Translations under genes and position numbers: made by a program
Notes under the pieces: generated by a model
Database searches by the model: none
Seen by the model: the letters and a program-made list of their open reading frames with translations, nothing else
Told to the model about the DNA's origin: nothing
Shown: positions 1 through 64,000 of the stretch, in pieces
Numbering within the stretch: position 1 is the stretch's first letter
How the letters are laid out: each line of letters starts with the position of its first letter
IMG/VR virus record: IMGVR_UViG_3300025828_000014
Direction: 5' to 3' (one strand)
Length of the DNA stretch: 64,000 nucleotides
From: a virus

Positions 1-2
1 AA

Positions 3-1661
3 TCTACCGTTGAAGTAAGTTAATACAGATGAAATAGTTCTAGCATTAGAATTTAATGCAGCGTCATATCTAATAGCATCTACTAATAGCCTTGTATCTC
101 TTGCGCATTTTGCTTCGTTATAACTAAATCCTGCGTAGATACTTGGCGAGCCAGCTGCATTAGAAACTTGTAAGTTTACCCAATCAACTACATCTTGTGC
201 AATTTCATCTCTTTTATTATCAATTAATAGTTTTGCAAATTTATAACCAGGATCTCTAAAACGCAAAACAAATTCTTCAACTGGAGCATCTCGATTTATA
301 CCCGTAATAGTAATAGTTTGTTTACCTTCACTAGCACCAGTTGACACAACATGAGCACGGTCAAATTCAAATGCTTTAGGCGAATAGCCTGAACTTCGTA
401 GCGCATATAAACCAAAGTTTGTAGCAGAGTTGGTAATAGAACAATATCCGCCTGATTGTGTATAAACACCATTGAGTAGGAAAATTTGGAAACAAGACAC
501 GATCTGTGCATAAGCATCGTTAAGTAGTCGCCAACCTGTGCCTCCAAATGAAAGCATGGTATATGCGTTAGCAACCATTGATTTACCTTGTTCAGGTATA
601 GAACCAATGACTGGATTCTCAGCCTCAATATTGTAACGTGGAACGTTTGGAGATTCAACTAATGCACCGTCAATTTTAGCACCACTACCTCCTAAGAACG
701 AAATAATTGAACAGTTCTGTGTATATGGAGAAGTAACAATTGTTGGTTTTGTATTTGGCAAGTTTGTATATTCAGCACGGTCAGTTACATCAGTAGCATT
801 TGGATCGTCAAACACTGTAGCGTAATCCCATGTAATCAACGGAACTTGGTTATCATCAACCCCGTCTCTAAATGTAAATTCACCAAAGTAACATGCGTTA
901 CGAACACGTAGCATGTCCAAGTTAGCATTTGCAGGACGGATAATACAACCACGCAAACCGTCACCTTTGATAACAACGTTATCAGGAACAATAACTGGGT
1001 TATCTTCTGTGTAGTCACCAACAGCAACTTTAATGTTTACTCTAGTTCCGTTGACTAAGCCGCTAGGGTTATAAACTAATGCGGAAGCAAGTTTACATGC
1101 TCTTTTAACAGTTTTTACCGGAGCACTCTGTCCGTCATTAGCGTCATCACCTTGTTCAGCAGAAACGTAGATAACGTTACCACCAAATACGTCAGCATCA
1201 GCAAATTCTAGTTGTCCGTTACCATCTGTTTTAAGTATTTGTCCAACAGTTCCATTGACAAGAGGCAGAGTCAAATTATAACTATTAGGCAAGTTGTAAG
1301 GTGCTTGAATACTAATACCATCTTCACCAGATGCAATACTTTCACGCCAAGTAATTTTACCAAAATCTTCCATGTCAAGGTCGTCTTTGATATTGAAGCC
1401 TGCGTTAGTGACTGTCATTTTTTCGTCGCCGTTGACAGTCATGCTGATTTCAGCACTTGCACTATCTAACAAGTCATCTACTCTAACTTCAGTATTTCCT
1501 TCAAAAATTCTTTTTGTGATATCTTGGACAGTGTTATCATCTCTAAGTAGATAAACTTTACCGTCTGCTGTATTGATGGCTAATTCGCCGGATTCAAGTT
1601 GTGCTACACTAGGTTGATTACCAGCGACCGCACTTCGCTTGTGTCTAATTGTTGTTGCCAT
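3..1661 (-). CDS. Large fibre-like virion protein, runs off left edge; paralog of the 2620-aa protein with at least one phycobiliprotein-like CxRD repeat
   Basis: Absent from the ORF track because no stop is in the window. My translation from ATG at 1661 (SD AGGAGG at 1670-1675) gives MATTIRHKRSAVAGNQP..LESGELAINTADGKVY (fibre N-terminal motif), then YVSAEQGDDANDG..VKTVKRA..GDYTEDNP..GDGLR (beta-helix-like, shared with 1768..9630), then YNEAKCARDTRLLVDAIRYD. Confidence 0.85.
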   Translation of the reverse strand, partial: MATTIRHKRSAVAGNQPSVAQLESGELAINTADGKVYLLRDDNTVQDITKRIFEGNTEVRVDDLLDSASAEISMTVNGDEKMTVTNAGFNIKDDLDMEDFGKITWRESIASGEDGISIQAPYNLPNSYNLTLPLVNGTVGQILKTDGNGQLEFADADVFGGNVIYVSAEQGDDANDGQSAPVKTVKRACKLASALVYNPSGLVNGTRVNIKVAVGDYTEDNPVIVPDNVVIKGDGLRGCIIRPANANLDMLRVRNACYFGEFTFRDGVDDNQVPLITWDYATVFDDPNATDVTDRAEYTNLPNTKPTIVTSPYTQNCSIISFLGGSGAKIDGALVESPNVPRYNIEAENPVIGSIPEQGKSMVANAYTMLSFGGTGWRLLNDAYAQIVSCFQIFLLNGVYTQSGGYCSITNSATNFGLYALRSSGYSPKAFEFDRAHVVSTGASEGKQTITITGINRDAPVEEFVLRFRDPGYKFAKLLIDNKRDEIAQDVVDWVNLQVSNAAGSPSIYAGFSYNEAKCARDTRLLVDAIRYDAALNSNARTISSVLTYFNGR

Positions 1662-1735
1662 TATGGCTGCCTCCTATATAGGTAACGGGTCAGGTCCTAA
1701 GACGCCCAATTAAAAACGATAGAGATCGTTACTAC

Positions 1736-1741
1736 TATTTA
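1736..1741 (-). promoter_or_regulatory. Late promoter box TAAATA
   Basis: ATAAATA on the minus strand, ~75 nt upstream of the ATG at 1661; the same hexamer recurs upstream of most structural units; T4 gp55 consensus is TATAAATA. Confidence 0.6.
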
Positions 1742-1767
1742 TGAAGGAAAGTAAAGTAGTAGCTTAA

Positions 1768-4700
1768 TTAAAAGCTACCACCGTCAATTGTGTCAGTCCA
1801 AACTGGAGTTGCATCACTACCACTTGTTACAGTAAGAATTTGGAAACTGTTACTTGCGTCACTTGTTCCTGCTGCTGGAGTAACTTGAATTGGATTTTGT
1901 GCATTACCATACAAAATACCGTCTGTAGTAAATGTGCTTGCACCCGTGCCTCCGTATTGCACTTCAAGGTCGGTTACAAGTGTCAGTGTGCCTGCATCAA
2001 GATTTGTAACAATAATTCTATTGTTAACAGCATCAAGCATTTCTGTGCTATCGTCTGCAAAAATACTACCTCTAAATCCTGCTGCGTCAAGTATACCAGT
2101 TACAAACAAGTCTTGATCGATTTGAACATTAGTTGTAAACGTGCTTGTTGTTTCACTTAGTCTAAGTTTTTCAACACTTGCACCTGCAATTCTTGTTGTA
2201 AACACCATGTCAAAATCTTCGTCACCAGTGGTAACATCAGTGCTTATAACATCTATTCTACCAGCAGTAACATAGTTGTTATTTGTAATTTCTTGTTCAA
2301 ATGGTAGTCCTATGCCTGCGCCAACTGCTGCACCGCCTGTTTGGTTATGGTGAGCAAGTATAATTGGATCAACTATGTTATCCGCAGCACTATCTGATTC
2401 GTTGCTAATAATTTTAAAGCTATCAGTTGTTCTAATAGTGTTAGCTGGAATAAAGATTTCATCTGTGGCTTTTTCAGTAAGTTGTAATACATCATTTTCG
2501 TTACCACTGATATAACCTCTAACATGTAAGTTTCTTGCTATTCCTACACCGCCTGCTACTGTCACTGCACCAACATTGTATGCTGTGCTTTCAGTGGTGT
2601 TATCAAATTCTGTTAGAATTGAATCTTTAATACTTAATGTTGTTGGATCAAGTGTAATTCTCTCAACACCGTTTGTAAAGAATTCAAGTGTATCTTCGTC
2701 TGCGCCGGGTGAAGTTTCTGGACGAATAAATGTATCTTGATCTACATCTTTAACACCGCCTAATGTTCCCCAGTTAGCACCGTCATAACCTTCAAATGTC
2801 TCGTCTGTGGTATTGAAACGTATTTGTCCAATTGCTGCTGTTGAGTCGGCTCCACGTTGTGCTGTTGTTCCTACTGGAATCTGTAGTGTGCCAACACTGT
2901 TGAATATTACAATTTCACTGTTTACTTGGAATACACTGTCTGTTGACACAGCACCCATTGTAATAGTAGTTGCATCTCCAAATGCATTTACAGTTTGAAC
3001 ATTTGCATTCAGCAAGTTAAACGTATCAATTCGGTTTGTTGTAATATCACCACCGTCAACATTTAGATCTAAATCAATATCAACATTGTGTTTGATATTT
3101 GTAGTTCCGATACCAACTGCACCAATTGTTAAGTTTGTAGTGCCGCCGGCAAAGTTTAATATGTTAGCATTGTCATTTAACAAATTAAACGTAGTGCTTG
3201 TAGTTGTAATATCGCCGCCGTCTACTGCAAGATCAGCATCAATTTCTACATTGCCTAATACAGTTCCACCTGTGAGTTTGTTGAGATATCTATTTTCAAC
3301 ATAGTTTACAACTGCAACTTGTGTTGGAACAGTGTTAATGTCGCTTGCACCTGTGCTTGCTCTCAAATCTGAACTGTTGCTAACTTCTTTAAGTTCAACA
3401 CCAACTGGAATACCAAAACGTTTAAATGGTCCAATACTTGCAATACCACTTAAACTAATTTCCTCTGCATTAAGTGTAATAGCACCAGTAAGTGCGTTTA
3501 CGTTAAAGAAGTTACCAACTCTAAAGTTACCAATTTGGTCAACTGTTCCGCCTGCAAATACTTTACCGTTGTCTGTTTCTGTAATTTCGTTTTCTGCTAT
3601 AGCACTACCGCCAAAGAACGGAAGTGCGTTATAAGTAACGCCAGCACCTACATATTCAAAAGCATGTCCTGATGTTGAAACAGTTGAAACGTTTTGCATA
3701 CTACCAAGTGTGTTTTCTGCAACATATGTGATTTGTGGAAATACATCAAGTTCTGCTACACCACCATATGTTAAGTTTAATAACCTTATTGCTTCATCTT
3801 CAATTGCTTGTGCGTCTGCTAATACTAATTCACGCTTTGCGTTTGCACTAGTTTCTGCATTTGCTGCATAATCATGGTCAATTTCATTTGGTAAAACTGG
3901 ATATATGCCTTGAGATATAACTTCGGCTATCTTAGTAACATTGTTTTCAATTGACAGTGTTGCACTTGATGTTCCACCTGTTGGATTATAGGTTTGTGTC
4001 AAACTATTGTCGTCACTTGCTACAACTTTTTGGTTTTGGCCAATCTTGCTCATTATGCTTGCAAGATGTTTGTAAGCAAATTCTGTAACTCCTTCTTGGT
4101 CAGCGTTACTACCTGCTGTAGTAATACCTGCAAGAATTGTTCCTGTATAGTATGCTTCTCCTGCTCTGCGAGTTTGTTTGTTACCACCATACATCATATC
4201 GTAAAGTGCAGCATCAATTATGTATTTTGTATCTCTTTCACACTTTGCAACATTGTAGCTAAATCCAATAATGTTATCTCTAATAAAGTCAATCACGCCT
4301 TGTTGTATTGTTGTATTTGCAGTTGAAAGTGCATCAAGTGCAATATTTGTTGACACTGTTACCCAACTTGTGTCAGGTTCTTGATCGTTTGGTGTGCTCA
4401 ACAAGTTGCCTGCTGTAATAGCATCGATTGTAATGTTGAACAAGTTGTTAGAAGTTGTAGCTTCAGCACTTGTTCCATATGGTCCAACCAAAGACTGTGT
4501 TTCAGTGTTTCCTGCAGTTGGTGTTACTGTTATACCTTGAATTACTTGAGCAGCAACAGTTTTAACTCTTGTAATAGCATCAGCTGTTTCGTTTTCTTGT
4601 CCGTATACTTGACTATCTCCGTTAAGGAAATAGCTTCTTGCAGTTGCCAACGAACTTACATTTCCTGTATACAATAGATCGTGTGTTGTTGATTCAACAA

Positions 4701-7700
4701 GATATCCAATATCTCTGCGACATTTAGCTTGATCATAACTAAATCCATTTTGATTTGTATTGATATAATCAATTACACCTTGGACTAAATCAGCACTAGA
4801 GCTGTCGCCAGTTGATTGTATTAAATCTCTGCTTGCAATTCTTGTGGAAGACGCACCTGTTTCGTCAACAGCAGTTTCAGTTGGCAATATTTCAAGTGTG
4901 TTTGCCCTAACTACATCCTCTACAATAGTAGAAAGCACGTTGACTTGTGTAGCTTCGGTAGCACTTGCATTACCAGCACTTGTATTTTGTCCTGGATAAG
5001 TTCCAACAACAATCTGTTGTAAAATTACCCCTAGCTGATTAAGTGCGTCTGCTGTGCCATCTCTTTGATCATATGGTAACACACTTGCACTGCCTTCAAA
5101 GTAAGATCTTGCATTTTGAATACTTGCAAGGTTAGTGTTATACATAATATCATGACTTACTGCATCAACAATATATCCTGTGTCTCTTTCACATTTTGTT
5201 TGATCGTAAGTTAAATTTGGAAGATTTGTAGTAATCCAACTTATTAATTCACTTATAATAAATGTTCTATTATTTTGTAGTTGCAGTTGTGCATTATTTC
5301 TGTTTGCATTTCCAGAAGGATTAGGAAAACTCAATGCGTCTGCATTGCCTGTGCCGTTTTGTATAATGTCAATTATTTCATCAAATAATGCATTACAAAT
5401 TGCAACACTTGCACTATCTGATGCAATTAAATTAGCAACTTCGCCTTTTAAATGTGTAATTGCTGCAATTGTTTGTGTTATTTGATCGCTAATAACATAT
5501 GCGCTCACTGCTCTGTAGTAAGACAATCCTGCTGTGATACTGTTATAATTTGACCCTGTAATTAAATCATTGCAAACTGCATCTAGAATTAATTGTGTAT
5601 CTCTAGCACACTTTGCACTGTCGTATACAAAGTATTGATTGTTAATGTATGCAATTGCTTCTTCTTGCAAGAATGCTTTGTTTTCTTGTAGCTGTCTAGC
5701 TGCATCAATAAGTTCTTGACTTGCTGGCACTGGTGCTGGATATGTTTGTCCTTCACTTGGCAGTGTTTGGTATTCGAGTAGTGTTAATACAGTATCAAAA
5801 CCGTCTGTTACTCTAGTTGTAGCAGTTGTGTCAGTAGTTGTATATGTGAGTGCTAAACGTTTTGCTTCTCTAATTGCAAGTATAGTTGCAGGCAATTGGT
5901 CATCTTTCACTGTAGATGCATTTGCTCTAATGTATGCTTGTCCTGCTACAATAGCATTATGGTTTGTGTTTAATCTTGCATCTCTTACTACCGCATCAAT
6001 AATTAAACCTGTGTCACGTTTACATTTTTCTCTATCGTATGTAAAGTTTGGATAATTTGCAAGGATCCAAGTTGTTGATGCAGCGGCAAAGTTATCTTGT
6101 TGACCAAATATAGAACCAAATGCTGTTTGCAAGCTGGCGTCTGCCCAGTCAGTGACTGCTCTATTTGTAGCAGGTAAACTGTCAAGATTACCCGCAGTCA
6201 AAACATCGATAATGATTTGTATTAAACTAGTTGCGCTGCCTACTTCTGTTGCACTTGCAGGGTCACCTGCTGTGTTTTGTATTTCGTTGTTTCCAGGACT
6301 TTTTGTTAATGCTGATTCTAAAAGAATGCCTGTTACAACACCTTGCAAATGTGTATATGCTTGTATTGTAGCAGTTGTTTCATCTGTGCTTCCTAATTGG
6401 CTTGAAGTTCCTACAAAATAACTGGTTGCAGTTTGTCTTGTAGCACTATTGCCTTCATATAAAATGTCGTATATTAAAGCATCAACAATGTATCCAACGT
6501 CTCTTTCACATTTGTCAGCATCATATGTTAATGTTGGATTTTGTTGATTTACATAAGCTCTTACTTCTTTTTTAATAAAAGTTCTGTTTGCAATAAGCTG
6601 ATTTCTTGCGTTTATTCTGTTTGTAATTACACCAGTTGGTAATGGATATGTAATTGCATCAGCATTAGTGATATTACCAATTGTAATTTCTTTAATTACA
6701 GTATCTTGAATAGTTGTTTTTGCATTTTTCCAACTATTAACATCAGTTTGAATACCTGCTGCTGCCCATGTGTATGTTGGTTCAACAAGTGCTGGCATGC
6801 CGCTAACACTATTTGCTGTAATTACATCAGCAATAATTTTTACTAAACCTTCTGCATCATCTACTTCATCTGAACTTCCTAAATTTCCTGTAGTAGTTTG
6901 TCCAGGATAGTTTTCAATAACAATTTGACTTACAATATTACTTGCTAAGTTGTTATATGCAGCCGCAGTAATTGCTCTTTGACTTTCTGGTAGCTGGCTT
7001 GTTGTGCCTTCAAAATATGCATCTGCTGCTCTGCGGGTTGCAAAGTTGCCTCCGTATTGAATGTCAAAACTTATTGCATCTACAATGTATTTTGTATCTC
7101 TTGTGCATTTTAATGTATCATAAACAAAAGTAGGATAATTAGCTGAAATCCACGCATTTACTTCGCTTGCAATAAAATCTCTGTTTGCTTGTAATAGAAT
7201 TCTTGAATTTGTTGCGCTACCGTTTGTTCCTGGATCTGTCCAAGTAATAGTGTCTGCTGAAACATCTGTGCTGACTTGACCATTCTCTAAAATATCTAAA
7301 ATTTCATCAAACGCTGCATCTGATCTTGCTTCAGCAGTCGCATTTGACATGTAAGTGCCAGTTGCAAGTGTTTTCATATATTGATAAGATGCTTTTGTCT
7401 GTTCAAACTGAGCACTCAAAACGTATGCACTATTTGCACGTTGATATGATAATCCTGTAGTAACAGCATTGTAATTTGTTCCAAGTGCTACATCAAATGC
7501 AACACTATCAACAATATAACCAACATCTCTTCTACAAGTAGCAGAGTTATAAGCTCTACCTGTAATAATGTCAATAACTTCGTCCCATGCTGCTGTGACT
7601 CGTGTTGTTGCTGTTGAATCAGCAGATACATCAGATAATGCTAATGTTAATCCTTTAAGGTAGTTGTAAGCAGCTACCGTTACAGTAGTTTGAGATCCTG

Positions 7701-9630
7701 TAGTTGAAGAAGTAGTGTTATAAACATCAGCACTTGCTCTTGCATATGCAAGTCCTGCTGTAACACTATTATAGTTTGTTCCGAGAACAGTGTCGTATGC
7801 AACTGCTTCGGTTATAAGTCTTACATCTCTTTCGCATTTTTCTTGATCGTATGACAAGTTTGTAAATTGTTCTGCAATGTATTTTATTGTTTCTTCTACA
7901 ATAAAATCTTTGTTTGCAATAATAGCATCTTTTGCAGCAACAGCACCTGGGCTACTTGCATTTGTATCATCGTATACAATATCAGGTGCAGCACTACTGT
8001 CTTCGTTTGCAATAAAGTTTGTAATGATTGCAGTTTTTTCAATTACATCGTATCTATACTGTTCATTTGCAGGATCACTGTCAGGAATACGTGCAAGTAT
8101 TTCGTCTCTAGTTGCTTCAATTCCGTATATAGTAGGCGCCAACTGTTGGTTAAGAACTTTTGCACTATTTGCTCTAAGATAGCTTCTACCTGCTGCGATA
8201 CTTTGATAATTAGTTCCTAGTGCAACATCACCCATAATTGCATCAATTATTCTTGCAACATCTCTTCTACAAACAGTTTCGTCATATATAAACGGCTGTT
8301 GTGTGATATTGTTGCCAGTTACATAATATACTGTTGAGTCGCCTTCAAACTTTATAATACTACCGGTTTGTGGAATATCACGCAAACTGTTCACTTCTAT
8401 AGTTTGGTTTTTAATAAGGTTAGCTGTTGCAGTTGCTAGTGAACTAAATCCGCCACCCACGAGTGTGATAGTTGGCACACTTCTATATCCGCTACCAGGA
8501 TCGTCAACTGTAATACTTGTTACTTCTCCTCGCAACAAATCAACACTTGCTGTGCCTTGTGCAGTAGTTCCTCCTGGTTCTTCGGGTGGATCAAATACTA
8601 CTGTAGGTGTTCCTGTGTATCCAGCACCTGTGCTGTTTACAGTTACACTACCTACATTTGATGTATATGTTTGTGATGGTCTTGCAGTTGTATATACTTT
8701 GTCAAACAATCCATCAGCAATAATACCATATGTGCCAAAGTCGCTAACTGAGTTTGAAATTGATAAGTAGCCACCTTTTGTAGCCATAAATCCAATACGG
8801 GTGAAAACTGTAAAGCAGCTAACAATCTGTGTATAGCCAAAGTTTGTAATATGGAAACCAATACCACCTTGAGCAATTTGCGTAAAGGCATCAGCAACGA
8901 AACTGAACACCAAAGAACGTTGATCATAATCATTACCATCAACCAACATACCATTGCCGCCGCCGTTAGTATTAACACGTTTTGCAAGTGGAACATTTGG
9001 ATCGTTTTCTATTGGTCTTGCTCCTGCTGGAACACCTTCGATTTGTTCTGTAACAAAAGGAGTAAACTCTGTTCCATCGTTTAACCAAGGACCGTTCATG
9101 TTTGTGCAGTTTTGAACATATGGAGATACAGTTACTAATGCACCTTCTCTAATTCTTGCACACCAACCTGGATCTCTCAAACCACGAAATGTTACTTGGA
9201 ATATATAACAAGCATTATCCATTAAGAAAATATCTTTAGTAGGATTGTTTGGATAAATTTGACAGTTACGTAAACTATCACCTCTAACAGTCATACGCTC
9301 TTTTAACGTAATTGGATTGTCTTCGTAAAAATCGCCTGGTGCAAGTTGAATAGTTGCACCTGCTGGTGCTGCTTCAACTGCTGACTTAATTGTTCTTTTG
9401 GCTCTTGATGCGCCTGCACCTTTACCATCGTTGTCATCGCTACCTTCTAAAGAAACATAGTATATAAGATCGTTAGTTGGACCTGAGCTTGATCCAGTAA
9501 CTTTCAAGTCACCTGCAACTTTCACTGTTCCTGTGGACGGTGTAAGTTCAATCGTGCCGTCATTGTTAATGATCAACTCGTTGTTGTCAATTTTTCTCTG
9601 ATATATACTCTGTTTCTTTACGTATTCCAT
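1768..9630 (-). CDS. Giant virion fibre-like protein (2620 aa): N-terminal beta-helix-like domain, ten phycobiliprotein-like helical repeats, C-terminal fibre segments
   Basis: ORF track. YYVSLEGSDDNDG..KRTIKSA..APGDFYEDNP..RGDSLR N-domain; 10 copies of Y(D/N)xxxCxRD..(I/L)(V/I)DA...D....N; C-terminal GQIRFNTTDETFEGYDGANW and IDGGSF motifs typical of phage fibres. Confidence 0.8.
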   Translation of the reverse strand: MEYVKKQSIYQRKIDNNELIINNDGTIELTPSTGTVKVAGDLKVTGSSSGPTNDLIYYVSLEGSDDNDGKGAGASRAKRTIKSAVEAAPAGATIQLAPGDFYEDNPITLKERMTVRGDSLRNCQIYPNNPTKDIFLMDNACYIFQVTFRGLRDPGWCARIREGALVTVSPYVQNCTNMNGPWLNDGTEFTPFVTEQIEGVPAGARPIENDPNVPLAKRVNTNGGGNGMLVDGNDYDQRSLVFSFVADAFTQIAQGGIGFHITNFGYTQIVSCFTVFTRIGFMATKGGYLSISNSVSDFGTYGIIADGLFDKVYTTARPSQTYTSNVGSVTVNSTGAGYTGTPTVVFDPPEEPGGTTAQGTASVDLLRGEVTSITVDDPGSGYRSVPTITLVGGGFSSLATATANLIKNQTIEVNSLRDIPQTGSIIKFEGDSTVYYVTGNNITQQPFIYDETVCRRDVARIIDAIMGDVALGTNYQSIAAGRSYLRANSAKVLNQQLAPTIYGIEATRDEILARIPDSDPANEQYRYDVIEKTAIITNFIANEDSSAAPDIVYDDTNASSPGAVAAKDAIIANKDFIVEETIKYIAEQFTNLSYDQEKCERDVRLITEAVAYDTVLGTNYNSVTAGLAYARASADVYNTTSSTTGSQTTVTVAAYNYLKGLTLALSDVSADSTATTRVTAAWDEVIDIITGRAYNSATCRRDVGYIVDSVAFDVALGTNYNAVTTGLSYQRANSAYVLSAQFEQTKASYQYMKTLATGTYMSNATAEARSDAAFDEILDILENGQVSTDVSADTITWTDPGTNGSATNSRILLQANRDFIASEVNAWISANYPTFVYDTLKCTRDTKYIVDAISFDIQYGGNFATRRAADAYFEGTTSQLPESQRAITAAAYNNLASNIVSQIVIENYPGQTTTGNLGSSDEVDDAEGLVKIIADVITANSVSGMPALVEPTYTWAAAGIQTDVNSWKNAKTTIQDTVIKEITIGNITNADAITYPLPTGVITNRINARNQLIANRTFIKKEVRAYVNQQNPTLTYDADKCERDVGYIVDALIYDILYEGNSATRQTATSYFVGTSSQLGSTDETTATIQAYTHLQGVVTGILLESALTKSPGNNEIQNTAGDPASATEVGSATSLIQIIIDVLTAGNLDSLPATNRAVTDWADASLQTAFGSIFGQQDNFAAASTTWILANYPNFTYDREKCKRDTGLIIDAVVRDARLNTNHNAIVAGQAYIRANASTVKDDQLPATILAIREAKRLALTYTTTDTTATTRVTDGFDTVLTLLEYQTLPSEGQTYPAPVPASQELIDAARQLQENKAFLQEEAIAYINNQYFVYDSAKCARDTQLILDAVCNDLITGSNYNSITAGLSYYRAVSAYVISDQITQTIAAITHLKGEVANLIASDSASVAICNALFDEIIDIIQNGTGNADALSFPNPSGNANRNNAQLQLQNNRTFIISELISWITTNLPNLTYDQTKCERDTGYIVDAVSHDIMYNTNLASIQNARSYFEGSASVLPYDQRDGTADALNQLGVILQQIVVGTYPGQNTSAGNASATEATQVNVLSTIVEDVVRANTLEILPTETAVDETGASSTRIASRDLIQSTGDSSSADLVQGVIDYINTNQNGFSYDQAKCRRDIGYLVESTTHDLLYTGNVSSLATARSYFLNGDSQVYGQENETADAITRVKTVAAQVIQGITVTPTAGNTETQSLVGPYGTSAEATTSNNLFNITIDAITAGNLLSTPNDQEPDTSWVTVSTNIALDALSTANTTIQQGVIDFIRDNIIGFSYNVAKCERDTKYIIDAALYDMMYGGNKQTRRAGEAYYTGTILAGITTAGSNADQEGVTEFAYKHLASIMSKIGQNQKVVASDDNSLTQTYNPTGGTSSATLSIENNVTKIAEVISQGIYPVLPNEIDHDYAANAETSANAKRELVLADAQAIEDEAIRLLNLTYGGVAELDVFPQITYVAENTLGSMQNVSTVSTSGHAFEYVGAGVTYNALPFFGGSAIAENEITETDNGKVFAGGTVDQIGNFRVGNFFNVNALTGAITLNAEEISLSGIASIGPFKRFGIPVGVELKEVSNSSDLRASTGASDINTVPTQVAVVNYVENRYLNKLTGGTVLGNVEIDADLAVDGGDITTTSTTFNLLNDNANILNFAGGTTNLTIGAVGIGTTNIKHNVDIDLDLNVDGGDITTNRIDTFNLLNANVQTVNAFGDATTITMGAVSTDSVFQVNSEIVIFNSVGTLQIPVGTTAQRGADSTAAIGQIRFNTTDETFEGYDGANWGTLGGVKDVDQDTFIRPETSPGADEDTLEFFTNGVERITLDPTTLSIKDSILTEFDNTTESTAYNVGAVTVAGGVGIARNLHVRGYISGNENDVLQLTEKATDEIFIPANTIRTTDSFKIISNESDSAADNIVDPIILAHHNQTGGAAVGAGIGLPFEQEITNNNYVTAGRIDVISTDVTTGDEDFDMVFTTRIAGASVEKLRLSETTSTFTTNVQIDQDLFVTGILDAAGFRGSIFADDSTEMLDAVNNRIIVTNLDAGTLTLVTDLEVQYGGTGASTFTTDGILYGNAQNPIQVTPAAGTSDASNSFQILTVTSGSDATPVWTDTIDGGSF
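4100..8290 (-). repeat. Ten tandem protein-level repeats (~100-200 aa spacing), each with invariant C-x-R-D
   Basis: Cys codons at 8269-71, 7834-36, 7534-36, 7105-07, 6508-10, 6022-24, 5608-10, 5191-93, 4720-22 and 4240-42. Confidence 0.95.
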
Positions 9631-9960
9631 TTATACTTCCAAATAACTTATAGTTGCGCTCAATCTATTTGAGTCAGGGCTATTCAAGACTACAGAGTCT
9701 CCTTCCTCTAAAATTAGACGTTCAGTGTTAAACGAAAATGTTTCCTGAGCTGGCATATCAATTGTATTCAATACTTTGTTAGCGTTGCTTTTTGAACTAC
9801 CACTTGGTATCACATGCATGTTAAAACTACTATTAAAACTTACATCACTTGTTGTAGCGTAGTTGCACACTACTATTGTTGTAATTGCATATTTTTTGCC
9901 AGCAGGGACTAACAGTATCGTTGTGTCTGTTGCTAATATTAGGTTACTGTTAATTGCCAT
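9631..9960 (-). CDS. Small beta-rich virion structural protein
   Basis: ORF abutting the giant fibre gene; SD AAGGA upstream; context only. Confidence 0.6.
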   Translation of the reverse strand: MAINSNLILATDTTILLVPAGKKYAITTIVVCNYATTSDVSFNSSFNMHVIPSGSSKSNANKVLNTIDMPAQETFSFNTERLILEEGDSVVLNSPDSNRLSATISYLEV

Positions 9961-9971
9961 TTGCTTTTCCT

Positions 9972-11009
9972 TTAAAATATAATACTATACAATAGTGCTT
10001 TGTTTCTACTAATAATTTCGTCTTGCGTTGAGTTTTCGTTTATAAAATATATACCAGTTCCTCCGTCTGCTTCGGTTTTTGCGTAAATTTTTACGCCATC
10101 ACTTGGTGCTACTGGATCTGTAATTTTTGGAAACAGAGCCGGAGTGCCAAATTCAACACTACCTGTTCCAGTGCCTTCTATAACAACGTTTGAGTTTAAG
10201 TTTATAGTTGAAATTCTATTTGTTTCAATTTTAACTTCTAATAACTCTATACTTGCTTGATAAAATTTTGCAACTTCACTGCTATCTACAGTAATCATTG
10301 CTAAACTTTGACTACTGGTTTCGTCTTGATCAGCAACAGATACAGTTGTATCTCCGCTTTCAATTGTATCAGTAAAGTTATAGGCGTTGTATGCTTTTAC
10401 ATAATCTTTTACTGCTCTAATGTTTGGAATAGCATCATCGTCATATGGAGCAGAAAGTCTATCTTCTAAGTTTACATTTGGAGTTATGTCATCTCCACTA
10501 TAAGGCCATAGTTGTTTCTCATAAGATACTGTTCCTCTAACAGAAACAACATTTTGTCCTTCGCCTAGTAAAACTAAATCGTCATCAGCAAACGTTCCGA
10601 CAAAATTGGTAAAAATACCTATTGTTTGATTATTGTTGTCTTTAAATACCCAACCACCTTTGTTAGCATCAACACCTCCAGTTCTTGAATCATACCAAGT
10701 AACATCTTCGTCATACAAAAGTTTTGCATCTGGAAAATTACCTCGATCGATTATAAATCCTGCTGTGTTTAATGTAACACCATTTCCGGTTTCACCATTG
10801 TTAAGGACAATTACATTATCTGTGATATTTAAATCTTGGCTATCTAAAGTTGTTGTAGTGCCAACTACGTTTAAATTGCCGTAAAAATTAAATGTTCCTG
10901 TGGTCGCAGGAGTAAGTCCGTCTCCAGCACGGAAATCTACAGTTCCACCATCATTAATTTTTACTCGATACAGATCAACGTTGTATTCACTTATCTTGGC
11001 GCTAGGCAT
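9972..11009 (-). CDS. Virion structural / fibre-associated protein
   Basis: GNLNVVGTTTTLDSQDLNITDNVIVLN motif, similar to the one in fibre 56733..58571 (GNMVVEGTQTALEVATLRVEDKQIEL). Confidence 0.6.
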   Translation of the reverse strand: MPSAKISEYNVDLYRVKINDGGTVDFRAGDGLTPATTGTFNFYGNLNVVGTTTTLDSQDLNITDNVIVLNNGETGNGVTLNTAGFIIDRGNFPDAKLLYDEDVTWYDSRTGGVDANKGGWVFKDNNNQTIGIFTNFVGTFADDDLVLLGEGQNVVSVRGTVSYEKQLWPYSGDDITPNVNLEDRLSAPYDDDAIPNIRAVKDYVKAYNAYNFTDTIESGDTTVSVADQDETSSQSLAMITVDSSEVAKFYQASIELLEVKIETNRISTINLNSNVVIEGTGTGSVEFGTPALFPKITDPVAPSDGVKIYAKTEADGGTGIYFINENSTQDEIISRNKALLYSIIF

Positions 11010-11025
11010 TTAAGTAACTCCTAAC

Positions 11026-11487
11026 TTATGACTGGCGAGGTAATGCTACACTAAGAGTCGTATTAGGGTTGTTACTATCTTCTAAAGCACTTGCGTCATA
11101 ACCAATGTTATAAATTGCTCCGTCTCCTGTAGTCACAGTTGCCGCTCCGCCGCTGCCTTCTAATTGCACAGTTCTATTGCGTAATTTTGTTACTTGATAA
11201 ACTGTTGAATCTGAACCTACAGCATCGATTCTAAATTCGCCTGCACTCATTGCACCGTTTGCTTTGTTTACAAGTGTCATTATTTCGTCGCTTGCTGCTG
11301 ATCCTGCTGCTGGTGAAAAAGTTCCTGTTGCATCAGAATCTAGTCTGATCATGAATTTTGCATCTCCAACTTGTTTTACAATGTGTGCTGCTGTTGTTGC
11401 TTCTGACCCGCCTGTAAAATAGTGGCGACTTACTGCGATACGGCCTGACCCGTATCCGATTTTATCTTTATTAATTGGACGTCCCAT
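11026..11487 (-). CDS. Hypothetical structural protein (head-associated?); start revised to MGRPINK
   Basis: Strong SD AAGGAG precedes the ATG at 11487; the longer ORF-track start lies in a structured leader directly under a TAAATA box. Confidence 0.7.
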   Translation of the reverse strand: MGRPINKDKIGYGSGRIAVSRHYFTGGSEATTAAHIVKQVGDAKFMIRLDSDATGTFSPAAGSAASDEIMTLVNKANGAMSAGEFRIDAVGSDSTVYQVTKLRNRTVQLEGSGGAATVTTGDGAIYNIGYDASALEDSNNPNTTLSVALPRQS

Positions 11488-11568
11488 TTTTTTCTCCTTT
11501 TGACGTTCTAGGTCTACGCGGGTGGGTCCGCATAAGTCCTCATCGAGAGGCTCTCCTCTTGACACATG

Positions 11569-11574
11569 TATTTA
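11569..11574 (-). promoter_or_regulatory. Late promoter box TAAATA
   Basis: TAAATA 82 nt upstream of the ATG at 11487. Confidence 0.6.
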
Positions 11575-11596
11575 GCCTTTTTGTAAAAATGGGTTA

Positions 11597-11788
11597 TTAT
11601 GTGTCATGTTCTAATACAACCGCCCAACATCTACCATTTTGCAGTTCGTATGTAAACAAAACTTTATCACCTATTTTAAATTTTTTTTCTGTGTTTTTAA
11701 ATAAAACATCTTGTCTAGATTGTCCAAACTCTTTAGGTCTAATACTTCCTGTGTTGCCAGTAAATTTGTATACTTGTCCTTTAAACAT
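11597..11788 (-). CDS. Small cold-shock-domain (OB-fold)-like protein
   Basis: KGQVYKF..NTGSIRP....DVLF....KIGDKVLF....GRCWAV follows the CspA pattern GxVKWF..GFI.P..DVF..G..V.F..G..A.V; own SD AGGAG and TAAATA at 11806-11811. Confidence 0.55.
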   Translation of the reverse strand: MFKGQVYKFTGNTGSIRPKEFGQSRQDVLFKNTEKKFKIGDKVLFTYELQNGRCWAVVLEHDT

Positions 11789-11818
11789 TGCGATTCTCCT
11801 TGCAGTATTTACTCAATA

Positions 11819-11842
11819 AAATAGGCCCCGTAGGGCCTATTT
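11819..11842 (-). terminator. Intrinsic terminator after the major capsid gene
   Basis: AAAUAGGCCC-UACG-GGGCCUAUUU(UAUU): 10-bp stem, C(UACG)G tetraloop, U-rich tail. Confidence 0.85.
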
Positions 11843-11867
11843 GTTAAGTTTTTAAAGTTTGTATAAC

Positions 11868-13040
11868 TTAGCTGAAGCTTAGGTTTGCAGTTGTTACTGC
11901 AACTTTGCTTAGGTAATCAGCTGCGTTACCAAGAGACGAAGCTGTGTTGTTTAACTCAACATATCCGTAACGAGTCATAAATGATACAACTGGCTCGAAT
12001 GTGTCTGGGTCAAGCACAACACCACTGCTCATCAATGGAATGTATGGGCAGTAGAACGCTGCTGCGTCTGATTCGCTTGTGCCTTTGTAGCCAACAAGAA
12101 CATCATCTGAAGATGCATATGTGTTTACATATACTTTCATTGCGTTGTTCAATGTTCCAACTAGTTTTGTGTTAGTTGGTGCTTCAAAAGTTCCTTCAGT
12201 TGTTCTTGCGAAAGCTGAAGTTGTTGCTGATTGCAGGATTGTCAATACAGTTGGTGAAACAACAGCCCAGTTACCTGCGCCTCTGCGTGTGCGCTGAGCA
12301 ATTAGGTTTGACACTTTGTTGATTTGAACTGCAAGAGCTGCATGTTCGTCGCCAACAAATGTTGCTGTCCCTGATACACCTGCTTGGTTGTATGTTTCAG
12401 CTGCTGAGCCTGCCAATGATGTTAGGCTTGCAATTACTTCTTGGTCGATTTCAGCAGTAATCTCTTGAGCAAGTGCTGCCATGATTTCTGCTTCTACGTC
12501 GATACCATGCTGTGACTGAGCGTCTTGAGCTGCTTCGAATGTCCAACGTGCGCTTAGTTTGCGTGATTTGGCTTCGACTGTTTGCTTCAAGATTTGGATG
12601 CTTAGTCTGTTACCAGCTGCACCTTCAAGTGCAGATGTAGCTGCTGCTTTATCATCAGCTGCACCAGAATAACCTTCAGCAATTTTGAATGGGCTAAGAG
12701 CTTCATCGCCTGCTGCGGCATCTGTTCCACTTGTTGAGTTGAATGCGTCTGCATAACGAACTCTCAATGTGTGGATTTGACCAACTGGACCAGTCATTGG
12801 CTGAACGCCGACCAACTCGTTAGCAATAACGGTTGGCATAACACGTCTGATCACTGGGAGGATCACACGGTTTAATGTTGCGACATTACCAGCAGAAGTA
12901 GCACCAGCTGTTGCAGTCTCCATCAAATGCTTACGAGTATTTTCAAGAGTTGTTTCCATAACAGCTTTTTTGTTGCCTTTTAGGCCTTCAGTCAAGGCAC
13001 TTTTTGTCTCCTGCCAGCGACTTTCTAATAGTTCTGACAT
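11868..13040 (-). CDS. gp23: Major capsid protein, T4 gp23-like
   Basis: LVGVQPMTGPVGQI, VEAKSRKLSARWTFEAAQD, EITAEIDQE, FYCPYIPL, FMTRYG motifs. Confidence 0.97.
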   Translation of the reverse strand: MSELLESRWQETKSALTEGLKGNKKAVMETTLENTRKHLMETATAGATSAGNVATLNRVILPVIRRVMPTVIANELVGVQPMTGPVGQIHTLRVRYADAFNSTSGTDAAAGDEALSPFKIAEGYSGAADDKAAATSALEGAAGNRLSIQILKQTVEAKSRKLSARWTFEAAQDAQSQHGIDVEAEIMAALAQEITAEIDQEVIASLTSLAGSAAETYNQAGVSGTATFVGDEHAALAVQINKVSNLIAQRTRRGAGNWAVVSPTVLTILQSATTSAFARTTEGTFEAPTNTKLVGTLNNAMKVYVNTYASSDDVLVGYKGTSESDAAAFYCPYIPLMSSGVVLDPDTFEPVVSFMTRYGYVELNNTASSLGNAADYLSKVAVTTANLSFS

Positions 13041-13050
13041 TTTCTTCTCC

Positions 13051-14136
13051 TTATATTCCAGCCAAGCGTTTAATGTCTACGACATTGTGATCGCTTGGTG
13101 AGTTAGAACTTTGTGTTTCTTTATTGCCTGTAATTTCTTTTGCCTCTGTAAGCTGTGCCTTCTGCTTTGCTGGACTATTGCCATCAATTACTGATGGAAG
13201 ATACTTATCAAATGCAGAACGTAGTTTTGCAGTTTGAACTGATTCCAGTAAGTCTGTCATAATGTCTTTTTGGTCCTTGCTTAAAGGTCCAATAAGTTCG
13301 TTCATTACTTTTGAACGTTCTTGTGCTTCGACTAGACGCTTAACCTCTGCATCTCTTGCTTCTGCAATAGTTTTAGCTTTTATTGCTAATTCTTTTGCTT
13401 CTGCAATTTGTTTGTCTTTCGCATCAACAACTTTCAATAACTTTTTGGCTTCTGATTTTTCGTTTAGGTGTGAACCCATGTATTCATTAGCAAATGCTTC
13501 AAAAATCTTTCTACCAAAATCATTTTGACGTGCTGCGTCAATATCTTCTTTAAGTTGACTAATTTCTCCACGTAGGGCTGAGTCAACTGTTTCAGAGATT
13601 GCTTTAGCACTTCTTTCGATAAAGTTTTTGCGGACTTTATCGAAGTGTGCCTTACCTTCGCGCACTAGGCGCACTTTTGTTTCAGCAAGGTCTTTTTTGT
13701 CTTCATTAAACTCTGCAATTTCTTTTGCAAGTTGTTCAACAACAAATTCTTCAAGCACGGTAAACTTGTTAGCCATAGCTTTTTGATCTTCGTGTAGTTC
13801 TCCGACCTCTTTAGCTAATGTTTCTGTTACAAACTTATTCATCAAGTTTGCATTTTCTTTCATAGCTACTGCATATTTTGCTTTTTGTTCAGCAAGTTGC
13901 TTACGGTCTTCTGCAAACTCAGCCATTTCTTCAGTTAACTTTTCAGTTACCATAGTATCAATAGCTTCAATCATCACACCTTTATCGTGCTCATATTTTT
14001 TTGCAAATTCCTCACGAAGTTCACTAGTAACAGCAAGGCGGTTTTCTTCCACTTTACTATTCCACGCTTCTTCAATTTCTTGTTTCATTGCTTCTGAAAT
14101 TACATCGCTTTCTAAAAGGGATTTTAGTGCTTCCAT
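13051..14136 (-). CDS. gp22: Prohead core scaffold protein, gp22-like
   Basis: Long Glu/Lys coiled coil, KIFEAF motif, located between protease and capsid genes. Confidence 0.85.
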   Translation of the reverse strand: MEALKSLLESDVISEAMKQEIEEAWNSKVEENRLAVTSELREEFAKKYEHDKGVMIEAIDTMVTEKLTEEMAEFAEDRKQLAEQKAKYAVAMKENANLMNKFVTETLAKEVGELHEDQKAMANKFTVLEEFVVEQLAKEIAEFNEDKKDLAETKVRLVREGKAHFDKVRKNFIERSAKAISETVDSALRGEISQLKEDIDAARQNDFGRKIFEAFANEYMGSHLNEKSEAKKLLKVVDAKDKQIAEAKELAIKAKTIAEARDAEVKRLVEAQERSKVMNELIGPLSKDQKDIMTDLLESVQTAKLRSAFDKYLPSVIDGNSPAKQKAQLTEAKEITGNKETQSSNSPSDHNVVDIKRLAGI

Positions 14137-14147
14137 TATTTTCTCCT

Positions 14148-14774
14148 TTATTGGAGCCTGCTTATTATGTTTAATAAGCTCTCTGCAATGTATTTTTGTG
14201 CCTTTGGATCGCCTTGAACTTCTCTACTTGTGAGAAATGCCTTATATCCACCTCTTTCATTCATGAGTTGTTCGTAAATTGGAGTTGGATATGCACCAGG
14301 GGCGCTGGGCTGAGCCACAACGTCCACAGTGATTATTTCAAAACCTTGGACATTACCTTGGTTATCAACTTCACCACTACCTCTCGATGAAACACCTAAT
14401 TTTACTCCGCTTTCAAGCATTGTTTTAACTAGTTGTCCCATCGGAGTTGGTAAAATCTTCAACTTACCATAACCGTTTGGGCCATCCATCCACATATCTG
14501 TGATCATATGGCTTACACGATCTAAGTTAATATTAAGTCCTTCAGGATGATCGACTTCACCGCACACTGAGTATCCGTTAGCTATCTGCTCATTGAGCGT
14601 GGTGACAGCCCTGCCAATTTCTTCTACCGGATAGACACGCTTATTTGCGTTAAGAACTCCACCCTGGATAAAGATGCCTTTCATGTGCAAATCTTTACCG
14701 CCTGTATCGTTTTCAGCAGACTCAACGACCATTCTAGCTTGGTCAAAACTCAGACATTCAGTTAATCGAAACAT
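14148..14774 (-). CDS. gp21: Prohead maturation protease, gp21-like
   Basis: GIFIQG..NANKRVYP, GEVDHP, GVSSRGSG, DVVAQPSAPGAY. Confidence 0.95.
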   Translation of the reverse strand: MFRLTECLSFDQARMVVESAENDTGGKDLHMKGIFIQGGVLNANKRVYPVEEIGRAVTTLNEQIANGYSVCGEVDHPEGLNINLDRVSHMITDMWMDGPNGYGKLKILPTPMGQLVKTMLESGVKLGVSSRGSGEVDNQGNVQGFEIITVDVVAQPSAPGAYPTPIYEQLMNERGGYKAFLTSREVQGDPKAQKYIAESLLNIISRLQ

Positions 14775-14791
14775 CTAAACTCCTTAACTTA

Positions 14792-15712
14792 TCAGCCACC
14801 CATTACAGGTTTTTTGTTGGCTGCTTCTCCAGCTTTCGCTGGGCTTTGCGACTTCATTGATTTTGAAGCCTTACCGCCTGGAGTGTTAACATTCCCTGCG
14901 CTATCTTCTTTTGGTGCTGCTGCGCCTGTTCCGCCTTTTTCATCAGCTGAACCTTGTGCGATATTTGCAGATGTTCCGCCCATATCGTTTTTACCTGCTA
15001 CTGCTGATTTTGTGCCGTTTGTGCCAGTATCACCCATTTTTGGTGTGATTTTTTCTACATACTCACGCATTTGTTCGCTTGCTGTTTTTGCCTCTTTTGA
15101 CTCTTCAACTTCTTCGTCAGCTGCTTCTTCAACTTCTTCGTCAGCTGCTTCTTCAACTTCTTCGTCATCTGCTTCGAATGCCATTGCTTCTTCTTCTGGC
15201 TCTTCGTCGCCTGGCTCTTCGTCGCCTGGCTCTTCGTCACCCATCATTTTTTCAAATTCTGCTTTTAATGCTTCTAGTGCATCTTCTAGATCAGCCATTG
15301 CTTCTTCTGGACCTTCGGCTTCTTCGTCGTCGTCGCCTTCGTCGTCCATGTCCATGTCGCCTTCGTCGCCACCTTCAATGTCACCTATCATGTCCATTGC
15401 TGGATCTGCTTCCATTTCTGGCTCATCTAGTCCAAACATTTCGTCTAGATCGTCATCTTCTGACTCGTCAACTTCTTCATCAGTTGCTTCATCTAGATCG
15501 TCATCTTCTGACTCGTCTACTTCTTCGTCAGTTGCTTCATCTACTTCTTCATCTGTAGTCTCTTCAACTTCTTCGTCAGCTTCGTCTAAAATGTTTTGAT
15601 AAATTTCTCTTGATTTTTCTACAACGATTTCGTGGAATAGTGCTTCTGCGCCATCACGGTCCTCGTTAACTAGTTTTTCGAGCATTTCCTCGAATTTTGT
15701 TTGATCAGTCAT
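14792..15712 (-). CDS. Highly acidic prohead core protein (positional analogue of T4 gp67/gp68)
   Basis: Asp/Glu-rich with internal repeats; SD AGGAG before the ATG at 15712; TAAATA at 15746-15751; upstream of protease. Confidence 0.65.
   Translation of the reverse strand: MTDQTKFEEMLEKLVNEDRDGAEALFHEIVVEKSREIYQNILDEADEEVEETTDEEVDEATDEEVDESEDDDLDEATDEEVDESEDDDLDEMFGLDEPEMEADPAMDMIGDIEGGDEGDMDMDDEGDDDEEAEGPEEAMADLEDALEALKAEFEKMMGDEEPGDEEPGDEEPEEEAMAFEADDEEVEEAADEEVEEAADEEVEESKEAKTASEQMREYVEKITPKMGDTGTNGTKSAVAGKNDMGGTSANIAQGSADEKGGTGAAAPKEDSAGNVNTPGGKASKSMKSQSPAKAGEAANKKPVMGG
15100..15585 (-). repeat. Coding tandem repeats (24-nt ADEEVEEA, 15-nt DEEPG, 48-nt EATDEEVDESEDDDLD)
   Basis: Direct repeats visible in DNA, e.g. 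ctggctcttcgtc x3 at ~15196-15238 and tctagatcgtcatcttctgactcgtc x2 at 15444 and 15492. Confidence 0.85.
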
Positions 15713-15775
15713 GTCATTCTCCTTTATTGTCAAGGCTGTCAGTTATATTTACACTTTATAGGAAAATATACGCAG

Positions 15776-15799
15776 AAATGGGCTCAAACGAGCCTATTT
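15776..15799. terminator. Stem-loop, probable terminator upstream of the core/protease/capsid late unit
   Basis: AAATGGGCTC-AAAC-GAGCCTATTT with short T runs on both strands. Confidence 0.55.
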
Positions 15800-15808
15800 T
15801 GTGCGCAC

Positions 15809-16570
15809 TTATGATAATTTTAAAGATTTTTTAAATTTTTCTATAGTAATGTGTCTTAAATTATCGTGTCCTTCTAAACTTTTTGGAGTAAAAAATCCTT
15901 CTTCAGGAACTACTCTTATATATCTAATTTTTGGATTTTTTTGAATTACACTTGCTGTTTGTCTTTCCCAATTTCCAAAATAAGTTGCTCTATCATTGAT
16001 GTTTTTATAGTTTTCGGTGCCAGCATACATATTGTTTACCAATTCATTTCTAATACCTATGCCTTGATAGTCAAAACCAAGAATGTATATTTCTTTGGGT
16101 TTTTGTTGACTTGCAAAGTTCAATGCAGTAGGTCCACTGCTCCAACCAAGATTAGGTTGAAATAGGTTTATATTTTGCACACTTCTACTATACTTGTTAG
16201 GATTTGTCCATACTGGATACTTGTGTTGATAACCGTTAGTTGATATTTCCCTAATCATTTTTGTATCAACTGCTACCAAATAATCAGGAATAAACTCTCT
16301 ATACAAAGCATTACAACCATAAATTGTGCCAAGCGGGCGTAGTTCTTCTAAAATTATGCCTTTTCTACTGGTTCCATTGCCTAATACAAAACAAGTGTCA
16401 TTTTGTTTTATTTGATCACTAGGACCTGGGCTTATAGGTGGCGGAGGAGGTTTAGGTAATTCTCTTACCCGTGCATGAAGTTTAGCTGCTTGATTTATAG
16501 CTGCTTTCTCTTCTTTTTTTCTTGCTTTTCTTTGAGCTTTAGTTTCGCCAGGAATATATACTTTGGGCAA
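15809..16570 (-). CDS. Maf/DUF115 (MptE-like) / sialyltransferase-like Rossmann-fold transferase
   Basis: CFVLGNGTSR, IYGCNALYR, PDYLVAVD, SSGPTAL, IYILGFDY motifs; basic, Pro-rich N-terminal extension. Confidence 0.6.
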   Translation of the reverse strand: MPKVYIPGETKAQRKARKKEEKAAINQAAKLHARVRELPKPPPPPISPGPSDQIKQNDTCFVLGNGTSRKGIILEELRPLGTIYGCNALYREFIPDYLVAVDTKMIREISTNGYQHKYPVWTNPNKYSRSVQNINLFQPNLGWSSGPTALNFASQQKPKEIYILGFDYQGIGIRNELVNNMYAGTENYKNINDRATYFGNWERQTASVIQKNPKIRYIRVVPEEGFFTPKSLEGHDNLRHITIEKFKKSLKLS

Positions 16571-16580
16571 TAATTGACTC

Positions 16581-16832
16581 CTATGCTACTGCTTCTTCAC
16601 CACCTTGAGCAGCTAGTCCATACATTGCCCTAACATATAGTAAGTCTTTTTCAGCTTCTCTTTTATGAGCATCGTCTGCCCTACGTGCCCTGTTTATATC
16701 TTTTAGCGTGAGTCTAGTTTTTCTTGTATCATCCATTGAAATTGGTGTTTCATCGTCGTCGGCGATGTATCTCTGGTCCTCTTTGGGTTCCATAGTCTGT
16801 TTATCAAAATAATATAACTCACGTAGTATCAT
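16581..16832 (-). CDS. Hypothetical protein of the head module
   Basis: ORF directly downstream of portal; TAAATA at 16838-16843 overlaps the portal stop codon. Confidence 0.7.
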   Translation of the reverse strand: MILRELYYFDKQTMEPKEDQRYIADDDETPISMDDTRKTRLTLKDINRARRADDAHKREAEKDLLYVRAMYGLAAQGGEEAVA

Positions 16833-16840
16833 AGTATTAT

Positions 16841-18550
16841 TTATGCCTCTGTTGCAGTATCGTCTGCTCCTACCGCAGTTTCGTCACCTCCAGCTGCAAT
16901 ATCGTCAGTTTCTACTTCATCTCCTGCTGTAGCTTCTAAATCATTATTGATGTCGCTTCCGGTGATACCTGCATCTCTTAATTGTGCTGCCGCATCAACA
17001 TCACCTGCATTAAAGTATTCGTCGTTTTCTTCACGCCACAGTCTTTCGTTTTCTGCAATTTCCTCTTTGCTCAATCCTAAGAAACGTCCAAGAGCAAATC
17101 TATTGGAAATAAACGGAATTTGTTGCATTTGTGCAAAAGTTGATATTCTGTTGTTATCAAGTTCAGCTTGTCTATAACTTGCAAAGTTTTGCGGAGGTTG
17201 CAGTTTTAGATCAAACATAGCAACATCGACATTGATACCTTTCTTATTGAGATACAGTTTGAATTCATTGTTAAAAACATCAGTAATCATGCTTTGCAAG
17301 CGTTCGCAATAATTGTTGAAACGCAATTCTTGAATATACGCTGTGCCCACTCTACCATCATTGTATTGGCTTGCACTGTCATCTGCGCCAGTTGGCAAGT
17401 AGCTCGAAGGAATACGCAAGCCACGTAGTAATTTGTTTGTAAAATACTTTAAATCGTCAATTTCTCCCAGATTTGTTCCGCCTGGTAGTGTTTCAACCTT
17501 ACTGCCGCGGCCTTCAGCAGTTTGAGGAAAGAAGTAGTCTTCGTTAATTGATAGCGGGTTGTAACTGCTGTCTATGACTGTTTGGCCACCGCCTGTCTTG
17601 GATGGGATTCTTCTTTGATGAATTTCCGTTTTTACACGCTCCACAAACTGCATAGCAAGGTGTGATGGCATGTTGCCCACATCAACGTAGAATACTCTGC
17701 GCTCAGGCGCACGTTGGACACGATAGATAATAATCGCATCTTCAAGCAGTTCTTTTTGCTTGTATACTTTGAAAATACTTTCTAGCAAACTGTTGCCAAA
17801 AGGAAAGTTTTGGTCTAATCCTTCGCTCATTGACAAGTGAACCACATGTTGTGCATCAACTGCTGTTTCATTTGCTTCGTTGCCAAATCTACTGTTGTTG
17901 CTGTCAGGTGTTCTTCCTGTCATATATTTTTGATCAAGTGTTTGATAGCCAGCGCCGCCGCCTGGGCCATATGCTTGATTTGTGTTGATTTTTGTTGCAC
18001 TCAGTGCTTCAAAGGCAATGTTAATGTCTTTGACAATATACTGTTCTGGACGTTTGCCTTGTGATTCGTTAACAATAATTTTAGTTACATTGGCTGGATC
18101 AACATGAAACCACTTTTGTGTTTCTGGATCTCTAATAAAGAACTGATCGCCAAACTTAAACACGTTTCTAATAATTTTAAAGATACGCTTTTCAAATTCT
18201 TGTATCTTGCACCACTGTTTAAGATACTGGCCAATTACTTGAACTTCAGTGTTGGTTGGTGCTTTGCTGAATACCAGTTTAAATGGAGTTTGATTTTCTT
18301 TGTTTTTCTGTGAACAAAACTCTGCAAGTATATCAAGAGCAGCATTTACTTCACTGTCGTTATCCATGGTGTTGTATTGACCATAGCGTTCAATACGGTT
18401 TGGTGAACCAACATAAACATCTGGTAAGTGAGAACTGTAGTTTGCTGCTGCTGGACCTACGCCTTGGCCTTTGTTAAAGCTAAAAGGCGAATAGCTACCG
18501 CCAACATTCATACTTGTGGCTACTGGAGTAAAGTGTTTCTTCCAACTCAT
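16841..18550 (-). CDS. gp20: Portal protein, gp20-like
   Basis: LLEDAIIIYRVQRAPERRVFYVDVGNMP, EDYFFP..GRGSKVETLPGG, LRIPSSYL. Confidence 0.97.
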   Translation of the reverse strand: MSWKKHFTPVATSMNVGGSYSPFSFNKGQGVGPAAANYSSHLPDVYVGSPNRIERYGQYNTMDNDSEVNAALDILAEFCSQKNKENQTPFKLVFSKAPTNTEVQVIGQYLKQWCKIQEFEKRIFKIIRNVFKFGDQFFIRDPETQKWFHVDPANVTKIIVNESQGKRPEQYIVKDINIAFEALSATKINTNQAYGPGGGAGYQTLDQKYMTGRTPDSNNSRFGNEANETAVDAQHVVHLSMSEGLDQNFPFGNSLLESIFKVYKQKELLEDAIIIYRVQRAPERRVFYVDVGNMPSHLAMQFVERVKTEIHQRRIPSKTGGGQTVIDSSYNPLSINEDYFFPQTAEGRGSKVETLPGGTNLGEIDDLKYFTNKLLRGLRIPSSYLPTGADDSASQYNDGRVGTAYIQELRFNNYCERLQSMITDVFNNEFKLYLNKKGINVDVAMFDLKLQPPQNFASYRQAELDNNRISTFAQMQQIPFISNRFALGRFLGLSKEEIAENERLWREENDEYFNAGDVDAAAQLRDAGITGSDINNDLEATAGDEVETDDIAAGGDETAVGADDTATEA

Positions 18551-21315
18551 ACTGTTAACGCTCCTTTCAAGAAGTCGTTGCTAATTCCGCGAACTCCGCG
18601 GTTGGTTTGATTTGTTGCTGCGAGTAATTGCATGGTAGTAGTATTTAACCGATTTATGGCAGCAACCACATCAGACTGACGAGTCATATTAGCTTCGCCT
18701 GCTGGTATAATCTGTTCTCCTCTATGCACAAACTGTAATCCATCTTTTTGTTCAAACGGATTTCCAGTTGCTCTTAATGTGCCAACTCTTTTGTTTGGTA
18801 ATGCTGCATTTAGTTGTCCTAATAGTTCTAACGCTTCATTAGAAATTGTTCCTTGTTGATTTTGTATTCTCAATTCATCCAATGCTCTGCTTAAATCGCC
18901 AACAGTTCTATTGTTACTCCACGAATTTTGGACGTTGCCAGCCCAGAACCCAGTGTCTAAGCCGCTTGCTGCGAATATCTTATTTACTAATTCTTGTCCA
19001 CCCACTTCATTAACATCTGTTAATCCGTATAATCCAAATTTAGCAAGATCGTCAAAATTTAATAGTCCATCTCCTTGAATGTCATTTAATATAGTTTCTG
19101 CTCCAGCACTATCGGGTGTACCAGTAACTGATGTTCTTTTACCTTCTCCGGTAACAGCTTTTACCGCAGCACTTACTGCTGTGCTAATTAATGTTGGTAT
19201 CTTTTCATTTATAATATCTAAAATTGAATTTGTCAAGTCTGTGACTAGTGAGGTTAATTTTTGTGTAAACGTTTCACCTGGAGACATACCAAGCCAGTCA
19301 CGCAGACTGGTTTCTACAGTATCCATTGCATTTGATATAGCATCTGACATTGCTTGTATTACAGTATTGTTCTTCATAAAATCACTAAAGGCAGTGCTTA
19401 CACTAGAAATTACACCTTGATCAGAAAAAATACTTGAAATTGCATCATTAATTTTTGTAATAAACCCTTGATCGCTTGTTAAGTCTGTGAATATTTTAGT
19501 TACTGCATTACTGATGTTTGTTATAAAACCTTGATCGCTTGTTAGGTTTGTAAAAATGTCAGTGACACTTTTTGTTACATCACTTATAAATGTTCCGTCT
19601 GCTGTTAGTTTTTCGTATACACCTTTAATACTATCACTGATACTAGTTAAAAAATTACTTGCACCGTCTCCGCTGAATGCATTTGCTATACCGTCTGTGA
19701 TTTTTTTAAGTATGCCGCCAGCTCGTTGTCCTCTGTTTGGACCTCCAGGTTCACTTTCAATAGGACCTAACAAATAGTCAGCAATAGCATTACCTGCTTC
19801 TGTGACTTTCATTTTCAAAAATTCTAAAGGTGTTCCGCCTTCTGCACTAAAGTTATTAAAATCATCTATAAATGCTTGTAACGGTTGAGTAATATTTTCA
19901 ACAAACCATGTATCAATTGTTGTTGTAAAATTTTTAATGCCTTCGCTTGCATTAGCAAAAGCACCGCTTTCACCTTGTTCGCCAAACAATTGTTTGAATG
20001 TCTCAGACAGGCTGTTGCCAATTCTTTTCAAAGATTCAAACGTTTCACTGTTCAAAAATTCCTCTAAGATAAATGATGACAATCTTGATATTGCATCTGA
20101 AAATCCTGCAAACAATTCTGTTAGTTTATTACGTTGTTCTTGTTCTTTTTCAGCTGCATCAGGATCAATGTTTGCCATTGCTCTAAAGGCAGGCATCGCA
20201 TCAAACAGTGCAGCCAAAGGACTACCTTGTGCTCTCAATGCTCTAATCTGTGCTGGATCCATTGCTGCAACAGTATTACCAATAAGAGGACCAAGTTGCT
20301 GCATGTTTCTTAGGAATTCAGTATTGCTCATACCTTCCATGTTTCTAATCAAGTTAACCATTTGTTGACCAGCAGCACTTTGACTCAAACCTATTTCTAA
20401 TTGGCTACCACGCAATCCACTTGCCATGTCCATGATGTCGCCAGTAAAGCCTGGTAAGAAACTTGCAAGACTTGCCATGTTGCGTTCCAGTTGTCCTGCA
20501 CCGTCAGCACTTGCTCTTGCTTGCAATGCCTGGAATGCTGCACTGTTTTGCAACTCGCTGGTTTGATTCAATAATTCTTGTCTGTTTTTGCCTGTTGCTT
20601 TTGCAAGCAAGTCAATTTCTTTTAGATAGTTTGCACTGCCTTCAATTAACTCTGCATTGCTCATGCGTTGCAATAATCCTTGGCGTTGCATGTTGTTTGA
20701 ATAAGACAGAAAGCCTTCGTTGATATCTTGAGCAGTAAATCCTAATTGTAAAAGTCTTTGACCAAGATCACTTTGACGGATACCTTTTGATATTTCTGAG
20801 AAACGTTTTGCACCGTCTGTGACTGTGCCGCCTAGCATCCTTAACACTTCACTGTTGCCAGATATAGTTTCGTAAAACTGTGTCATAGCCATGCCACTGG
20901 TTGCAGCAACTTTGTTCATTTCAAAAATACTGTTGCTGAATCCTGCACCAACTTGGCTTAGTTCTCTAAATTGATGTGTGCTTTGGTCAGCATATTCAAC
21001 TAGTCTTTGTAGTGCGCTGTTGCTGCCTAAAATGTATTTGCTAAAGTCGCTTACACCACTAACACCGTGTTGCAAAACATTGGCATACTTGTTTAAACCT
21101 TTTCCAGCTAGGTCAGCTGCTTTACCAAGTAGTCCAAGTTCTTTTGTGCCTTTTGCTACAGAATCATTGTGTGCTTTGCGTAGTCTAGCTTCAGCTTGAG
21201 CCGCAGCATTGGTGCCTCTTTGCATTGATCTTGTTAATTCAACAAGTCTCATAAGAGTTGCTTCACTGGCTACACCATCTGGTCCACCTACATTACGAAT
21301 ATCTGTATCAGTCAC
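18547..21315 (-). CDS. Tape-measure-like / gp29-like tail length protein
   Basis: 922 aa, helical, Ala/Gly/Ser/Gln-rich, internal 21-aa repeats (TSDQGFIT.I..A...IF..L), C-terminal FVHRGEQIIPA motif; divergent from the gp26-like gene. Confidence 0.65.
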   Translation of the reverse strand: MTDTDIRNVGGPDGVASEATLMRLVELTRSMQRGTNAAAQAEARLRKAHNDSVAKGTKELGLLGKAADLAGKGLNKYANVLQHGVSGVSDFSKYILGSNSALQRLVEYADQSTHQFRELSQVGAGFSNSIFEMNKVAATSGMAMTQFYETISGNSEVLRMLGGTVTDGAKRFSEISKGIRQSDLGQRLLQLGFTAQDINEGFLSYSNNMQRQGLLQRMSNAELIEGSANYLKEIDLLAKATGKNRQELLNQTSELQNSAAFQALQARASADGAGQLERNMASLASFLPGFTGDIMDMASGLRGSQLEIGLSQSAAGQQMVNLIRNMEGMSNTEFLRNMQQLGPLIGNTVAAMDPAQIRALRAQGSPLAALFDAMPAFRAMANIDPDAAEKEQEQRNKLTELFAGFSDAISRLSSFILEEFLNSETFESLKRIGNSLSETFKQLFGEQGESGAFANASEGIKNFTTTIDTWFVENITQPLQAFIDDFNNFSAEGGTPLEFLKMKVTEAGNAIADYLLGPIESEPGGPNRGQRAGGILKKITDGIANAFSGDGASNFLTSISDSIKGVYEKLTADGTFISDVTKSVTDIFTNLTSDQGFITNISNAVTKIFTDLTSDQGFITKINDAISSIFSDQGVISSVSTAFSDFMKNNTVIQAMSDAISNAMDTVETSLRDWLGMSPGETFTQKLTSLVTDLTNSILDIINEKIPTLISTAVSAAVKAVTGEGKRTSVTGTPDSAGAETILNDIQGDGLLNFDDLAKFGLYGLTDVNEVGGQELVNKIFAASGLDTGFWAGNVQNSWSNNRTVGDLSRALDELRIQNQQGTISNEALELLGQLNAALPNKRVGTLRATGNPFEQKDGLQFVHRGEQIIPAGEANMTRQSDVVAAINRLNTTTMQLLAATNQTNRGVRGISNDFLKGALTV

Positions 21316-21346
21316 TTTTGATTCCTAAATTAACTACGCACTTAAT

Positions 21347-21377
21347 TAAATATGGTATATACTGTATAAGTTATTTA
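21347..21377. promoter_or_regulatory. Face-to-face pair of late promoter boxes (TAAATA + at 21347-21352; TAAATA - at 21372-21377)
   Basis: Both hexamers lie in the 75-nt gap between the divergent genes. Confidence 0.6.
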
Positions 21378-21390
21378 TCCGGAGAAAAAT

Positions 21391-22245
21391 ATGAGCGAAA
21401 TAACAGCAAATCCGCTGATGAAACATTTTCGTCAGCCCAAATTGTTTATCGATTTACCTAGTAAAGGGTTGTTCTATGCACCTGGATCGCTAGAAAAAAC
21501 AGAAAACAATCAATATGCAGTTTATCCTATGACGGCAAAAGACGAAATCATGATCAAAACGCCTGATGCATTGCTCAACGGACAAAGCACAGTCAATGTG
21601 ATTCAAAACTGTGTGCCTGCTATCAAGAACGCATGGATGGTGCCAAGTATTGATCTTGATGCACTGCTTACAGCAATTCGTATTGCAACTTATGGTGAAA
21701 TGTTAACTATGGATATAACTATTCCAGGCACAGCAGAAGAGCGTAGCTTTGAAACAAACTTAGTTGAATTACTAGACGAACTTAACAGTCAAACTTATGA
21801 TCCAATCTTTGAACACAACGAGTTTAAAGTAGAAACACAACCAATGAACTATAGACAGTTTACAGATGTTGCACTCAAAACATTCGAAGAACAGCGTATT
21901 CTTCGTATTGTTGATGACGAAAAATTGAGTGAAGTAGAAAAACTATCTCAGTTTAATGAAACATTCTCAAGACTCACAGAAATGAATCTAACAAGTGTGT
22001 ATTCAAGTGTTGTAAGCATCACAGTAGGTGATCAAACTGTAACTGATAAAAATCACATCATGGAGTTTTTACAGAACGCACCTGTTGAATTTTACAAGTC
22101 ACTGCTTGACCATGTTGATAATCAACGCAAAAAATTTGCTGTAAAACCAAGAAAAATTGTCACAACAGAAGAGGATAGAGCAACTGGCGCTCCTGAAACA
22201 TTTGAAGTGCCTATTAACTTTGACGCTTCAAATTTTTTCGCATAA
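21391..22245 (+). CDS. gp26: Baseplate hub assembly protein, gp26-like
   Basis: IDLPSKG..Y, PMTAKDEI, SIDLDALLTAIRIATYGE, C-terminal NFF; these match T4-like gp26 patterns. Confidence 0.75.
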   Translation: MSEITANPLMKHFRQPKLFIDLPSKGLFYAPGSLEKTENNQYAVYPMTAKDEIMIKTPDALLNGQSTVNVIQNCVPAIKNAWMVPSIDLDALLTAIRIATYGEMLTMDITIPGTAEERSFETNLVELLDELNSQTYDPIFEHNEFKVETQPMNYRQFTDVALKTFEEQRILRIVDDEKLSEVEKLSQFNETFSRLTEMNLTSVYSSVVSITVGDQTVTDKNHIMEFLQNAPVEFYKSLLDHVDNQRKKFAVKPRKIVTTEEDRATGAPETFEVPINFDASNFFA

Positions 22246-22250
22246 GGATC

Positions 22251-22469
22251 TTGGCTCTCCCCGTGGAGAAAATATTACAAGAGGTCAAGGTCCAAGAAGA
22301 AGAAATTAAACAACTCCGCTACGATTTAGCCAAAATGGTTTGGCACATGCGTGGTGGTTTGAGTTATGATGATGCTTTTATGCTGTCTCCAGAGGACAGA
22401 GAAGTTATAGCTAAACTTGCCGAAGATAATTTAGAAGTTGCTAAGAAAACACAACAGCCGTTTTTTTAA
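22251..22469 (+). CDS. gp51-like small hub/chaperone ORF, possibly expressed as a -1 frameshift extension of gp26
   Basis: MRGGLSYDDAFMLSPEDRE motif; TTG start with poorly spaced SD; the -1 frame is open back through T TTT TTC at 22233-22239. Confidence 0.6.
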   Translation: MALPVEKILQEVKVQEEEIKQLRYDLAKMVWHMRGGLSYDDAFMLSPEDREVIAKLAEDNLEVAKKTQQPFF

Positions 22470-23143
22470 TCTTTAGTTACAGTGTAACCTGCTTTTTTCA
22501 AAAGTGCAATTGCTTTTTGTGTTGCATCACCTGGTGCACCCTGAGCAGACTTAAATGTTGCAGGTGGTTCGTCACCAGCAAATTTACCTTTTGAATATCC
22601 TGCTTTGCTAGTAAAGCCTTTTCTTACAACTTGGTCAATAACACTTTTGATTTGTCCGCCGCTTAATACATCGCCTGCTGCTGCTTCATCGTATTGACTT
22701 GCTGCTAGTCTTGCAATCTTCTGTTGATCAGCTGGCATCTTGTTAATGCTTGCTGCACTTCCTTGATTGCCTAAACCAGCTGCGGCTGCTGCTTGACCAG
22801 CTGCTGTCTTTTGTGCTGCTGCTTGGGCTGCTGCTTTTTTATCCTGTGCAGCAGCTTTTGCTCTCATCTTGCTGCCTTTGCTTGGTAGTGCTTTAATAAT
22901 AGCTGCTGCTTCTGCTCCGTAACCTTTTTGCTTCAAGTAATTTAACAGTGTGCCAGCAGTTGCAGGCTGCTTGCTTGTTTTAAGAAATGCGTTAAACTCA
23001 ATACGCAATTGATTTACTTCGTCTTTTATACTTTGTTTGCCAGCTTTATTTGCTGCACGTTGTTGACGAGCAAGTTTTCCAAACGGATTTAATCCAATTT
23101 CATCTAATTCATTTTGTTCTGCAATAACTTGAAATACTTTCAT
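22466..23143 (-). CDS. Ala/Lys-rich hypothetical protein, possibly an internal head protein
   Basis: TAAATA at 23165-23170; short acidic N-terminus ending in LDE followed by a basic body. Confidence 0.6.
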   Translation of the reverse strand: MKVFQVIAEQNELDEIGLNPFGKLARQQRAANKAGKQSIKDEVNQLRIEFNAFLKTSKQPATAGTLLNYLKQKGYGAEAAAIIKALPSKGSKMRAKAAAQDKKAAAQAAAQKTAAGQAAAAAGLGNQGSAASINKMPADQQKIARLAASQYDEAAAGDVLSGGQIKSVIDQVVRKGFTSKAGYSKGKFAGDEPPATFKSAQGAPGDATQKAIALLKKAGYTVTKD

Positions 23144-23163
23144 GAGAGTTTCCTTAATATAAA

Positions 23164-23649
23164 TTATTTATCTTCTGCATATATTTGTTTTAACTTTTCA
23201 TCAGCAAACACTTCTTTGCCACCTCTATCCTTGAAACCTAATCCAAGAATAATTTTATCACGTATTTCACAGGTGCTGCTCCAACTCAATGTGTTTGCTG
23301 CTTGAATAACTTTACCTGTTATCACAGCATTACCTAAAGTTGACTCTAACAGCAAAACAATTCGTGGCAATCTACTAGTGTCACTAGTAACTCTACCAAC
23401 TGGCAATGTCCAACTTTCTTTGTATATATTTTTTATCTCTTTTTTACGAGTGATAGTTTCATATTCATATCCTTTAAGCATATCAAGGAGTATGTTTAAA
23501 TCTTTTTCATCAATATGAAACACGCCATCTTCTTCATCACTTGCCCAATTGCGTTCACACTTACCACACTGTCCACTATTAGGTGTTCTCCAACACATTT
23601 GTGGAGTATTTGCTTTTTTTACAATATTTCTTACTAATTCTGTTGCCAT
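23164..23649 (-). CDS. Hypothetical protein (start revised to MATEL)
   Basis: TAAATA at 23654-23659 just upstream of the ATG at 23649; contains a C..CGKC cluster. Confidence 0.6.
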   Translation of the reverse strand: MATELVRNIVKKANTPQMCWRTPNSGQCGKCERNWASDEEDGVFHIDEKDLNILLDMLKGYEYETITRKKEIKNIYKESWTLPVGRVTSDTSRLPRIVLLLESTLGNAVITGKVIQAANTLSWSSTCEIRDKIILGLGFKDRGGKEVFADEKLKQIYAEDK

Positions 23650-23739
23650 ATTATATTTACTACTATTAAGATGAACTACGTTCATCTGTGTTTTCGTTGT
23701 CACTCAACACATATTTGTTTATCTTAAGTGCGAAGCACT

Positions 23740-24020
23740 GTAGTTTCATACAGATTAATTGGTCAGACGGAACCTACTAGCGGTTCCATCTTCTCAAAGC
23801 TTCATACGAGTAGCATGGCCGAGATCGGAAGTAGGTATTTGACTATGCTACTGGGCTCTGACCTTTCCCAACCTACGTCGACATCACGCAAAATGCGCTA
23901 TCCCCCGCTTCGTTCCTAGTGCTAAGGGGTTTTCGTAGCATACAGCCTGTTGGACTTCACCAGTATCTGATCACGTGGTTACGTGAAGCTCAAGGTGGAT
24001 CGAACAATTCCGATCAAACA
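23740..24020 (-). ncRNA. Putative large structured (pseudoknotted) non-coding RNA downstream of the GIY-YIG gene
   Basis: About 50% GC by my count over 23761-24000, unlike the AT-rich spacers elsewhere; many 6-9 bp complementary segments, with G-U pairs favouring the minus strand. Family not recognised. Confidence 0.6.
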
Positions 24021-24448
24021 GTGTCCTGATGTGCCTTTAAATTTTCTCTAAGTATTTTTGAACCACCAACTCGAACGTTTATAATACCATTGTAGTATTC
24101 ATCTGTTTCTAAAACTCTACGTTCAAATTGTTCTCGTGCCTCTAAGTATGACATTTCGCCTCTAGATTTACAAAAGTAAAGTATTTCTCTAGTGAATTTG
24201 TTTTCGCCTAATTTTTCTACGTCTGCTATTAGTTTATCTGATGATCCCCAATAGTCTCGCCAATCTGATTCTTTGTGACCTCTGCGTTTGTTCTTTTTGC
24301 CTTTTAGAGGTGGCTTGGTTGTTTTAAATTTAGCTAGTTTTTTGCCTACATATTTGCGATTGTCTGTTAAATTGGTTATAAGGTAAACGAATCCTTCATA
24401 TTCATCCGATATTTCGGTTATTTCTTTACCTTTGTAAGTCCAATTCAT
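24014..24448 (-). CDS. Small GIY-YIG endonuclease
   Basis: GFVYLITNLTDNRKYVGKK, YWGSS, FTREIL, conserved E in YLEAREQ, YYNG; catalytic domain only. Confidence 0.88.
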   Translation of the reverse strand: MNWTYKGKEITEISDEYEGFVYLITNLTDNRKYVGKKLAKFKTTKPPLKGKKNKRRGHKESDWRDYWGSSDKLIADVEKLGENKFTREILYFCKSRGEMSYLEAREQFERRVLETDEYYNGIINVRVGGSKILRENLKAHQDTV

Positions 24449-24455
24449 ATAATAG

Positions 24456-24698
24456 TTACTTGTTTGTCTTTGCTTCTCGTGCCTTTTCTGGATTATTTTT
24501 TGCTCTGCCGTCTTTTACATGCCTAATATGTTCTTGTAGTATTTCTTCTCGCCTAACATTGCATAGATTGCGTAGTTCAGATAGCTTTTTACGCACCTTC
24601 CTGCGTTTTAATTCTGCAGGACGATGGTTGAATATTTCGTTTAGTTCAAAATATTCAAGCACAGCAAGTATTATTTTATCGTGTGTATCCGAATCCAT
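24456..24698 (-). CDS. Hypothetical basic helical protein
   Basis: ORF translationally coupled to gp46 (TAATG overlap at 24698). Confidence 0.7.
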   Translation of the reverse strand: MDSDTHDKIILAVLEYFELNEIFNHRPAELKRRKVRKKLSELRNLCNVRREEILQEHIRHVKDGRAKNNPEKAREAKTNK

Positions 24699-26476
24699 TA
24701 ATCTACTATGTCAATATCTGTTGCATAACTTGTAAAGCCGTTTTCTTTAACAACTCTTAATACATTATTCACTCTGCCTACTAGTTCATCCTTGTGACTA
24801 ATCAAGAAAACGTTCTTATCACGCTCTCTAGTCATCTTTTTCAGTATGCCTATGCTGTTTTCTACGCCTGCTGTGTCCATTCCGCTATCAATAAGCTCGT
24901 CAATGAACAACAAGTTAATGCCTTGATATAAACTTTCCCAAACATCGCGGAATGCAAAGGAAAGACCGAGTATTAGCCTGTTACGTTCGCCACGTGACAA
25001 GTTATCAAAGTCTAAATCCTGTCCTAGCTGTGTAATTTCTACGTTTAAATCATTTTGGAACACAACTTGATGCGGTAAGCCTATTTTATCTAAGTAGTAA
25101 GTTAGCCTATTGTTTAGATATGCTAAGTTTTGATCAATAATCTTCTTTCTAATAAACGAATCTTTGTTTGTAAGTAACTTCAACAAGAAGTCTTGATGCT
25201 CTTTTACATTGTTTAGTTCGTTAATAGGTGCCCAATTGATCTCTTGTAATGCTGTATTGGTTAAATCGTTAATTTGTGCCTGGTAAGGATCTTCTTCTTG
25301 CTGTTTACTTAGCAAAGATTTCTTCAAATTATCTACATTGTTTCTATGTTCATATGCTTCTTTTACAGTTTCATAAAATGTTGTAGGACGACCGTTGATA
25401 TCACCAATTTTGTTAAGACCTTTAACAACATCATCTAATTTTCCAGCAACTTCTGTCTGATATGCCATAGAATCTTGCAAATCTTTGCTTTTAGTTGCAA
25501 GAATCTCTGCTTTTTTGTCTTCATGTAGTGCTTGTCCACATGTATAACAAGTAGCATCGTCAAGTTCTGCAATATCCTTGGTTGCGTTATCTACACTTTT
25601 GTTTGCTCTCATTAGAGCACTTTCTAATGTGGCTTTTTCTTTGTTAAGTGCAGCAATTGCAGCGTTTAACTCAGTCCAATTTTGCAATTTTTCATGACTA
25701 TCTAATTCTGCATCAATATCTAGTTGTTCTAGCTCTATAATAGCAGACTCTAAACGTTCAATATCGGTATTATGCTTGGCTTTCCATGCACGTTGCGTTT
25801 GTTTTAGATTGTTAATAGTGTTTTCAATGCCTTCGTTGGCTTTTTGTATAGCTTCTATCTTTAATGTTTCTTCTGTAATAGTATCTTTTGTTAATCTGAT
25901 ACTGTCTTTTAATAAATTTGCCTTTTCTGTAAGTATTGTAATACCAAGTAGCTGTTCAATAATAGCTCTTTGGTCATTTGCTCGCATACTTAGGAAAGGT
26001 TCTGTGTATGTATTAAGTGCAACAATGTGTTTGAACATATCATGACTCATATCCAACAAGTCATTGATAGTTTCTTGTGTTTTTCTACTGTCGCCTTGAC
26101 TGTTATCTTCTAATTCATCAAGTTGTTCACTGTCGTTTACGTAAAACTTTAGTATGTTAGGCGATCTACCACGTTCAATGCGGTATTTGTTACCACCTTT
26201 TTCAAAGTTTAGTGTAACCAACATGCCCTTGCTGTTGGTTTTGTTTATCAAGTTGTTACGCTTGATATTTGTTAGTGCTTGGCCGAACAAGGCGTAAGAT
26301 AATCCATTGATTATTGTAGTTTTGCCTGTTCCGTTTCGTGATCCAGTGTCGTCACCTCCTTGATCTAAATTTTCACCAAGCACTAGAGTGAGTTGATCCT
26401 CTTGGAAATCAACTGCTTGGGTAACATTACCCACACTCATAAAGTTTTTTACTGTAAGATCTTTTAATTTAATCAT
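24698..26476 (-). CDS. gp46: Recombination ATPase gp46 (SbcC/Rad50-like)
   Basis: Walker A NGTGKTT, zinc hook CYTC, signature LSRGE, Walker B LLFIDE, H-loop ISH. Confidence 0.96.
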   Translation of the reverse strand: MIKLKDLTVKNFMSVGNVTQAVDFQEDQLTLVLGENLDQGGDDTGSRNGTGKTTIINGLSYALFGQALTNIKRNNLINKTNSKGMLVTLNFEKGGNKYRIERGRSPNILKFYVNDSEQLDELEDNSQGDSRKTQETINDLLDMSHDMFKHIVALNTYTEPFLSMRANDQRAIIEQLLGITILTEKANLLKDSIRLTKDTITEETLKIEAIQKANEGIENTINNLKQTQRAWKAKHNTDIERLESAIIELEQLDIDAELDSHEKLQNWTELNAAIAALNKEKATLESALMRANKSVDNATKDIAELDDATCYTCGQALHEDKKAEILATKSKDLQDSMAYQTEVAGKLDDVVKGLNKIGDINGRPTTFYETVKEAYEHRNNVDNLKKSLLSKQQEEDPYQAQINDLTNTALQEINWAPINELNNVKEHQDFLLKLLTNKDSFIRKKIIDQNLAYLNNRLTYYLDKIGLPHQVVFQNDLNVEITQLGQDLDFDNLSRGERNRLILGLSFAFRDVWESLYQGINLLFIDELIDSGMDTAGVENSIGILKKMTRERDKNVFLISHKDELVGRVNNVLRVVKENGFTSYATDIDIVD

Positions 26477-27486
26477 TCTAAACCGTTGTAAATGTTTAAC
26501 AACAATGCCTTATCAAAGTTGTCACTGTCAATTGCCATAATTTCGTTGCTAACAATTTGATCAACACTTTCAAACTGTGCAATGTCAAGTTCTGTGTTTA
26601 TTTCTTCAAGTTGTTTGTGTGGAATAAGTGTTATTTCACGGCAATCATAATCTCTAATAAATGTTTCTTTAATGAAACTAGCTTCTTCATAACTTACTGG
26701 CAAGTCTAAGGTAACTCTTAGATACATTTTGCTTTTTAGCATTGTATCTTTTTCATCGATCAACTGAGATAGCCTTACAGTTCTATACTTAGGGCAGTCT
26801 AGCCAGTTGATATACTCTGGTTCTGCACCATTCTCACGGTCTAATATCATCATACCGCGGTCATCATCCCAAGCATCTGCATAGTTGTGTGGGAAAGCAT
26901 TACCAATGTAGTGGATCTTGCCTTGCTTCTGACGCTTGTGGAAGTGTCCACTGAACACATACTCTTGATTTACAAAGTGTTCGCTTTTCAGTTCGCCGTG
27001 ATCTGGCATTTGCACCATAGCATTCATGTAAAAACTAGGAAGTTCAAAGTGTCCAAACAGATACTTTGCTTCAATGCTACTCATACGTTTCCATTCGTCA
27101 CCTACTAACCAAGGCACTAATGCAACGTCATCTTCGATATGTATATCTTCAATAACTGTCACACCAGGTATATGTCTTGCAAATTCAGTAGATTTTACGT
27201 CACGTTTATCCTTGTAATACAAATCGTGATTGCCAGCAAACATATAAAACTTGTCAAATGCTGCACCTAGCTTTTCTAAACTGCGTATACCAGAATCCAT
27301 AGTTGTTAAATTTAAGCTGTTTCTGTTGTGATTCCAGTCACCAGTAAACAAGGCTGTTTCACACCCATGTTCTTTTGCAGTTTTGATAAACCAATCTACA
27401 TATTCTTCACAATCTTGGTTATGAACTCGCGAATTACCCTTCAATCCAAAGTGGATATCCGTAAAGACAGCGGCTTTTTTAAACAA
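26473..27486 (-). CDS. gp47: Recombination nuclease gp47 (SbcD/Mre11-like)
   Basis: TDIHFG, GD, AGNHD, GHFE, SGHFH metallophosphoesterase motifs. Confidence 0.96.
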   Translation of the reverse strand: MFKKAAVFTDIHFGLKGNSRVHNQDCEEYVDWFIKTAKEHGCETALFTGDWNHNRNSLNLTTMDSGIRSLEKLGAAFDKFYMFAGNHDLYYKDKRDVKSTEFARHIPGVTVIEDIHIEDDVALVPWLVGDEWKRMSSIEAKYLFGHFELPSFYMNAMVQMPDHGELKSEHFVNQEYVFSGHFHKRQKQGKIHYIGNAFPHNYADAWDDDRGMMILDRENGAEPEYINWLDCPKYRTVRLSQLIDEKDTMLKSKMYLRVTLDLPVSYEEASFIKETFIRDYDCREITLIPHKQLEEINTELDIAQFESVDQIVSNEIMAIDSDNFDKALLLNIYNGLE

Positions 27487-27511
27487 ATTGTTATTCCTTC
27501 TACCAACTTGT

Positions 27512-27540
27512 AGTATAAAACATTATTTTGAGATTGTCAA
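27512..27540 (-). promoter_or_regulatory. Sigma70-type promoter for the gp47-gp46 operon
   Basis: TTGACA (27535-27540), 17-nt spacer, TATACT (27512-27517). Confidence 0.8.
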
Positions 27541-28361
27541 TTACTTTCTTTTTCTCTACGCAAGGCTGCTTCCCATTCGCCTTGGTGCATTCTAGTATGA
27601 CTTGGGTTAAGATCGTTCATTTCTAGTATATCGTCTCTAATATTTTGGTTACGTTTTTCCAAATTAATCACTCTAACAAAGCTATTTGTAACTGCGGCTG
27701 TGTAATATGCAAATGGGTTTTGTGATTTTGATTCATCAAACTGCAAACCAATTTGTGCAAGTTGCAATATTGCTTGACCTTTCATTTCGTCATTATAAGT
27801 ATATCCACGAACATTGCCTCTAGTAGCATATCTATCTACAAGTTTCATCCACATCATAGCAAGTTTGTTAGTTGCCTTACCGTGATCTTTTGAAAAATGT
27901 CCATTTTCCATGCCACCAACCCAATGACTTTTGCCTACACAAATTAAATTATCGTTTTCATCAAACTTGTAGTGCTGATAAGGTGGAAAAGGTAGTTTTG
28001 TTTTTTTATCTGCTTCTGTTTTAGGGTTTTTCTTACGTCCTGGCTCTTCAGGAATGTGTTCAAATGTCATAATACGAAATATTAGTTCGTCTTTTTTGAT
28101 TTTTCTGTAATCTACTTCGCATTCGGCTTGTTTAACTTTTTTACCATTTGCTTTAGCTTGTTCATAAATTTCATTTGATTGTTTTTTTGCTTTTGCACGT
28201 TTTGCTTCAGCAATAGTTCTAACATTGATTTTATCAATACTATTCAAAATTAAATCGTAGTCTGCATGTTCTTTTTCTAAATAACTTGCAAATGAATTTT
28301 TTGATCTATGTATCTCAATTAACATGTCTTTGTTGTTGAGATAATTAACTCTTCTTGCCAT
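27537..28361 (-). CDS. gp55: Late-transcription sigma factor, gp55-like
   Basis: NYLNNKDM, RGYTYNDEM, FDESKSQNPFAYYT..NSFVRVINLEK; adjacent to gp47 as in T4. Confidence 0.9.
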   Translation of the reverse strand: MARRVNYLNNKDMLIEIHRSKNSFASYLEKEHADYDLILNSIDKINVRTIAEAKRAKAKKQSNEIYEQAKANGKKVKQAECEVDYRKIKKDELIFRIMTFEHIPEEPGRKKNPKTEADKKTKLPFPPYQHYKFDENDNLICVGKSHWVGGMENGHFSKDHGKATNKLAMMWMKLVDRYATRGNVRGYTYNDEMKGQAILQLAQIGLQFDESKSQNPFAYYTAAVTNSFVRVINLEKRNQNIRDDILEMNDLNPSHTRMHQGEWEAALRREKESN

Positions 28362-28377
28362 GAGGTCTCCTTACTTG

Positions 28378-28411
28378 TATTTATAATAAACTACGTAGAT
28401 AATTTTGTCAA
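28378..28411 (-). promoter_or_regulatory. Overlapping sigma70 promoter and T4-type late promoter upstream of gp55
   Basis: TTGACA (28406-28411), 17 nt, TATTAT (28383-28388); TATAAATA at 28378-28385. Confidence 0.7.
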
Positions 28412-28412
28412 C

Positions 28413-28418
28413 TAAATA
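28413..28418 (+). promoter_or_regulatory. Late promoter box for the baseplate operon
   Basis: TAAATA followed by SD AGGAG and ATG at 28437. Confidence 0.65.
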
Positions 28419-28436
28419 CTATATAGGAGATTGAAT

Positions 28437-29321
28437 ATGTCTGTAATAAATGTAGTTGGTCAGCTGGTAAACACTGTGCAAACAGCTTTTAATAGTAATC
28501 CAATTGTAAAAACAGTGCGCACAATTGATGCTGCAAGAAAGGTATTTTCTTCTGGCAATGCAGAAGACTTTATTACCTTTGTAAGCCAGGGTAGATTAGG
28601 AACACAAGTAAGCTACGGTGCTTCACCTAATACTGCAACAGTAAGACAAGCAAGATTAGCCGCAGGTAATCAACAAAACGGCGAAGATTGGCGTGTGCGT
28701 ATTCATCTTCCTGCTGCACCGGATTATTTTACGCAAAGTCAAATTTTGTCACCTCTTTTTTTAAGTGATTACAGTTTAGTTTTTCCTACAACACCACAGA
28801 TTCTTTTGTCTAGCATGGCAAATTATGATCAAATACAACCTGTGCATACAAACTATCCTTATCATGTATATGAATCAAGTAGGATAGAAGATATCACAAT
28901 TAGTGCAGAATTTCCTGTAGAAAACGAAAGAGACGGAGCATATTGGGTAGCAGCAGTGCATTTTTTAAGAAGTATTACAAAAATGTTCTATGGGCAAGGA
29001 CCTTTGCAAGGTCATCCACCGCCTAGAGTGGCATTATCTGGATATGGTAATTTTATATTTGACCATACACCTGTTATTGTAAAGATGTTTAACCTAGATT
29101 TACCAAATGCAGTAGATTACATCAAAGTTCCTTTAGAAGATCAGGTATCACTTGATGATCAAATAAATGTGTCTGGTAATTATTGTTACGTTCCTACATT
29201 AAGCACTATTAACGTAACAGTTGCTCCAGCATACAGTAGAACAGCACAAAAGAATTTTAACTTAGAATCATTTATTAAAGGTGATTACATTGGCAATAAA
29301 ACTAATGGAGGATTTATCTAA
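28437..29321 (+). CDS. Baseplate / tail-tube initiator-like protein (gp48/gp54-like)
   Basis: LVFPTTPQI, PVHTNY, GHPPPRVALSGYG..F..PVIV pattern of tube-like baseplate proteins; directly upstream of gp53. Confidence 0.55.
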   Translation: MSVINVVGQLVNTVQTAFNSNPIVKTVRTIDAARKVFSSGNAEDFITFVSQGRLGTQVSYGASPNTATVRQARLAAGNQQNGEDWRVRIHLPAAPDYFTQSQILSPLFLSDYSLVFPTTPQILLSSMANYDQIQPVHTNYPYHVYESSRIEDITISAEFPVENERDGAYWVAAVHFLRSITKMFYGQGPLQGHPPPRVALSGYGNFIFDHTPVIVKMFNLDLPNAVDYIKVPLEDQVSLDDQINVSGNYCYVPTLSTINVTVAPAYSRTAQKNFNLESFIKGDYIGNKTNGGFI

Positions 29322-29620
29322 TGGCAAAATATTCAGCTTCAAGTCCTTACTTTGAAACACCTATAAATGAAAGTTACATGGATATATACCAACCAAGATT
29401 TTTACCCGCAGTAGAAAATGATGTAACATATACTATTGAACCGCAATATACATATAGACCAGATTTGTTAAGTTTTGACTTATATGGTAATGCAAAATTA
29501 TGGTGGGTATTTGCTCTACGCAACATGGATATTATCAAAGATCCAGTCTTTGATTTTAGAGCAGGAACAACTATTAAATTACCGCAAAAAACTACACTTG
29601 ACTCTGTGCTTGGAGGATAA
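29321..29620 (+). CDS. gp53: Baseplate wedge gp53-like (LysM-like) protein
   Basis: YRPDLLSFDLYGNAKLWWVFALRN motif. Confidence 0.8.
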   Translation: MAKYSASSPYFETPINESYMDIYQPRFLPAVENDVTYTIEPQYTYRPDLLSFDLYGNAKLWWVFALRNMDIIKDPVFDFRAGTTIKLPQKTTLDSVLGG

Positions 29621-32569
29621 ATGGCATTAGAAAACCCTTTAAACAGTTTTGCTACCTACAACTATAACTTTGAATTTGGTGTTTTAAACGCTAGACAAGC
29701 CAACGGCGAACAAAGTTATAAAGATGGTGCAGCAGTTACCATTATCAAGTCTGGAGGGTTCTCTGACAAAAGTATAACTACAGCTATTGAGGACGATACT
29801 GGAACAAATGTTGAATTTTTTATAGACAATGTTAATGCAAGCTACTTGCCTACTGCTAATCCAGGAACTAGTTTTTCAAATGCAATACAAATTGATTTTC
29901 AAGTAATAGAACCAGGTAGCGTTGGGTTATTTTTTCAAAGTTTAAGTATTGCAACTGAGCAAGCACTTGGTGTTGGTGTAAGTTATTTGAATGCACCATT
30001 TTTATTCAAATGCACATTTAAAGGTTTTGATGATAACAATAATACAAAAATATTGCCATCGCACAATTTAGTATTGTCTTTGATAAATGTAACGTTTGAA
30101 GTCACAGCAGCAGGTGCTATGTATCAAGTGAGTGCTATACCTTGGAATCACAAAGCCTTTTTTGATCAAATATGTAGAATACCAAACGATGCTGCTTTAA
30201 AAGGGGGAAGTGTAGGAGAAATCTTATCTTGGGGAGAATTTAGTTTAGAAGAGCATCTAAACAAAATTGAAACTGAAAAAGCTAGACAAGATACAAATTA
30301 TATTCCGCATGAATTTAGAATAGATTTCCCACAAGATATTAGTTTATTAAATTCGGATGGAGCTTATGTAACTACTTCTAGACAATACGAATATTCATTA
30401 CAAGATAGAGCTAGAAGACAAAGAGATATTGCTGAAGAGCAAAGACAAACAGCAGTATCAGATGCTAGATTAATTCGACAAGCAAACCAACCTAGAGTTA
30501 CAGCATTAGAACAAACACTCTCTGGATTTGCAGATCCGTTTGAAAAACTACAAGCTGAAAGAAATCTAGCACAAATCAATAGACAAATACCAAATCCTCG
30601 TAGTATAAGAGCAAATGCAGTTATAAATGAAAACGAAAACGAATTAGGACAAGCACTTATTACAGATGATCAATTTGCCTACGGAAATATTCCTTTTAAA
30701 ACATTAGTTGACGGTCAAATAAGAGAAAACCCAGACGGAACAAAAGTGATTACTAGAGGATCAATGACATTTGATCCAGATAATAGAGAATTTCAATTTG
30801 GTGTTGGTGAAAAAATTGAAAAAATTATTGAAGGTGTTTTACTTGGAAGTGCATGGGGAAAGGCTAAAGCAGATGAACTTGCTGTAATAGATGGTTTTGG
30901 AGATCAAGGAGAAATAACTTGGTTTAAAATTCATTCTCGTAGCGAAATAATTGATCCAAGTATGATGGCAAAAACAGGTAATCCTGCAATGCGTTATACT
31001 TACATTGTGACACCGCAGAGCATTCATTCAAGTAGAATTACTGGACTAGCACCCCAAACTTACAGTCCTCAAATCAAAAAAGCAGTAAAACACTACAATT
31101 ATGTGTATACAGGACTTAACACAGATATTATAGATTTTACTTTTAATATTAACAATGCATTCTACAAAGAAATGACTAGACTTGGATCACAAGGCGGTCA
31201 GGACACTATGCAAAATTCAGGTAATAGGGCAGTAATAGAACCTACATCACAAAGTGTTTCAAGTGTTGGCCCAGGATTTTCAGTTACAGCCAGCGAAGAT
31301 TTTTCTAATCCGTCTGGTAATGTAGCCACAGGCAGTGGCACAACATCACCGTCAGGCGGATCTGGTGACGATAGCGGTAAAAGAAGAATAGCAGAACATT
31401 TTAACAAGTTAATTCTCAACAGTGACCAAGATAATGTTATGCTTGATTTAAGAATTTGGGGAGATCCTTTTTATTTTACTGAAGCTGACTTTGGCAACAA
31501 TCATCCTCAATCTAGTGCAATTGGTGTAACAGACAAAGGACATCTTGATATTACAAGAGGCGAAGTTTTTGTTTTGATTAGTTTTAGGACAAGTGTAGAT
31601 TTTGTTGGCAACCTTACTGCATTAGATCCTGCAAATGCTTTTAGCGGCGTATACAAGATTGTAACTTTCCGTAATGAATTTGCAAACGGAACATTTACAC
31701 AAACTTTGAATTTAATGAAAATGCCAGGACAAACATTAGAAGATCAAAATTTATCTAATAGTTTAGTTTTATCAAATCTTTATTCTAATCCAAATTTAGT
31801 TTTAGGAAATATCAACAGAAAAATTGCAAGTCAATCAGTTGCAACACAAGCTCTTTTACAAAAAACTGAATATGGTATAAACTCATTATTAACAGGATTT
31901 TCAAACAATCAAATTGATAAAATTCCTGAATTGTTTAGTGGCACAGCAATAAATGATATAGCACAAAATGTTTTTAGTGCATTTAATCAAATTAATTTAA
32001 TTGCAAATACCTTGAACAGAACAATTGGTGCCCTGTCAAGTATTTTGCCAAGCGGATTTGGCGGTCAACTTAACAGTGCATTAGGTCAACTTAACCAAGG
32101 GTTACCAGCAGCAGCACAACAACTACAAAATCAAATACCTGGATTATTTAATAACATTACAAGTAGTAGTCTTGCTAATGCAGTATTAGCTGGCAGTCAA
32201 GATATTAATGGCGATATTAGTAGAGTGATTGCAGGCGGCGCAGGATTACAAGCCGAAATTAATGCAGCTATTGCAGCAGGACAACCGCAACTTGCGGCTG
32301 CACTATCACAAGCACAAGCACAACTGCCTATAACATTGCAAAAACTTTCTGCAGAATTGCCAGATGTTATGCAAAAATTCCAAGGACAATTGCCTGCTGA
32401 ATTAGCAAATGCTGTCCAACAAATGCCTGCGTCAATACAGAAGAATTTTGACAAGATACCTGGTTATATACAACAGGCAACTGTAACTTCTTTTGCACAA
32501 GCAGCAGAAAATTTCCAAAGCGGCGCCGCAGCAAGAATTACTAGACAATTTGGAGGCAAGTTATTCTAA
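29621..32569 (+). CDS. Baseplate hub protein (gp27-like) with a long Gln/Ala-rich C-terminal extension
   Basis: NPLNSFATYNY start, IWGDP, FSGVYKIVTFRNEFANGTFTQTLNL hub-type C-terminal strands; located before the spike gene. Confidence 0.55.
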   Translation: MALENPLNSFATYNYNFEFGVLNARQANGEQSYKDGAAVTIIKSGGFSDKSITTAIEDDTGTNVEFFIDNVNASYLPTANPGTSFSNAIQIDFQVIEPGSVGLFFQSLSIATEQALGVGVSYLNAPFLFKCTFKGFDDNNNTKILPSHNLVLSLINVTFEVTAAGAMYQVSAIPWNHKAFFDQICRIPNDAALKGGSVGEILSWGEFSLEEHLNKIETEKARQDTNYIPHEFRIDFPQDISLLNSDGAYVTTSRQYEYSLQDRARRQRDIAEEQRQTAVSDARLIRQANQPRVTALEQTLSGFADPFEKLQAERNLAQINRQIPNPRSIRANAVINENENELGQALITDDQFAYGNIPFKTLVDGQIRENPDGTKVITRGSMTFDPDNREFQFGVGEKIEKIIEGVLLGSAWGKAKADELAVIDGFGDQGEITWFKIHSRSEIIDPSMMAKTGNPAMRYTYIVTPQSIHSSRITGLAPQTYSPQIKKAVKHYNYVYTGLNTDIIDFTFNINNAFYKEMTRLGSQGGQDTMQNSGNRAVIEPTSQSVSSVGPGFSVTASEDFSNPSGNVATGSGTTSPSGGSGDDSGKRRIAEHFNKLILNSDQDNVMLDLRIWGDPFYFTEADFGNNHPQSSAIGVTDKGHLDITRGEVFVLISFRTSVDFVGNLTALDPANAFSGVYKIVTFRNEFANGTFTQTLNLMKMPGQTLEDQNLSNSLVLSNLYSNPNLVLGNINRKIASQSVATQALLQKTEYGINSLLTGFSNNQIDKIPELFSGTAINDIAQNVFSAFNQINLIANTLNRTIGALSSILPSGFGGQLNSALGQLNQGLPAAAQQLQNQIPGLFNNITSSSLANAVLAGSQDINGDISRVIAGGAGLQAEINAAIAAGQPQLAAALSQAQAQLPITLQKLSAELPDVMQKFQGQLPAELANAVQQMPASIQKNFDKIPGYIQQATVTSFAQAAENFQSGAAARITRQFGGKLF

Positions 32570-35484
32570 TGCCAGAACCACGTAATATAAGAACTGAATT
32601 TACTAGGAAAAGCGATAACACCGTTACTTTTGATCCAGGCATATATATTGGAAGAGTAATAGGACATTTAGACCAAACTTTTATGGGTGGTTTAAAAGTT
32701 AATTTGTTAAAAGCAAATTCAAACGGTAATGATTGGGATGATACAGGACAAAGTATACAGTGTTTGTATGCAAGTCCTTTTTCTGGACAAACGCCTTTGC
32801 ATCAAGTAGGTGCAAATAACACATATGCAGACACACAACAAAGTTACGGTTTTTGGGCTGTGCCTCCTGATGTTGGCACAAAAGTTATTGTATTACTTGT
32901 GGAAGGAAGAAAAGATTTTGGCTATTGGATTGCATGTATACAAGATACGTTTACAAACTTTACAATTCCTGATGGCAGAACTTCTACTTACATAAACGAA
33001 CTTGGTCAAAAATTGCCTGTAGGAGAATACAATAAAGCATTGACTTCTCCAGATGGCGAAAATCAACCTACAAAATTTTTAAAACCTGTTAATACAGATT
33101 TTGTAAATGTTTTAACTAGAGCAGGATTAATCACAGACGATGTAAGAGGACTTACCACAAGCAGTGCAAGAAGAGAACTACCGAGCACAGTGTTCGGTAT
33201 GAACACTCCAGGGCCTTTTGATAAAAGACAAAATGCTCCAACCTATCAACACGGTAAAGGCGAAATCGAATTTTATAAATCACGACTTGGTGGACACAGT
33301 ATTGTTATGGACGACGGTGATGACAAATTTTTACGCAAAGGGCATCCGGAATCTACACCTTTTGAATATGCAGACATTGAAAACACAGAGGACACAGGTG
33401 ATGTAACTAGACCTGCAAATGAATTGTTTAGAATTAGAACACGCACAGGTCATCAGATACTTTTACACAATACAGAAGATTTAATTTATATTAGTAATAG
33501 TAAAGGGACTAGCTGGATAGAAATGTCTAGCAACGGCAAAATTGATGTATACGCTCAAGATAGTGTTAGTATTCACAGTGAAAACGATTTAAACTTTACA
33601 GCCGATAGAGACATAAATCTAACTGCAAACGAAAACATGAATATCAGTGCAGGCAAAGATATTGCAATCGATGCTGGAAATAGCGTTGGCATTTCGGCAC
33701 AGCAAGAAGTAGCAGTAAATGCTGGAGCAAACATTAGTTTGACAGGCCACGACGGCATTGGACTTTATGGTAATGATAACATTAGTTTAACCAGTAAAGG
33801 CACTCTCAATGTAATTAGCCAGCAACATTTGGCAGTTGGTAGTGCAGAAAGCGTAGGCATTGAAGGTTGCGAATTTGTAAAAATTACTACTGACGGTGAT
33901 TATCACATGAAAGCACTAGGTAGCAGTTATCATCAAGTAGATGGTCAAAATCATTTTAGTAGCGAACTGCAAACATATATAACTTCTGCAAATACATTAG
34001 AACTTTACAGCACAGGTGCAACTAAATTATATTCACAAGCATTGATGAGTTTACAAGCAGATGGCGCCAACATTCAAACAACTGCTACTGAAATACATTT
34101 GAATAGTAGTAGTTATCCTGCTGACACTGCTATAGAATCTCGTGAAGCTACATTGCCACCTGCTCCTAATCCGTTTTTGCCAAATGCACCTGTAAGGGCA
34201 GCAGTTGCAGCACGAGTGCCTGAGCATGAACCGTGGCCACAGCATGAAAACTTAAATCCAGCAGCCTATACAGTTGAAAAAACTAGAGCAGGAACACAGC
34301 AAGTTAATAGTCATTTGAGTTCAACATTGCCTGATACTTTTGCAGCAGTCGGTGCCGGAAGTGTGACACCTGTTTCGAGTGCAGTAAAAGATGATGATAT
34401 TAATAAAAAATCAAACAGAGATGCTGCTGCATTTCCAAATGCATCTGCAGGGCAATTTGCAGTAGTAGCTGTAGGTATAGAAGACATAGGCGATCCTGAG
34501 AAAGCAAAAGTTAACGTTAGAAAAATTATTGTTGATTTGAATGCATTAGGATACAAAGTTGTAATTGTTTCACCAAATATAAATCCTCCATTTGGTCATC
34601 CTATTGAAAATGATTTGAAAACACTTGCAAGAGCTGTTAATGATGCAGCATTAGCAAATGGTGCTATAGTTGAAAATCCAGTGTATGATACAACTGATCC
34701 AACATTAATTACACCTGACGCTGCACAAGAAATTGCAGACAAATATAGATCAACATCAAGATACTTTGGTAGTGCTACAGTAGGTTCTACAATTGCTTCA
34801 GCAGCAGGCGGATCTGTTGAAGTATCTGGAGGCACACAAGCTGTAGCTGAAGCAACAACCGATGTGGCAGTAGCGCAACTCCAACAAGATTATCCGCCAG
34901 CTGGAACAACAGGCACGCAATATGGATGCAATGGTCCTAGCGATGGACCATTGTCGGCTCCTCCGGCAGGCTTAATAACTGGATTCACAGAGGCAGAAAC
35001 TCTTGCTTATCTTAATGCTATTGGCTTTAGAGAAAGCGGTTTGCGTTATAATTGCACAAATAGCATTGGTTTTGCAGGAAAATATCAGTTTGGTGGCTAT
35101 GCACTTAAAGAAGGCGGCTACATTAGAAAAAGCGTCCAAGGCGGCAGTCCAAGACTAAGACTTAATCCAGATAATTGGACAGGAAAAGACGGAGTAAATA
35201 ATGTCGACGATTGGTTGGCAAACAAAGGAGATTGCCAAGAAAAAGGCATGATACTTTACACTAATGCAAATGTAAGATATCTCAAAGCTAATGGTAGTAT
35301 TAGAGAAGGCGACACTAAACAGTTAATAGCTGGATTGTTGATGGGTGCGCATCTAAAAGGACCCAACGATGTTAGAAAATGGCGCAACGAAACTGCGGTA
35401 GGAACAGACGCTTACGGCACTAGCATTGATGAATATATACAGTTGGGACAAGCCACTGTTCCAAACACAGGAGTATACGGATAA
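32569..35484 (+). CDS. gp5: Baseplate central spike, gp5/VgrG-like, with C-terminal lysozyme-like domain
   Basis: OB-fold SYGFWAVPPDVGTKVIV; RTRTGHQI and beta-helix repeats; C-terminal RESG..Y...N..GFAGKYQFG. Confidence 0.75.
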   Translation: MPEPRNIRTEFTRKSDNTVTFDPGIYIGRVIGHLDQTFMGGLKVNLLKANSNGNDWDDTGQSIQCLYASPFSGQTPLHQVGANNTYADTQQSYGFWAVPPDVGTKVIVLLVEGRKDFGYWIACIQDTFTNFTIPDGRTSTYINELGQKLPVGEYNKALTSPDGENQPTKFLKPVNTDFVNVLTRAGLITDDVRGLTTSSARRELPSTVFGMNTPGPFDKRQNAPTYQHGKGEIEFYKSRLGGHSIVMDDGDDKFLRKGHPESTPFEYADIENTEDTGDVTRPANELFRIRTRTGHQILLHNTEDLIYISNSKGTSWIEMSSNGKIDVYAQDSVSIHSENDLNFTADRDINLTANENMNISAGKDIAIDAGNSVGISAQQEVAVNAGANISLTGHDGIGLYGNDNISLTSKGTLNVISQQHLAVGSAESVGIEGCEFVKITTDGDYHMKALGSSYHQVDGQNHFSSELQTYITSANTLELYSTGATKLYSQALMSLQADGANIQTTATEIHLNSSSYPADTAIESREATLPPAPNPFLPNAPVRAAVAARVPEHEPWPQHENLNPAAYTVEKTRAGTQQVNSHLSSTLPDTFAAVGAGSVTPVSSAVKDDDINKKSNRDAAAFPNASAGQFAVVAVGIEDIGDPEKAKVNVRKIIVDLNALGYKVVIVSPNINPPFGHPIENDLKTLARAVNDAALANGAIVENPVYDTTDPTLITPDAAQEIADKYRSTSRYFGSATVGSTIASAAGGSVEVSGGTQAVAEATTDVAVAQLQQDYPPAGTTGTQYGCNGPSDGPLSAPPAGLITGFTEAETLAYLNAIGFRESGLRYNCTNSIGFAGKYQFGGYALKEGGYIRKSVQGGSPRLRLNPDNWTGKDGVNNVDDWLANKGDCQEKGMILYTNANVRYLKANGSIREGDTKQLIAGLLMGAHLKGPNDVRKWRNETAVGTDAYGTSIDEYIQLGQATVPNTGVYG

Positions 35485-36287
35485 TGTGTCAAATAGTTAT
35501 ACCAGGTAATCCAGTTCCGTCTCCGTCAAGAGCATTAGAAGCTGGCGAAATTGATAGATATTTTTTACCTTTTGATGATAATACACAAAGTAGTGTTTTC
35601 ACTCCACCAGATGCTCTTACAGGAGTGGGAGATTTTGATCCTAATATTGGCGGTAATTATCAACCTGTACAACCTCCAGAAAATCCGCCACCTGCTGGCA
35701 CAGCATTTGCAAGTTTGCAACAAATATTAGAAGCGTTTCCTAGTCAAGATTGGAAAGAAAGAGGAAATCCTCCTAATCCAAATATTGCTGAAGCATGGGA
35801 AGTTGCTGGCGGCGGCAGAATGAGTGTTGATGGACCAACAACAAATCCATGGTGTGCAGCATTTGTGACCTGGGTATTGTGGAAATGTGGATTAGAACAT
35901 ATTGTTCCTGGTATGGGTAGCCAAAGTTATTTACGATATGGACAATCAGTAGATTGGCGAGATTTTACAAAAATTAGAAAATACGATTTGGTTGTACTTA
36001 CACGTAAAGAAGAATCACGTTATGGACATGTTGGGTTTGTGCATAGTATTGATCCTGCTGCAAACAGAATTAGAATGTTTGGAGGTAATCAAAGCAATGG
36101 TAAAAATCCATTATCGAATTTTAGAATTGTAAATAGAGAAACCACAGGATTATACTTAAATCAAATTAGAAGAAACTGGGAAATTCCAGCTGGGTTTGAT
36201 ATACCTCTGGTAACAATACAGTCAGAACAAAATACAAGCGGCCCGCCGTCTAGTGATACTGGTGTATACGAAACAAGCACAAGATAG
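35484..36287 (+). CDS. NlpC/P60-CHAP-like (TIGR02594-type) cell-wall peptidase
   Basis: PWCAAFV.W, S.SY..YG, GHVGF, GGNQ with a Cys-His dyad. Confidence 0.8.
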   Translation: MCQIVIPGNPVPSPSRALEAGEIDRYFLPFDDNTQSSVFTPPDALTGVGDFDPNIGGNYQPVQPPENPPPAGTAFASLQQILEAFPSQDWKERGNPPNPNIAEAWEVAGGGRMSVDGPTTNPWCAAFVTWVLWKCGLEHIVPGMGSQSYLRYGQSVDWRDFTKIRKYDLVVLTRKEESRYGHVGFVHSIDPAANRIRMFGGNQSNGKNPLSNFRIVNRETTGLYLNQIRRNWEIPAGFDIPLVTIQSEQNTSGPPSSDTGVYETSTR

Positions 36288-36299
36288 GTTAAATACATT

Positions 36300-36740
36300 A
36301 TGAGCACGTTAGAAAAGAATCTATATAAAAATTTAAAAATAACAACACCTAAATCTAGTAATAATGTTTTGGTTGACAAAAGTTATAAAGGACTTAGCAC
36401 AGTTTCTTCTAACGAAAAAACGTTTCAACTGCGTAATTTAGATTTAATCAAGCAAGATATTTTAAATCACTTTCACATTAAAGTAGGCGAGCGTTTGGAA
36501 AATCCAAGATTTGGTTGTATAATTTGGGATGTTTTATTTGAACCTCTTACTGAACCAATAAAACGTGCTGTATTGGATAATGTAACACAAATATTGAATT
36601 ATGATCCAAGAGTGCAAGCCGAAAATATTATTGTTGATGCGTATGAATCAGGTATTCAAGTTTATGCAGACTTGACCTATTTAGATTATAATATAAGTGA
36701 ACGTTTAACACTTCGTTTTGATAACGAAAACCAGCTTTAG
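36300..36740 (+). CDS. gp25: Baseplate wedge gp25-like
   Basis: LIKQDILNHF..GERLENPRFG.IWDVLFEP, YDPRV; TAAATA at 36290-36295. Confidence 0.9.
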   Translation: MSTLEKNLYKNLKITTPKSSNNVLVDKSYKGLSTVSSNEKTFQLRNLDLIKQDILNHFHIKVGERLENPRFGCIIWDVLFEPLTEPIKRAVLDNVTQILNYDPRVQAENIIVDAYESGIQVYADLTYLDYNISERLTLRFDNENQL

Positions 36741-36797
36741 TTTTAATGTGCGTAGTTTATAAATCTCATAAATATTACATTAGCTAAGGAAAAAGAC

Positions 36798-39700
36798 ATG
36801 TCATCTACAGATAGGCAAAACCGATTATTATTAGCCGAAGATTGGCAAAAAATTTATCAAAGTTTCAAATACGCAGATTTCAAAAGCTATGATTTTGACA
36901 ATCTACGTAGAACAATGATCAATTATATTAGACAAAATTATCCAGAAGATTTTAATGATTATATTGAAAGTTCTGAATACCTATCTTTGATTGATTTAAT
37001 TGCATTCCTTGGCCAAAATATTAGCTTTAGGGTTGATCTAAATGCTAGAGAAAATTTTATTGAATTAGCAGAGCGTAGAGAAAGTGTTTTAAGATTAGCA
37101 AGACTTATTAGTTATAATGTAACAAGAAATCAAACTGCCAACGGATTACTCAAAATAGACAGCGTGACGACAACAGAAAATATTGTTGACACAACAGGAA
37201 CCAACATTTCGGGTAAGTCTGTAAAATGGAATGATCAAACAAATAGTAATTGGTATGAACAATTTATTAAAATTATGAATGCAGCAATGCTTGATCAAAA
37301 TCAGTTTGGTTCTCCTCGTAAGTCTGACATTGTCAATGGTATTCCAACAGAAAAATATAAACTTAATAATTTACAATCTGCATTTCCAGTGTTCAGTTTT
37401 AACAAAGTTATTAACGGCACAAATTTAGATTTTGAAGTTGTTGGTGCTGATATCGACAATGGTGAAATAATTGAAGAAGCGCCGTTGACAGGAAACAAAT
37501 TCAGTTTGTTATATAGAGACAACGGCCAAGGCGCAGGTAGTTCCAACACAGGATTTTTCCTACACTTTAGACAAGGAACACTACAACGAGGTGACTTTTC
37601 GGTAAGTTTACCCACACCTAATCAAAATGTAGAAATAGATGCAACAAATGTAAACAACAGTGACGTATGGTTATACAGTTTAAATTCACAAGGAGTTGAG
37701 GAAACTGCTTGGACAAAAGTTGATGCTGTTGAAGGTAATAATGTAATTTATAATAGCATTGCAAAAAATATAAAAAATATTTTCAGTGTGTTAACTAGAA
37801 CAAATGATAGAATTAGTTTAATTTTTAGCGATGGTGTTTTTGGTAATTTACCTAAAGGCAATTTTAGAGCTTACTATAGAACAAGTGCAAATTTAGATTA
37901 TACTATTTTTGCAAATAATATACAAAATATCAAAGTCAGTATTCCATATACTTCTGGTATTGGACGCAACGAAACTTTATCAATAGTTTGCAGCCTAAAG
38001 CAACCAGTTACCAATGGCGCAAGCACAGAATCAACAGATAGTATACGTGACAATGCACCTAGCACATACTACACTCAAAACAGATTAATCACAGGTGAGG
38101 ATTATAACCTAGGTCCGTTGGGTGTAAGTCAAGATATTATCAAAGCAAAAGCAGTAAACAGAACCAGCAGTGGTATTAATAGATATTATGATTTAAGAGA
38201 TAGCACAGGAAAATACAGCACTACAAATATGTTTGGAACCGACGGAGTTATTTACAAAGATTATAAAACAGAAAAAACAAATTTTAGTTTTGTTACAAAA
38301 ACTGATATTGAAGGTGTAATAAACAACACTGTTACTAATCTACTCGAAGATAACAATTTGCGCAATTATTATTATGATAAGTTTACAGATCAAGATTATA
38401 GTGATTTAAGCGTAGTTTGGCAACAAACTACAAAGGATACAAATAGAAGCACTGGATTTATTGTTGATAGTTCAAATGCAAGCGATACATCAGCATTCAA
38501 GTATACTGTTTCCAGCTTTACAGAAGGTGTATTTAGATATTTAGAACCAGGAGCGTTGGTCAAATTTACTGCGCCAACAGGCCAGCATTTTATGCCTGAT
38601 GGAACATTGATGTTAGGAGCAGCAGATCACGCAGGATCTAGTAGTTACAAATGGGTAAAAGTAGTTGCTGTGAATAACGGCGGTAATGAACTGTCTGCAT
38701 CAGGTCTAGGTGGTATTACATTTAATGATATTATTCCTACAGGAGCAATTTTAAATAAAATCAAACCAAAGTTTGTTAGAGATTTAATTGATGATGTAAA
38801 AAGTGTTTTAGTAGATCAAATATTTGCATACAGAACTGTTGCGCTAAGATACAACACAAGCACAAGACGTTGGGCAGTAGTGACACAAGAAAATGTTAAT
38901 ACTACTCAAGAATGGAGTAGTGGGTTAACTGGTGACATTACACAGCAAAATTTAGATAGAAGTTGGCTTGTTTTATTTGAAACCAACGGAGTTGAATACA
39001 CAATCACATCGAGGACATTACGATATGTGTTTGAAAGCGACAAGGAAGTAAGATTCTTTTATGATTCTACTAAAAAGATTTACGATAGTAAAACAGGTGA
39101 AATTGTAAGAGACAAAATAAGCATTTTAAATATTAACAAGAATCTTGCCAGCACAGGTCAATTAACACCGTTCACAGTCGATTATGATTGGGCAGTAAGT
39201 GCTGAATACAGAGACGGTATTGGATACGTAAACAGTAAAAAAGTTGAAGTTGTATTTTTTGATAATGACGACGACGGTGTAGTAGACAATCCTCAAATAT
39301 TTGAAGATATCACTGCTAACAATAATTCGTCACAATCTAAATATGTTTTTGTTAAAAAATCTACAAACGATAATGAGTTTTACTATTATGTAGATGCAGC
39401 CGCAGAAAACATTAGAGTAGTAACAAGTGAAGTAGAAGCAACAGTTACAACACCAGGAGATCCTATTTTTTATGTGTCTTCAACAAACGTTTTTTACAAG
39501 GTCAACAGCACAGCAAGAACAAGACAATTGATTTTTAACTATAAAGGTTACTTGGGTAGAGCAGGATTGAAATTTCAATATTTACATGCAAGCGATGAAA
39601 ACAATAGAATTGATCCAAGTAGTAGCAATATAATGGATACATATTTGTTAACAAAACAATATGATACAAGTTATAGACAGTATCTTGCTGGAGCATTTGC

Positions 39701-40286
39701 TGCCGAGCCATTACCAATGAGTAGTGATCAGTTATTTAGAACTTATGGCGGCGAAATAAACAAAATAAAAAGTATAAGTGATGAAATTGTTTATCATCCA
39801 GTAAAGTTTAAAGTTTTGTTTGGTTCAAAAGCAAATCCAAGTCTGCAAGCAACTTTAAAAGTTGTAAAAAACACAGACAGAGTAGTTAACGATCAAGATG
39901 TAAAAAGTAAAATTATCGAAGCAATAGAAGAATTTTTTGCTTTAGAAAATTGGAATTTTGGAGAAACATTTTACTGGAGTGAGCTTAGTGCATATATTAT
40001 GCAGTCGTTAGCACCTGATTTACACAGTATTGTTTTAGTTCCAAACAGTGCTACAGATAGCTTTGGAAGTTTATTTGAAGTAAAGTCTGAAAATGATGAA
40101 ATATTTATAAGTGGTGCAACAGTAGATAATGTTGAAATAATTACAGCAATTACAGCAGAACGCCTAAAAGCAAGTGGAGCAATTGTAACATCTGTTAACG
40201 ATACAAGTCAAGCGGTATCTAGTTCATCAGAAACAGTTGTGACTACAACAAGTAGTAGTTCTAATAGCGGAGGAAGCAGTTACTAA
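36798..40286 (+). CDS. gp6: Baseplate wedge gp6-like
   Basis: DFDNLR..MINY, FNDYIESS, AERRESVLRLARLISY, FSDGVFGNLP, QNRLITGEDY; TAAATA at 36769-36774. Confidence 0.88.
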   Translation: MSSTDRQNRLLLAEDWQKIYQSFKYADFKSYDFDNLRRTMINYIRQNYPEDFNDYIESSEYLSLIDLIAFLGQNISFRVDLNARENFIELAERRESVLRLARLISYNVTRNQTANGLLKIDSVTTTENIVDTTGTNISGKSVKWNDQTNSNWYEQFIKIMNAAMLDQNQFGSPRKSDIVNGIPTEKYKLNNLQSAFPVFSFNKVINGTNLDFEVVGADIDNGEIIEEAPLTGNKFSLLYRDNGQGAGSSNTGFFLHFRQGTLQRGDFSVSLPTPNQNVEIDATNVNNSDVWLYSLNSQGVEETAWTKVDAVEGNNVIYNSIAKNIKNIFSVLTRTNDRISLIFSDGVFGNLPKGNFRAYYRTSANLDYTIFANNIQNIKVSIPYTSGIGRNETLSIVCSLKQPVTNGASTESTDSIRDNAPSTYYTQNRLITGEDYNLGPLGVSQDIIKAKAVNRTSSGINRYYDLRDSTGKYSTTNMFGTDGVIYKDYKTEKTNFSFVTKTDIEGVINNTVTNLLEDNNLRNYYYDKFTDQDYSDLSVVWQQTTKDTNRSTGFIVDSSNASDTSAFKYTVSSFTEGVFRYLEPGALVKFTAPTGQHFMPDGTLMLGAADHAGSSSYKWVKVVAVNNGGNELSASGLGGITFNDIIPTGAILNKIKPKFVRDLIDDVKSVLVDQIFAYRTVALRYNTSTRRWAVVTQENVNTTQEWSSGLTGDITQQNLDRSWLVLFETNGVEYTITSRTLRYVFESDKEVRFFYDSTKKIYDSKTGEIVRDKISILNINKNLASTGQLTPFTVDYDWAVSAEYRDGIGYVNSKKVEVVFFDNDDDGVVDNPQIFEDITANNNSSQSKYVFVKKSTNDNEFYYYVDAAAENIRVVTSEVEATVTTPGDPIFYVSSTNVFYKVNSTARTRQLIFNYKGYLGRAGLKFQYLHASDENNRIDPSSSNIMDTYLLTKQYDTSYRQYLAGAFAAEPLPMSSDQLFRTYGGEINKIKSISDEIVYHPVKFKVLFGSKANPSLQATLKVVKNTDRVVNDQDVKSKIIEAIEEFFALENWNFGETFYWSELSAYIMQSLAPDLHSIVLVPNSATDSFGSLFEVKSENDEIFISGATVDNVEIITAITAERLKASGAIVTSVNDTSQAVSSSSETVVTTTSSSSNSGGSSY

Positions 40287-43200
40287 TGGAAAGTATTGAT
40301 TATCCATTGCCAATTGGCGATTCAGACAGATCAGCTAAAAACTTGTTACCAAGGTATTTTAGAACAGATACAAACAATAAGTTTGTTCAGTCAACCATTG
40401 ATTCAATGATTTCTGAAGGTGTAATCGAAAAATTAGATGCATATGTAGGAAGAAGAAATTCTCCTACAGCAAAGGTTACAGATACTTTTTTACCTGATGT
40501 ATCTACAGATAGAGAAAACTATCAGTTTGAATCTAGTATTGTAAGTAAAGATGATTTAGGTAATGTTAATTTTTATGCTTCATATACAGATCTATTAGGT
40601 GTTATAAAAACATATAAAGGTAGTGTGAACAATCACAGTGTGCTAAATTCACAAACAAGTTATAGTTGGAATCCGCACATTGATTTTGATAAGTTTACAA
40701 ATTTTAGAGAATATTATTGGCTGCCACTTGGTCCAATTCCGGTTGCTGTTAGTGGATCTCAACGAGGTATAACCAGTGTTTACAATGTTGAGTTGGGAAC
40801 CGACGATCAAACACAAAGCTATGTTTTTTCTCCAGATGGAATAACAAAAAATCCAACATTAAAATTATATAAAGGTCAAACTTATAAATTTGATATTAAC
40901 ACTCCAGGTGAACCTATTTCTTTTGTAACAAATATTGCATATCAAGATAATGATCCTCTTTTAGAAATTGATGCAGAAAATATCAGCACAATTTACAATA
41001 CAAATATCAAAAGATACAAAAGAAATCAAGACGGTGCATACATTGAAACAGACGATGTATGGATTGAAAACGGCCGTATTGAATTTACTCCAGACGATAC
41101 AGTTCCACCACTTTTATATTATGCAAGTAAAAACAATGCAAATATGAATGGATTGCTTAACTTTTATAACATAAATGAAAATTCTCAAATTAATGTAGAA
41201 GATGAAATTATAGGTAAAAAATCATATCAATCTCCAATTGGTGGAAATTTATCAAATGGTCAGCGTATCTTTTTTGTAGGCGAGGTAACTCCAAAAAAAT
41301 ATGCAACAGGAAATTATTTTGTTGAAGGAGTTGGGTCTTCTATTAGATTGATACCAGAAACAGAATTAGAAATTCCAGTTCCTTTTACAACAGTAAAAAA
41401 TGTTCCATTTGATGGCGAGGAATTTGGCTTTGACGAATATCCTTATGAAGATGCTGCTGCTTTTGTTGCACAAAAAGATTATATCACAATCAACAGAGGT
41501 AGTCCAGATAAAAACCCGTGGTCAAGATATAACAGATGGTTCCATAGGGATGTTATTGTAGAAAGTTATAACCAAGCAGGGTTACCTGTAGAAATTGACG
41601 AGGAAGCTAGAGCCAAGCGTCCAATTATTGAGTATACATCTGGTTTAAAATTATATAATCATGGTGCTGTTGCAAAAGATAATGTTGATCTAATAGATAC
41701 GTTTACAACTGATGTTTTTAGCACTATTGAAGGAAAAGGTGGATACATTATTGATGGTGTTGAAGTCACAGATGGCATGAGATTATTGTTCACAGCTGAC
41801 AAAGACATACTTGTTGCAGGAAAAATTTATAAAGTAAAATTTATTAACTTTGGAACAGGCACAATAAAAAATAGACAAATAACTTTAATTGAAGAAGCAG
41901 ATACTATTCCAAACGAAGGCGATACTGTATTAGTTTCTCAAGGTAATGTTAATGCTGGAAAGATGTTCCATTATGCAAATAACAAATGGAATAAAGCTCA
42001 AGAAAAAACATCTGTAAATCAACAACCTCATTTTGATTTATTTGATTCAAATGCATATAGTTATGGCGATACTACACAGTATGTAGGAACAAGTTTTATA
42101 GGGACAAAACTTTTTTCTTATGCAAAAGGAAGCGGCTCTAACGATGTAGAACTTGGATTTCCGTTGAAATACCAAAGTATTAACAATTTTGGTGATATTG
42201 TTTTTGATTTTAATTATCACACCGATAAATTTACCTATCAAGACAGTTCTCAAAATATTGTAGAAAAAAATACTTCAAGTGGTTTCTTCAAAATCTTTAA
42301 CCAAGACGGCAGTTATAAATGGAAAAGCGTCTGGGAAAAAACATATTTTAAATCAAGACAACCTGTTATTAGACAATATAACGGACAATTAAATAATTTT
42401 CCTGTAGATGTATTTGATAATAGTCATTTACTCGATGATCTAGTGGTTAGAGTTTTTGTCAACAACAAAAAGAAAATTGAAGGTGTTGATTACACATTAG
42501 ATAACACTGTAAAATACAAACAAGTAAGATTTTTTAATAATTTAGATAGTGAAAGTATTGTAGTTTTAAAATGTTATAGTTCTGCAAACAAAAACGTTAA
42601 TGGATATTATGAAATACCAAAGAATTTGGAAAGCAATCCACAAAATGAAAATCTTACAACATTTACACTCGGTGAAGTAAACAAACATGTTAACAGTATT
42701 GTTGAAAATTATCATCCAGTAGCACAAGGTAGTATACCTGGAAATACAAACCTAAGAGATTTACCAAACATTACTCAATACGGAACGCAGTTTATGAAAC
42801 ACAGCGGACCTGTAAATTTAGCAGCATATCATTTGGTAGATAAGGATGCAAACATAATTAAATCTATTCAATTTGCTATGAAAGAATACAGCAGATTTAA
42901 AAGTAGCTTTCTTTTTACAGCAAACCAAACTGGATTTCATGGAGATACCAAAAAACATGTTGACTTGATAATGAATACTTTGAACAAAGACAAAACATCA
43001 AGTATGCCGTTTTTTGCATCTGATATGATTCCGATGAATGCAACTACAGAAACGATTCATGAAATAGAATATGACGAAACAGCATATTTGCCTACAAGTT
43101 TTACAAACTTTGATTTGAAAACTCTCAGCAACAAAGCAGTTTTAGTTTATGTTAACGGCGAACAAAAATATCAAGGTGTAGATTACGATTTTGAAAATGG

Positions 43201-46200
43201 ATTTATAAAATACTATAATCCAACAATAGGACAAGACATAGTTGTATATGAATATGAAAACACAAACGGGTGCTATGTTCCACCTACACCAACTAAATTA
43301 GGTTTGTATCCGTTATACAAACCAGAGTTCCAAACAATTACAGGTGCTAATGGAAATGTTGATGTTATTGTTGGACATGATGGAAGTTATACTGTAAGAT
43401 TTGATGATTATAGAGATGAACTATTATTAGATCTTGAAAAAAGAATTTACAACAATATTAAAACATCTTATAACACTGAATATTTAGATATTCATGATTT
43501 TATAGGTGGATTTAATAGAAAGACAGGTGTTAGTAGAGAAACAATTGATAGCCTTATTCTTGAAGATTTTAGTTCATGGTTAAGCACAGCTGGAAATCCA
43601 AATTATACTGAAAATACAAATTGGAGCGGCGAAAATAGTTTTACATTTAATTATAGAAGCATGTCAGATGCAGATGGCAATAGATTACCAGGTGGGTGGC
43701 GTGCAATCTTTAAACAGTTCTATGATACAGACCGTCCGCATACACATCCTTGGGAAATGCTAGGTTTTTCAATTGAGCCTACATGGTGGCAAGATGTTTA
43801 TGGTCCTGCGCCATACACTCTAAGTAATACAGTGCTATGGCAAGATTTACGTGACGGTTTTGTAAAAGAACCTGGCAAATCTGTAAAGACATTAGACAAG
43901 TATAAACGTCCAAATTTATTGTCTATTATTCCTACTGACGAAAATGGAAATTTACGTTCACCTTTGGATAGCGGAATAGCACAAGGATTTTATCTACCTT
44001 CTACAAGCGAGCCTTTTGTTTACGGAGATCAAGGACCAACCGAAAGTGCATTTAGAAATAGCAGTGATTATAGATTTGCTATACTAAAGGCTTGGATTGT
44101 AAGTAAGCCATGTGAAGTTTTTGGATTAGGTTTTGATAGAAGTAGAATTATCAAAGATATGGCAGGCAATTTTGTTTACAATGAAACTGGACAAGCTATT
44201 ACAACAAAAGATATAATTTTTCCCACACTCACTGGCAATGAATCAAAACAACATTTTACTGCTGGTTTAATAAATTACATAGCAAATTATGTGAAATGGG
44301 CAGTGTCATCTAGTTATGATTCTTATCAGTCAGATTTAAAAAGGCTAGACAATCAATTAAGCATAAAATTAGCCGGCTTTGCTGAAAAAAATAAATTGAA
44401 ATTGTTACTTGACAGCAGAAGTCCGTTGAATAAAACCAGCGTATTTGTTCCAGAAGAAAATTATCAAATATTTTTAAATACTTCTTCAGTTCAACAAGTT
44501 GCAACACTTAGTGGCATTTTGATTACAGTGAGCGATAGTGGATATATTATAGAAGGTTATGACAATCAAAATCCTTCATTTACAATTTATCCTTATATAG
44601 AAACACAAAGTGATAGTGCTATTAATGTTGGAGGAATTAGTGAAAAATTCTTAAACTGGAGCGAGTCTAATACATACACAATTGGCACAGTTGTAAAATA
44701 CAACAATGAATTTTATAGAGCAAAAGTTTCTCATGTAAGCTCTAATGAATTTGAAAATAAAAATTTTACTAAGTTAGCAGAGCTTCCTGTTCAAGGAGGT
44801 AAAACCGGCGTTATTAGAAGAAGATTCAACAAAACTGCTACAAGTGTTCCTTACGGACAGATTTACAAAACAGAACAAGACGTTGTAGACTTCCTGTTAG
44901 GGTATGAAGCATACTTAAAAGACGACGGTTGGAACTTTGAAAACATTAATCCTGAAAGTGGGCAAGTAGAAGACATGCTGCTACTAATAAAAGAGTTTTT
45001 ATTCTTTACCACACAAAACTGGGACAATGATACAGTATTAGCCATTAGTCCTGCTGCTAACAGAGTTACATTTTCAAAAAACAATTTTACTATTGATAAT
45101 GTATATGATAATTTTTACGATGTATCTATATTAGACGGAAACGGCAATGCAATAGACAGTAGTTTAACAAATATTTTTAGAGACAAAGATACAAAATTTA
45201 CAATTAATCCTGTTGGCACACCGGAAGGTATATTCTTAATTAAATTACCATTAGTGCAAAAAGAACATGTGGTATTGATTGATAATCAAACAGTATTCAA
45301 TGATGTTATTTTTGATAAAGCAGCTGGCTTTAGACAAGAACGTATCAAACTTGTAGGGTATAGAACAGATAATTGGACTGGTAGTTTGAGTATACCAGGA
45401 TTTTTTTATGATGAAGCAAAAATTGTTGATTGGCGAGAAAACACAGATTATCGTATAGGCGATGTAGTAAAATACAAAGAATTTTATTATAGTGCATTTG
45501 GAAATCATAGTTCTAAACAAACATTTGACAATACAAAATGGCGTAGACTATCTGAAAAACCTGTATCGCAAATTTATCCAAACTGGGATTATAAAGTTAA
45601 TCAGTTTGCAGATTTTTATGATTTAGATACAGATAATTTTGACACAGAACAACAACGTTTAGCACAGCATTTAATTGGCTATCAAAAACGTCAATATTTA
45701 GAAAATATTATTACCGATAATGTGAGCCAATATAAATTTTATCAAGGATTTATACAAGAAAAAGGCACAAATAATGCTATGACCAAGTTGTTTGATGCTT
45801 TAGGTTCTTCTAATAAAGACAGTGTTGAGCTATATGAAGAATGGGCAATTAGAGCTGGACAATACGGAGCAATTGATAATATTCAAGAAATTGAATACAA
45901 ACTTGACGAAAGCAAATACAGAATTGAACCGCAGTTATTTGAACTTAATAACAATATTACAATTGGCAGAACTGACTTAGTTTATGAAATTGCTAAAAAT
46001 CAAGTTTTCAAATCGCCAGAAGATTACGATCATACATTAACAAGTGTAATATCTAATACGGATACATTTACAAAAAATTCAGGATATGTTAGGTCAGAGG
46101 ATGTAGAATTTATTGTAACATCTAAAGATTCTATTTTGAATATAGATATTGACAACTTAGAAATTGGCAAACACATTTGGGTAACTACTGACAAACAATC

Positions 46201-49200
46201 TTGGACAGTTTTAAAGCACAGTCAAAGTGATTTAGAAATACTAGGATTTACAAATTTAACACTTGCGTCGAGTAATTCTGGTGTAAAAATAAATTGCGAT
46301 AGACAAGTTGACGATATTGCTGTTGACGATATTATAGGAATATTTTCTAGTATTCCAAATTTAAAAGGATTTTACAAAGTAACAGAAGTATTAGGCAGTG
46401 ACATTACATTTGATTTAGGATCAAGTGAAATTGAAATTTCTTTTGAAGATCCTGATGATAGTTTTTCAGCAGCCGGCGGCGCAAGTTTAAGTAGATTTGT
46501 AACAAGAAGATTTGCTGACTTTGAAACACTAAATTTAAATATTGAAGATATACAAAAAGATGCAGCTGACAGACTTTGGGTAGACGATAACGGACAAGGT
46601 ATTTTCAGTGTATACGAAAATAACAGTGTAATTAGTTTACAACAAGAATATGCAAATTTAGATTCACAGCTTAACCGTGTAGCGGAATCATATGACATTA
46701 ACTTTGGAAACACAACACTTGTTAGAGGTGACAGCACCGACACGTCATCTACAAGAATAGGCAAAGTATCTTTACTGATTAGAAATGCAGAAAGTTTTAC
46801 ATATTCTGCAGGAGCAATTTTTGAACCAGAACAAGAAGCTGACATAAATTCTGGATACGGTGCAAGTGTTGCAATTTCACCAGATAGTAAATTTATTGCA
46901 GTTGGTGCACCACGAGCTGATAATGCGTTAACACAATTTAAAGGCACTTATGATCCAACTGAAGCATACGACCAAGGTGATATAGTAGTTGACAGAGGCA
47001 CACTATGGAGAGCCAAACAAGCTGTAAGCAACTGGCATGACAGTTATAGCGATAGTAGCACTATTTCTGATAGCGACAGTAATGATTGGGAACCAGCATA
47101 TTATATTCCTGCTGGTGTAGGAAATTCATCAGGATTGAGTAATCAAGGTATTGTTCATATTTACAAGTTTGATGATTCTACAAGAGAGTATACCTTAGAC
47201 ATAGTTATGTGTAGTCCTGATCCAAATGCAGAAGAACAATTTGGTTATCAAGTAGAATTAAGAAAAAATATAAATGGTATACATCAATTGTATGTTAGTG
47301 CTCCTGGTATTGACGTAGGTCGTGTTTATTTCTTTGAATTTGACGACGAATGGAAGTGGACGAGAAATAGAAGCTACAAAGGTGTGTTTGATGTAAATGA
47401 AAAATATAGAGAAAACGATATAGTTTTCTACCAAGGTGCATTGTATCAAGCACTTGTTGAAAGAATTCCTCTAACAACTCCTGTTAATGATAAATTACCT
47501 ACAGATACAAATAGTTGGATTGCAGCACAAGATATAGAACACACCGGATATATTCCTAATAGATACCAAGAATTAGACGGTGACTCTGATACAGGCGAAT
47601 CAAATTTTGGCATTAAATTTGACGTAAATGACAATGGAGATAAAATTGTTGTTGAGTCTGATGTAAGTAGTGTTAGAACTCTTAGTGTTTATAACAAACC
47701 AGTCGATAGATGGAAATATATACAAGAAATAAAAGCAGATACTACAAAAAGAGAAAGCTGGGGTGTAGACTTTGCTATCAATGACGACGGTGATCGTATT
47801 GCTGTAGCAGCACCATACAACGATGATATATCAAATGATGCTGGCACAGTATACCTGTATAAGCAGCAGTCAGATGATTTGTATACTCTGTCGCAAAATG
47901 TTAGAAGTCCTTATAAAGATAAAAATGAAGCATTCGGAAGTGCAGTTGATTTTAGCGGTAATAAACTTGCAATTTGTGGTAAAAACAGTGATTTAGTTGA
48001 AGTTACAGGTTTTGATAACAATCAATTAAAACTTGACAATGGTAACACAAGAATATCAAAAACTATACAAGATACAGGCAGAATTGTAGTATTCCAACTA
48101 ATCAACAACACCTACGTTTACGGAGAAGATATAGCATATAAAAGAGATACATCCAATCATGTGCTTGACGATTTTAAATTTAATCAAAATCATTTGTATT
48201 TGAATATGCCAACTATTACTGCCCTTGAAGCAGACAATCCAGCCACAGGAAATTCTAAATATGTAAATAGTGTTAACCAAGGATTGTTAGCTGATTTTAG
48301 TTTTACTAAAGGAAAAGATAGCTGGACTATTTTAACAAGTCAAGTTTCAAAACCAAAAATACAAGAACTACAACAGGTATTTTTGTATAGCGATGACAAA
48401 AAAGATATTATACAACGTTTAGATGTTATAGATCCAAGACAAGGAAAAATTGCAGGTCCAGCAGAACAAGAAATTACATTTAAAACTTGGTATGATCCAG
48501 CAGTATATTCTTTTAGCACAGGCGAACAAGATGTTACAGTAGATGCATATTCAAACTGGACAGATAGATATGTTGGAAAACTATGGTGGGATATTAGCAA
48601 AGCAAGTTGGTTTGATCCTTATCAAGGTAACAGCAATTATAGAGCAGGTGTGTTCCATAAATTATTGCCTAACGCACAAATACAAGTTTGTGAATGGGTA
48701 TCGTCAGATTTACTTCCAAGTGAATGGGACGACTTAGCTGGCACAACTGAAGGTTATGCAAGAGGTGTAACTGGCACTACTCTATACGGTAGCGAAGTGT
48801 TTAGTAGCAAGCAAGTTTATGATGCTATTAGAAAAAGATTTATAACAAAATATTTTTACTGGGTAAGAAATACGCAAATTGTTCCTAATGTTCCAGGGCG
48901 TATTTTAAGTTGTGAATCGGTAACTAACTTAATCAGAGATCCTGCCTCAACAGGTTATAGATTTATTAGTATACTAGAAAATAACAAATTTGCAATGTAT
49001 AACACTGCAAGTTTAATTGAAGGTCGAAATACAATACTACATTTTAGAAAAGAAAAAGATGTAGATTTGAATGTGCCTATACATTACGAGTATAATTTAT
49101 TAACAGAAGGTTTAGATGTTTCTATGCCAAGCAAAGACATAGAACAAAAATGGATTGATAGTTTAATTGGATATGATAACATAGGCAACTCAGTTCCAGA

Positions 49201-52200
49201 TGAAAATTTACAAGTTGCTAAAAAATACGGATTGTTAAATATTCCAAGACAGAGTATGTTTGTAAATAGAATAGAAGCTGTAAAACAATTTGTTGATAGA
49301 GTCAACTCAGTATTTTTGAAAAATATTATAGTAGATAATTATAATATAAGCAAATTATTATTAGTGGATCCAGCACCTTTATTGTCTTTAGGAAAACACG
49401 ATGTTGCAGTTGATACTGTAAATGATTTACAATTTGTAGGAACTGCAAAAAAGACACAAGCTGTTTTAACACCTGTGATTGTTGACGGTAAAATCACCGA
49501 CGTAATTATTAATAATGCAGGCAACGGATATAAAGTTGCTCCTGAAATTGAATTTGATGATGTCACAGGTAAAAATGCTGAATTTAAAGCAACAATAAAC
49601 AGTAATGGACAAATTACAAGTGTTGAAATTAAAGAACAAGGTTTTGATTATTCGTCTAACACAATTTTAAAAGTAAGAGAATTCAGTGTATTAGTAAACG
49701 CAGATGAAACAATTGGCGGACGTTGGAGCATATATGTTTACAATCCTACTTCTAGAGAATGGAATAGAACAGACAACCAAAGTTTTGATACAACCAAGTA
49801 TTGGAATTATGCTGATTATTACGCTACTGGTTATTCAATAAACACAATAATTAACCAAACAATAGAATCTAGTTATGAATTATTCGGATTAGATAATACA
49901 ATAGGTGATGTTGTTAAAATAAAAAATATTGGAACAGGCGGCTGGCTTCTGTTAGAAAAAATAGACAACCAAGACACTGAAGATTATACAATTAATTACA
50001 AAACTGTAGGCAGACAAAATGGCACAATTCAATTGTCTAGCTTAATTTATAATTATTCAACAGAAACTACTGGTTATGATGCTGGTGTATATGATATAGC
50101 ATTTTATGATAGAGAACCAGTTAATGAATTAAGAAATATATTAAATGCTATTAAAACTGATATTTTTATTGGCGAATTGGCTGTAGAATACAATAAACTA
50201 TTTTTTGCAAGTGTAAGATATGCACTATCTGAACAGGAAAATGTTGATTGGGTATTTAAATCAAGTTTCTTAAGAGCAAAACATAATGTTGGAGAATTGG
50301 AACAAAAAGTTGCATATCAAAATGACAATCTTGAAAATTATCAAGATTATATCAACGAAGTTAAGCCTTATAAAACTAGTGTTAGAGAATACATAAGTTC
50401 ATACGAAAAAATTGAACCTACCAATAGTTTGATATCTGACTTTGATTTACCACCTAGCTACATTGGAGGAAATATTACTCCTAGTGTTGCTAAATTTTCA
50501 AACAATGAAGTTACAGATTTGTGGCAAAAATATTTTACGTATCCATACAAAAATTGGGTAGATAACAATACATACGAAATAGTTAGTATTGAAGTTTTAG
50601 ACGGAGGCAGTGGGTTTAACAATACACCAGATGTTACTATTAGTGGAAATAGTGGAGCAACTGCGAGAGCATATATTGCTAAAGGCAAAGTTAAATCAAT
50701 TGAAATACTTAAAAAAGGCAACAGAGTGTTATCTGCTCCTACTGTAACAGTAAGTGGCAATCAAGATCCAGACGGTAGTCCAGTAAAAGCAAGTGTAATT
50801 ATTGGTAATCCTTTGGTAAGAAGCACACACATGACTGTAAAATTTGACAGAGTTAGTGGTAAAAAATATTTTGAGACTATTGACCAAAAAGAAAACTTTT
50901 TAGGAACAGGCGCAAAACAAAAATTCCAATTGTTGTGGCCAATGAATGTAAAGACAGATACATTTAGTGTCACAGTAAATGGTGTTGAGATGTTGAAAAG
51001 CGAATATCAAGTTGGCAATGATCTTGATACTACAAAAGGTTATGATAGGTATTTTGGGTATATTAATTTTGTAAAAGATCCTGCAATCGATGATGTGATT
51101 GTTGTAAATTACAAAAAAGCAACCAGTCTGCTTCATGCTGCCGACAGAGTGTTGTATGAATACAATCCTACTACAGGTATGCCTGGCAAAGAATTAAGTC
51201 AAGTAATGCAAGGTGTTGAATACGAAGGTGCATTATACGATAGTTTTGGTTTTGGTAATGAACAAGGATTTGGCGCCGGCGGATTTAGTGATTTGCCTTG
51301 GGACACTTTTGATAACACATTTAGTGACGAAGTAATTAAATTAGATGGTAGCACTGCTACAATCACACTTTCAAAACCTCTAGAAAATGGAGTAAATTAC
51401 AACATATATCTAAACGGTGTAAGGTTAGACGACCCTGCATATGATGGCAGCACTGCTACAGCCAACAAAAATGCTGTAATGGCTACAATTGTAGGCGACG
51501 GTGAGCAAATTGAAATAGATATACAAGGTATATTTACTACAACAGATGGTGATGAAGTAATTATTAGAAAAGAAGAAAGTGACGGATCTCTATCTCCTGT
51601 AAGCACAAATTTTGACACCAGTTTGTCAGGCGGCGCTCTTGATAAAACTACTGCCACAGGCATACCAAGTGGAGAAATTGTAGTAGACGGCGATGAATTC
51701 TTTTCAGCAACCAACAGCAAAGGTCCTGAAGAACTTGTTCCTGGCACAGTTACAGATACACTTGATTTACAAGTATATACAAGACCTAATAACGGATTAG
51801 CAAACATTGCTGTTGCTAATTATATCTATGATGGATCTACAAGAGAGTTTGAGTTTCCTGAAAAACCATTTGGAGAAACAAATGTTGTTGTAATGGTTAA
51901 TCAAAAAGTTTTAAGAGAAGATGTATTTTATTCAGATTATGATTTAAATGCAGTGTTTATTGATAGCGATGAAAATATAGAAACTGGCGATAGTATTACT
52001 GTTATGACATTTGGATCCAACGGTAACAATTTAATTGATTCTAAAACAATACAACTCAACTCTTATGATATTGCAAATCAACCAGTTGGCGAAAATTGGA
52101 GATTTGTAACAGCAGCTGACTTCAGCAGTGATGCTAGTGCAATTGTTGTTATGAACGGCCGTGTTGCAACAGAAGGTAGCGACTATTTCTTAAACATTAG

Positions 52201-54037
52201 CGATAGCACAACAGAAGCAGCAAACAAAATTACAATCGAATTTCCAGGCGGTCGTGTGAGACTTGGAGAAAATAACATTATACAATATGCTGTGTATGAT
52301 ACAAATATTGTAAGTTATAGCCTAGTATACCAAGATATAACATGGAATCAAACATTAGGAAATTATTGGAACTTTACCAATACGCCTACACCATTTAATG
52401 TAAAACCTTTAGGTCATAATTTGATCGTTTTTGGTGACGATGAAATATTAGATCCTGGTTACAGTATCAGATATACTACAACAACTGATAGAGTATACGA
52501 TTTAGATAGCTGGGCATTTTCAGACTTGACACAAATTAATAGTCGTGACATTTTAGTATATGCAGACGATGTAAGAGTTGACAGACAATATTGGACATGG
52601 GATCAAACAAGTGCAAGAATTACAATATTGTCAAATACCATAGCACCAGCAGGAACAAAACTAGATATCTATGTAATCAATAATGCAGATTATTACTTTA
52701 TTGATACACAAATAGAATTTACAGAGGTAGATGGTAGCACAACAATTAATATGGAGCCGTTAGTAACAGTAGGCCAGCCGTTAAAATTAGTTAGCACAGC
52801 CTCTTCTACTGTTTTTAATCCGATTGTAAAATCAGTATCAAATAACGTAGTTGTTGTTGAAGGAATGGCAAGACAAATTAGAGATGAATTTGTTGCAGAC
52901 GAAGATTTTTGGGTAACAAACGATTCTACGCAAATGAAAATTGCAAATATAGAATTTATAGAAAGCGACAGTATAAGTATAGATCCAGACAAATACAATG
53001 GGGCATTTACAACTTATAGAGTAATGCATTTTAGTAATCATGATGTTAACAAATTTAGAAGATACAGTTATGACGTTTTAACTGACACTGTAGTAAATGA
53101 ATTTACTTCTGAATATACCAGACGTAATTTATTAACAAGTGGTATTGTCGAACTTGATAGTCAAGCAGCTGGAGCGCAATATGTATGGGTAGTAAAAAAT
53201 AAAAAATTACTACGTCCTTTGATTGATTACGAAGTAATGGAAGAACTTGATGCAGTAAGATTAAACGAAATTCCTGCTGCTAATGATAAAATACAAGTTT
53301 TACATTGGACTAATGCAGTATCAGGTAAGCGTTTTGGTTTTAGAATATTTAGAGACATGCTTGGTAGAACACATTACAAGCGGTTAAACCAAGAAAACTC
53401 TTACGTATTAGCAAAAGATTTGCAAGTATATGACAACTCTATTCTACTTGATGATGCAACTGGAATACAGAAACCAAACACACTTAAAAACCTGCCAGGT
53501 ATACTTTGGATTGATGGCGAACGTATTGAATATTTTTCAGTCCAAGGAAATACATTATCTCAATTGCGCAGAGGAACATTAGGAACAGGTGTTAAGAGTT
53601 TGCACAAAGCAGGCGATAGAGCATTTGGTCAAGGTCCAGGAGAAACAATTGACTACCAAGACACATATGATGTATATAGAGATTTTGCAGATGGTTCGAG
53701 TCAAATTGTAGATCTTGGATTTACATTTGATAACATAAACGAAATTGAGGTGTTTGTTGGTGGTAAAAAGTTAAGTAAAGTTGATGTTAATGTTTACAAC
53801 AACACTATAGCACAAGACAGCACCGAAGGCGATCAAGTTAAAGCACAAGAGTTTACAGTAGTAGATGTATCAGGAGAAAAACGTATAAACTTTACTACAA
53901 CTCCTGCTGTAAACACAGAAATAAGAGTAGTGAAAAGAACTGGAAGAAGATGGATTCAACCAAATGAAACACTTAGAACCAGTTCTTCACCAATAGCAAA
54001 ATTTATTCGCGGAGCAACAATTGAGCTACCTAAATAA
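40286..54037 (+). CDS. Giant baseplate wedge / virion protein (4583 aa; gp7-like position) with propeller and carbohydrate-binding-like modules
   Basis: Follows gp6; N-terminal LLPRYF and YINEVKPY wedge-type motifs; FG-GAP-like blades; W/Y...Y..GD.V.Y....Y.A modules. Confidence 0.7.
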   Translation: MESIDYPLPIGDSDRSAKNLLPRYFRTDTNNKFVQSTIDSMISEGVIEKLDAYVGRRNSPTAKVTDTFLPDVSTDRENYQFESSIVSKDDLGNVNFYASYTDLLGVIKTYKGSVNNHSVLNSQTSYSWNPHIDFDKFTNFREYYWLPLGPIPVAVSGSQRGITSVYNVELGTDDQTQSYVFSPDGITKNPTLKLYKGQTYKFDINTPGEPISFVTNIAYQDNDPLLEIDAENISTIYNTNIKRYKRNQDGAYIETDDVWIENGRIEFTPDDTVPPLLYYASKNNANMNGLLNFYNINENSQINVEDEIIGKKSYQSPIGGNLSNGQRIFFVGEVTPKKYATGNYFVEGVGSSIRLIPETELEIPVPFTTVKNVPFDGEEFGFDEYPYEDAAAFVAQKDYITINRGSPDKNPWSRYNRWFHRDVIVESYNQAGLPVEIDEEARAKRPIIEYTSGLKLYNHGAVAKDNVDLIDTFTTDVFSTIEGKGGYIIDGVEVTDGMRLLFTADKDILVAGKIYKVKFINFGTGTIKNRQITLIEEADTIPNEGDTVLVSQGNVNAGKMFHYANNKWNKAQEKTSVNQQPHFDLFDSNAYSYGDTTQYVGTSFIGTKLFSYAKGSGSNDVELGFPLKYQSINNFGDIVFDFNYHTDKFTYQDSSQNIVEKNTSSGFFKIFNQDGSYKWKSVWEKTYFKSRQPVIRQYNGQLNNFPVDVFDNSHLLDDLVVRVFVNNKKKIEGVDYTLDNTVKYKQVRFFNNLDSESIVVLKCYSSANKNVNGYYEIPKNLESNPQNENLTTFTLGEVNKHVNSIVENYHPVAQGSIPGNTNLRDLPNITQYGTQFMKHSGPVNLAAYHLVDKDANIIKSIQFAMKEYSRFKSSFLFTANQTGFHGDTKKHVDLIMNTLNKDKTSSMPFFASDMIPMNATTETIHEIEYDETAYLPTSFTNFDLKTLSNKAVLVYVNGEQKYQGVDYDFENGFIKYYNPTIGQDIVVYEYENTNGCYVPPTPTKLGLYPLYKPEFQTITGANGNVDVIVGHDGSYTVRFDDYRDELLLDLEKRIYNNIKTSYNTEYLDIHDFIGGFNRKTGVSRETIDSLILEDFSSWLSTAGNPNYTENTNWSGENSFTFNYRSMSDADGNRLPGGWRAIFKQFYDTDRPHTHPWEMLGFSIEPTWWQDVYGPAPYTLSNTVLWQDLRDGFVKEPGKSVKTLDKYKRPNLLSIIPTDENGNLRSPLDSGIAQGFYLPSTSEPFVYGDQGPTESAFRNSSDYRFAILKAWIVSKPCEVFGLGFDRSRIIKDMAGNFVYNETGQAITTKDIIFPTLTGNESKQHFTAGLINYIANYVKWAVSSSYDSYQSDLKRLDNQLSIKLAGFAEKNKLKLLLDSRSPLNKTSVFVPEENYQIFLNTSSVQQVATLSGILITVSDSGYIIEGYDNQNPSFTIYPYIETQSDSAINVGGISEKFLNWSESNTYTIGTVVKYNNEFYRAKVSHVSSNEFENKNFTKLAELPVQGGKTGVIRRRFNKTATSVPYGQIYKTEQDVVDFLLGYEAYLKDDGWNFENINPESGQVEDMLLLIKEFLFFTTQNWDNDTVLAISPAANRVTFSKNNFTIDNVYDNFYDVSILDGNGNAIDSSLTNIFRDKDTKFTINPVGTPEGIFLIKLPLVQKEHVVLIDNQTVFNDVIFDKAAGFRQERIKLVGYRTDNWTGSLSIPGFFYDEAKIVDWRENTDYRIGDVVKYKEFYYSAFGNHSSKQTFDNTKWRRLSEKPVSQIYPNWDYKVNQFADFYDLDTDNFDTEQQRLAQHLIGYQKRQYLENIITDNVSQYKFYQGFIQEKGTNNAMTKLFDALGSSNKDSVELYEEWAIRAGQYGAIDNIQEIEYKLDESKYRIEPQLFELNNNITIGRTDLVYEIAKNQVFKSPEDYDHTLTSVISNTDTFTKNSGYVRSEDVEFIVTSKDSILNIDIDNLEIGKHIWVTTDKQSWTVLKHSQSDLEILGFTNLTLASSNSGVKINCDRQVDDIAVDDIIGIFSSIPNLKGFYKVTEVLGSDITFDLGSSEIEISFEDPDDSFSAAGGASLSRFVTRRFADFETLNLNIEDIQKDAADRLWVDDNGQGIFSVYENNSVISLQQEYANLDSQLNRVAESYDINFGNTTLVRGDSTDTSSTRIGKVSLLIRNAESFTYSAGAIFEPEQEADINSGYGASVAISPDSKFIAVGAPRADNALTQFKGTYDPTEAYDQGDIVVDRGTLWRAKQAVSNWHDSYSDSSTISDSDSNDWEPAYYIPAGVGNSSGLSNQGIVHIYKFDDSTREYTLDIVMCSPDPNAEEQFGYQVELRKNINGIHQLYVSAPGIDVGRVYFFEFDDEWKWTRNRSYKGVFDVNEKYRENDIVFYQGALYQALVERIPLTTPVNDKLPTDTNSWIAAQDIEHTGYIPNRYQELDGDSDTGESNFGIKFDVNDNGDKIVVESDVSSVRTLSVYNKPVDRWKYIQEIKADTTKRESWGVDFAINDDGDRIAVAAPYNDDISNDAGTVYLYKQQSDDLYTLSQNVRSPYKDKNEAFGSAVDFSGNKLAICGKNSDLVEVTGFDNNQLKLDNGNTRISKTIQDTGRIVVFQLINNTYVYGEDIAYKRDTSNHVLDDFKFNQNHLYLNMPTITALEADNPATGNSKYVNSVNQGLLADFSFTKGKDSWTILTSQVSKPKIQELQQVFLYSDDKKDIIQRLDVIDPRQGKIAGPAEQEITFKTWYDPAVYSFSTGEQDVTVDAYSNWTDRYVGKLWWDISKASWFDPYQGNSNYRAGVFHKLLPNAQIQVCEWVSSDLLPSEWDDLAGTTEGYARGVTGTTLYGSEVFSSKQVYDAIRKRFITKYFYWVRNTQIVPNVPGRILSCESVTNLIRDPASTGYRFISILENNKFAMYNTASLIEGRNTILHFRKEKDVDLNVPIHYEYNLLTEGLDVSMPSKDIEQKWIDSLIGYDNIGNSVPDENLQVAKKYGLLNIPRQSMFVNRIEAVKQFVDRVNSVFLKNIIVDNYNISKLLLVDPAPLLSLGKHDVAVDTVNDLQFVGTAKKTQAVLTPVIVDGKITDVIINNAGNGYKVAPEIEFDDVTGKNAEFKATINSNGQITSVEIKEQGFDYSSNTILKVREFSVLVNADETIGGRWSIYVYNPTSREWNRTDNQSFDTTKYWNYADYYATGYSINTIINQTIESSYELFGLDNTIGDVVKIKNIGTGGWLLLEKIDNQDTEDYTINYKTVGRQNGTIQLSSLIYNYSTETTGYDAGVYDIAFYDREPVNELRNILNAIKTDIFIGELAVEYNKLFFASVRYALSEQENVDWVFKSSFLRAKHNVGELEQKVAYQNDNLENYQDYINEVKPYKTSVREYISSYEKIEPTNSLISDFDLPPSYIGGNITPSVAKFSNNEVTDLWQKYFTYPYKNWVDNNTYEIVSIEVLDGGSGFNNTPDVTISGNSGATARAYIAKGKVKSIEILKKGNRVLSAPTVTVSGNQDPDGSPVKASVIIGNPLVRSTHMTVKFDRVSGKKYFETIDQKENFLGTGAKQKFQLLWPMNVKTDTFSVTVNGVEMLKSEYQVGNDLDTTKGYDRYFGYINFVKDPAIDDVIVVNYKKATSLLHAADRVLYEYNPTTGMPGKELSQVMQGVEYEGALYDSFGFGNEQGFGAGGFSDLPWDTFDNTFSDEVIKLDGSTATITLSKPLENGVNYNIYLNGVRLDDPAYDGSTATANKNAVMATIVGDGEQIEIDIQGIFTTTDGDEVIIRKEESDGSLSPVSTNFDTSLSGGALDKTTATGIPSGEIVVDGDEFFSATNSKGPEELVPGTVTDTLDLQVYTRPNNGLANIAVANYIYDGSTREFEFPEKPFGETNVVVMVNQKVLREDVFYSDYDLNAVFIDSDENIETGDSITVMTFGSNGNNLIDSKTIQLNSYDIANQPVGENWRFVTAADFSSDASAIVVMNGRVATEGSDYFLNISDSTTEAANKITIEFPGGRVRLGENNIIQYAVYDTNIVSYSLVYQDITWNQTLGNYWNFTNTPTPFNVKPLGHNLIVFGDDEILDPGYSIRYTTTTDRVYDLDSWAFSDLTQINSRDILVYADDVRVDRQYWTWDQTSARITILSNTIAPAGTKLDIYVINNADYYFIDTQIEFTEVDGSTTINMEPLVTVGQPLKLVSTASSTVFNPIVKSVSNNVVVVEGMARQIRDEFVADEDFWVTNDSTQMKIANIEFIESDSISIDPDKYNGAFTTYRVMHFSNHDVNKFRRYSYDVLTDTVVNEFTSEYTRRNLLTSGIVELDSQAAGAQYVWVVKNKKLLRPLIDYEVMEELDAVRLNEIPAANDKIQVLHWTNAVSGKRFGFRIFRDMLGRTHYKRLNQENSYVLAKDLQVYDNSILLDDATGIQKPNTLKNLPGILWIDGERIEYFSVQGNTLSQLRRGTLGTGVKSLHKAGDRAFGQGPGETIDYQDTYDVYRDFADGSSQIVDLGFTFDNINEIEVFVGGKKLSKVDVNVYNNTIAQDSTEGDQVKAQEFTVVDVSGEKRINFTTTPAVNTEIRVVKRTGRRWIQPNETLRTSSSPIAKFIRGATIELPK

Positions 54038-54058
54038 ATACAGTATAAGGTAAAAAAG

Positions 54059-54667
54059 ATGACACAGTTTAATGATCTAAATGGAATACATGTTGAAGGA
54101 CACATAAAAATTTCTGACCCTGATAGCGGCGAAATTTATGTGAACAAACGCAATGCTATTCATTATGAAAATATGAGTATTGCATTAGCAGAAAGTCTTG
54201 CTAACCAAGGCGAAGGCTTTGTTTATGAAATGAGTTTTGGCAACGGTGGAACCAGTGTTGATCCAACAGGTATTGTGACATACTTAACACCAAACAGCAC
54301 AGGCACAAACAGCAGTTTGTATAATCAAACATTTACAAAAGTAGTTGATGAACGCAGTGTTAACAACACTGATCCAGCGAGAAACAAAACTGAAATTAGA
54401 CATGTTAGTGGGACAAATTATACTGATATATTAGTTAGATGCTTGTTAGACTACGGAGAACCTTCAGGACAAGATGCGTTTGATACTGCTGGCAGCAATG
54501 ACAGTTTATATGTATTTGATGAATTAGGTTTACGTAGTTATAGTGCAAGCGGAACTGGAAGATTGATTACACATGTTATATTCCATCCAGTGCAAAAAAG
54601 TTTAAACCGTTTGATACAAGTAGATTATACTGTAAGAATTCAAAGTTTAAGCGGAATTGAGGGGTAA
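54059..54667 (+). CDS. Conserved baseplate/virion protein
   Basis: ORF with TAAATA at 54031-54040; FDELGL..LITHVIFHPVQKSLNR.I..DYTVRI is typical of fibre-attachment proteins. Confidence 0.6.
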   Translation: MTQFNDLNGIHVEGHIKISDPDSGEIYVNKRNAIHYENMSIALAESLANQGEGFVYEMSFGNGGTSVDPTGIVTYLTPNSTGTNSSLYNQTFTKVVDERSVNNTDPARNKTEIRHVSGTNYTDILVRCLLDYGEPSGQDAFDTAGSNDSLYVFDELGLRSYSASGTGRLITHVIFHPVQKSLNRLIQVDYTVRIQSLSGIEG

Positions 54668-54669
54668 TC

Positions 54670-56733
54670 ATGGCAGACTATACCATAAACTTTACAGATT
54701 TAATTAATAAAGGTTCTCTCACAGTTGAAGAAAATGGCCTAAATTCTACAGATACAAGTTTAAAATTAGTAGGGCAGAATCTGTCTGGTTATGGTGCTTA
54801 TATCAATGAAAACTTTTTGCATCTTTTAGAAAATTTTGCAAATACTACTGCACCTAGTAGTCCTGTAGAAGGACAACTTTGGTATGATACAACCGCAGGC
54901 GTTGATCAGCTGAAAGTATACGATGGTGCAGCATGGGTAGCAGCAGGCGGCATCAAAAAAGCAGCCTCACAACCAGAAGCAAGTGCAAGTATACTTGGCG
55001 ACATCTGGGTAGATACAGCAAATTTACAAGCATACATTTACAGTGGTAGTGGCTGGGTTTTAATTGGTCCAGATTATAGTGAGTCTACTGCAACAGGTGC
55101 AAAAATTGAAACCCTCATTGGCACAAGCACACTGCTTGGCACTGATACAAATCACACAGTATTGATTAATTATGTAAACAATAATATTATTGCAGTTTAT
55201 AGTTATGTTGAATTTACACCAAAAGCCAAGGTTACAGGATTTCCTACAGGTTATGTGATGAAGCCTGGTGTTAATATTCCAACAGAATCAATATTTAGTG
55301 GTGCAAAAGCAAAATATTACGGCACAAGTGAAAAAGCCGAAGCATTAGTTGATGCTAGTGGTAATAACAGTTTAGTCTACGGAGATATTGCGAGATTAGA
55401 TGTAATAAATAGATTTACAAAAGAACAACGAATCTCTAGCAATGCTGGATTAACCATTGGCGAAAATGGCATATTAACAGCCAGCGTGACCGGATCGTCT
55501 ATTACAATCAGAAACAAAGCTACAGACGGATCTATTAATTTTAACACAAATAACAGCGGAGCAAATCAAACATCTCTGTATATTGCATCTGACGGCAAAC
55601 ACGGAATTTTAAACACATCTCCTGAAGAAGCACTTGATGTAACAGGAAATATAAAAGCAACAAAGATTATTTCAACTAGCACGTTGAATAGTAGTAACAC
55701 AACAGACGGAGCAATTAACACCGCAGGCGGAGTTGGTATTTCTAAAGATATCAATGTTGGCGGAGATGCTTACTTCAACCTAAATGATACTAATAACACT
55801 GGTTCAATTTATGCTAATAATATACAACCTTATACAAATTTAGCCAATAGTATTGGATTACCTAATTTAAAATATGCACATGTATATGCAAATACTTTTC
55901 ACGGAAATTTAGAAGGAAATGTAACAGGAAATGTAAGCGGCAGTGCTCAATCAGCAGGCAAACTGTCAAGTCCTACAACATTCCAATTTAACAGCGCCGG
56001 AGATGTAACTGCAACAGGAAGTGTGCAATTTGACGGACAAGTAGGCGGCACAACCAAAGAGTGGACACTTAATATAGATCCAAACTTCCTTACAAATCAA
56101 ACTGCAATTTCAGTAGCAGTGGCACCAACAGATCAATTTTTAGTGTATAATTCAGAAGGTTTGCGCAAAATGACGCAAGCACAAATTGTCAGCACTATTC
56201 CAGTGTTTGCGTTGGGAATGATTATGCCCTATGCAGGAACAATAGCACCAACTGGTTGGGAGTTATGTCACGGACAAGAATTAGCTAGAGGCGGCGATTA
56301 TGAACCTTTATATGCTATTATAGGTAATTTATACGGAACACCGAGCACGCCAGACTTTTTTGTTTTACCTGATTTTAGAGGTAGACATTTACTAGGACAC
56401 TTAGGTGCAGCTACAAGCGGAAACAGGGTTTTGAATGATGCTGCTGCTAATACAGTAGGTTTAACAGGTGGTAGCGAATCTCACAATATCACACAAGCCC
56501 AATTACCAGATCACACACATAGTATGCAAGGCGATAATGGCGAGCAATACTATGGAGTAACAAACGTAACAGGTGGCACAGATACAGGTGCAAGTTCTCA
56601 AAATATTACAGGAACAACAACAGGCACAGGAATTGATAGGACAGGATCAATGAATGATATACAAAATACACCATATTATCATACCAGTCCATATACAACA
56701 GTTGAGTTTATTATCTACACAGGAGGTTCTTAA
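54670..56733 (+). CDS. Tail fibre protein with C-terminal tail-collar domain
   Basis: N-terminal L.LVG.N..GYG..NENF..LLENFA...P.EGQLWYD; collar GMIMPYAG..APTGWELCHG..LYAIIG..YG..F.LPDFRGR. Confidence 0.8.
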   Translation: MADYTINFTDLINKGSLTVEENGLNSTDTSLKLVGQNLSGYGAYINENFLHLLENFANTTAPSSPVEGQLWYDTTAGVDQLKVYDGAAWVAAGGIKKAASQPEASASILGDIWVDTANLQAYIYSGSGWVLIGPDYSESTATGAKIETLIGTSTLLGTDTNHTVLINYVNNNIIAVYSYVEFTPKAKVTGFPTGYVMKPGVNIPTESIFSGAKAKYYGTSEKAEALVDASGNNSLVYGDIARLDVINRFTKEQRISSNAGLTIGENGILTASVTGSSITIRNKATDGSINFNTNNSGANQTSLYIASDGKHGILNTSPEEALDVTGNIKATKIISTSTLNSSNTTDGAINTAGGVGISKDINVGGDAYFNLNDTNNTGSIYANNIQPYTNLANSIGLPNLKYAHVYANTFHGNLEGNVTGNVSGSAQSAGKLSSPTTFQFNSAGDVTATGSVQFDGQVGGTTKEWTLNIDPNFLTNQTAISVAVAPTDQFLVYNSEGLRKMTQAQIVSTIPVFALGMIMPYAGTIAPTGWELCHGQELARGGDYEPLYAIIGNLYGTPSTPDFFVLPDFRGRHLLGHLGAATSGNRVLNDAAANTVGLTGGSESHNITQAQLPDHTHSMQGDNGEQYYGVTNVTGGTDTGASSQNITGTTTGTGIDRTGSMNDIQNTPYYHTSPYTTVEFIIYTGGS

Positions 56734-58571
56734 TGAGCTATAAAATTAACAAAACCGACGGAACTCTACTAGTAGATTTGATTGATGGTGCCATAGATTC
56801 TACATCAACTGATGTGACCCTTGTGGGAAGAAATTATACAGGGTATGGCGAAGCATTTAACGAAAATTTCGTAAAAATTATTGAAAATTTTGCTGCAACT
56901 AGTGCTCCTGCAAATCCATTAAGAGGACAGCTATGGTATGATACAAGCGAAGGTAGACTAAAAGTTTGGGATGGCGAACAGTTTAGAGGAACTGATACAA
57001 CAACTTACAGTGCGATCAAACCAACCTTGGTGGCTGGTGATTTGTGGATTGATGCTGTCAATAAGCAACTTTATTTTAGTGACGGAGCAGCTGACTATCT
57101 AGTTGGTCCTAGTTACACAAGAAGCCAAACAAAAACTGAATATGATGCAATTAGTTTGATTGATAGTTTTGGTGTTACAAAAACTGTTGGAAGATGGAGT
57201 GTTGGAAATAAAACTGTGGCTATTGTTTGTGCAGAAGATCTCACAGCAGCTACTATTGATTCTAATGTAGCATTACTTACAGGTTTCACATCTCCATTCA
57301 TATTTAAACAAGGCGTGAATATAAATCCTACATATAGCAATTTTAAATGGAATGGCACGGCAACAAATTCTGAAAATTTAATATCTGGAAGTAACGTTTT
57401 TGCACCAAGTAGTTTTTTACAAGTATCGCCTGCTCTACCAATTGCATCTTATCAAACTACAAACCAACATTTACATGTAAACAATGATAGAGGTGTATTA
57501 GTAGGTGATGTAAGTAGATTTAGTATTAGCACAGACACAACTTCAGCAGATAGAGATATTATATTAGGTGCTTTAAGAGAAGATGCAAATATTAAAGTTC
57601 AAGTCACAAACAGTGGTTTAGCAGTGGATGCAATTACAATTGACGCTTCAAATAATAGAGTTGGAATTTTTGATGCAACACCTTCTTATACACTTGATAT
57701 TACCGGTGATTTACGAGTCACAGGTAATATGGTTGTAGAAGGCACACAAACTGCATTAGAAGTAGCAACACTACGTGTAGAAGATAAACAAATAGAACTT
57801 GGTATAACTGAAGATAGTAGTTTAGGAGATGATGCAACAGTTGACGACGGCGGTGTTGTTTTAAAATCAACCGGTATTGACAAAGAATGGGTTTGGAAAA
57901 ATGCGACAAATGCTTGGAGATCAAATGTTAATATTGATGTTGCTGATGGGTATGGATATAGAATTAACGGAACAAATGTTCTAACTATAAACGAACTTCA
58001 TAGTAGTGTAACAACAGCTAACGGACTTACAAGTATTGGAACACTTACTGCATTAAATGTTGACGATATAAGTTTGAATGGAAACACTTTAACGGTTAAT
58101 AATGATTTAAATGCTAATATCAATGGCGATATTATCATGATTGGAACAACAAAAATTAGAAATGTTGCAACTCCAGCAACAGCTAATGATGTAGCTAATA
58201 AACAGTATGTAGATGATGTATCAAAAACACTTGATGTAGCGGTAAGTGTTGATTCAACTGGTTTAACAAATTCTCAATTAGCAGATTTGTTAAACGATAT
58301 ATCACCGTCAGCACAAAAAAATAATGGAGTAAGCGCACGAGTTCATTGCACATCTTATGCAGGAACATACACATATAATGGAACAGATGGTGTGTCAAAA
58401 AGTTTTGTTGCTGTTGACAGTGCCGGTGTTCAAAACCAATCTGTTGTTGCTGATTTTAGTTTTGGTGATATTACAGATAATGTTACATTAACGGTAACAA
58501 GAACATTGAAAAGATTTGAAGTAGTAGCAGGAGCATGGGTTTGGCAAGAAGACTTGGTCAGCAGTGTTTAG
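56733..58571 (+). CDS. Tail fibre protein (paralogous N-terminus)
   Basis: Same LVGRNYTGYGEAFNENF..ENFA..GQLWYD anchor; DVANKQYVD fibre motif. Confidence 0.75.
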   Translation: MSYKINKTDGTLLVDLIDGAIDSTSTDVTLVGRNYTGYGEAFNENFVKIIENFAATSAPANPLRGQLWYDTSEGRLKVWDGEQFRGTDTTTYSAIKPTLVAGDLWIDAVNKQLYFSDGAADYLVGPSYTRSQTKTEYDAISLIDSFGVTKTVGRWSVGNKTVAIVCAEDLTAATIDSNVALLTGFTSPFIFKQGVNINPTYSNFKWNGTATNSENLISGSNVFAPSSFLQVSPALPIASYQTTNQHLHVNNDRGVLVGDVSRFSISTDTTSADRDIILGALREDANIKVQVTNSGLAVDAITIDASNNRVGIFDATPSYTLDITGDLRVTGNMVVEGTQTALEVATLRVEDKQIELGITEDSSLGDDATVDDGGVVLKSTGIDKEWVWKNATNAWRSNVNIDVADGYGYRINGTNVLTINELHSSVTTANGLTSIGTLTALNVDDISLNGNTLTVNNDLNANINGDIIMIGTTKIRNVATPATANDVANKQYVDDVSKTLDVAVSVDSTGLTNSQLADLLNDISPSAQKNNGVSARVHCTSYAGTYTYNGTDGVSKSFVAVDSAGVQNQSVVADFSFGDITDNVTLTVTRTLKRFEVVAGAWVWQEDLVSSV

Positions 58572-58605
58572 GTAAATACTACTAACGCATCATAGGGTAG
58601 ATTAA

Positions 58606-60102
58606 ATGGCTTATATAATTAATAGTTTTAACGGATCACAATTAGTTACAGTTGAAGACGGCACAGTTGATACAACAACCGAACTAAAACTTATTGGAAA
58701 AAACTTTGCTGGATATGGAGAACAACAAAATGAAAACTTTGTGTTTTTATTAGAAAATTTCCAAGGAACTGTTGCTCCAACAAAATCTATCACAGGTCAA
58801 ATTTGGTATGATGCAACTAGTGAAAAAATTAGAGTATATGATGGCACAGCGTATAAATCAGTTGCAGGTGCCGAAGTAAGTGCTACACAGCCAACAGGTT
58901 TAGCCGAAGGCGATTTGTGGTGGAACAGCACAACTAACCAGTTATACGGAAAAAATTCTAACAATGAATGGAACTTAATTGGCCCGCAAGCAACAGCTGG
59001 CAGCACTACAGAAATGAAAAACATTATATTAGCTGATACTGGAGCAGTCGATCATAATGTTACTGCTGCATATGTTGAAGATTATATTGTTGCTATAATT
59101 AGCGAAGTAGATTTTGTGCCTGCATTAAGTCAACCAGATGTAACGAATTGGGTAGCAAGCGATTTTGCAACATTAAAAGCTGGGTATAACCTAAGAGGCG
59201 TTGGATCAAATGGTGTATCTACTACAGATAGTAGAGGTAATGTAAATCTTTATTATGGATCGGCACAAACAGCCTTTAAATTAACAGACGGTTCAGCAGT
59301 ATATAGCCCAAGCGATTTCCTTCAATCAGGACCAACTATTGATTTTACTTCTAGCACCGTAAACTTTGGCGACAATGGTTTTACCGTTGGTAATGATACT
59401 GATTTGACTGTAAAAATTGGCGCAGATTTAGAAACACCAAGATTGCAGTTACATAGAGATGAATTACTTATTGCTAAATCTGATGATACGACTGTCTGGC
59501 ATATTACCAATCTAGCAATTTATCCAGCACTAACCGGATTATCAATTGGTTTATCAGGAAGTCCATTAAACAACATTTATTCAAACAATTTTGTTGGAAC
59601 AGCTACACAAGCAAATACTTTAGAAGTGTCAGGAGTTTACCGTGCAGCATCAACAAGTGCCGCAAATAACTCAATCGCTGCTAGAGACGGAAGCGGAAAT
59701 ATCACAGCAAATATTTTTACAGGCACAGCAACTCAAGCTCGTTATGCTGACCTTGCAGAAAAATACACAACTGGTGATACAGAACTAGAACCAGGAACGG
59801 CAGTAGCAGTAATAGCCGACGATTGCTGTGAAGTAGGACCTGCTAAAGCTAGTGATATTTGCATCGGTGTTGTATCAACTGATCCAGCGATTATGATGAA
59901 TAGCGAAGCAGATGGGCAATACATTGCACTAAAAGGACGAGTTCCGGTTAAAGTTGAAGGTCCTGTAAAGAAAGGTCAAGCAGTCTATGCCTGGGATAAT
60001 GGAATATGTAAAACGGTTGCTACTAGTGCATTAGTAGGCGTAGCACTTGAATCCAACGAAGATATCTCAGTCAAGTTAGTTGAGTGTGTCCTAAAAGTAT
60101 AA
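58606..60102 (+). CDS. Tail fibre protein with C-terminal ADLAE chaperone-like domain
   Basis: Same N-terminal anchor; YADLAEKY..GVVSTDPA..MN..IALKGRVPVKV; TAAATA at 58573-58578. Confidence 0.75.
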   Translation: MAYIINSFNGSQLVTVEDGTVDTTTELKLIGKNFAGYGEQQNENFVFLLENFQGTVAPTKSITGQIWYDATSEKIRVYDGTAYKSVAGAEVSATQPTGLAEGDLWWNSTTNQLYGKNSNNEWNLIGPQATAGSTTEMKNIILADTGAVDHNVTAAYVEDYIVAIISEVDFVPALSQPDVTNWVASDFATLKAGYNLRGVGSNGVSTTDSRGNVNLYYGSAQTAFKLTDGSAVYSPSDFLQSGPTIDFTSSTVNFGDNGFTVGNDTDLTVKIGADLETPRLQLHRDELLIAKSDDTTVWHITNLAIYPALTGLSIGLSGSPLNNIYSNNFVGTATQANTLEVSGVYRAASTSAANNSIAARDGSGNITANIFTGTATQARYADLAEKYTTGDTELEPGTAVAVIADDCCEVGPAKASDICIGVVSTDPAIMMNSEADGQYIALKGRVPVKVEGPVKKGQAVYAWDNGICKTVATSALVGVALESNEDISVKLVECVLKV

Positions 60103-60105
60103 ATA
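60098..60105 (+). promoter_or_regulatory. T4-consensus late promoter TATAAATA
   Basis: Exact octamer overlapping the stop codon of the upstream fibre gene; SD GGAG follows. Confidence 0.7.
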
Positions 60106-60130
60106 CTAGCATATATTTTAGGAGTAAGCA

Positions 60131-61048
60131 ATGGCAGTTGGCGACATTATTTCTGTTGCACGATACAATCAGATGCAAGCACGAGCTGCAAAAGTTTTAG
60201 GCACAGGAAGCGGAACATTTGGATATGGACAATCAGTTGCAAGTAGTAGCTTACCTACTAACGTAAATAACAATCCAACCGTTGTTAACTCTGCTCATAT
60301 GCAAAGTTTAAAAACTGATTTACAAAAATCTTATGTTCACCAAAATAATAGTTTTCCAACACTAACCGATGTAGTAAGCCAAGACGATATTACTGATGCT
60401 GTATATGTAGAATACGAAACCGTATCAGTTGACATTGAGCAAAATGCTTTAAGTTATAATATAAATCAAATGACAGCACCTGAATCTAAACTTGCTGTTA
60501 CAAGAACTTCACAATGGGGACATCCTTCGGTTTCTACAATTATTCATGAATGGACTGTAAGTTTTAACAACAACAACCATTTACGAGCATTTTTTAACAG
60601 TGGCGGCGAAGTAAGAACTAGAGCAGCATTAAGTGGTGGTTCTGGAGCAAAATATACCAGTTGGGTTGCCATGGTTACAACCGTAGGCGTTGTAAAATTT
60701 GCTTACACTGATACCACAGCAAGCTCTGGAACTGATTATAATCGTGGTGCATATGACTTGACAGCTGGTGCAGATTATGTTAATATATGGTATTATGAAC
60801 CAGGCGCAGGAACTTATGAAAACAATAATATCACATATCAGGCCAAACTTAATTCTGCCGGAAATCAGTTAAGTTTTAAAGTTATTTACAGAGATGGTGA
60901 TCCAAATGATCCAGGCGACGGCACAGCCGGAATTGATGAAGCAGTAAGTGGAACATTTAGAAGTATTGTTGAGCAACAACGTGCAACAGGTAGTTATGTT
61001 GAAGTAGATAGTCCTGCGTATGCAAATACACAAACATTAGGTGAATAA
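60131..61048 (+). CDS. Virion structural protein
   Basis: VGDII....YN, YGQ, FFNSGGE, GTYENN, IDEAVSGT; paralog of the next gene. Confidence 0.65.
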   Translation: MAVGDIISVARYNQMQARAAKVLGTGSGTFGYGQSVASSSLPTNVNNNPTVVNSAHMQSLKTDLQKSYVHQNNSFPTLTDVVSQDDITDAVYVEYETVSVDIEQNALSYNINQMTAPESKLAVTRTSQWGHPSVSTIIHEWTVSFNNNNHLRAFFNSGGEVRTRAALSGGSGAKYTSWVAMVTTVGVVKFAYTDTTASSGTDYNRGAYDLTAGADYVNIWYYEPGAGTYENNNITYQAKLNSAGNQLSFKVIYRDGDPNDPGDGTAGIDEAVSGTFRSIVEQQRATGSYVEVDSPAYANTQTLGE

Positions 61049-62098
61049 ATGGCAAATGTAAATGTAGGAGATAGAGTCAACGCTGATGACTATAATAGCC
61101 GAAGAAACATTATTGATGATTTGTATGTTACTAAGTGGGCACAAACATCTCGTTCGGCAGATGTTGCAGCTTCAGTTGATCAAGTCGAAGCAGACCAATT
61201 AGAAGAACTATATCTTGATTTACAATCATGTTGGGTGCACCAAACTGGTGCAGTTGAAGCAAGTTTAGCAGTGCCTGCTGTTGGACAAACAATTGGCGCT
61301 GACACGTCTCAAGATTACAATCAATCTACAGGTGCGTTTAGTGCAGTATCAAATGGCACATTAATGGGATTTAATGATTTTGAAGCTCTGAATGTAGCAG
61401 TATCAAATTATCCAGCAAGTCATTTAAGTTATGATTCTAGTAGTTTTAGTTTAGAATCAACTGCTACTGCCCAAAGAACAACTAATTGGGGCGCAGCCGC
61501 TAGTAATAATGATATCTATCATGTTGTTGATGTTGATTGGGCAACAGAGGCTGCAAAGTTGGCTTGGCAAGATGCAAACGGTAGATTACATTTTACAGCC
61601 AGTTTAAGCAGCGGCACAGGCGCAAAATCATTAGATTGGGCTGCTCTTTTATCTGCAATGGGCACTGTTTACATTGACAAATACGATGTCAGCGCAACCT
61701 CAGGAACATCAAGCGGTATAGGACTTACTAATTTAACAGGCACTTATCAACAGATGTTTTCAAAGTCAGGAAGTGGTGTTTATTCAGATAACAACTATAG
61801 AATCTATGGTAAAGTAGTAAGCACCAGTGCTTATAGATTTCGTATAAGATTTTTTGATGGAGACACTGGAACAGGAGATCTTGCTGGTCCAGGAACAGGA
61901 ACTCCAATTGATGAAGAAGTAAATGGCACACTAGACAGTGCATGTGCAAGTTACAGTCCAGACAGTAGTTTTACCTATAATTCTGTAACTCAAGTAGCAG
62001 TCGACCTAACCGGAGTTACCAAAGGTGGAATTGTTACAAATGCATCAGGAACAACTCAAAACAATTTAGGCGATTATTCAGGTTCTGGATTGTTGTAA
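61049..62098 (+). CDS. Virion structural protein (paralog of 60131..61048)
   Basis: Shared VGD....YN, VHQ, RT..WG, SG.GAK...W, Y..N.Y.I, IDE.V.GT motifs. Confidence 0.65.
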   Translation: MANVNVGDRVNADDYNSRRNIIDDLYVTKWAQTSRSADVAASVDQVEADQLEELYLDLQSCWVHQTGAVEASLAVPAVGQTIGADTSQDYNQSTGAFSAVSNGTLMGFNDFEALNVAVSNYPASHLSYDSSSFSLESTATAQRTTNWGAAASNNDIYHVVDVDWATEAAKLAWQDANGRLHFTASLSSGTGAKSLDWAALLSAMGTVYIDKYDVSATSGTSSGIGLTNLTGTYQQMFSKSGSGVYSDNNYRIYGKVVSTSAYRFRIRFFDGDTGTGDLAGPGTGTPIDEEVNGTLDSACASYSPDSSFTYNSVTQVAVDLTGVTKGGIVTNASGTTQNNLGDYSGSGLL

Positions 62099-62101
62099 TA
62101 G

Positions 62102-62130
62102 TTGACAAATCGTCTTTTTCTGTGTATACT
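62102..62130 (+). promoter_or_regulatory. Sigma70-type promoter
   Basis: TTGACA (62102-62107), 17 nt, TATACT (62125-62130); SD GGAGG follows. Confidence 0.8.
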
Positions 62131-62147
62131 AATAATGGAGGTATACC

Positions 62148-62492
62148 ATGGATGACAGATTAAAAAAAGCTCTTGATTTTAGTAATTATATGATTACGCT
62201 TGACAATCAAAAACGTATCTTGAAAGAAAAATATCAAGAAGATTTACTATATTACTATGGCGGAGGCACATTTATTTCTACAAAAGAACTTATAACGTTT
62301 TGCTATAGTATGATATCCGCAGGACAAGAAGATACAGTTATTGTTGACAGCAATGATATTCCTATTAATGTAAATTTACAAGAGTTTGTACAAGGCGTAT
62401 CGGACACATATTTTAGAGCAAGCAACAAATACTATGTAGAATATGATAAGCTAAAAACAAATAGATCAGTTGAAGGTATTTTTGACACATGA
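62148..62492 (+). CDS. Hypothetical protein (possible fibre-assembly chaperone)
   Basis: ORF with strong SD; function inferred from context only. Confidence 0.6.
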   Translation: MDDRLKKALDFSNYMITLDNQKRILKEKYQEDLLYYYGGGTFISTKELITFCYSMISAGQEDTVIVDSNDIPINVNLQEFVQGVSDTYFRASNKYYVEYDKLKTNRSVEGIFDT

Positions 62493-63319
62493 GCAAGGGT
62501 GCTCTATTAATTGCATGTAATAACACACAAGTAGATTACATAAAACAAGCAATATTTTGTGCTGCAAGAATTAAACAGTATTTAAATATTCCAGTATCTC
62601 TTGTCACAGATAATGCTTCGTATTTAGAAGCAAACTATAAGCATGAGTTTGATAATGTAATTGAAATATCAAGCGAGAATAACAATTATAAAACATACAG
62701 AGATGGTGTATATAAAGAGTATAAATTACAATGGAAAAATTTAGATAGACACCGGGCATATGAACTATCTCCATATGATGAAACTATTTTAATGGATACT
62801 GATTACATCTTGTGTAATGATTGTTTGAAATATTGTTTTGAACAATCAAATGATATTATGTTATATAAAAATTCTACTGAATTATCAGGATGGAGAGATG
62901 TGAGGGAATTTAAACATATATCTGCAAATGGCATTGATTTTTATTGGGCAACAGTAATATATTTTAGAAAAAGTAAACAAACAGAATTATTTTTTAATCT
63001 TGTATCACACATTAAAGAATATTGGTATCATTACAAAAATTTATATAGAATCACAGCAAATACGTTTAGGAACGATTTTGCATTTAGCATTGCAATACAC
63101 ATAATGAATGGCCATATGTCAGGCAATTTTGTAAAACAATTACCGGGTAAGAAATATTATACCGTAGATAAAGATATTTGCTTAGATATCAAAAACGATA
63201 AAGTAAAATTTTTATTGCAAAAAAAAGATAGTATAGATTATTTTCCTGCAATAGTTGAAGGTTGCAATGTTCATATTATGAATAAATTTAGTTTGAATAG
63301 GTTGATTGATGAGCTTTAA
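62489..63319 (+). CDS. Glycosyltransferase-like protein (GT-A fold, DxD)
   Basis: SPYDETILMDTD, WATVIYF, FRNDFAFSIA. Confidence 0.7.
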   Translation: MSKGALLIACNNTQVDYIKQAIFCAARIKQYLNIPVSLVTDNASYLEANYKHEFDNVIEISSENNNYKTYRDGVYKEYKLQWKNLDRHRAYELSPYDETILMDTDYILCNDCLKYCFEQSNDIMLYKNSTELSGWRDVREFKHISANGIDFYWATVIYFRKSKQTELFFNLVSHIKEYWYHYKNLYRITANTFRNDFAFSIAIHIMNGHMSGNFVKQLPGKKYYTVDKDICLDIKNDKVKFLLQKKDSIDYFPAIVEGCNVHIMNKFSLNRLIDEL

Positions 63320-64000
63320 TTTTACTTTATTTGCACAGAACAGTGATGTTAATTATGTTCAACAGGCAAATGTTGCTGCAATGAGTCTAAAACTAACCAA
63401 TCCTACATGTAAAATTGCTCTTATAACAAATGATGTAGTTGACGACAAATATAAAGTTTTATATGATCACATTGTAGATATACCTTGGAAAGACGAAGCA
63501 GAAAATTCTACTTGGAAAGTTGAAAATCGTTGGAAAATATATCATGCTACACCATTTGATGAAACAGCAGTAATTGATACTGACATGTTGGTTTTGTCTG
63601 ACATTTCCCATTGGTATGATTTATTAAAAACAAAAAATGTATATTATGTCGATCGTGTATTGACATATAGAGGCGAAGTAGCAGATAATACATACTATAG
63701 AAAAGCATTTAGAAATCATCATTTGCCTAATTTATATGCTGGGTTTCATTGGTTCAAAAAATCAGATCAAGCACATGAATTTTTCAAATGGGTTGAAACA
63801 ATTATGCACAATTGGGAATTGTTTTATGGACAATATGCTGGAGGAAAATATTTCCAAAAATGGCCTAGTGTAGATGTAAGCAGTGCAATTGCAGCAAAAA
63901 TTTTACAATGCGAAGATCAAATTACTTTAAAAACCAGTTATCCAACTTTTACACACATGAAATTACATAACCAAAATTGGGATAAATTATGGGTAGACAG
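63309..64000 (+). CDS. Second glycosyltransferase-like protein, runs off right edge
   Basis: My translation from ATG at 63309: MSFNFTLFAQNSDVNYVQQA..ENRWKIYHATPFDETAVIDTDML..LPNLYAGFHWFKKS; paralogous to 62489..63319. Confidence 0.75.
   Translation, partial: MSFNFTLFAQNSDVNYVQQANVAAMSLKLTNPTCKIALITNDVVDDKYKVLYDHIVDIPWKDEAENSTWKVENRWKIYHATPFDETAVIDTDMLVLSDISHWYDLLKTKNVYYVDRVLTYRGEVADNTYYRKAFRNHHLPNLYAGFHWFKKSDQAHEFFKWVETIMHNWELFYGQYAGGKYFQKWPSVDVSSAIAAKILQCEDQITLKTSYPTFTHMKLHNQNWDKLWVD

Follow-up and report, generated by a model that had tools for sequence, protein, structure and literature searches.

Why should a phage carry a giant structural protein in which the motif Cys-x-Arg-Asp, familiar from bilin-binding proteins, recurs ten times along a single chain? 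The question is raised by the window, a 64,000-nucleotide stretch of viral DNA (IMG/VR record IMGVR_UViG_3300025828_000014). An earlier note, made from the letters alone, had described the protein as a virion component built from phycobiliprotein-like domains that retain the bilin-binding site.

Judged from its sequence and neighbours, the protein, P0001, is a fibre-type virion protein encoded among the late genes of an uncultured aquatic jumbo phage. Genes for portal, prohead protease and major capsid proteins lie upstream on the same strand, which places P0001 in a late structural module; together with the fibre-type ends of the protein this bears out the earlier assignment to a virion fibre. 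P0001 matches the PHROG tail-fibre families phrog_5342 (5.9e-107) and phrog_4527 (7.6e-93), as well as phrog_17885 and phrog_9851, and the annotations of its homologues read virion structural, short tail fibre or gp7 protein. A phmmer search of the whole protein against the PDB, together with a Pfam search, returned nothing beyond a weak match to PF00502. The marine-cyanophage framing of the earlier note fits poorly, as the capsid gene is closest to those of jumbo phages of Proteobacteria. The gene psbA is absent from five large related viral contigs, so nothing marks the lineage as a cyanophage, and the host is probably not a cyanobacterium.

P0001 has three parts, an N-terminal part, an all-helical shaft of ten globin-fold domains (residues 414–1947) and a fibre-type C-terminal part. 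The features are as follows, with E values for the repeats taken from the family HMM unless PF00502 is named:

1768..9630, minus strand: P0001 gene, virion fibre-type protein; single open reading frame of 2620 amino acids; phrog_5342 and phrog_4527; downstream of the portal, protease and capsid genes.
8392..9630, minus strand: N-terminal region, residues 1–413; PHROG tail-fibre matches at residues 43–177.
7957..8391, minus strand: repeat 1, residues 414–558, Cys454 (codon at 8269); E 6e-30; CRRD.
7657..7956, minus strand: repeat 2, residues 559–658, Cys599 (codon at 7834), C-terminal part shortened; E 5.9e-35, HMM positions 4–145; CERD.
7228..7656, minus strand: repeat 3, residues 659–801, Cys699 (codon at 7534), without the first two helices; E 9.4e-29, HMM positions 32–156 only; CRRD.
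6631..7227, minus strand: repeat 4, residues 802–1000, Cys842 (codon at 7105), C-terminal extension of ~45 residues; E 1.7e-51; CTRD.
6145..6630, minus strand: repeat 5, residues 1001–1162, Cys1041 (codon at 6508); E 8.1e-57; PF00502 E 0.015, profile positions 33–139 of 155.
5731..6144, minus strand: repeat 6, residues 1163–1300, Cys1203 (codon at 6022); E 4.5e-36; CKRD.
5314..5730, minus strand: repeat 7, residues 1301–1439, Cys1341 (codon at 5608), the modelled domain; PF00502 E 0.0012, 19.3 bits, profile positions 29–153 of 155.
4843..5313, minus strand: repeat 8, residues 1440–1596, Cys1480 (codon at 5191); E 8.3e-51.
4363..4842, minus strand: repeat 9, residues 1597–1756, Cys1637 (codon at 4720); E 4.6e-48; CRRD.
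3790..4362, minus strand: repeat 10, residues 1757–1947, Cys1797 (codon at 4240); E 1.5e-45; CERD.
1768..3789, minus strand: C-terminal region, residues 1948–2620; phrog_9851 (tail fibre) at residues 1982–2117.
3..1661, minus strand: downstream gene for a second fibre-type protein, cut by the window edge; phrog_5342 (1.7e-97).

The nearest ESM Atlas clusters to the N-terminal region (0.98) are viral and 13–20% of their proteins carry DUF1565, which serves as a lead only; DUF1565 is a pectin-lyase-type beta-helix, and residues 1–413 are probably a beta-helix attachment or enzymatic part. For the C-terminal region the Atlas gave leads only (no higher than 0.89), to phage tail-fibre families, and residues 1948–2620 probably form the distal or receptor-binding part. 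The downstream protein starts a phycobiliprotein-like repeat of its own at residues 475–556 (repeat HMM E 2.6e-21, positions 3–74), where the window edge cuts it.

C-x-R-D occurs exactly ten times in P0001, at the cysteines listed above, against a chance expectation of ~0.03 estimated from the composition of the protein. The whole protein holds just seven further cysteines, two of which lie in the repeat region. With the family HMM, ten domains are recognised within residues 413–1923, corresponding to nucleotides 3790–8391, which agrees closely with the span of 3850–8290 and the ten CxRD repeats that the earlier note had reported; the strings it quoted are found in repeats 5 and 9. A MAFFT alignment of the ten units leaves Y36, C41, R43, D44, D55, N61, Y71 and T88 invariant.

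Where do these domains come from? The sole Pfam family matched is PF00502, found independently on repeats 5 and 7 with nearly the whole profile covered; the two scores (19.3 and 15.7 bits) are below the gathering threshold of 22.2 bits, and the other eight repeats give no match. Searched against 177,635 PDB sequences, the repeat profile has phycocyanin 6jpr_A as its best match (E 0.018 and 0.0073), in an alignment that pairs F-x-Y-D-Q...K-C-x-R-D-x-G-Y with the repeats. When 92 repeats were compared with 31 phycobiliproteins in hhalign, the two families aligned over 119 columns with a probability of 91.5% (E 8.7e-7), and C41, R43 and D44 of the repeat fell on C84, R86 and D87 of the phycobiliproteins, the very equivalence that the earlier note had proposed. 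The phycobiliprotein set was drawn from cyanobacterial genomes; a 57-residue CpcA fragment had yielded only five near-identical CpcA sequences. The phycocyanin alpha string given in the earlier note was confirmed in cyanobacterial loci. Scored with the repeat HMM, a cyanobacterial paralogue of 156 residues with C-N-R-D ranks as high as CpcA.

Structure prediction gives the same relationship. An AlphaFold (AF2) model of repeat 7 has a pLDDT of 87.1 and a pTM of 0.85, and its best 50 PDB matches in Foldseek are all phycobiliproteins or the derived smURFP, with TM scores of 0.62–0.75. Among 48,161 chains compared by VIA, the first eight are all phycobiliproteins or ApcE (Z 13.4–16.3), with scores for repeat 7 of 16.3, 15.7 and 15.1 to ApcE and allophycocyanin; ApcE (4xxi_A) superimposes with a Z of 16.3 at 2.0 A over 119 residues. 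The helix that matches phycobiliprotein helix E begins with the Cys-x-Arg-Asp motif. The X-Y helices, on which the alpha-beta protomer and the (alpha-beta)3 rings of phycobiliproteins depend, are absent from the repeats, the alignments beginning at phycobiliprotein residue 31–47; each repeat opens at the equivalent of the helix that follows X-Y, and the domains are consecutive in one chain. Profile alignments, AF2 model, Foldseek and VIA thus agree with the suggestion of a globin-like core without the N-terminal dimerisation helices, and neither alpha-beta pairing nor ring assembly is expected of such repeats. Taken together, profile, fold and model confidence show that the shaft domains arose within the bilin-binding globin lineage, to which phycobiliproteins and BBAG-1/3 also belong.

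The family as a whole is informative on the site. The domain has 1424 cluster representatives and reaches 39 copies in a single protein, and no Pfam model is dedicated to it. Among 1017 full-length copies the Cys is kept in 95%, the Arg in 95% and the Asp in 98%; the most conserved residues of all are D55 (100%) and Y71 (99%), and Y36, C41, R43, D44, D55 and Y71 make up the near-invariant columns. The motif column holds 1443 of the 1729 match-column cysteines. Where the Cys is present (1443 of 1508 copies) the Asp accompanies it in 100% and the Arg in 97%, whereas in the 65 copies that lack the Cys these figures are 63% and 40%, with the structural D55 still at 100%. The Cys-less copies are nevertheless recognised as domains by the HMM, with a median of 64 bits. 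Statistically, this pattern across the family's sequences shows strong selection acting jointly on Cys, Arg and Asp, which disappear as a set. Since the triad is lost jointly while the fold survives without it, these statistics make it a functional site and not a requirement for folding.

In every CXRD globin tested the bilin is held by Cys, Arg and Asp, and BBAG-1 and BBAG-3, CXRD globins from non-photosynthetic bacteria, attach several bilins to themselves without a lyase (Rockwell et al. 2023, PMC10151467). We consider bilin attachment to the P0001 repeats to be plausible, with a probability of roughly 0.45. Each domain would take up a linear tetrapyrrole in the infected cell, either biliverdin, the product of a haem oxygenase, or, in cells that make one, a reduced bilin. 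A thioether bond would fix this ligand to the Cys, while the Asp would hold the pyrrole nitrogens and the Arg a propionate. As no lyase is seen in the phage, the domains would most likely catalyse the attachment themselves, in the manner of BBAG-1/3 and ApcE. Each fibre chain of the finished particle would display ~10 chromophores, for which light sensing that gates adsorption would be the likeliest use and photoprotection a second possibility.

A bilin source was sought in this lineage, following a check suggested in the earlier note. Haem oxygenase (PF01126), ferredoxin-dependent bilin reductase (PF05996) and CpeT were looked for without success in five related viral contigs, which span 91–238 kb and are 26–67% complete. 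The small ORFs of the window likewise yielded no gene for bilin synthesis or for a lyase, nor did the sequences flanking 44 related loci that had been gathered with a 596-residue segment as query. CpeT, the GC104 oxygenase and GC730, as encoded by S-PM2 and Syn1, are without homologues both in the window and in the 44 loci. With nothing found in the window, the loci and these incomplete contigs, no bilin source is known for the phage.

This result fits a purely structural shaft, in which a globin-fold domain, acquired in the distant past from a bilin-binding globin, would now serve as a mere rigid spacer without a tetrapyrrole. Its Cys-x-Arg-Asp would then persist for the sake of packing, helix capping, salt bridges between domains or a Cys cross-link. 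A two-domain model of repeats 7–8 (pLDDT 90.8, pTM 0.86) suggests that the domains pack head to tail as a rigid rod, and such a rod, in arrays of up to 39 copies, could set length. D55 and Y71, at the top of the conservation order, are not phycobiliprotein residues, and we know of no coloured phage preparations. Against a spacer, the 65 Cys-less copies keep the fold and D55, yet the triad is kept in ~96% of copies and lost jointly. An intradomain disulfide is impossible with one Cys per domain, and the triad comprises exactly the residues that hold the bilin in the tested CXRD globins (PMC10151467). We regard a pigment-free shaft as a real possibility, though not a probable one.

The site might instead hold another ligand: a cyclic tetrapyrrole such as haem, a metal ion, or a molecule on the host surface. 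The array would then act as a multivalent binding or scavenging surface. The fold is one shared with photocobilins, which bind B12 and bilin and form the next group in the VIA search (Z ~12), and with haem-binding globin-coupled sensors (~11), ahead of haemoglobins (~7); moreover, the pocket residues beyond helix E are unlike those of phycobiliproteins. However, the near-invariant columns include no conserved His for a haem iron, and the best matches in both sequence and structure are bilin binders and not haem globins, which makes a different ligand unlikely.

The wider distribution of the domain bears on bilin attachment from another side. Among 50,697 phage records 182 carry the repeat, all of them cyanophages. 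In a set of 16 cyanomyoviruses the 13 with the domain all encode CpeT, while the three without it all lack CpeT, and in S-PM2 and Syn1 cpeT lies upstream of the giant fibre gene that bears the repeats, ~0.7–1.5 kb away. In a gp23 tree the three phages without domain and CpeT form one clade, and S-PM2 and Syn1 form another. The co-occurrence had been considered as statistical support (Fisher p 0.0018) and was rejected as such, the three negatives being one clade. Adsorption is light-dependent in P-HM1, P-HM2 and S-PM2 and proceeds in the dark in P-SSM2 and P-SSP7 (PMC6628666); by the repeat HMM, the domain is present in the former three and absent from the latter two. Both the cpeT co-occurrence and the adsorption pattern amount to one phylogenetic contrast each. 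The T-type lyases act on Cys-beta155 and not on the Cys84 site (PMC2327270), so the link to cpeT is no simple match of enzyme and substrate. That the protein is instead internal or ejected, for example a decoy for lyases or antenna assembly in a phycobilisome-bearing host, would suit a domain confined among cultured phages to cyanophages and co-occurring with cpeT, but it is very improbable given the PHROG tail-fibre and baseplate families that match both ends of P0001, the location of the repeats in the gene annotated as the gp7 baseplate wedge initiator of P-HM2 and in a gene adjoining gp12 in S-PM2 and Syn1, the lack of psbA and bilin genes in the sequence searched from the phage and its relatives, and a capsid nearest to Proteobacteria jumbo phages.

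Extending bilin attachment to function, we tentatively propose, as an idea that we would not yet call probable, that virions with covalent bilins on their fibre domains provide the light sensor for cyanomyovirus adsorption and the acceptor for the phage bilin genes (cpeT, pebS, pcyA, pcyX, hemO), while the domains of the jumbo phage would attach a host bilin such as biliverdin to themselves. If so, the P0001 phage would be a light-sensing virion outside the cyanophages. The role of the lone T-type lyase gene cpeT in cyanophages has been called “unresolved” (PMC3037559); phage bilin production, which includes some phages of non-photosynthetic hosts, has been called “a mystery” (PMC3037559) and is still open (PMC11480375); and the light-dependent adsorption of some cyanomyoviruses is independent of photosynthesis, with host receptors or tail fibres suggested as its basis (PMC6628666). 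A globin domain with a bilin site in the fibres is one molecule that could answer all three questions. As the earlier note had supposed of a phage-encoded bilin acceptor, we found no description of one of this kind, nor of phycobiliprotein-like domains in phage structural proteins, in a literature mostly outside subscription journals. Even without a pigment the repeats would be a clear example of how a virion protein can re-use a bilin-binding globin domain. They are also all-helical, single-chain rod modules, whereas well-studied tail-fibre shafts are, to our knowledge, beta-rich trimers.

Compared with the phycobiliproteins (CpcA/B, ApcA/B and CpeA/B), of which CpcA is nearest by sequence, the repeats share a globin-like helical core that superimposes at 2.0–2.4 A over ~120 residues (Z 13–16), and a Cys-x-Arg-Asp flanked by F/Y-x-Y-D...K and G-Y with G-G ~18 residues on. 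They differ in being arranged in tandem in one giant chain of a fibre-type protein, and in the replacement of Arg93 (Asp in the repeats), Gly114 and other invariants, while their own invariant D55 and Y71 stand at variable or Gly positions; from these substitutions the putative pocket beyond helix E may be filled or reshaped. The best structural match to modelled repeat 7, the bilin-binding domain of ApcE (4xxi), is a phycobiliprotein-type domain inside a large multidomain protein and so a precedent for P0001, although ApcE belongs to the phycobilisome and contains a single domain of this type ahead of its linker repeats where P0001 has ten. The bilin of ApcE is attached at a different Cys. 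Its attachment is autocatalytic (PMC2327270).

The T4-like cyanophages S-PM2, P-HM2 and Syn1 carry the same repeat family (repeat HMM, E down to 1.9e-35). The proteins that bear it are, like P0001, late structural proteins of giant size, annotated in these phages as components of the fibre or baseplate: a ‘short tail fiber protein’ in S-PM2 (165928–177267) and Syn1_032 in Syn1, both adjoining gp12, and in P-HM2 a gene annotated as gp7, the baseplate wedge initiator. These phages have 3–9 copies per genome, in many cases with other domains lying in between, and they encode CpeT and in some cases haem oxygenase and bilin reductase, none of which was found in the present lineage. BBAG-1/3 resemble the repeats in having CXRD on a phycobiliprotein-related globin domain outside cyanobacteria. 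They differ in being small cytoplasmic proteins whose genes adjoin those for haem oxygenase, pre-PcyA, V4R and Fe-S proteins, neighbours of a type (PF01126, PF05996) that was found neither in the incomplete records of the five related contigs nor among the small ORFs of the window. As a working model for the P0001 phage, with a host that is probably not cyanobacterial, BBAG-1/3 are the most plausible.

The left third of the window encodes the late structural genes of a T4-like jumbo phage, all of them on the minus strand. Across part of its length, the capsid gene shares 80-85% DNA identity with jumbo phages that infect Xanthomonas, Serratia, Erwinia and Yersinia. The module comprises the following features:

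16841-18550, minus strand: portal gene
14148-14774, minus strand: prohead protease gene
11868-13040, minus strand: major capsid protein gene
9631-11565, minus strand: three ORFs of 109, 345 and 179 amino acids, located between the capsid and fibre genes
1768-9630, minus strand: fibre-type ORF of 2620 amino acids, matched along its whole length, both ends included, by PHROG tail-fibre families
3-1661, minus strand: second fibre-type gene, cut by the window edge (phrog_5342, 1.7e-97)
within the module, minus strand: several small unknown ORFs

None of the three ORFs preceding the fibre gene has a Pfam family and only one shows a PHROG match, which is weak and of unknown function; all three are candidate factors for assembling or modifying the fibre. 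The last visible residues of the second fibre-type protein (amino acids 475-556) begin another phycobiliprotein-like repeat according to the profile of the repeats, so the phage has at least two repeat-bearing proteins. Among the giant plus-strand structural genes elsewhere in the window, a 267-residue protein (35484-36287, plus strand) contains a CHAP peptidase domain (E 1.3e-7) and is probably a virion-associated cell-wall hydrolase.

The tandem C-x-R-D repeats reported in the earlier note, and their coordinates, proved correct: the 2620-residue protein contains exactly ten such motifs, spaced 100-199 residues apart, and the profile finds ten domains between amino acids 413 and 1923. Aligning the ten units gives the invariant columns Y36, C41, R43, D44, D55, N61, Y71 and T88. 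Within 7228-7956, repeat 2 has a shorter C-terminal end and repeat 3 is missing its first two helices, beginning at profile position 32; as the motif helix of repeat 3 comes immediately after the final helix of repeat 2, some helices may be common to both. For the N-terminal 413 residues the similarity is to viral proteins in some of which DUF1565, a beta-helix of the pectin-lyase type, is present, and this is a lead only; the 673 residues at the C terminus yielded nothing beyond weak leads to families of tail fibres.

The likeness of the repeats to phycobiliproteins was assessed by five lines of evidence, which are partly independent. Pfam returned no significant family, the sole near-match being PF00502, which turned up separately on two repeats and each time fell short of the 22.2-bit threshold: repeat 7 (19.3 bits, E 0.0012, covering positions 29-153 of the 155 in the profile) and repeat 5 (E 0.015). 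When an HMM of the ten repeats was searched against 177,635 PDB sequences the top match was the phycocyanin alpha chain 6jpr_A (E 0.018), which again came first (E 0.0073) with an HMM of 92 repeats from the window and 44 related viral loci; the match aligns the pre-motif helix, F-x-Y-D-Q, K-C-x-R-D-x-G-Y and the subsequent G-G. Comparing the 92 repeats with 31 diverse phycobiliproteins from cyanobacterial genomes by hhalign gave 91.5% probability (E 8.7e-7, 119 columns) and placed C41/R43/D44 on the invariant C84/R86/D87. This match begins at phycobiliprotein residue 37, past the N-terminal X-Y helices, in line with the earlier proposal of a core without them.

The AlphaFold2 model of repeat 7 has seven helices (pLDDT 87.1, pTM 0.85), and its top 50 Foldseek matches are exclusively phycobiliproteins, ApcE and the phycobiliprotein-derived smURFP (TM 0.62-0.75, rmsd 2.3-3 Å). 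In an exhaustive VIA comparison with 48,161 chains, the bilin-binding domain of ApcE came first (Z 16.3, 2.0 Å across 119 residues); the next seven chains were ApcE, allophycocyanin, phycocyanin or phycoerythrin (Z 13.4-15.7), and below them came photocobilins (approximately 12), RsbR and globin-coupled sensors (approximately 11) and haemoglobins (approximately 7). These results therefore place the domain in the bilin-binding branch of the globin fold and not among globins in general, in agreement with the earlier note's reading of the repeats as phycobiliprotein-like. Taken together, we regard homology, fold, motif and virion-fibre context as settled with high confidence. A 156-residue phycobiliprotein paralogue with C-N-R-D, from a cyanobacterial genome (L156:274-741, minus strand), reaches the score of CpcA when searched with the HMM of the phage repeats (E 0.0017, small database). 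This paralogue is a possible cyanobacterial BBAG and hints at the lineage nearest the phage domain.

Modelling repeats 7 and 8 jointly, from an alignment of 75 consecutive repeat pairs, gave pLDDT 90.8 and pTM 0.86 over 296 residues. Such a pTM would be unreachable if the two repeats were uncertainly oriented to each other; most likely, therefore, the array forms a rigid rod of helical beads within a single chain.

The repeat profile matched 1424 cluster representatives among 1.84 billion proteins at E up to 1e-3, 603 of them at 1e-30 or better, with up to 39 domains in a single protein; Pfam has no model for the domain. Across the 1017 full-length copies that the 150 best proteins contain, overall identity is approximately 25%, against 95% retention of Cys, 95% of Arg, 98% of Asp, 100% of D55 and 99% of Y71. 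The Cys column holds 1443 of 1729 match-column cysteines. Copies bearing this Cys (n=1443) have Asp in 100% and Arg in 97%, and those without it (n=65) in 63% and 40%, counts to be read knowing that copies are phylogenetically non-independent. The Cys-less copies are still confidently recognised and all 65 keep D55, so the triad is dispensable for the fold and is selected and decays as a unit, a pattern characteristic of sites that bind a ligand or carry out a reaction. The best single explanation of this selection is covalent bilin binding by the repeats, which we infer with a probability of about 0.45. The main rival is a structural rod whose motif is retained for other reasons; the modelled array would suit it, the dispensability of the triad for the fold has to be set against it, and we consider it possible, though somewhat less likely.

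Searching 50,697 phage records with repeats 5-8 (tblastn) matched 182, all from marine Synechococcus or Prochlorococcus phages or unnamed marine phages of cyanophage type. With the repeat HMM, 13 of the 16 cyanomyoviruses of Sullivan et al. 2010 have 3-9 domains each, and P-SSM2, S-SM2 and S-SSM7 have none. CpeT (PF06206) was detected in 11 of the 13 and in 0/3 of the domain-free phages; the other two, P-SSM7 and S-ShM2, are listed with a CpeT-like protein in Table 3 of that study (PMC3037559). Syn1 apparently has no CpeT in this table, but its gene Syn1_028 is annotated as cpeT in RefSeq and matches PF06206 (1.5e-35), which points to a shift in the table itself or in the rendering of its text.

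S-PM2 (163687-177267) and Syn1 (19673-33236) share the order GC730 hypothetical, cpeT, 2OG-Fe(II) oxygenase GC104, repeat gene and gp12, the repeat gene being a giant 'short tail fiber protein' (GC734). In a gp23 tree the domain-free three form one clade (100/99 support) and S-PM2 and Syn1 another (100/100), so the co-occurrence with cpeT and the shared cassette are each a single evolutionary contrast and not a statistic. T-type lyases target Cys-beta155 and not the Cys84 site (PMC2327270), so the biochemical pairing of CpeT with the repeats is not straightforward. The oxygenase adjoins both the lyase gene and the acceptor-like fibre gene, and may also act on the fibre. The 16 tRNA features (168556-173383) inside the 11.3-kb CDS S-PM2t009 of the RefSeq S-PM2 record are probably an annotation or coordinate error. 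In P-HM2 the repeats sit in a 4454-residue protein annotated as gp7 baseplate wedge initiator.

The domain is present in P-HM1, P-HM2 and S-PM2, which need light for adsorption, and absent from P-SSM2, which adsorbs in the dark, and P-SSP7, which both adsorbs and replicates there (PMC6628666). This link carries the same caveat as that with cpeT, being a single evolutionary contrast.

Nothing so far ties the present phage to bilin metabolism. The bilin-synthesis and lyase genes that the earlier note suggested seeking did not appear: among related viral contigs, the five largest (91-238 kb, 26-67% complete) yielded no haem oxygenase, bilin reductase or CpeT, nor psbA, an absence that holds for the sequenced parts of these fragmentary records. 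Ten small window ORFs gave no lyase-type family, and no homologue of the cassette genes of S-PM2 and Syn1 turned up in the window or the flanks of the 44 related loci. A host haem oxygenase alone would suffice as a source of biliverdin.

A literature search found no description of phycobiliprotein-like domains in phage structural proteins, in agreement with the earlier note, whose author knew of no phage bilin acceptor. In the ESM Atlas, PF00502 is annotated on 10% of the 258 viral proteins that make up one cluster, so public annotation has touched the domain without comment. Reviews and primary papers still describe the functions of cpeT and of bilin synthesis in phages as unresolved (PMC3037559, PMC11480375). 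The most relevant precedent for these repeats is BBAG-1/BBAG-3, globins of non-photosynthetic bacteria that share the CXRD motif and attach bilin without a lyase (PMC10151467), and the second is ApcE (PMC2327270).

Follow-up and report, generated by a model that had tools for sequence, protein, structure and literature searches.

The window analyzed here, a stretch of 64,000 nucleotides from IMG/VR virus record IMGVR_UViG_3300025828_000014, is part of the genome of a T4-like jumbo phage. On its minus strand, genes for a gp55-like late sigma factor, gp47, gp46, an 80-aa ORF, and a 144-aa SegE-type GIY-YIG nuclease follow one another in that order and are succeeded by a 310-nt gap. By comparison of the sigma factor, the closest cultured relatives were PA5oct, Atu_ph07, and Rak2-like phages, at 38 to 47% identity. 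An earlier reading of the same DNA, made from the sequence alone, had described the gap as the longest noncoding tract of the window, GC-rich at about 50%. The gap (23704 to 24013) was indeed the longest, the runner-up at 11566 to 11867 being 302 nt, and its GC content was 47.7%, against 36.1% for the window. Every segment quoted in that reading was found where it had been placed. Neither the 302-nt gap nor another of 270 nt at 16571 to 16840 matched Rfam or model R1. At the start of the window, a 557-codon open frame on the minus strand (1 to 1767) continues past position 1 and was missing from the ORF list. The nuclease gene and the RNA assigned to the gap were located as follows.

24014 to 24448, minus strand: SegE-type GIY-YIG nuclease gene (PF19835, phrog_447), neighbor of the RNA
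23743 to 24036, minus strand: structured RNA of ~295 nt, from homolog alignments and covariation, both ends placed by conservation

Most of the 80 loci located through their nuclease gene carried the RNA directly after that gene. Core-pattern scans were made of viral and metagenome contigs, and the homolog numbers listed are to be read as "at least." The alignment comprised 226 distinct homologs, all of the window's own subtype (subtype A). The 5′ edge was an invariant AGGC (24033 to 24036; 27/27 aligned sequences), which stays with the RNA where a small ORF is inserted after the nuclease, and the 3′ edge was set at the end of the second of two sequence boxes (box 2, below). The true 5′ edge, near 24036, had been missed in the earlier reading. 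The folding energy was ordinary, with z scores of −0.8 for the minus strand and −1.0 for the plus strand.

An Rfam 15 cmscan of the window gave no match at the gathering threshold and only chance matches at E values up to 10, in agreement with the earlier statement that no known family could be recognized. No Rfam ribozyme or intron family matched the window at gathering or lax thresholds, a tRNA/tmRNA search found none, and blastn of the window's RNA against cultured phages returned only a 29-nt chance match. A literature search, which included two Asteriusvirus genome papers, found no paper describing the RNA. The RNA family is new, being absent from Rfam and from the literature searched, and, judged by its sequence matches, it is common to hundreds of giant phages. 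On the strength of the alignments, the gap almost certainly encodes a real RNA.

The fold comprises a 5′ domain, a knotted core, and a hairpin between the two boxes.

23952 to 24026, minus strand: 5′ domain of subtype A, reaching into the final codons of the GIY-YIG gene; stem 24023-26/23952-55, hairpin 23998-24015, stem 23994-97/23958-61, and variable hairpin 23971-86
23827 to 23941, minus strand: knotted core, from covariation; long-range helix 23935-41/23845-51, stem 23925-29/23902-06, helices 23871-76/23831-36 and 23867-70/23852-55, and pseudoknots 23913-16/23827-30 (nearly invariant) and 23877-79/23860-62 (covarying)
23766 to 23790, minus strand: inter-box hairpin, 3′ strand nearly invariant

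On 50 diverse homologs, 91.5% of the cells of the curated structure were paired and 16 pairs had two-sided changes; by four of five measures it scored higher than each of 500 shuffles, and it also exceeded every slid control. Within the 5′ domain, the first two stems were paired in 27/27 sequences with compensatory changes, and the third appeared compensatory by eye. In the core, the helix GUAGGU/ACCUAC (23871-76/23831-36), already recognized in the sequence-only reading, was paired in 1,351 of 1,356 cells with compensatory changes, and the UGGG/CCCA helix that it was said to enclose (23867-70/23852-55) was likewise supported by the homologs. GUAGCAU (23845-51) had been offered two alternative partners. 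That at 23935-41 was borne out by five covarying core pairs, four of them paired in 49 to 50 of the 50 sequences, whereas that at 23810-16 was fully paired in only 2 of 223 homologs. A local hairpin at 23782-90/23766-74 was retained, with variation of the wobble type only, and the assignment of the RNA to the minus strand was upheld by many G-U variants among the homologs.

Other proposed pairings did not survive the comparison. A pseudoknot between the loop at 23857-63 and 23761-67 showed no compensatory changes, was equaled in score by 500/500 shuffles, and was preserved by none of the variants (20 and 13) found at its two informative positions. The loop pairs instead with 23877-79 (677/678 cells, with 11 same-branch co-changes). 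In 30/30 related loci, 24008-15 folds back on 23998-24004 as a local hairpin, and its long-range pairing with 23823-30 was complete in only 8; the pairing of 23984-91 with 23797-804 was found in 3/15. Conversely, the second pseudoknot (23913-16/23827-30) and the twin boxes had been overlooked. The idea of a novel large structured RNA therefore held in that the RNA is conserved, pseudoknotted, covarying in 226 homologs, and without an Rfam match, but its reading as a switch was unsupported because the alternative pairing partners were not conserved, and no feature suggested a self-cleaving ribozyme. MFE folding was also tried as a guide to the structure and was set aside as uninformative; it displays the refuted 23857-63/23761-67 pair as a helix.

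The same heptamer stands on either side of the inter-box hairpin.

23801 to 23807, minus strand: box 1, GUAUGAA; identical or wobble-matched as far as 23799
23745 to 23751, minus strand: box 2, also GUAUGAA; matched as far as 23743; putative partner of box 1 through its template DNA strand

The boxes were identical to each other in 221/226 homologs, and one further case was a misalignment. On a 450-branch tree built without the boxes, 38 and 37 box changes were counted, 32 of which fell on the same branch. Twelve different matched words occurred in the tally, at a spacing of 48 to 68 nt, and the same twin-box behavior was found in subtype B. Mismatches, scored at positions −5, −4, and +1 to +9, were strongly one-sided. 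The combinations G/A or U/C (box 1/box 2) accounted for 200 cells with 39 tree origins, and A/G or C/U for 3 cells with 2 origins, these origin counts being approximate because the tree rests on a short RNA. Most mismatches lay at the edge positions −5, +8, and +9, where independence would give 39 cells of the A/G and C/U types and none was observed; within the 7-mer, even wobble was nearly absent. In subtype B, G/A was present at +8 in 27/27.

Such a polarity is expected if box 1 RNA pairs with the box 2 complement, the mismatches then being G-T and U-G wobbles. Therefore, it appeared that box 1 RNA reads the complement of box 2, most simply the template DNA strand. No complement of the box was found in the RNA or in the gp55, gp47, gp46, 80-aa ORF, or GIY-YIG genes, and no residue in the products of five neighboring genes tracked the box. 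The pattern of substitution fits a rule under which the twin boxes must be identical and box 1 would pair with the complement of box 2, not the reverse. It is probable, on these comparisons, that box 1 recognizes, in cis, the complement of its own box 2.

Two identical direct repeats that are required to match are also the hallmark of DRT10 RNA (10.1101/2025.10.16.682844), and the A-B-A′ arrangement could denote a template RNA for repeat synthesis by a reverse transcriptase, in the manner of DRT10 or telomerase. Such a template, however, predicts the opposite wobble polarity, with the 3′ repeat reading a copy of the 5′ repeat. The repeats here are 48 to 68 nt apart rather than adjacent, no PF00078 match was found in five complete cultured genomes or five large contigs, and the window contains no tandem copies of the unit. 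We regard this reading as scarcely plausible.

The nuclease gene was the other obvious candidate for a partner of the RNA. Its product consists of the catalytic domain alone, in which Tyr, Gly, Glu, and Asn are conserved, and the gene lay directly upstream in 113/113 complete loci among those listed by the core pattern and in 48/48 subtype B loci, as might be expected if the RNA were a guide or scaffold of an RNA-guided endonuclease. The linkage was nevertheless broken in nine loci. A RusA-like resolvase occupies the nuclease slot in L263 and L275, and cultured giant phages carry RusA-like or Endo VII genes there (Endo VII in BF17, BF, and GAP32). The RNA was found without a nearby nuclease in L260, L267, L281, and L283, and the nuclease without the RNA gap in Melnitz (72% identical), phiN3, and S-SCSM1. 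Since the slot is replaceable and each component occurs alone, the nuclease is best regarded as a neighbor of the RNA and not its partner. Unlike in OMEGA/HEARO-like RNA-guided nucleases, the pairing is not obligate, and there is no variable spacer and no target in the flanking genes; a guide function is thus very unlikely. Because RusA-like or Endo VII resolvases take the slot in relatives, the pattern of gene replacement suggests that the GIY-YIG protein is probably the junction resolvase of the gp47-gp46 module. A single-sequence fold of the nuclease, with a pLDDT of 37, was of no use, and a PDB search found no sequence relative. In many phage records phrog_447 is labeled "NAD synthetase," yet it is a GIY-YIG nuclease, and the slot evidence suggests that the annotation should instead indicate a junction-resolving nuclease.

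The surroundings of the RNA varied in other ways. It lies near terminase-like genes in smaller, unrelated-looking phages (L260 and L267), and the nuclease gene is downstream of it in L253 and L274; these odd contexts indicate mobility of the element from one phage lineage to another. In L119 and L199, gp46 and the nuclease gene are separated by inserted radical-SAM-like genes. About 10% of loci have an ORF of 85 to 100 aa immediately before the RNA (L033:3419-3694, L260:3217-3471, and L264:4448-4714), with a K-[IL]-[DN]-W start motif and a PF12843-like or zinc-finger-like end; L260, one of the loci that carry it, is without the nuclease. Clade contigs L414, L415, L416, and L417 had been binned into Neomarinimicrobiota, Crocinitomicaceae, and Gammaproteobacteria MAGs, labels that are not host evidence.

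Short hairpins of a DNA type were found beyond box 2.

23727 to 23739, plus strand: DNA mini-hairpin with a C-GAA-G loop, immediately past box 2 on the template strand
23669 to 23687, minus strand: DNA mini-hairpin with a C-GTA-G loop, non-template strand, AT-rich surroundings

Over the first 200 nt past box 2, the density of C-GNA-G hairpins (stem ≥5 bp) was 5.4 per kb, compared with 0.021 per kb in 1.49 Mb of flanks, a 250-fold enrichment just downstream of the box. Their spacing was strand specific. On the template strand they lay within 20 nt of box 2 (103 homologs at ≤20 nt), and on the other strand at 60 to 120 nt, a range that held nearly all of the 129 non-template-strand hairpins in homologs. 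Related mini-hairpins have much greater stability in DNA than in RNA form and are found at the G4 and RSF1010 priming sites and at N4 promoters (PMC13037366). Taken together, the matched boxes, the one-sided wobble, and the DNA-type hairpins point to an RNA that would act on its own DNA rather than to a free ribozyme, scaffold, or switch. As for the 179-aa ORF that follows the gap (23164 to 23703), its true start is probably later than the listed GTG at 23703, and a late-promoter-like TAAATA at 23659 precedes the probable later start; with a start after 23659, the second hairpin (23669 to 23687) is noncoding.

No conserved promoter belonging to the RNA itself was found in the window's subtype, and the window's RNA seems, from its position, to be the tail of the gp55-gp47-gp46 operon. 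A promoter hidden in YYNG codons was considered and dropped, as it was not conserved. The region upstream was distinguished by a recurrent tetranucleotide.

24033 to 24870, minus strand: AGGC word cluster, embedded in the upstream genes, strand specific

With 14 AGGC words, positions 24000 to 25000 are the richest kilobase of the window, and the region upstream of homologs contained 10 to 16 per kb, compared with 2 to 4 elsewhere. The enrichment was confined to the RNA-like strand, whichever gene sits there; L263, with a different slot gene, had 17 in 650 nt, and nuclease genes without the RNA had 0 to 2. The Gly codon GGC made up 53 to 59% in the two genes before the RNA, against 23 to 24% in gp46, gp47, and gp55. 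That the words are primase or RNase sites is a guess.

The slot in BF17 and in Serratia phage BF is occupied by a gap of 800 nt, in which the elements follow one another as they do in the window: pseudoknot strand, two nested helices, box, hairpin, box. For the structure of this cultured subtype only stacked pairs were used, the unfiltered pair list being noisy. Matches were obtained in 72 phage records, with 4 to 5 copies per record in E. coli, Salmonella, Erwinia, and Serratia phages and 1 to 3 in Klebsiella phages. The copies are co-oriented and dispersed, lying 52 to 84 kb apart in Serratia phage BF (evenness P about 0.005; 0.07 for BF17). Of 32 copies, 31 stood behind a sigma70-type −10 element and 26 had a downstream hairpin. 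BF17 and BF also encode RNase H, and one G/A box mismatch was seen in Hallingskeid. The window's subtype had one copy per contig in five contigs of 110 to 335 kb, and the GC skew of BF showed no step at the copies. Between subtypes, profile scores were E = 4e-4 for A to B and 0.008 for D to B, with no direct match. From the shared slot, the shared topology, and these weak profile scores via subtype B, we infer that the cultured multicopy subtype is homologous to subtype A, and it is through this inference that the paralog and spacing evidence extends to the window's subtype. Model R1 found no copy in PA5oct, Atu_ph07, Melnitz, phiN3, or S-SCSM1, which is a weak negative because R1 also misses the cultured subtype.

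In PA5oct, four ncRNAs have been reported and an RNA of this family is not among them (PMC7318152); the slot element of that phage is only a candidate. The slot (L429:7190-7345) is a long, poorly coding stretch in which two CACGCC words, ~130 nt apart, stand on either side of a GC hairpin; it may be a further subtype. Another relationship was suggested by Polynucleobacter-1 (RF01718), an aquatic RNA downstream of a gene family possibly homologous to locus 218 of cyanophage P-SSM2 (PMC2864571), which in our literature search was named only in that 2010 paper. In the 3′ flanks of its published alignment, two identical words around a hairpin were recognized by eye (PMC2864571 Additional files). 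Even at lax E values, a cmscan with RF01718 matched neither the window nor any of 19 related loci, and the Rfam model, which has no function assigned, looks like it spans the 5′ part of a distant subtype. In L417 (3424-3750), the nuclease shares 77% identity with that of the window, and behind it comes a different subtype, which resembles the Polynucleobacter-1 flanks and has no Rfam match.

The cultured copies bear on how the boxes are read. In EJP2 and Munch, copies within one genome carry different boxes, each matched inside its own copy, so the identity rule acts per copy. GOLLD, ROOL, and OLE are large, multiply knotted ornate RNAs, orphan in function and partly phage-borne. The present RNA resembles them in all of these respects, with no Rfam match here, and it too could be a free ncRNA, with its boxes serving as binding sites for two molecules of a protein, from phage or host, or for a single trans RNA. 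The large knotted fold would suit this, and boxes were mostly the same across the paralogs of one genome, as a trans reader would also produce. Protein binding, however, gives no reason for G/A and U/C to occur without A/G and C/U, paralogs of one genome can differ while remaining matched within each copy, and no neighboring protein residue tracks the box. To our knowledge, neither twin boxes nor a DNA-hairpin tail has been described for GOLLD, ROOL, or OLE. A free RNA of this kind is considered improbable.

The preferred reading is that the RNA is a cis-acting primer at a ColE1-like, RNA-primed phage replication origin. RNA polymerase would transcribe the element and slow just past box 2, while the folded core would present box 1. 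Box 1 would then pair with the template DNA strand at box 2 over about 9 bp, and the persistent RNA-DNA hybrid so formed would lock the transcript to the gene that encodes it. Cleavage, by RNase H or otherwise, would yield a 3′ end to prime DNA synthesis, and hairpins on the displaced strand would load a helicase or primase. In favor of this reading are the identity of the boxes, their same-branch changes and polarity, and the lack of a complement or tracking protein residue nearby; the C-GNA-G hairpins past box 2, DNA-stable and known from the G4 and RSF1010 priming sites; the 4 to 5 co-oriented copies in cultured phages, with the spacing in BF, the −10 elements, and the RNase H genes of BF17 and BF; and the precedents of ColE1 rG/dC pairing and T4 oriF/oriG R-loops. 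It is weakened by the absence of a conserved promoter and the single copy per contig in the window's subtype, by the indirect link between this subtype and the cultured multicopy one, and by the missing GC-skew step in BF, the uniform boxes of paralogs, and the absence of the RNA among the PA5oct ncRNAs. On balance, initiation of replication is given an even chance of being the purpose of the RNA.

The same cis pairing could serve another purpose, as a device for transcription control or recombination, by forced termination, re-priming of the polymerase, a short, 6S-like product RNA made at box 2 to refold box 1, or an R-loop seeding recombination or packaging. All of the box evidence fits such a device equally well, the element ends a recombination operon and adjoins the resolvase slot, and a hairpin stands right after box 2. 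By itself, however, it does not explain the DNA-type hairpins on the displaced strand 60 to 120 nt downstream or the evenly spread, stand-alone copies with their own promoters, and no U-tract terminator was found on the RNA strand in the window. We consider it unlikely, if a serious contender.

If the primer reading holds, the RNA would work like a ColE1-type primer without being a member of that family. In ColE1 RNA II, an rG stretch pairs with a dC stretch of the template to give a persistent hybrid from which RNase H makes the primer (PMC4412123), and single-strand signals lie downstream (PMC4412123, PMC4555960). Here, too, a folded transcript has an upstream segment that sense-matches a downstream one and so could pair with the template strand, and hairpins follow on the displaced strand, in this case a sequence feature with 250-fold enrichment. 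Unlike in ColE1, the word is a mixed, freely variable 7- to 9-mer that is separated from its twin by 48 to 68 nt and follows a pseudoknotted core; no antisense regulator was seen, and phages have up to 5 copies. As to a dedicated promoter, a candidate is present in 31/32 copies of the cultured subtype and none is conserved in the window's. Phage T4 forms R-loops at several origins, including oriF and oriG; these share no sequence motif, a promoter and an unwinding element suffice, and what governs the formation of R-loops at origins is counted among the open questions (PMC3016281). The present system shares with oriF and oriG a T4-like phage, several dispersed sites, and a transcript followed by an AT-rich tract, and differs in keeping a conserved RNA fold of ~300 to 500 nt.

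A widespread class of jumbo-phage origins, in which a pseudoknotted primer RNA carries a reprogrammable word of 7 to 9 nt and copies are evenly spaced over 350-kb genomes, is a tentative proposal, to which we give slightly less than an even chance. If correct, it would supply sequence-defined origins for hundreds of aquatic phages and also for cultured giant phages of E. coli, Klebsiella, Serratia, and Erwinia. It would be the second natural case of a folded RNA capturing its own template, here with a changeable recognition word, and a structured, sequence-guided viral counterpart of ColE1 RNA II. Even if the origin role fails, the covariation for identity and the one-sided wobble would mark an undescribed mechanism in which an RNA acts on its own complement.
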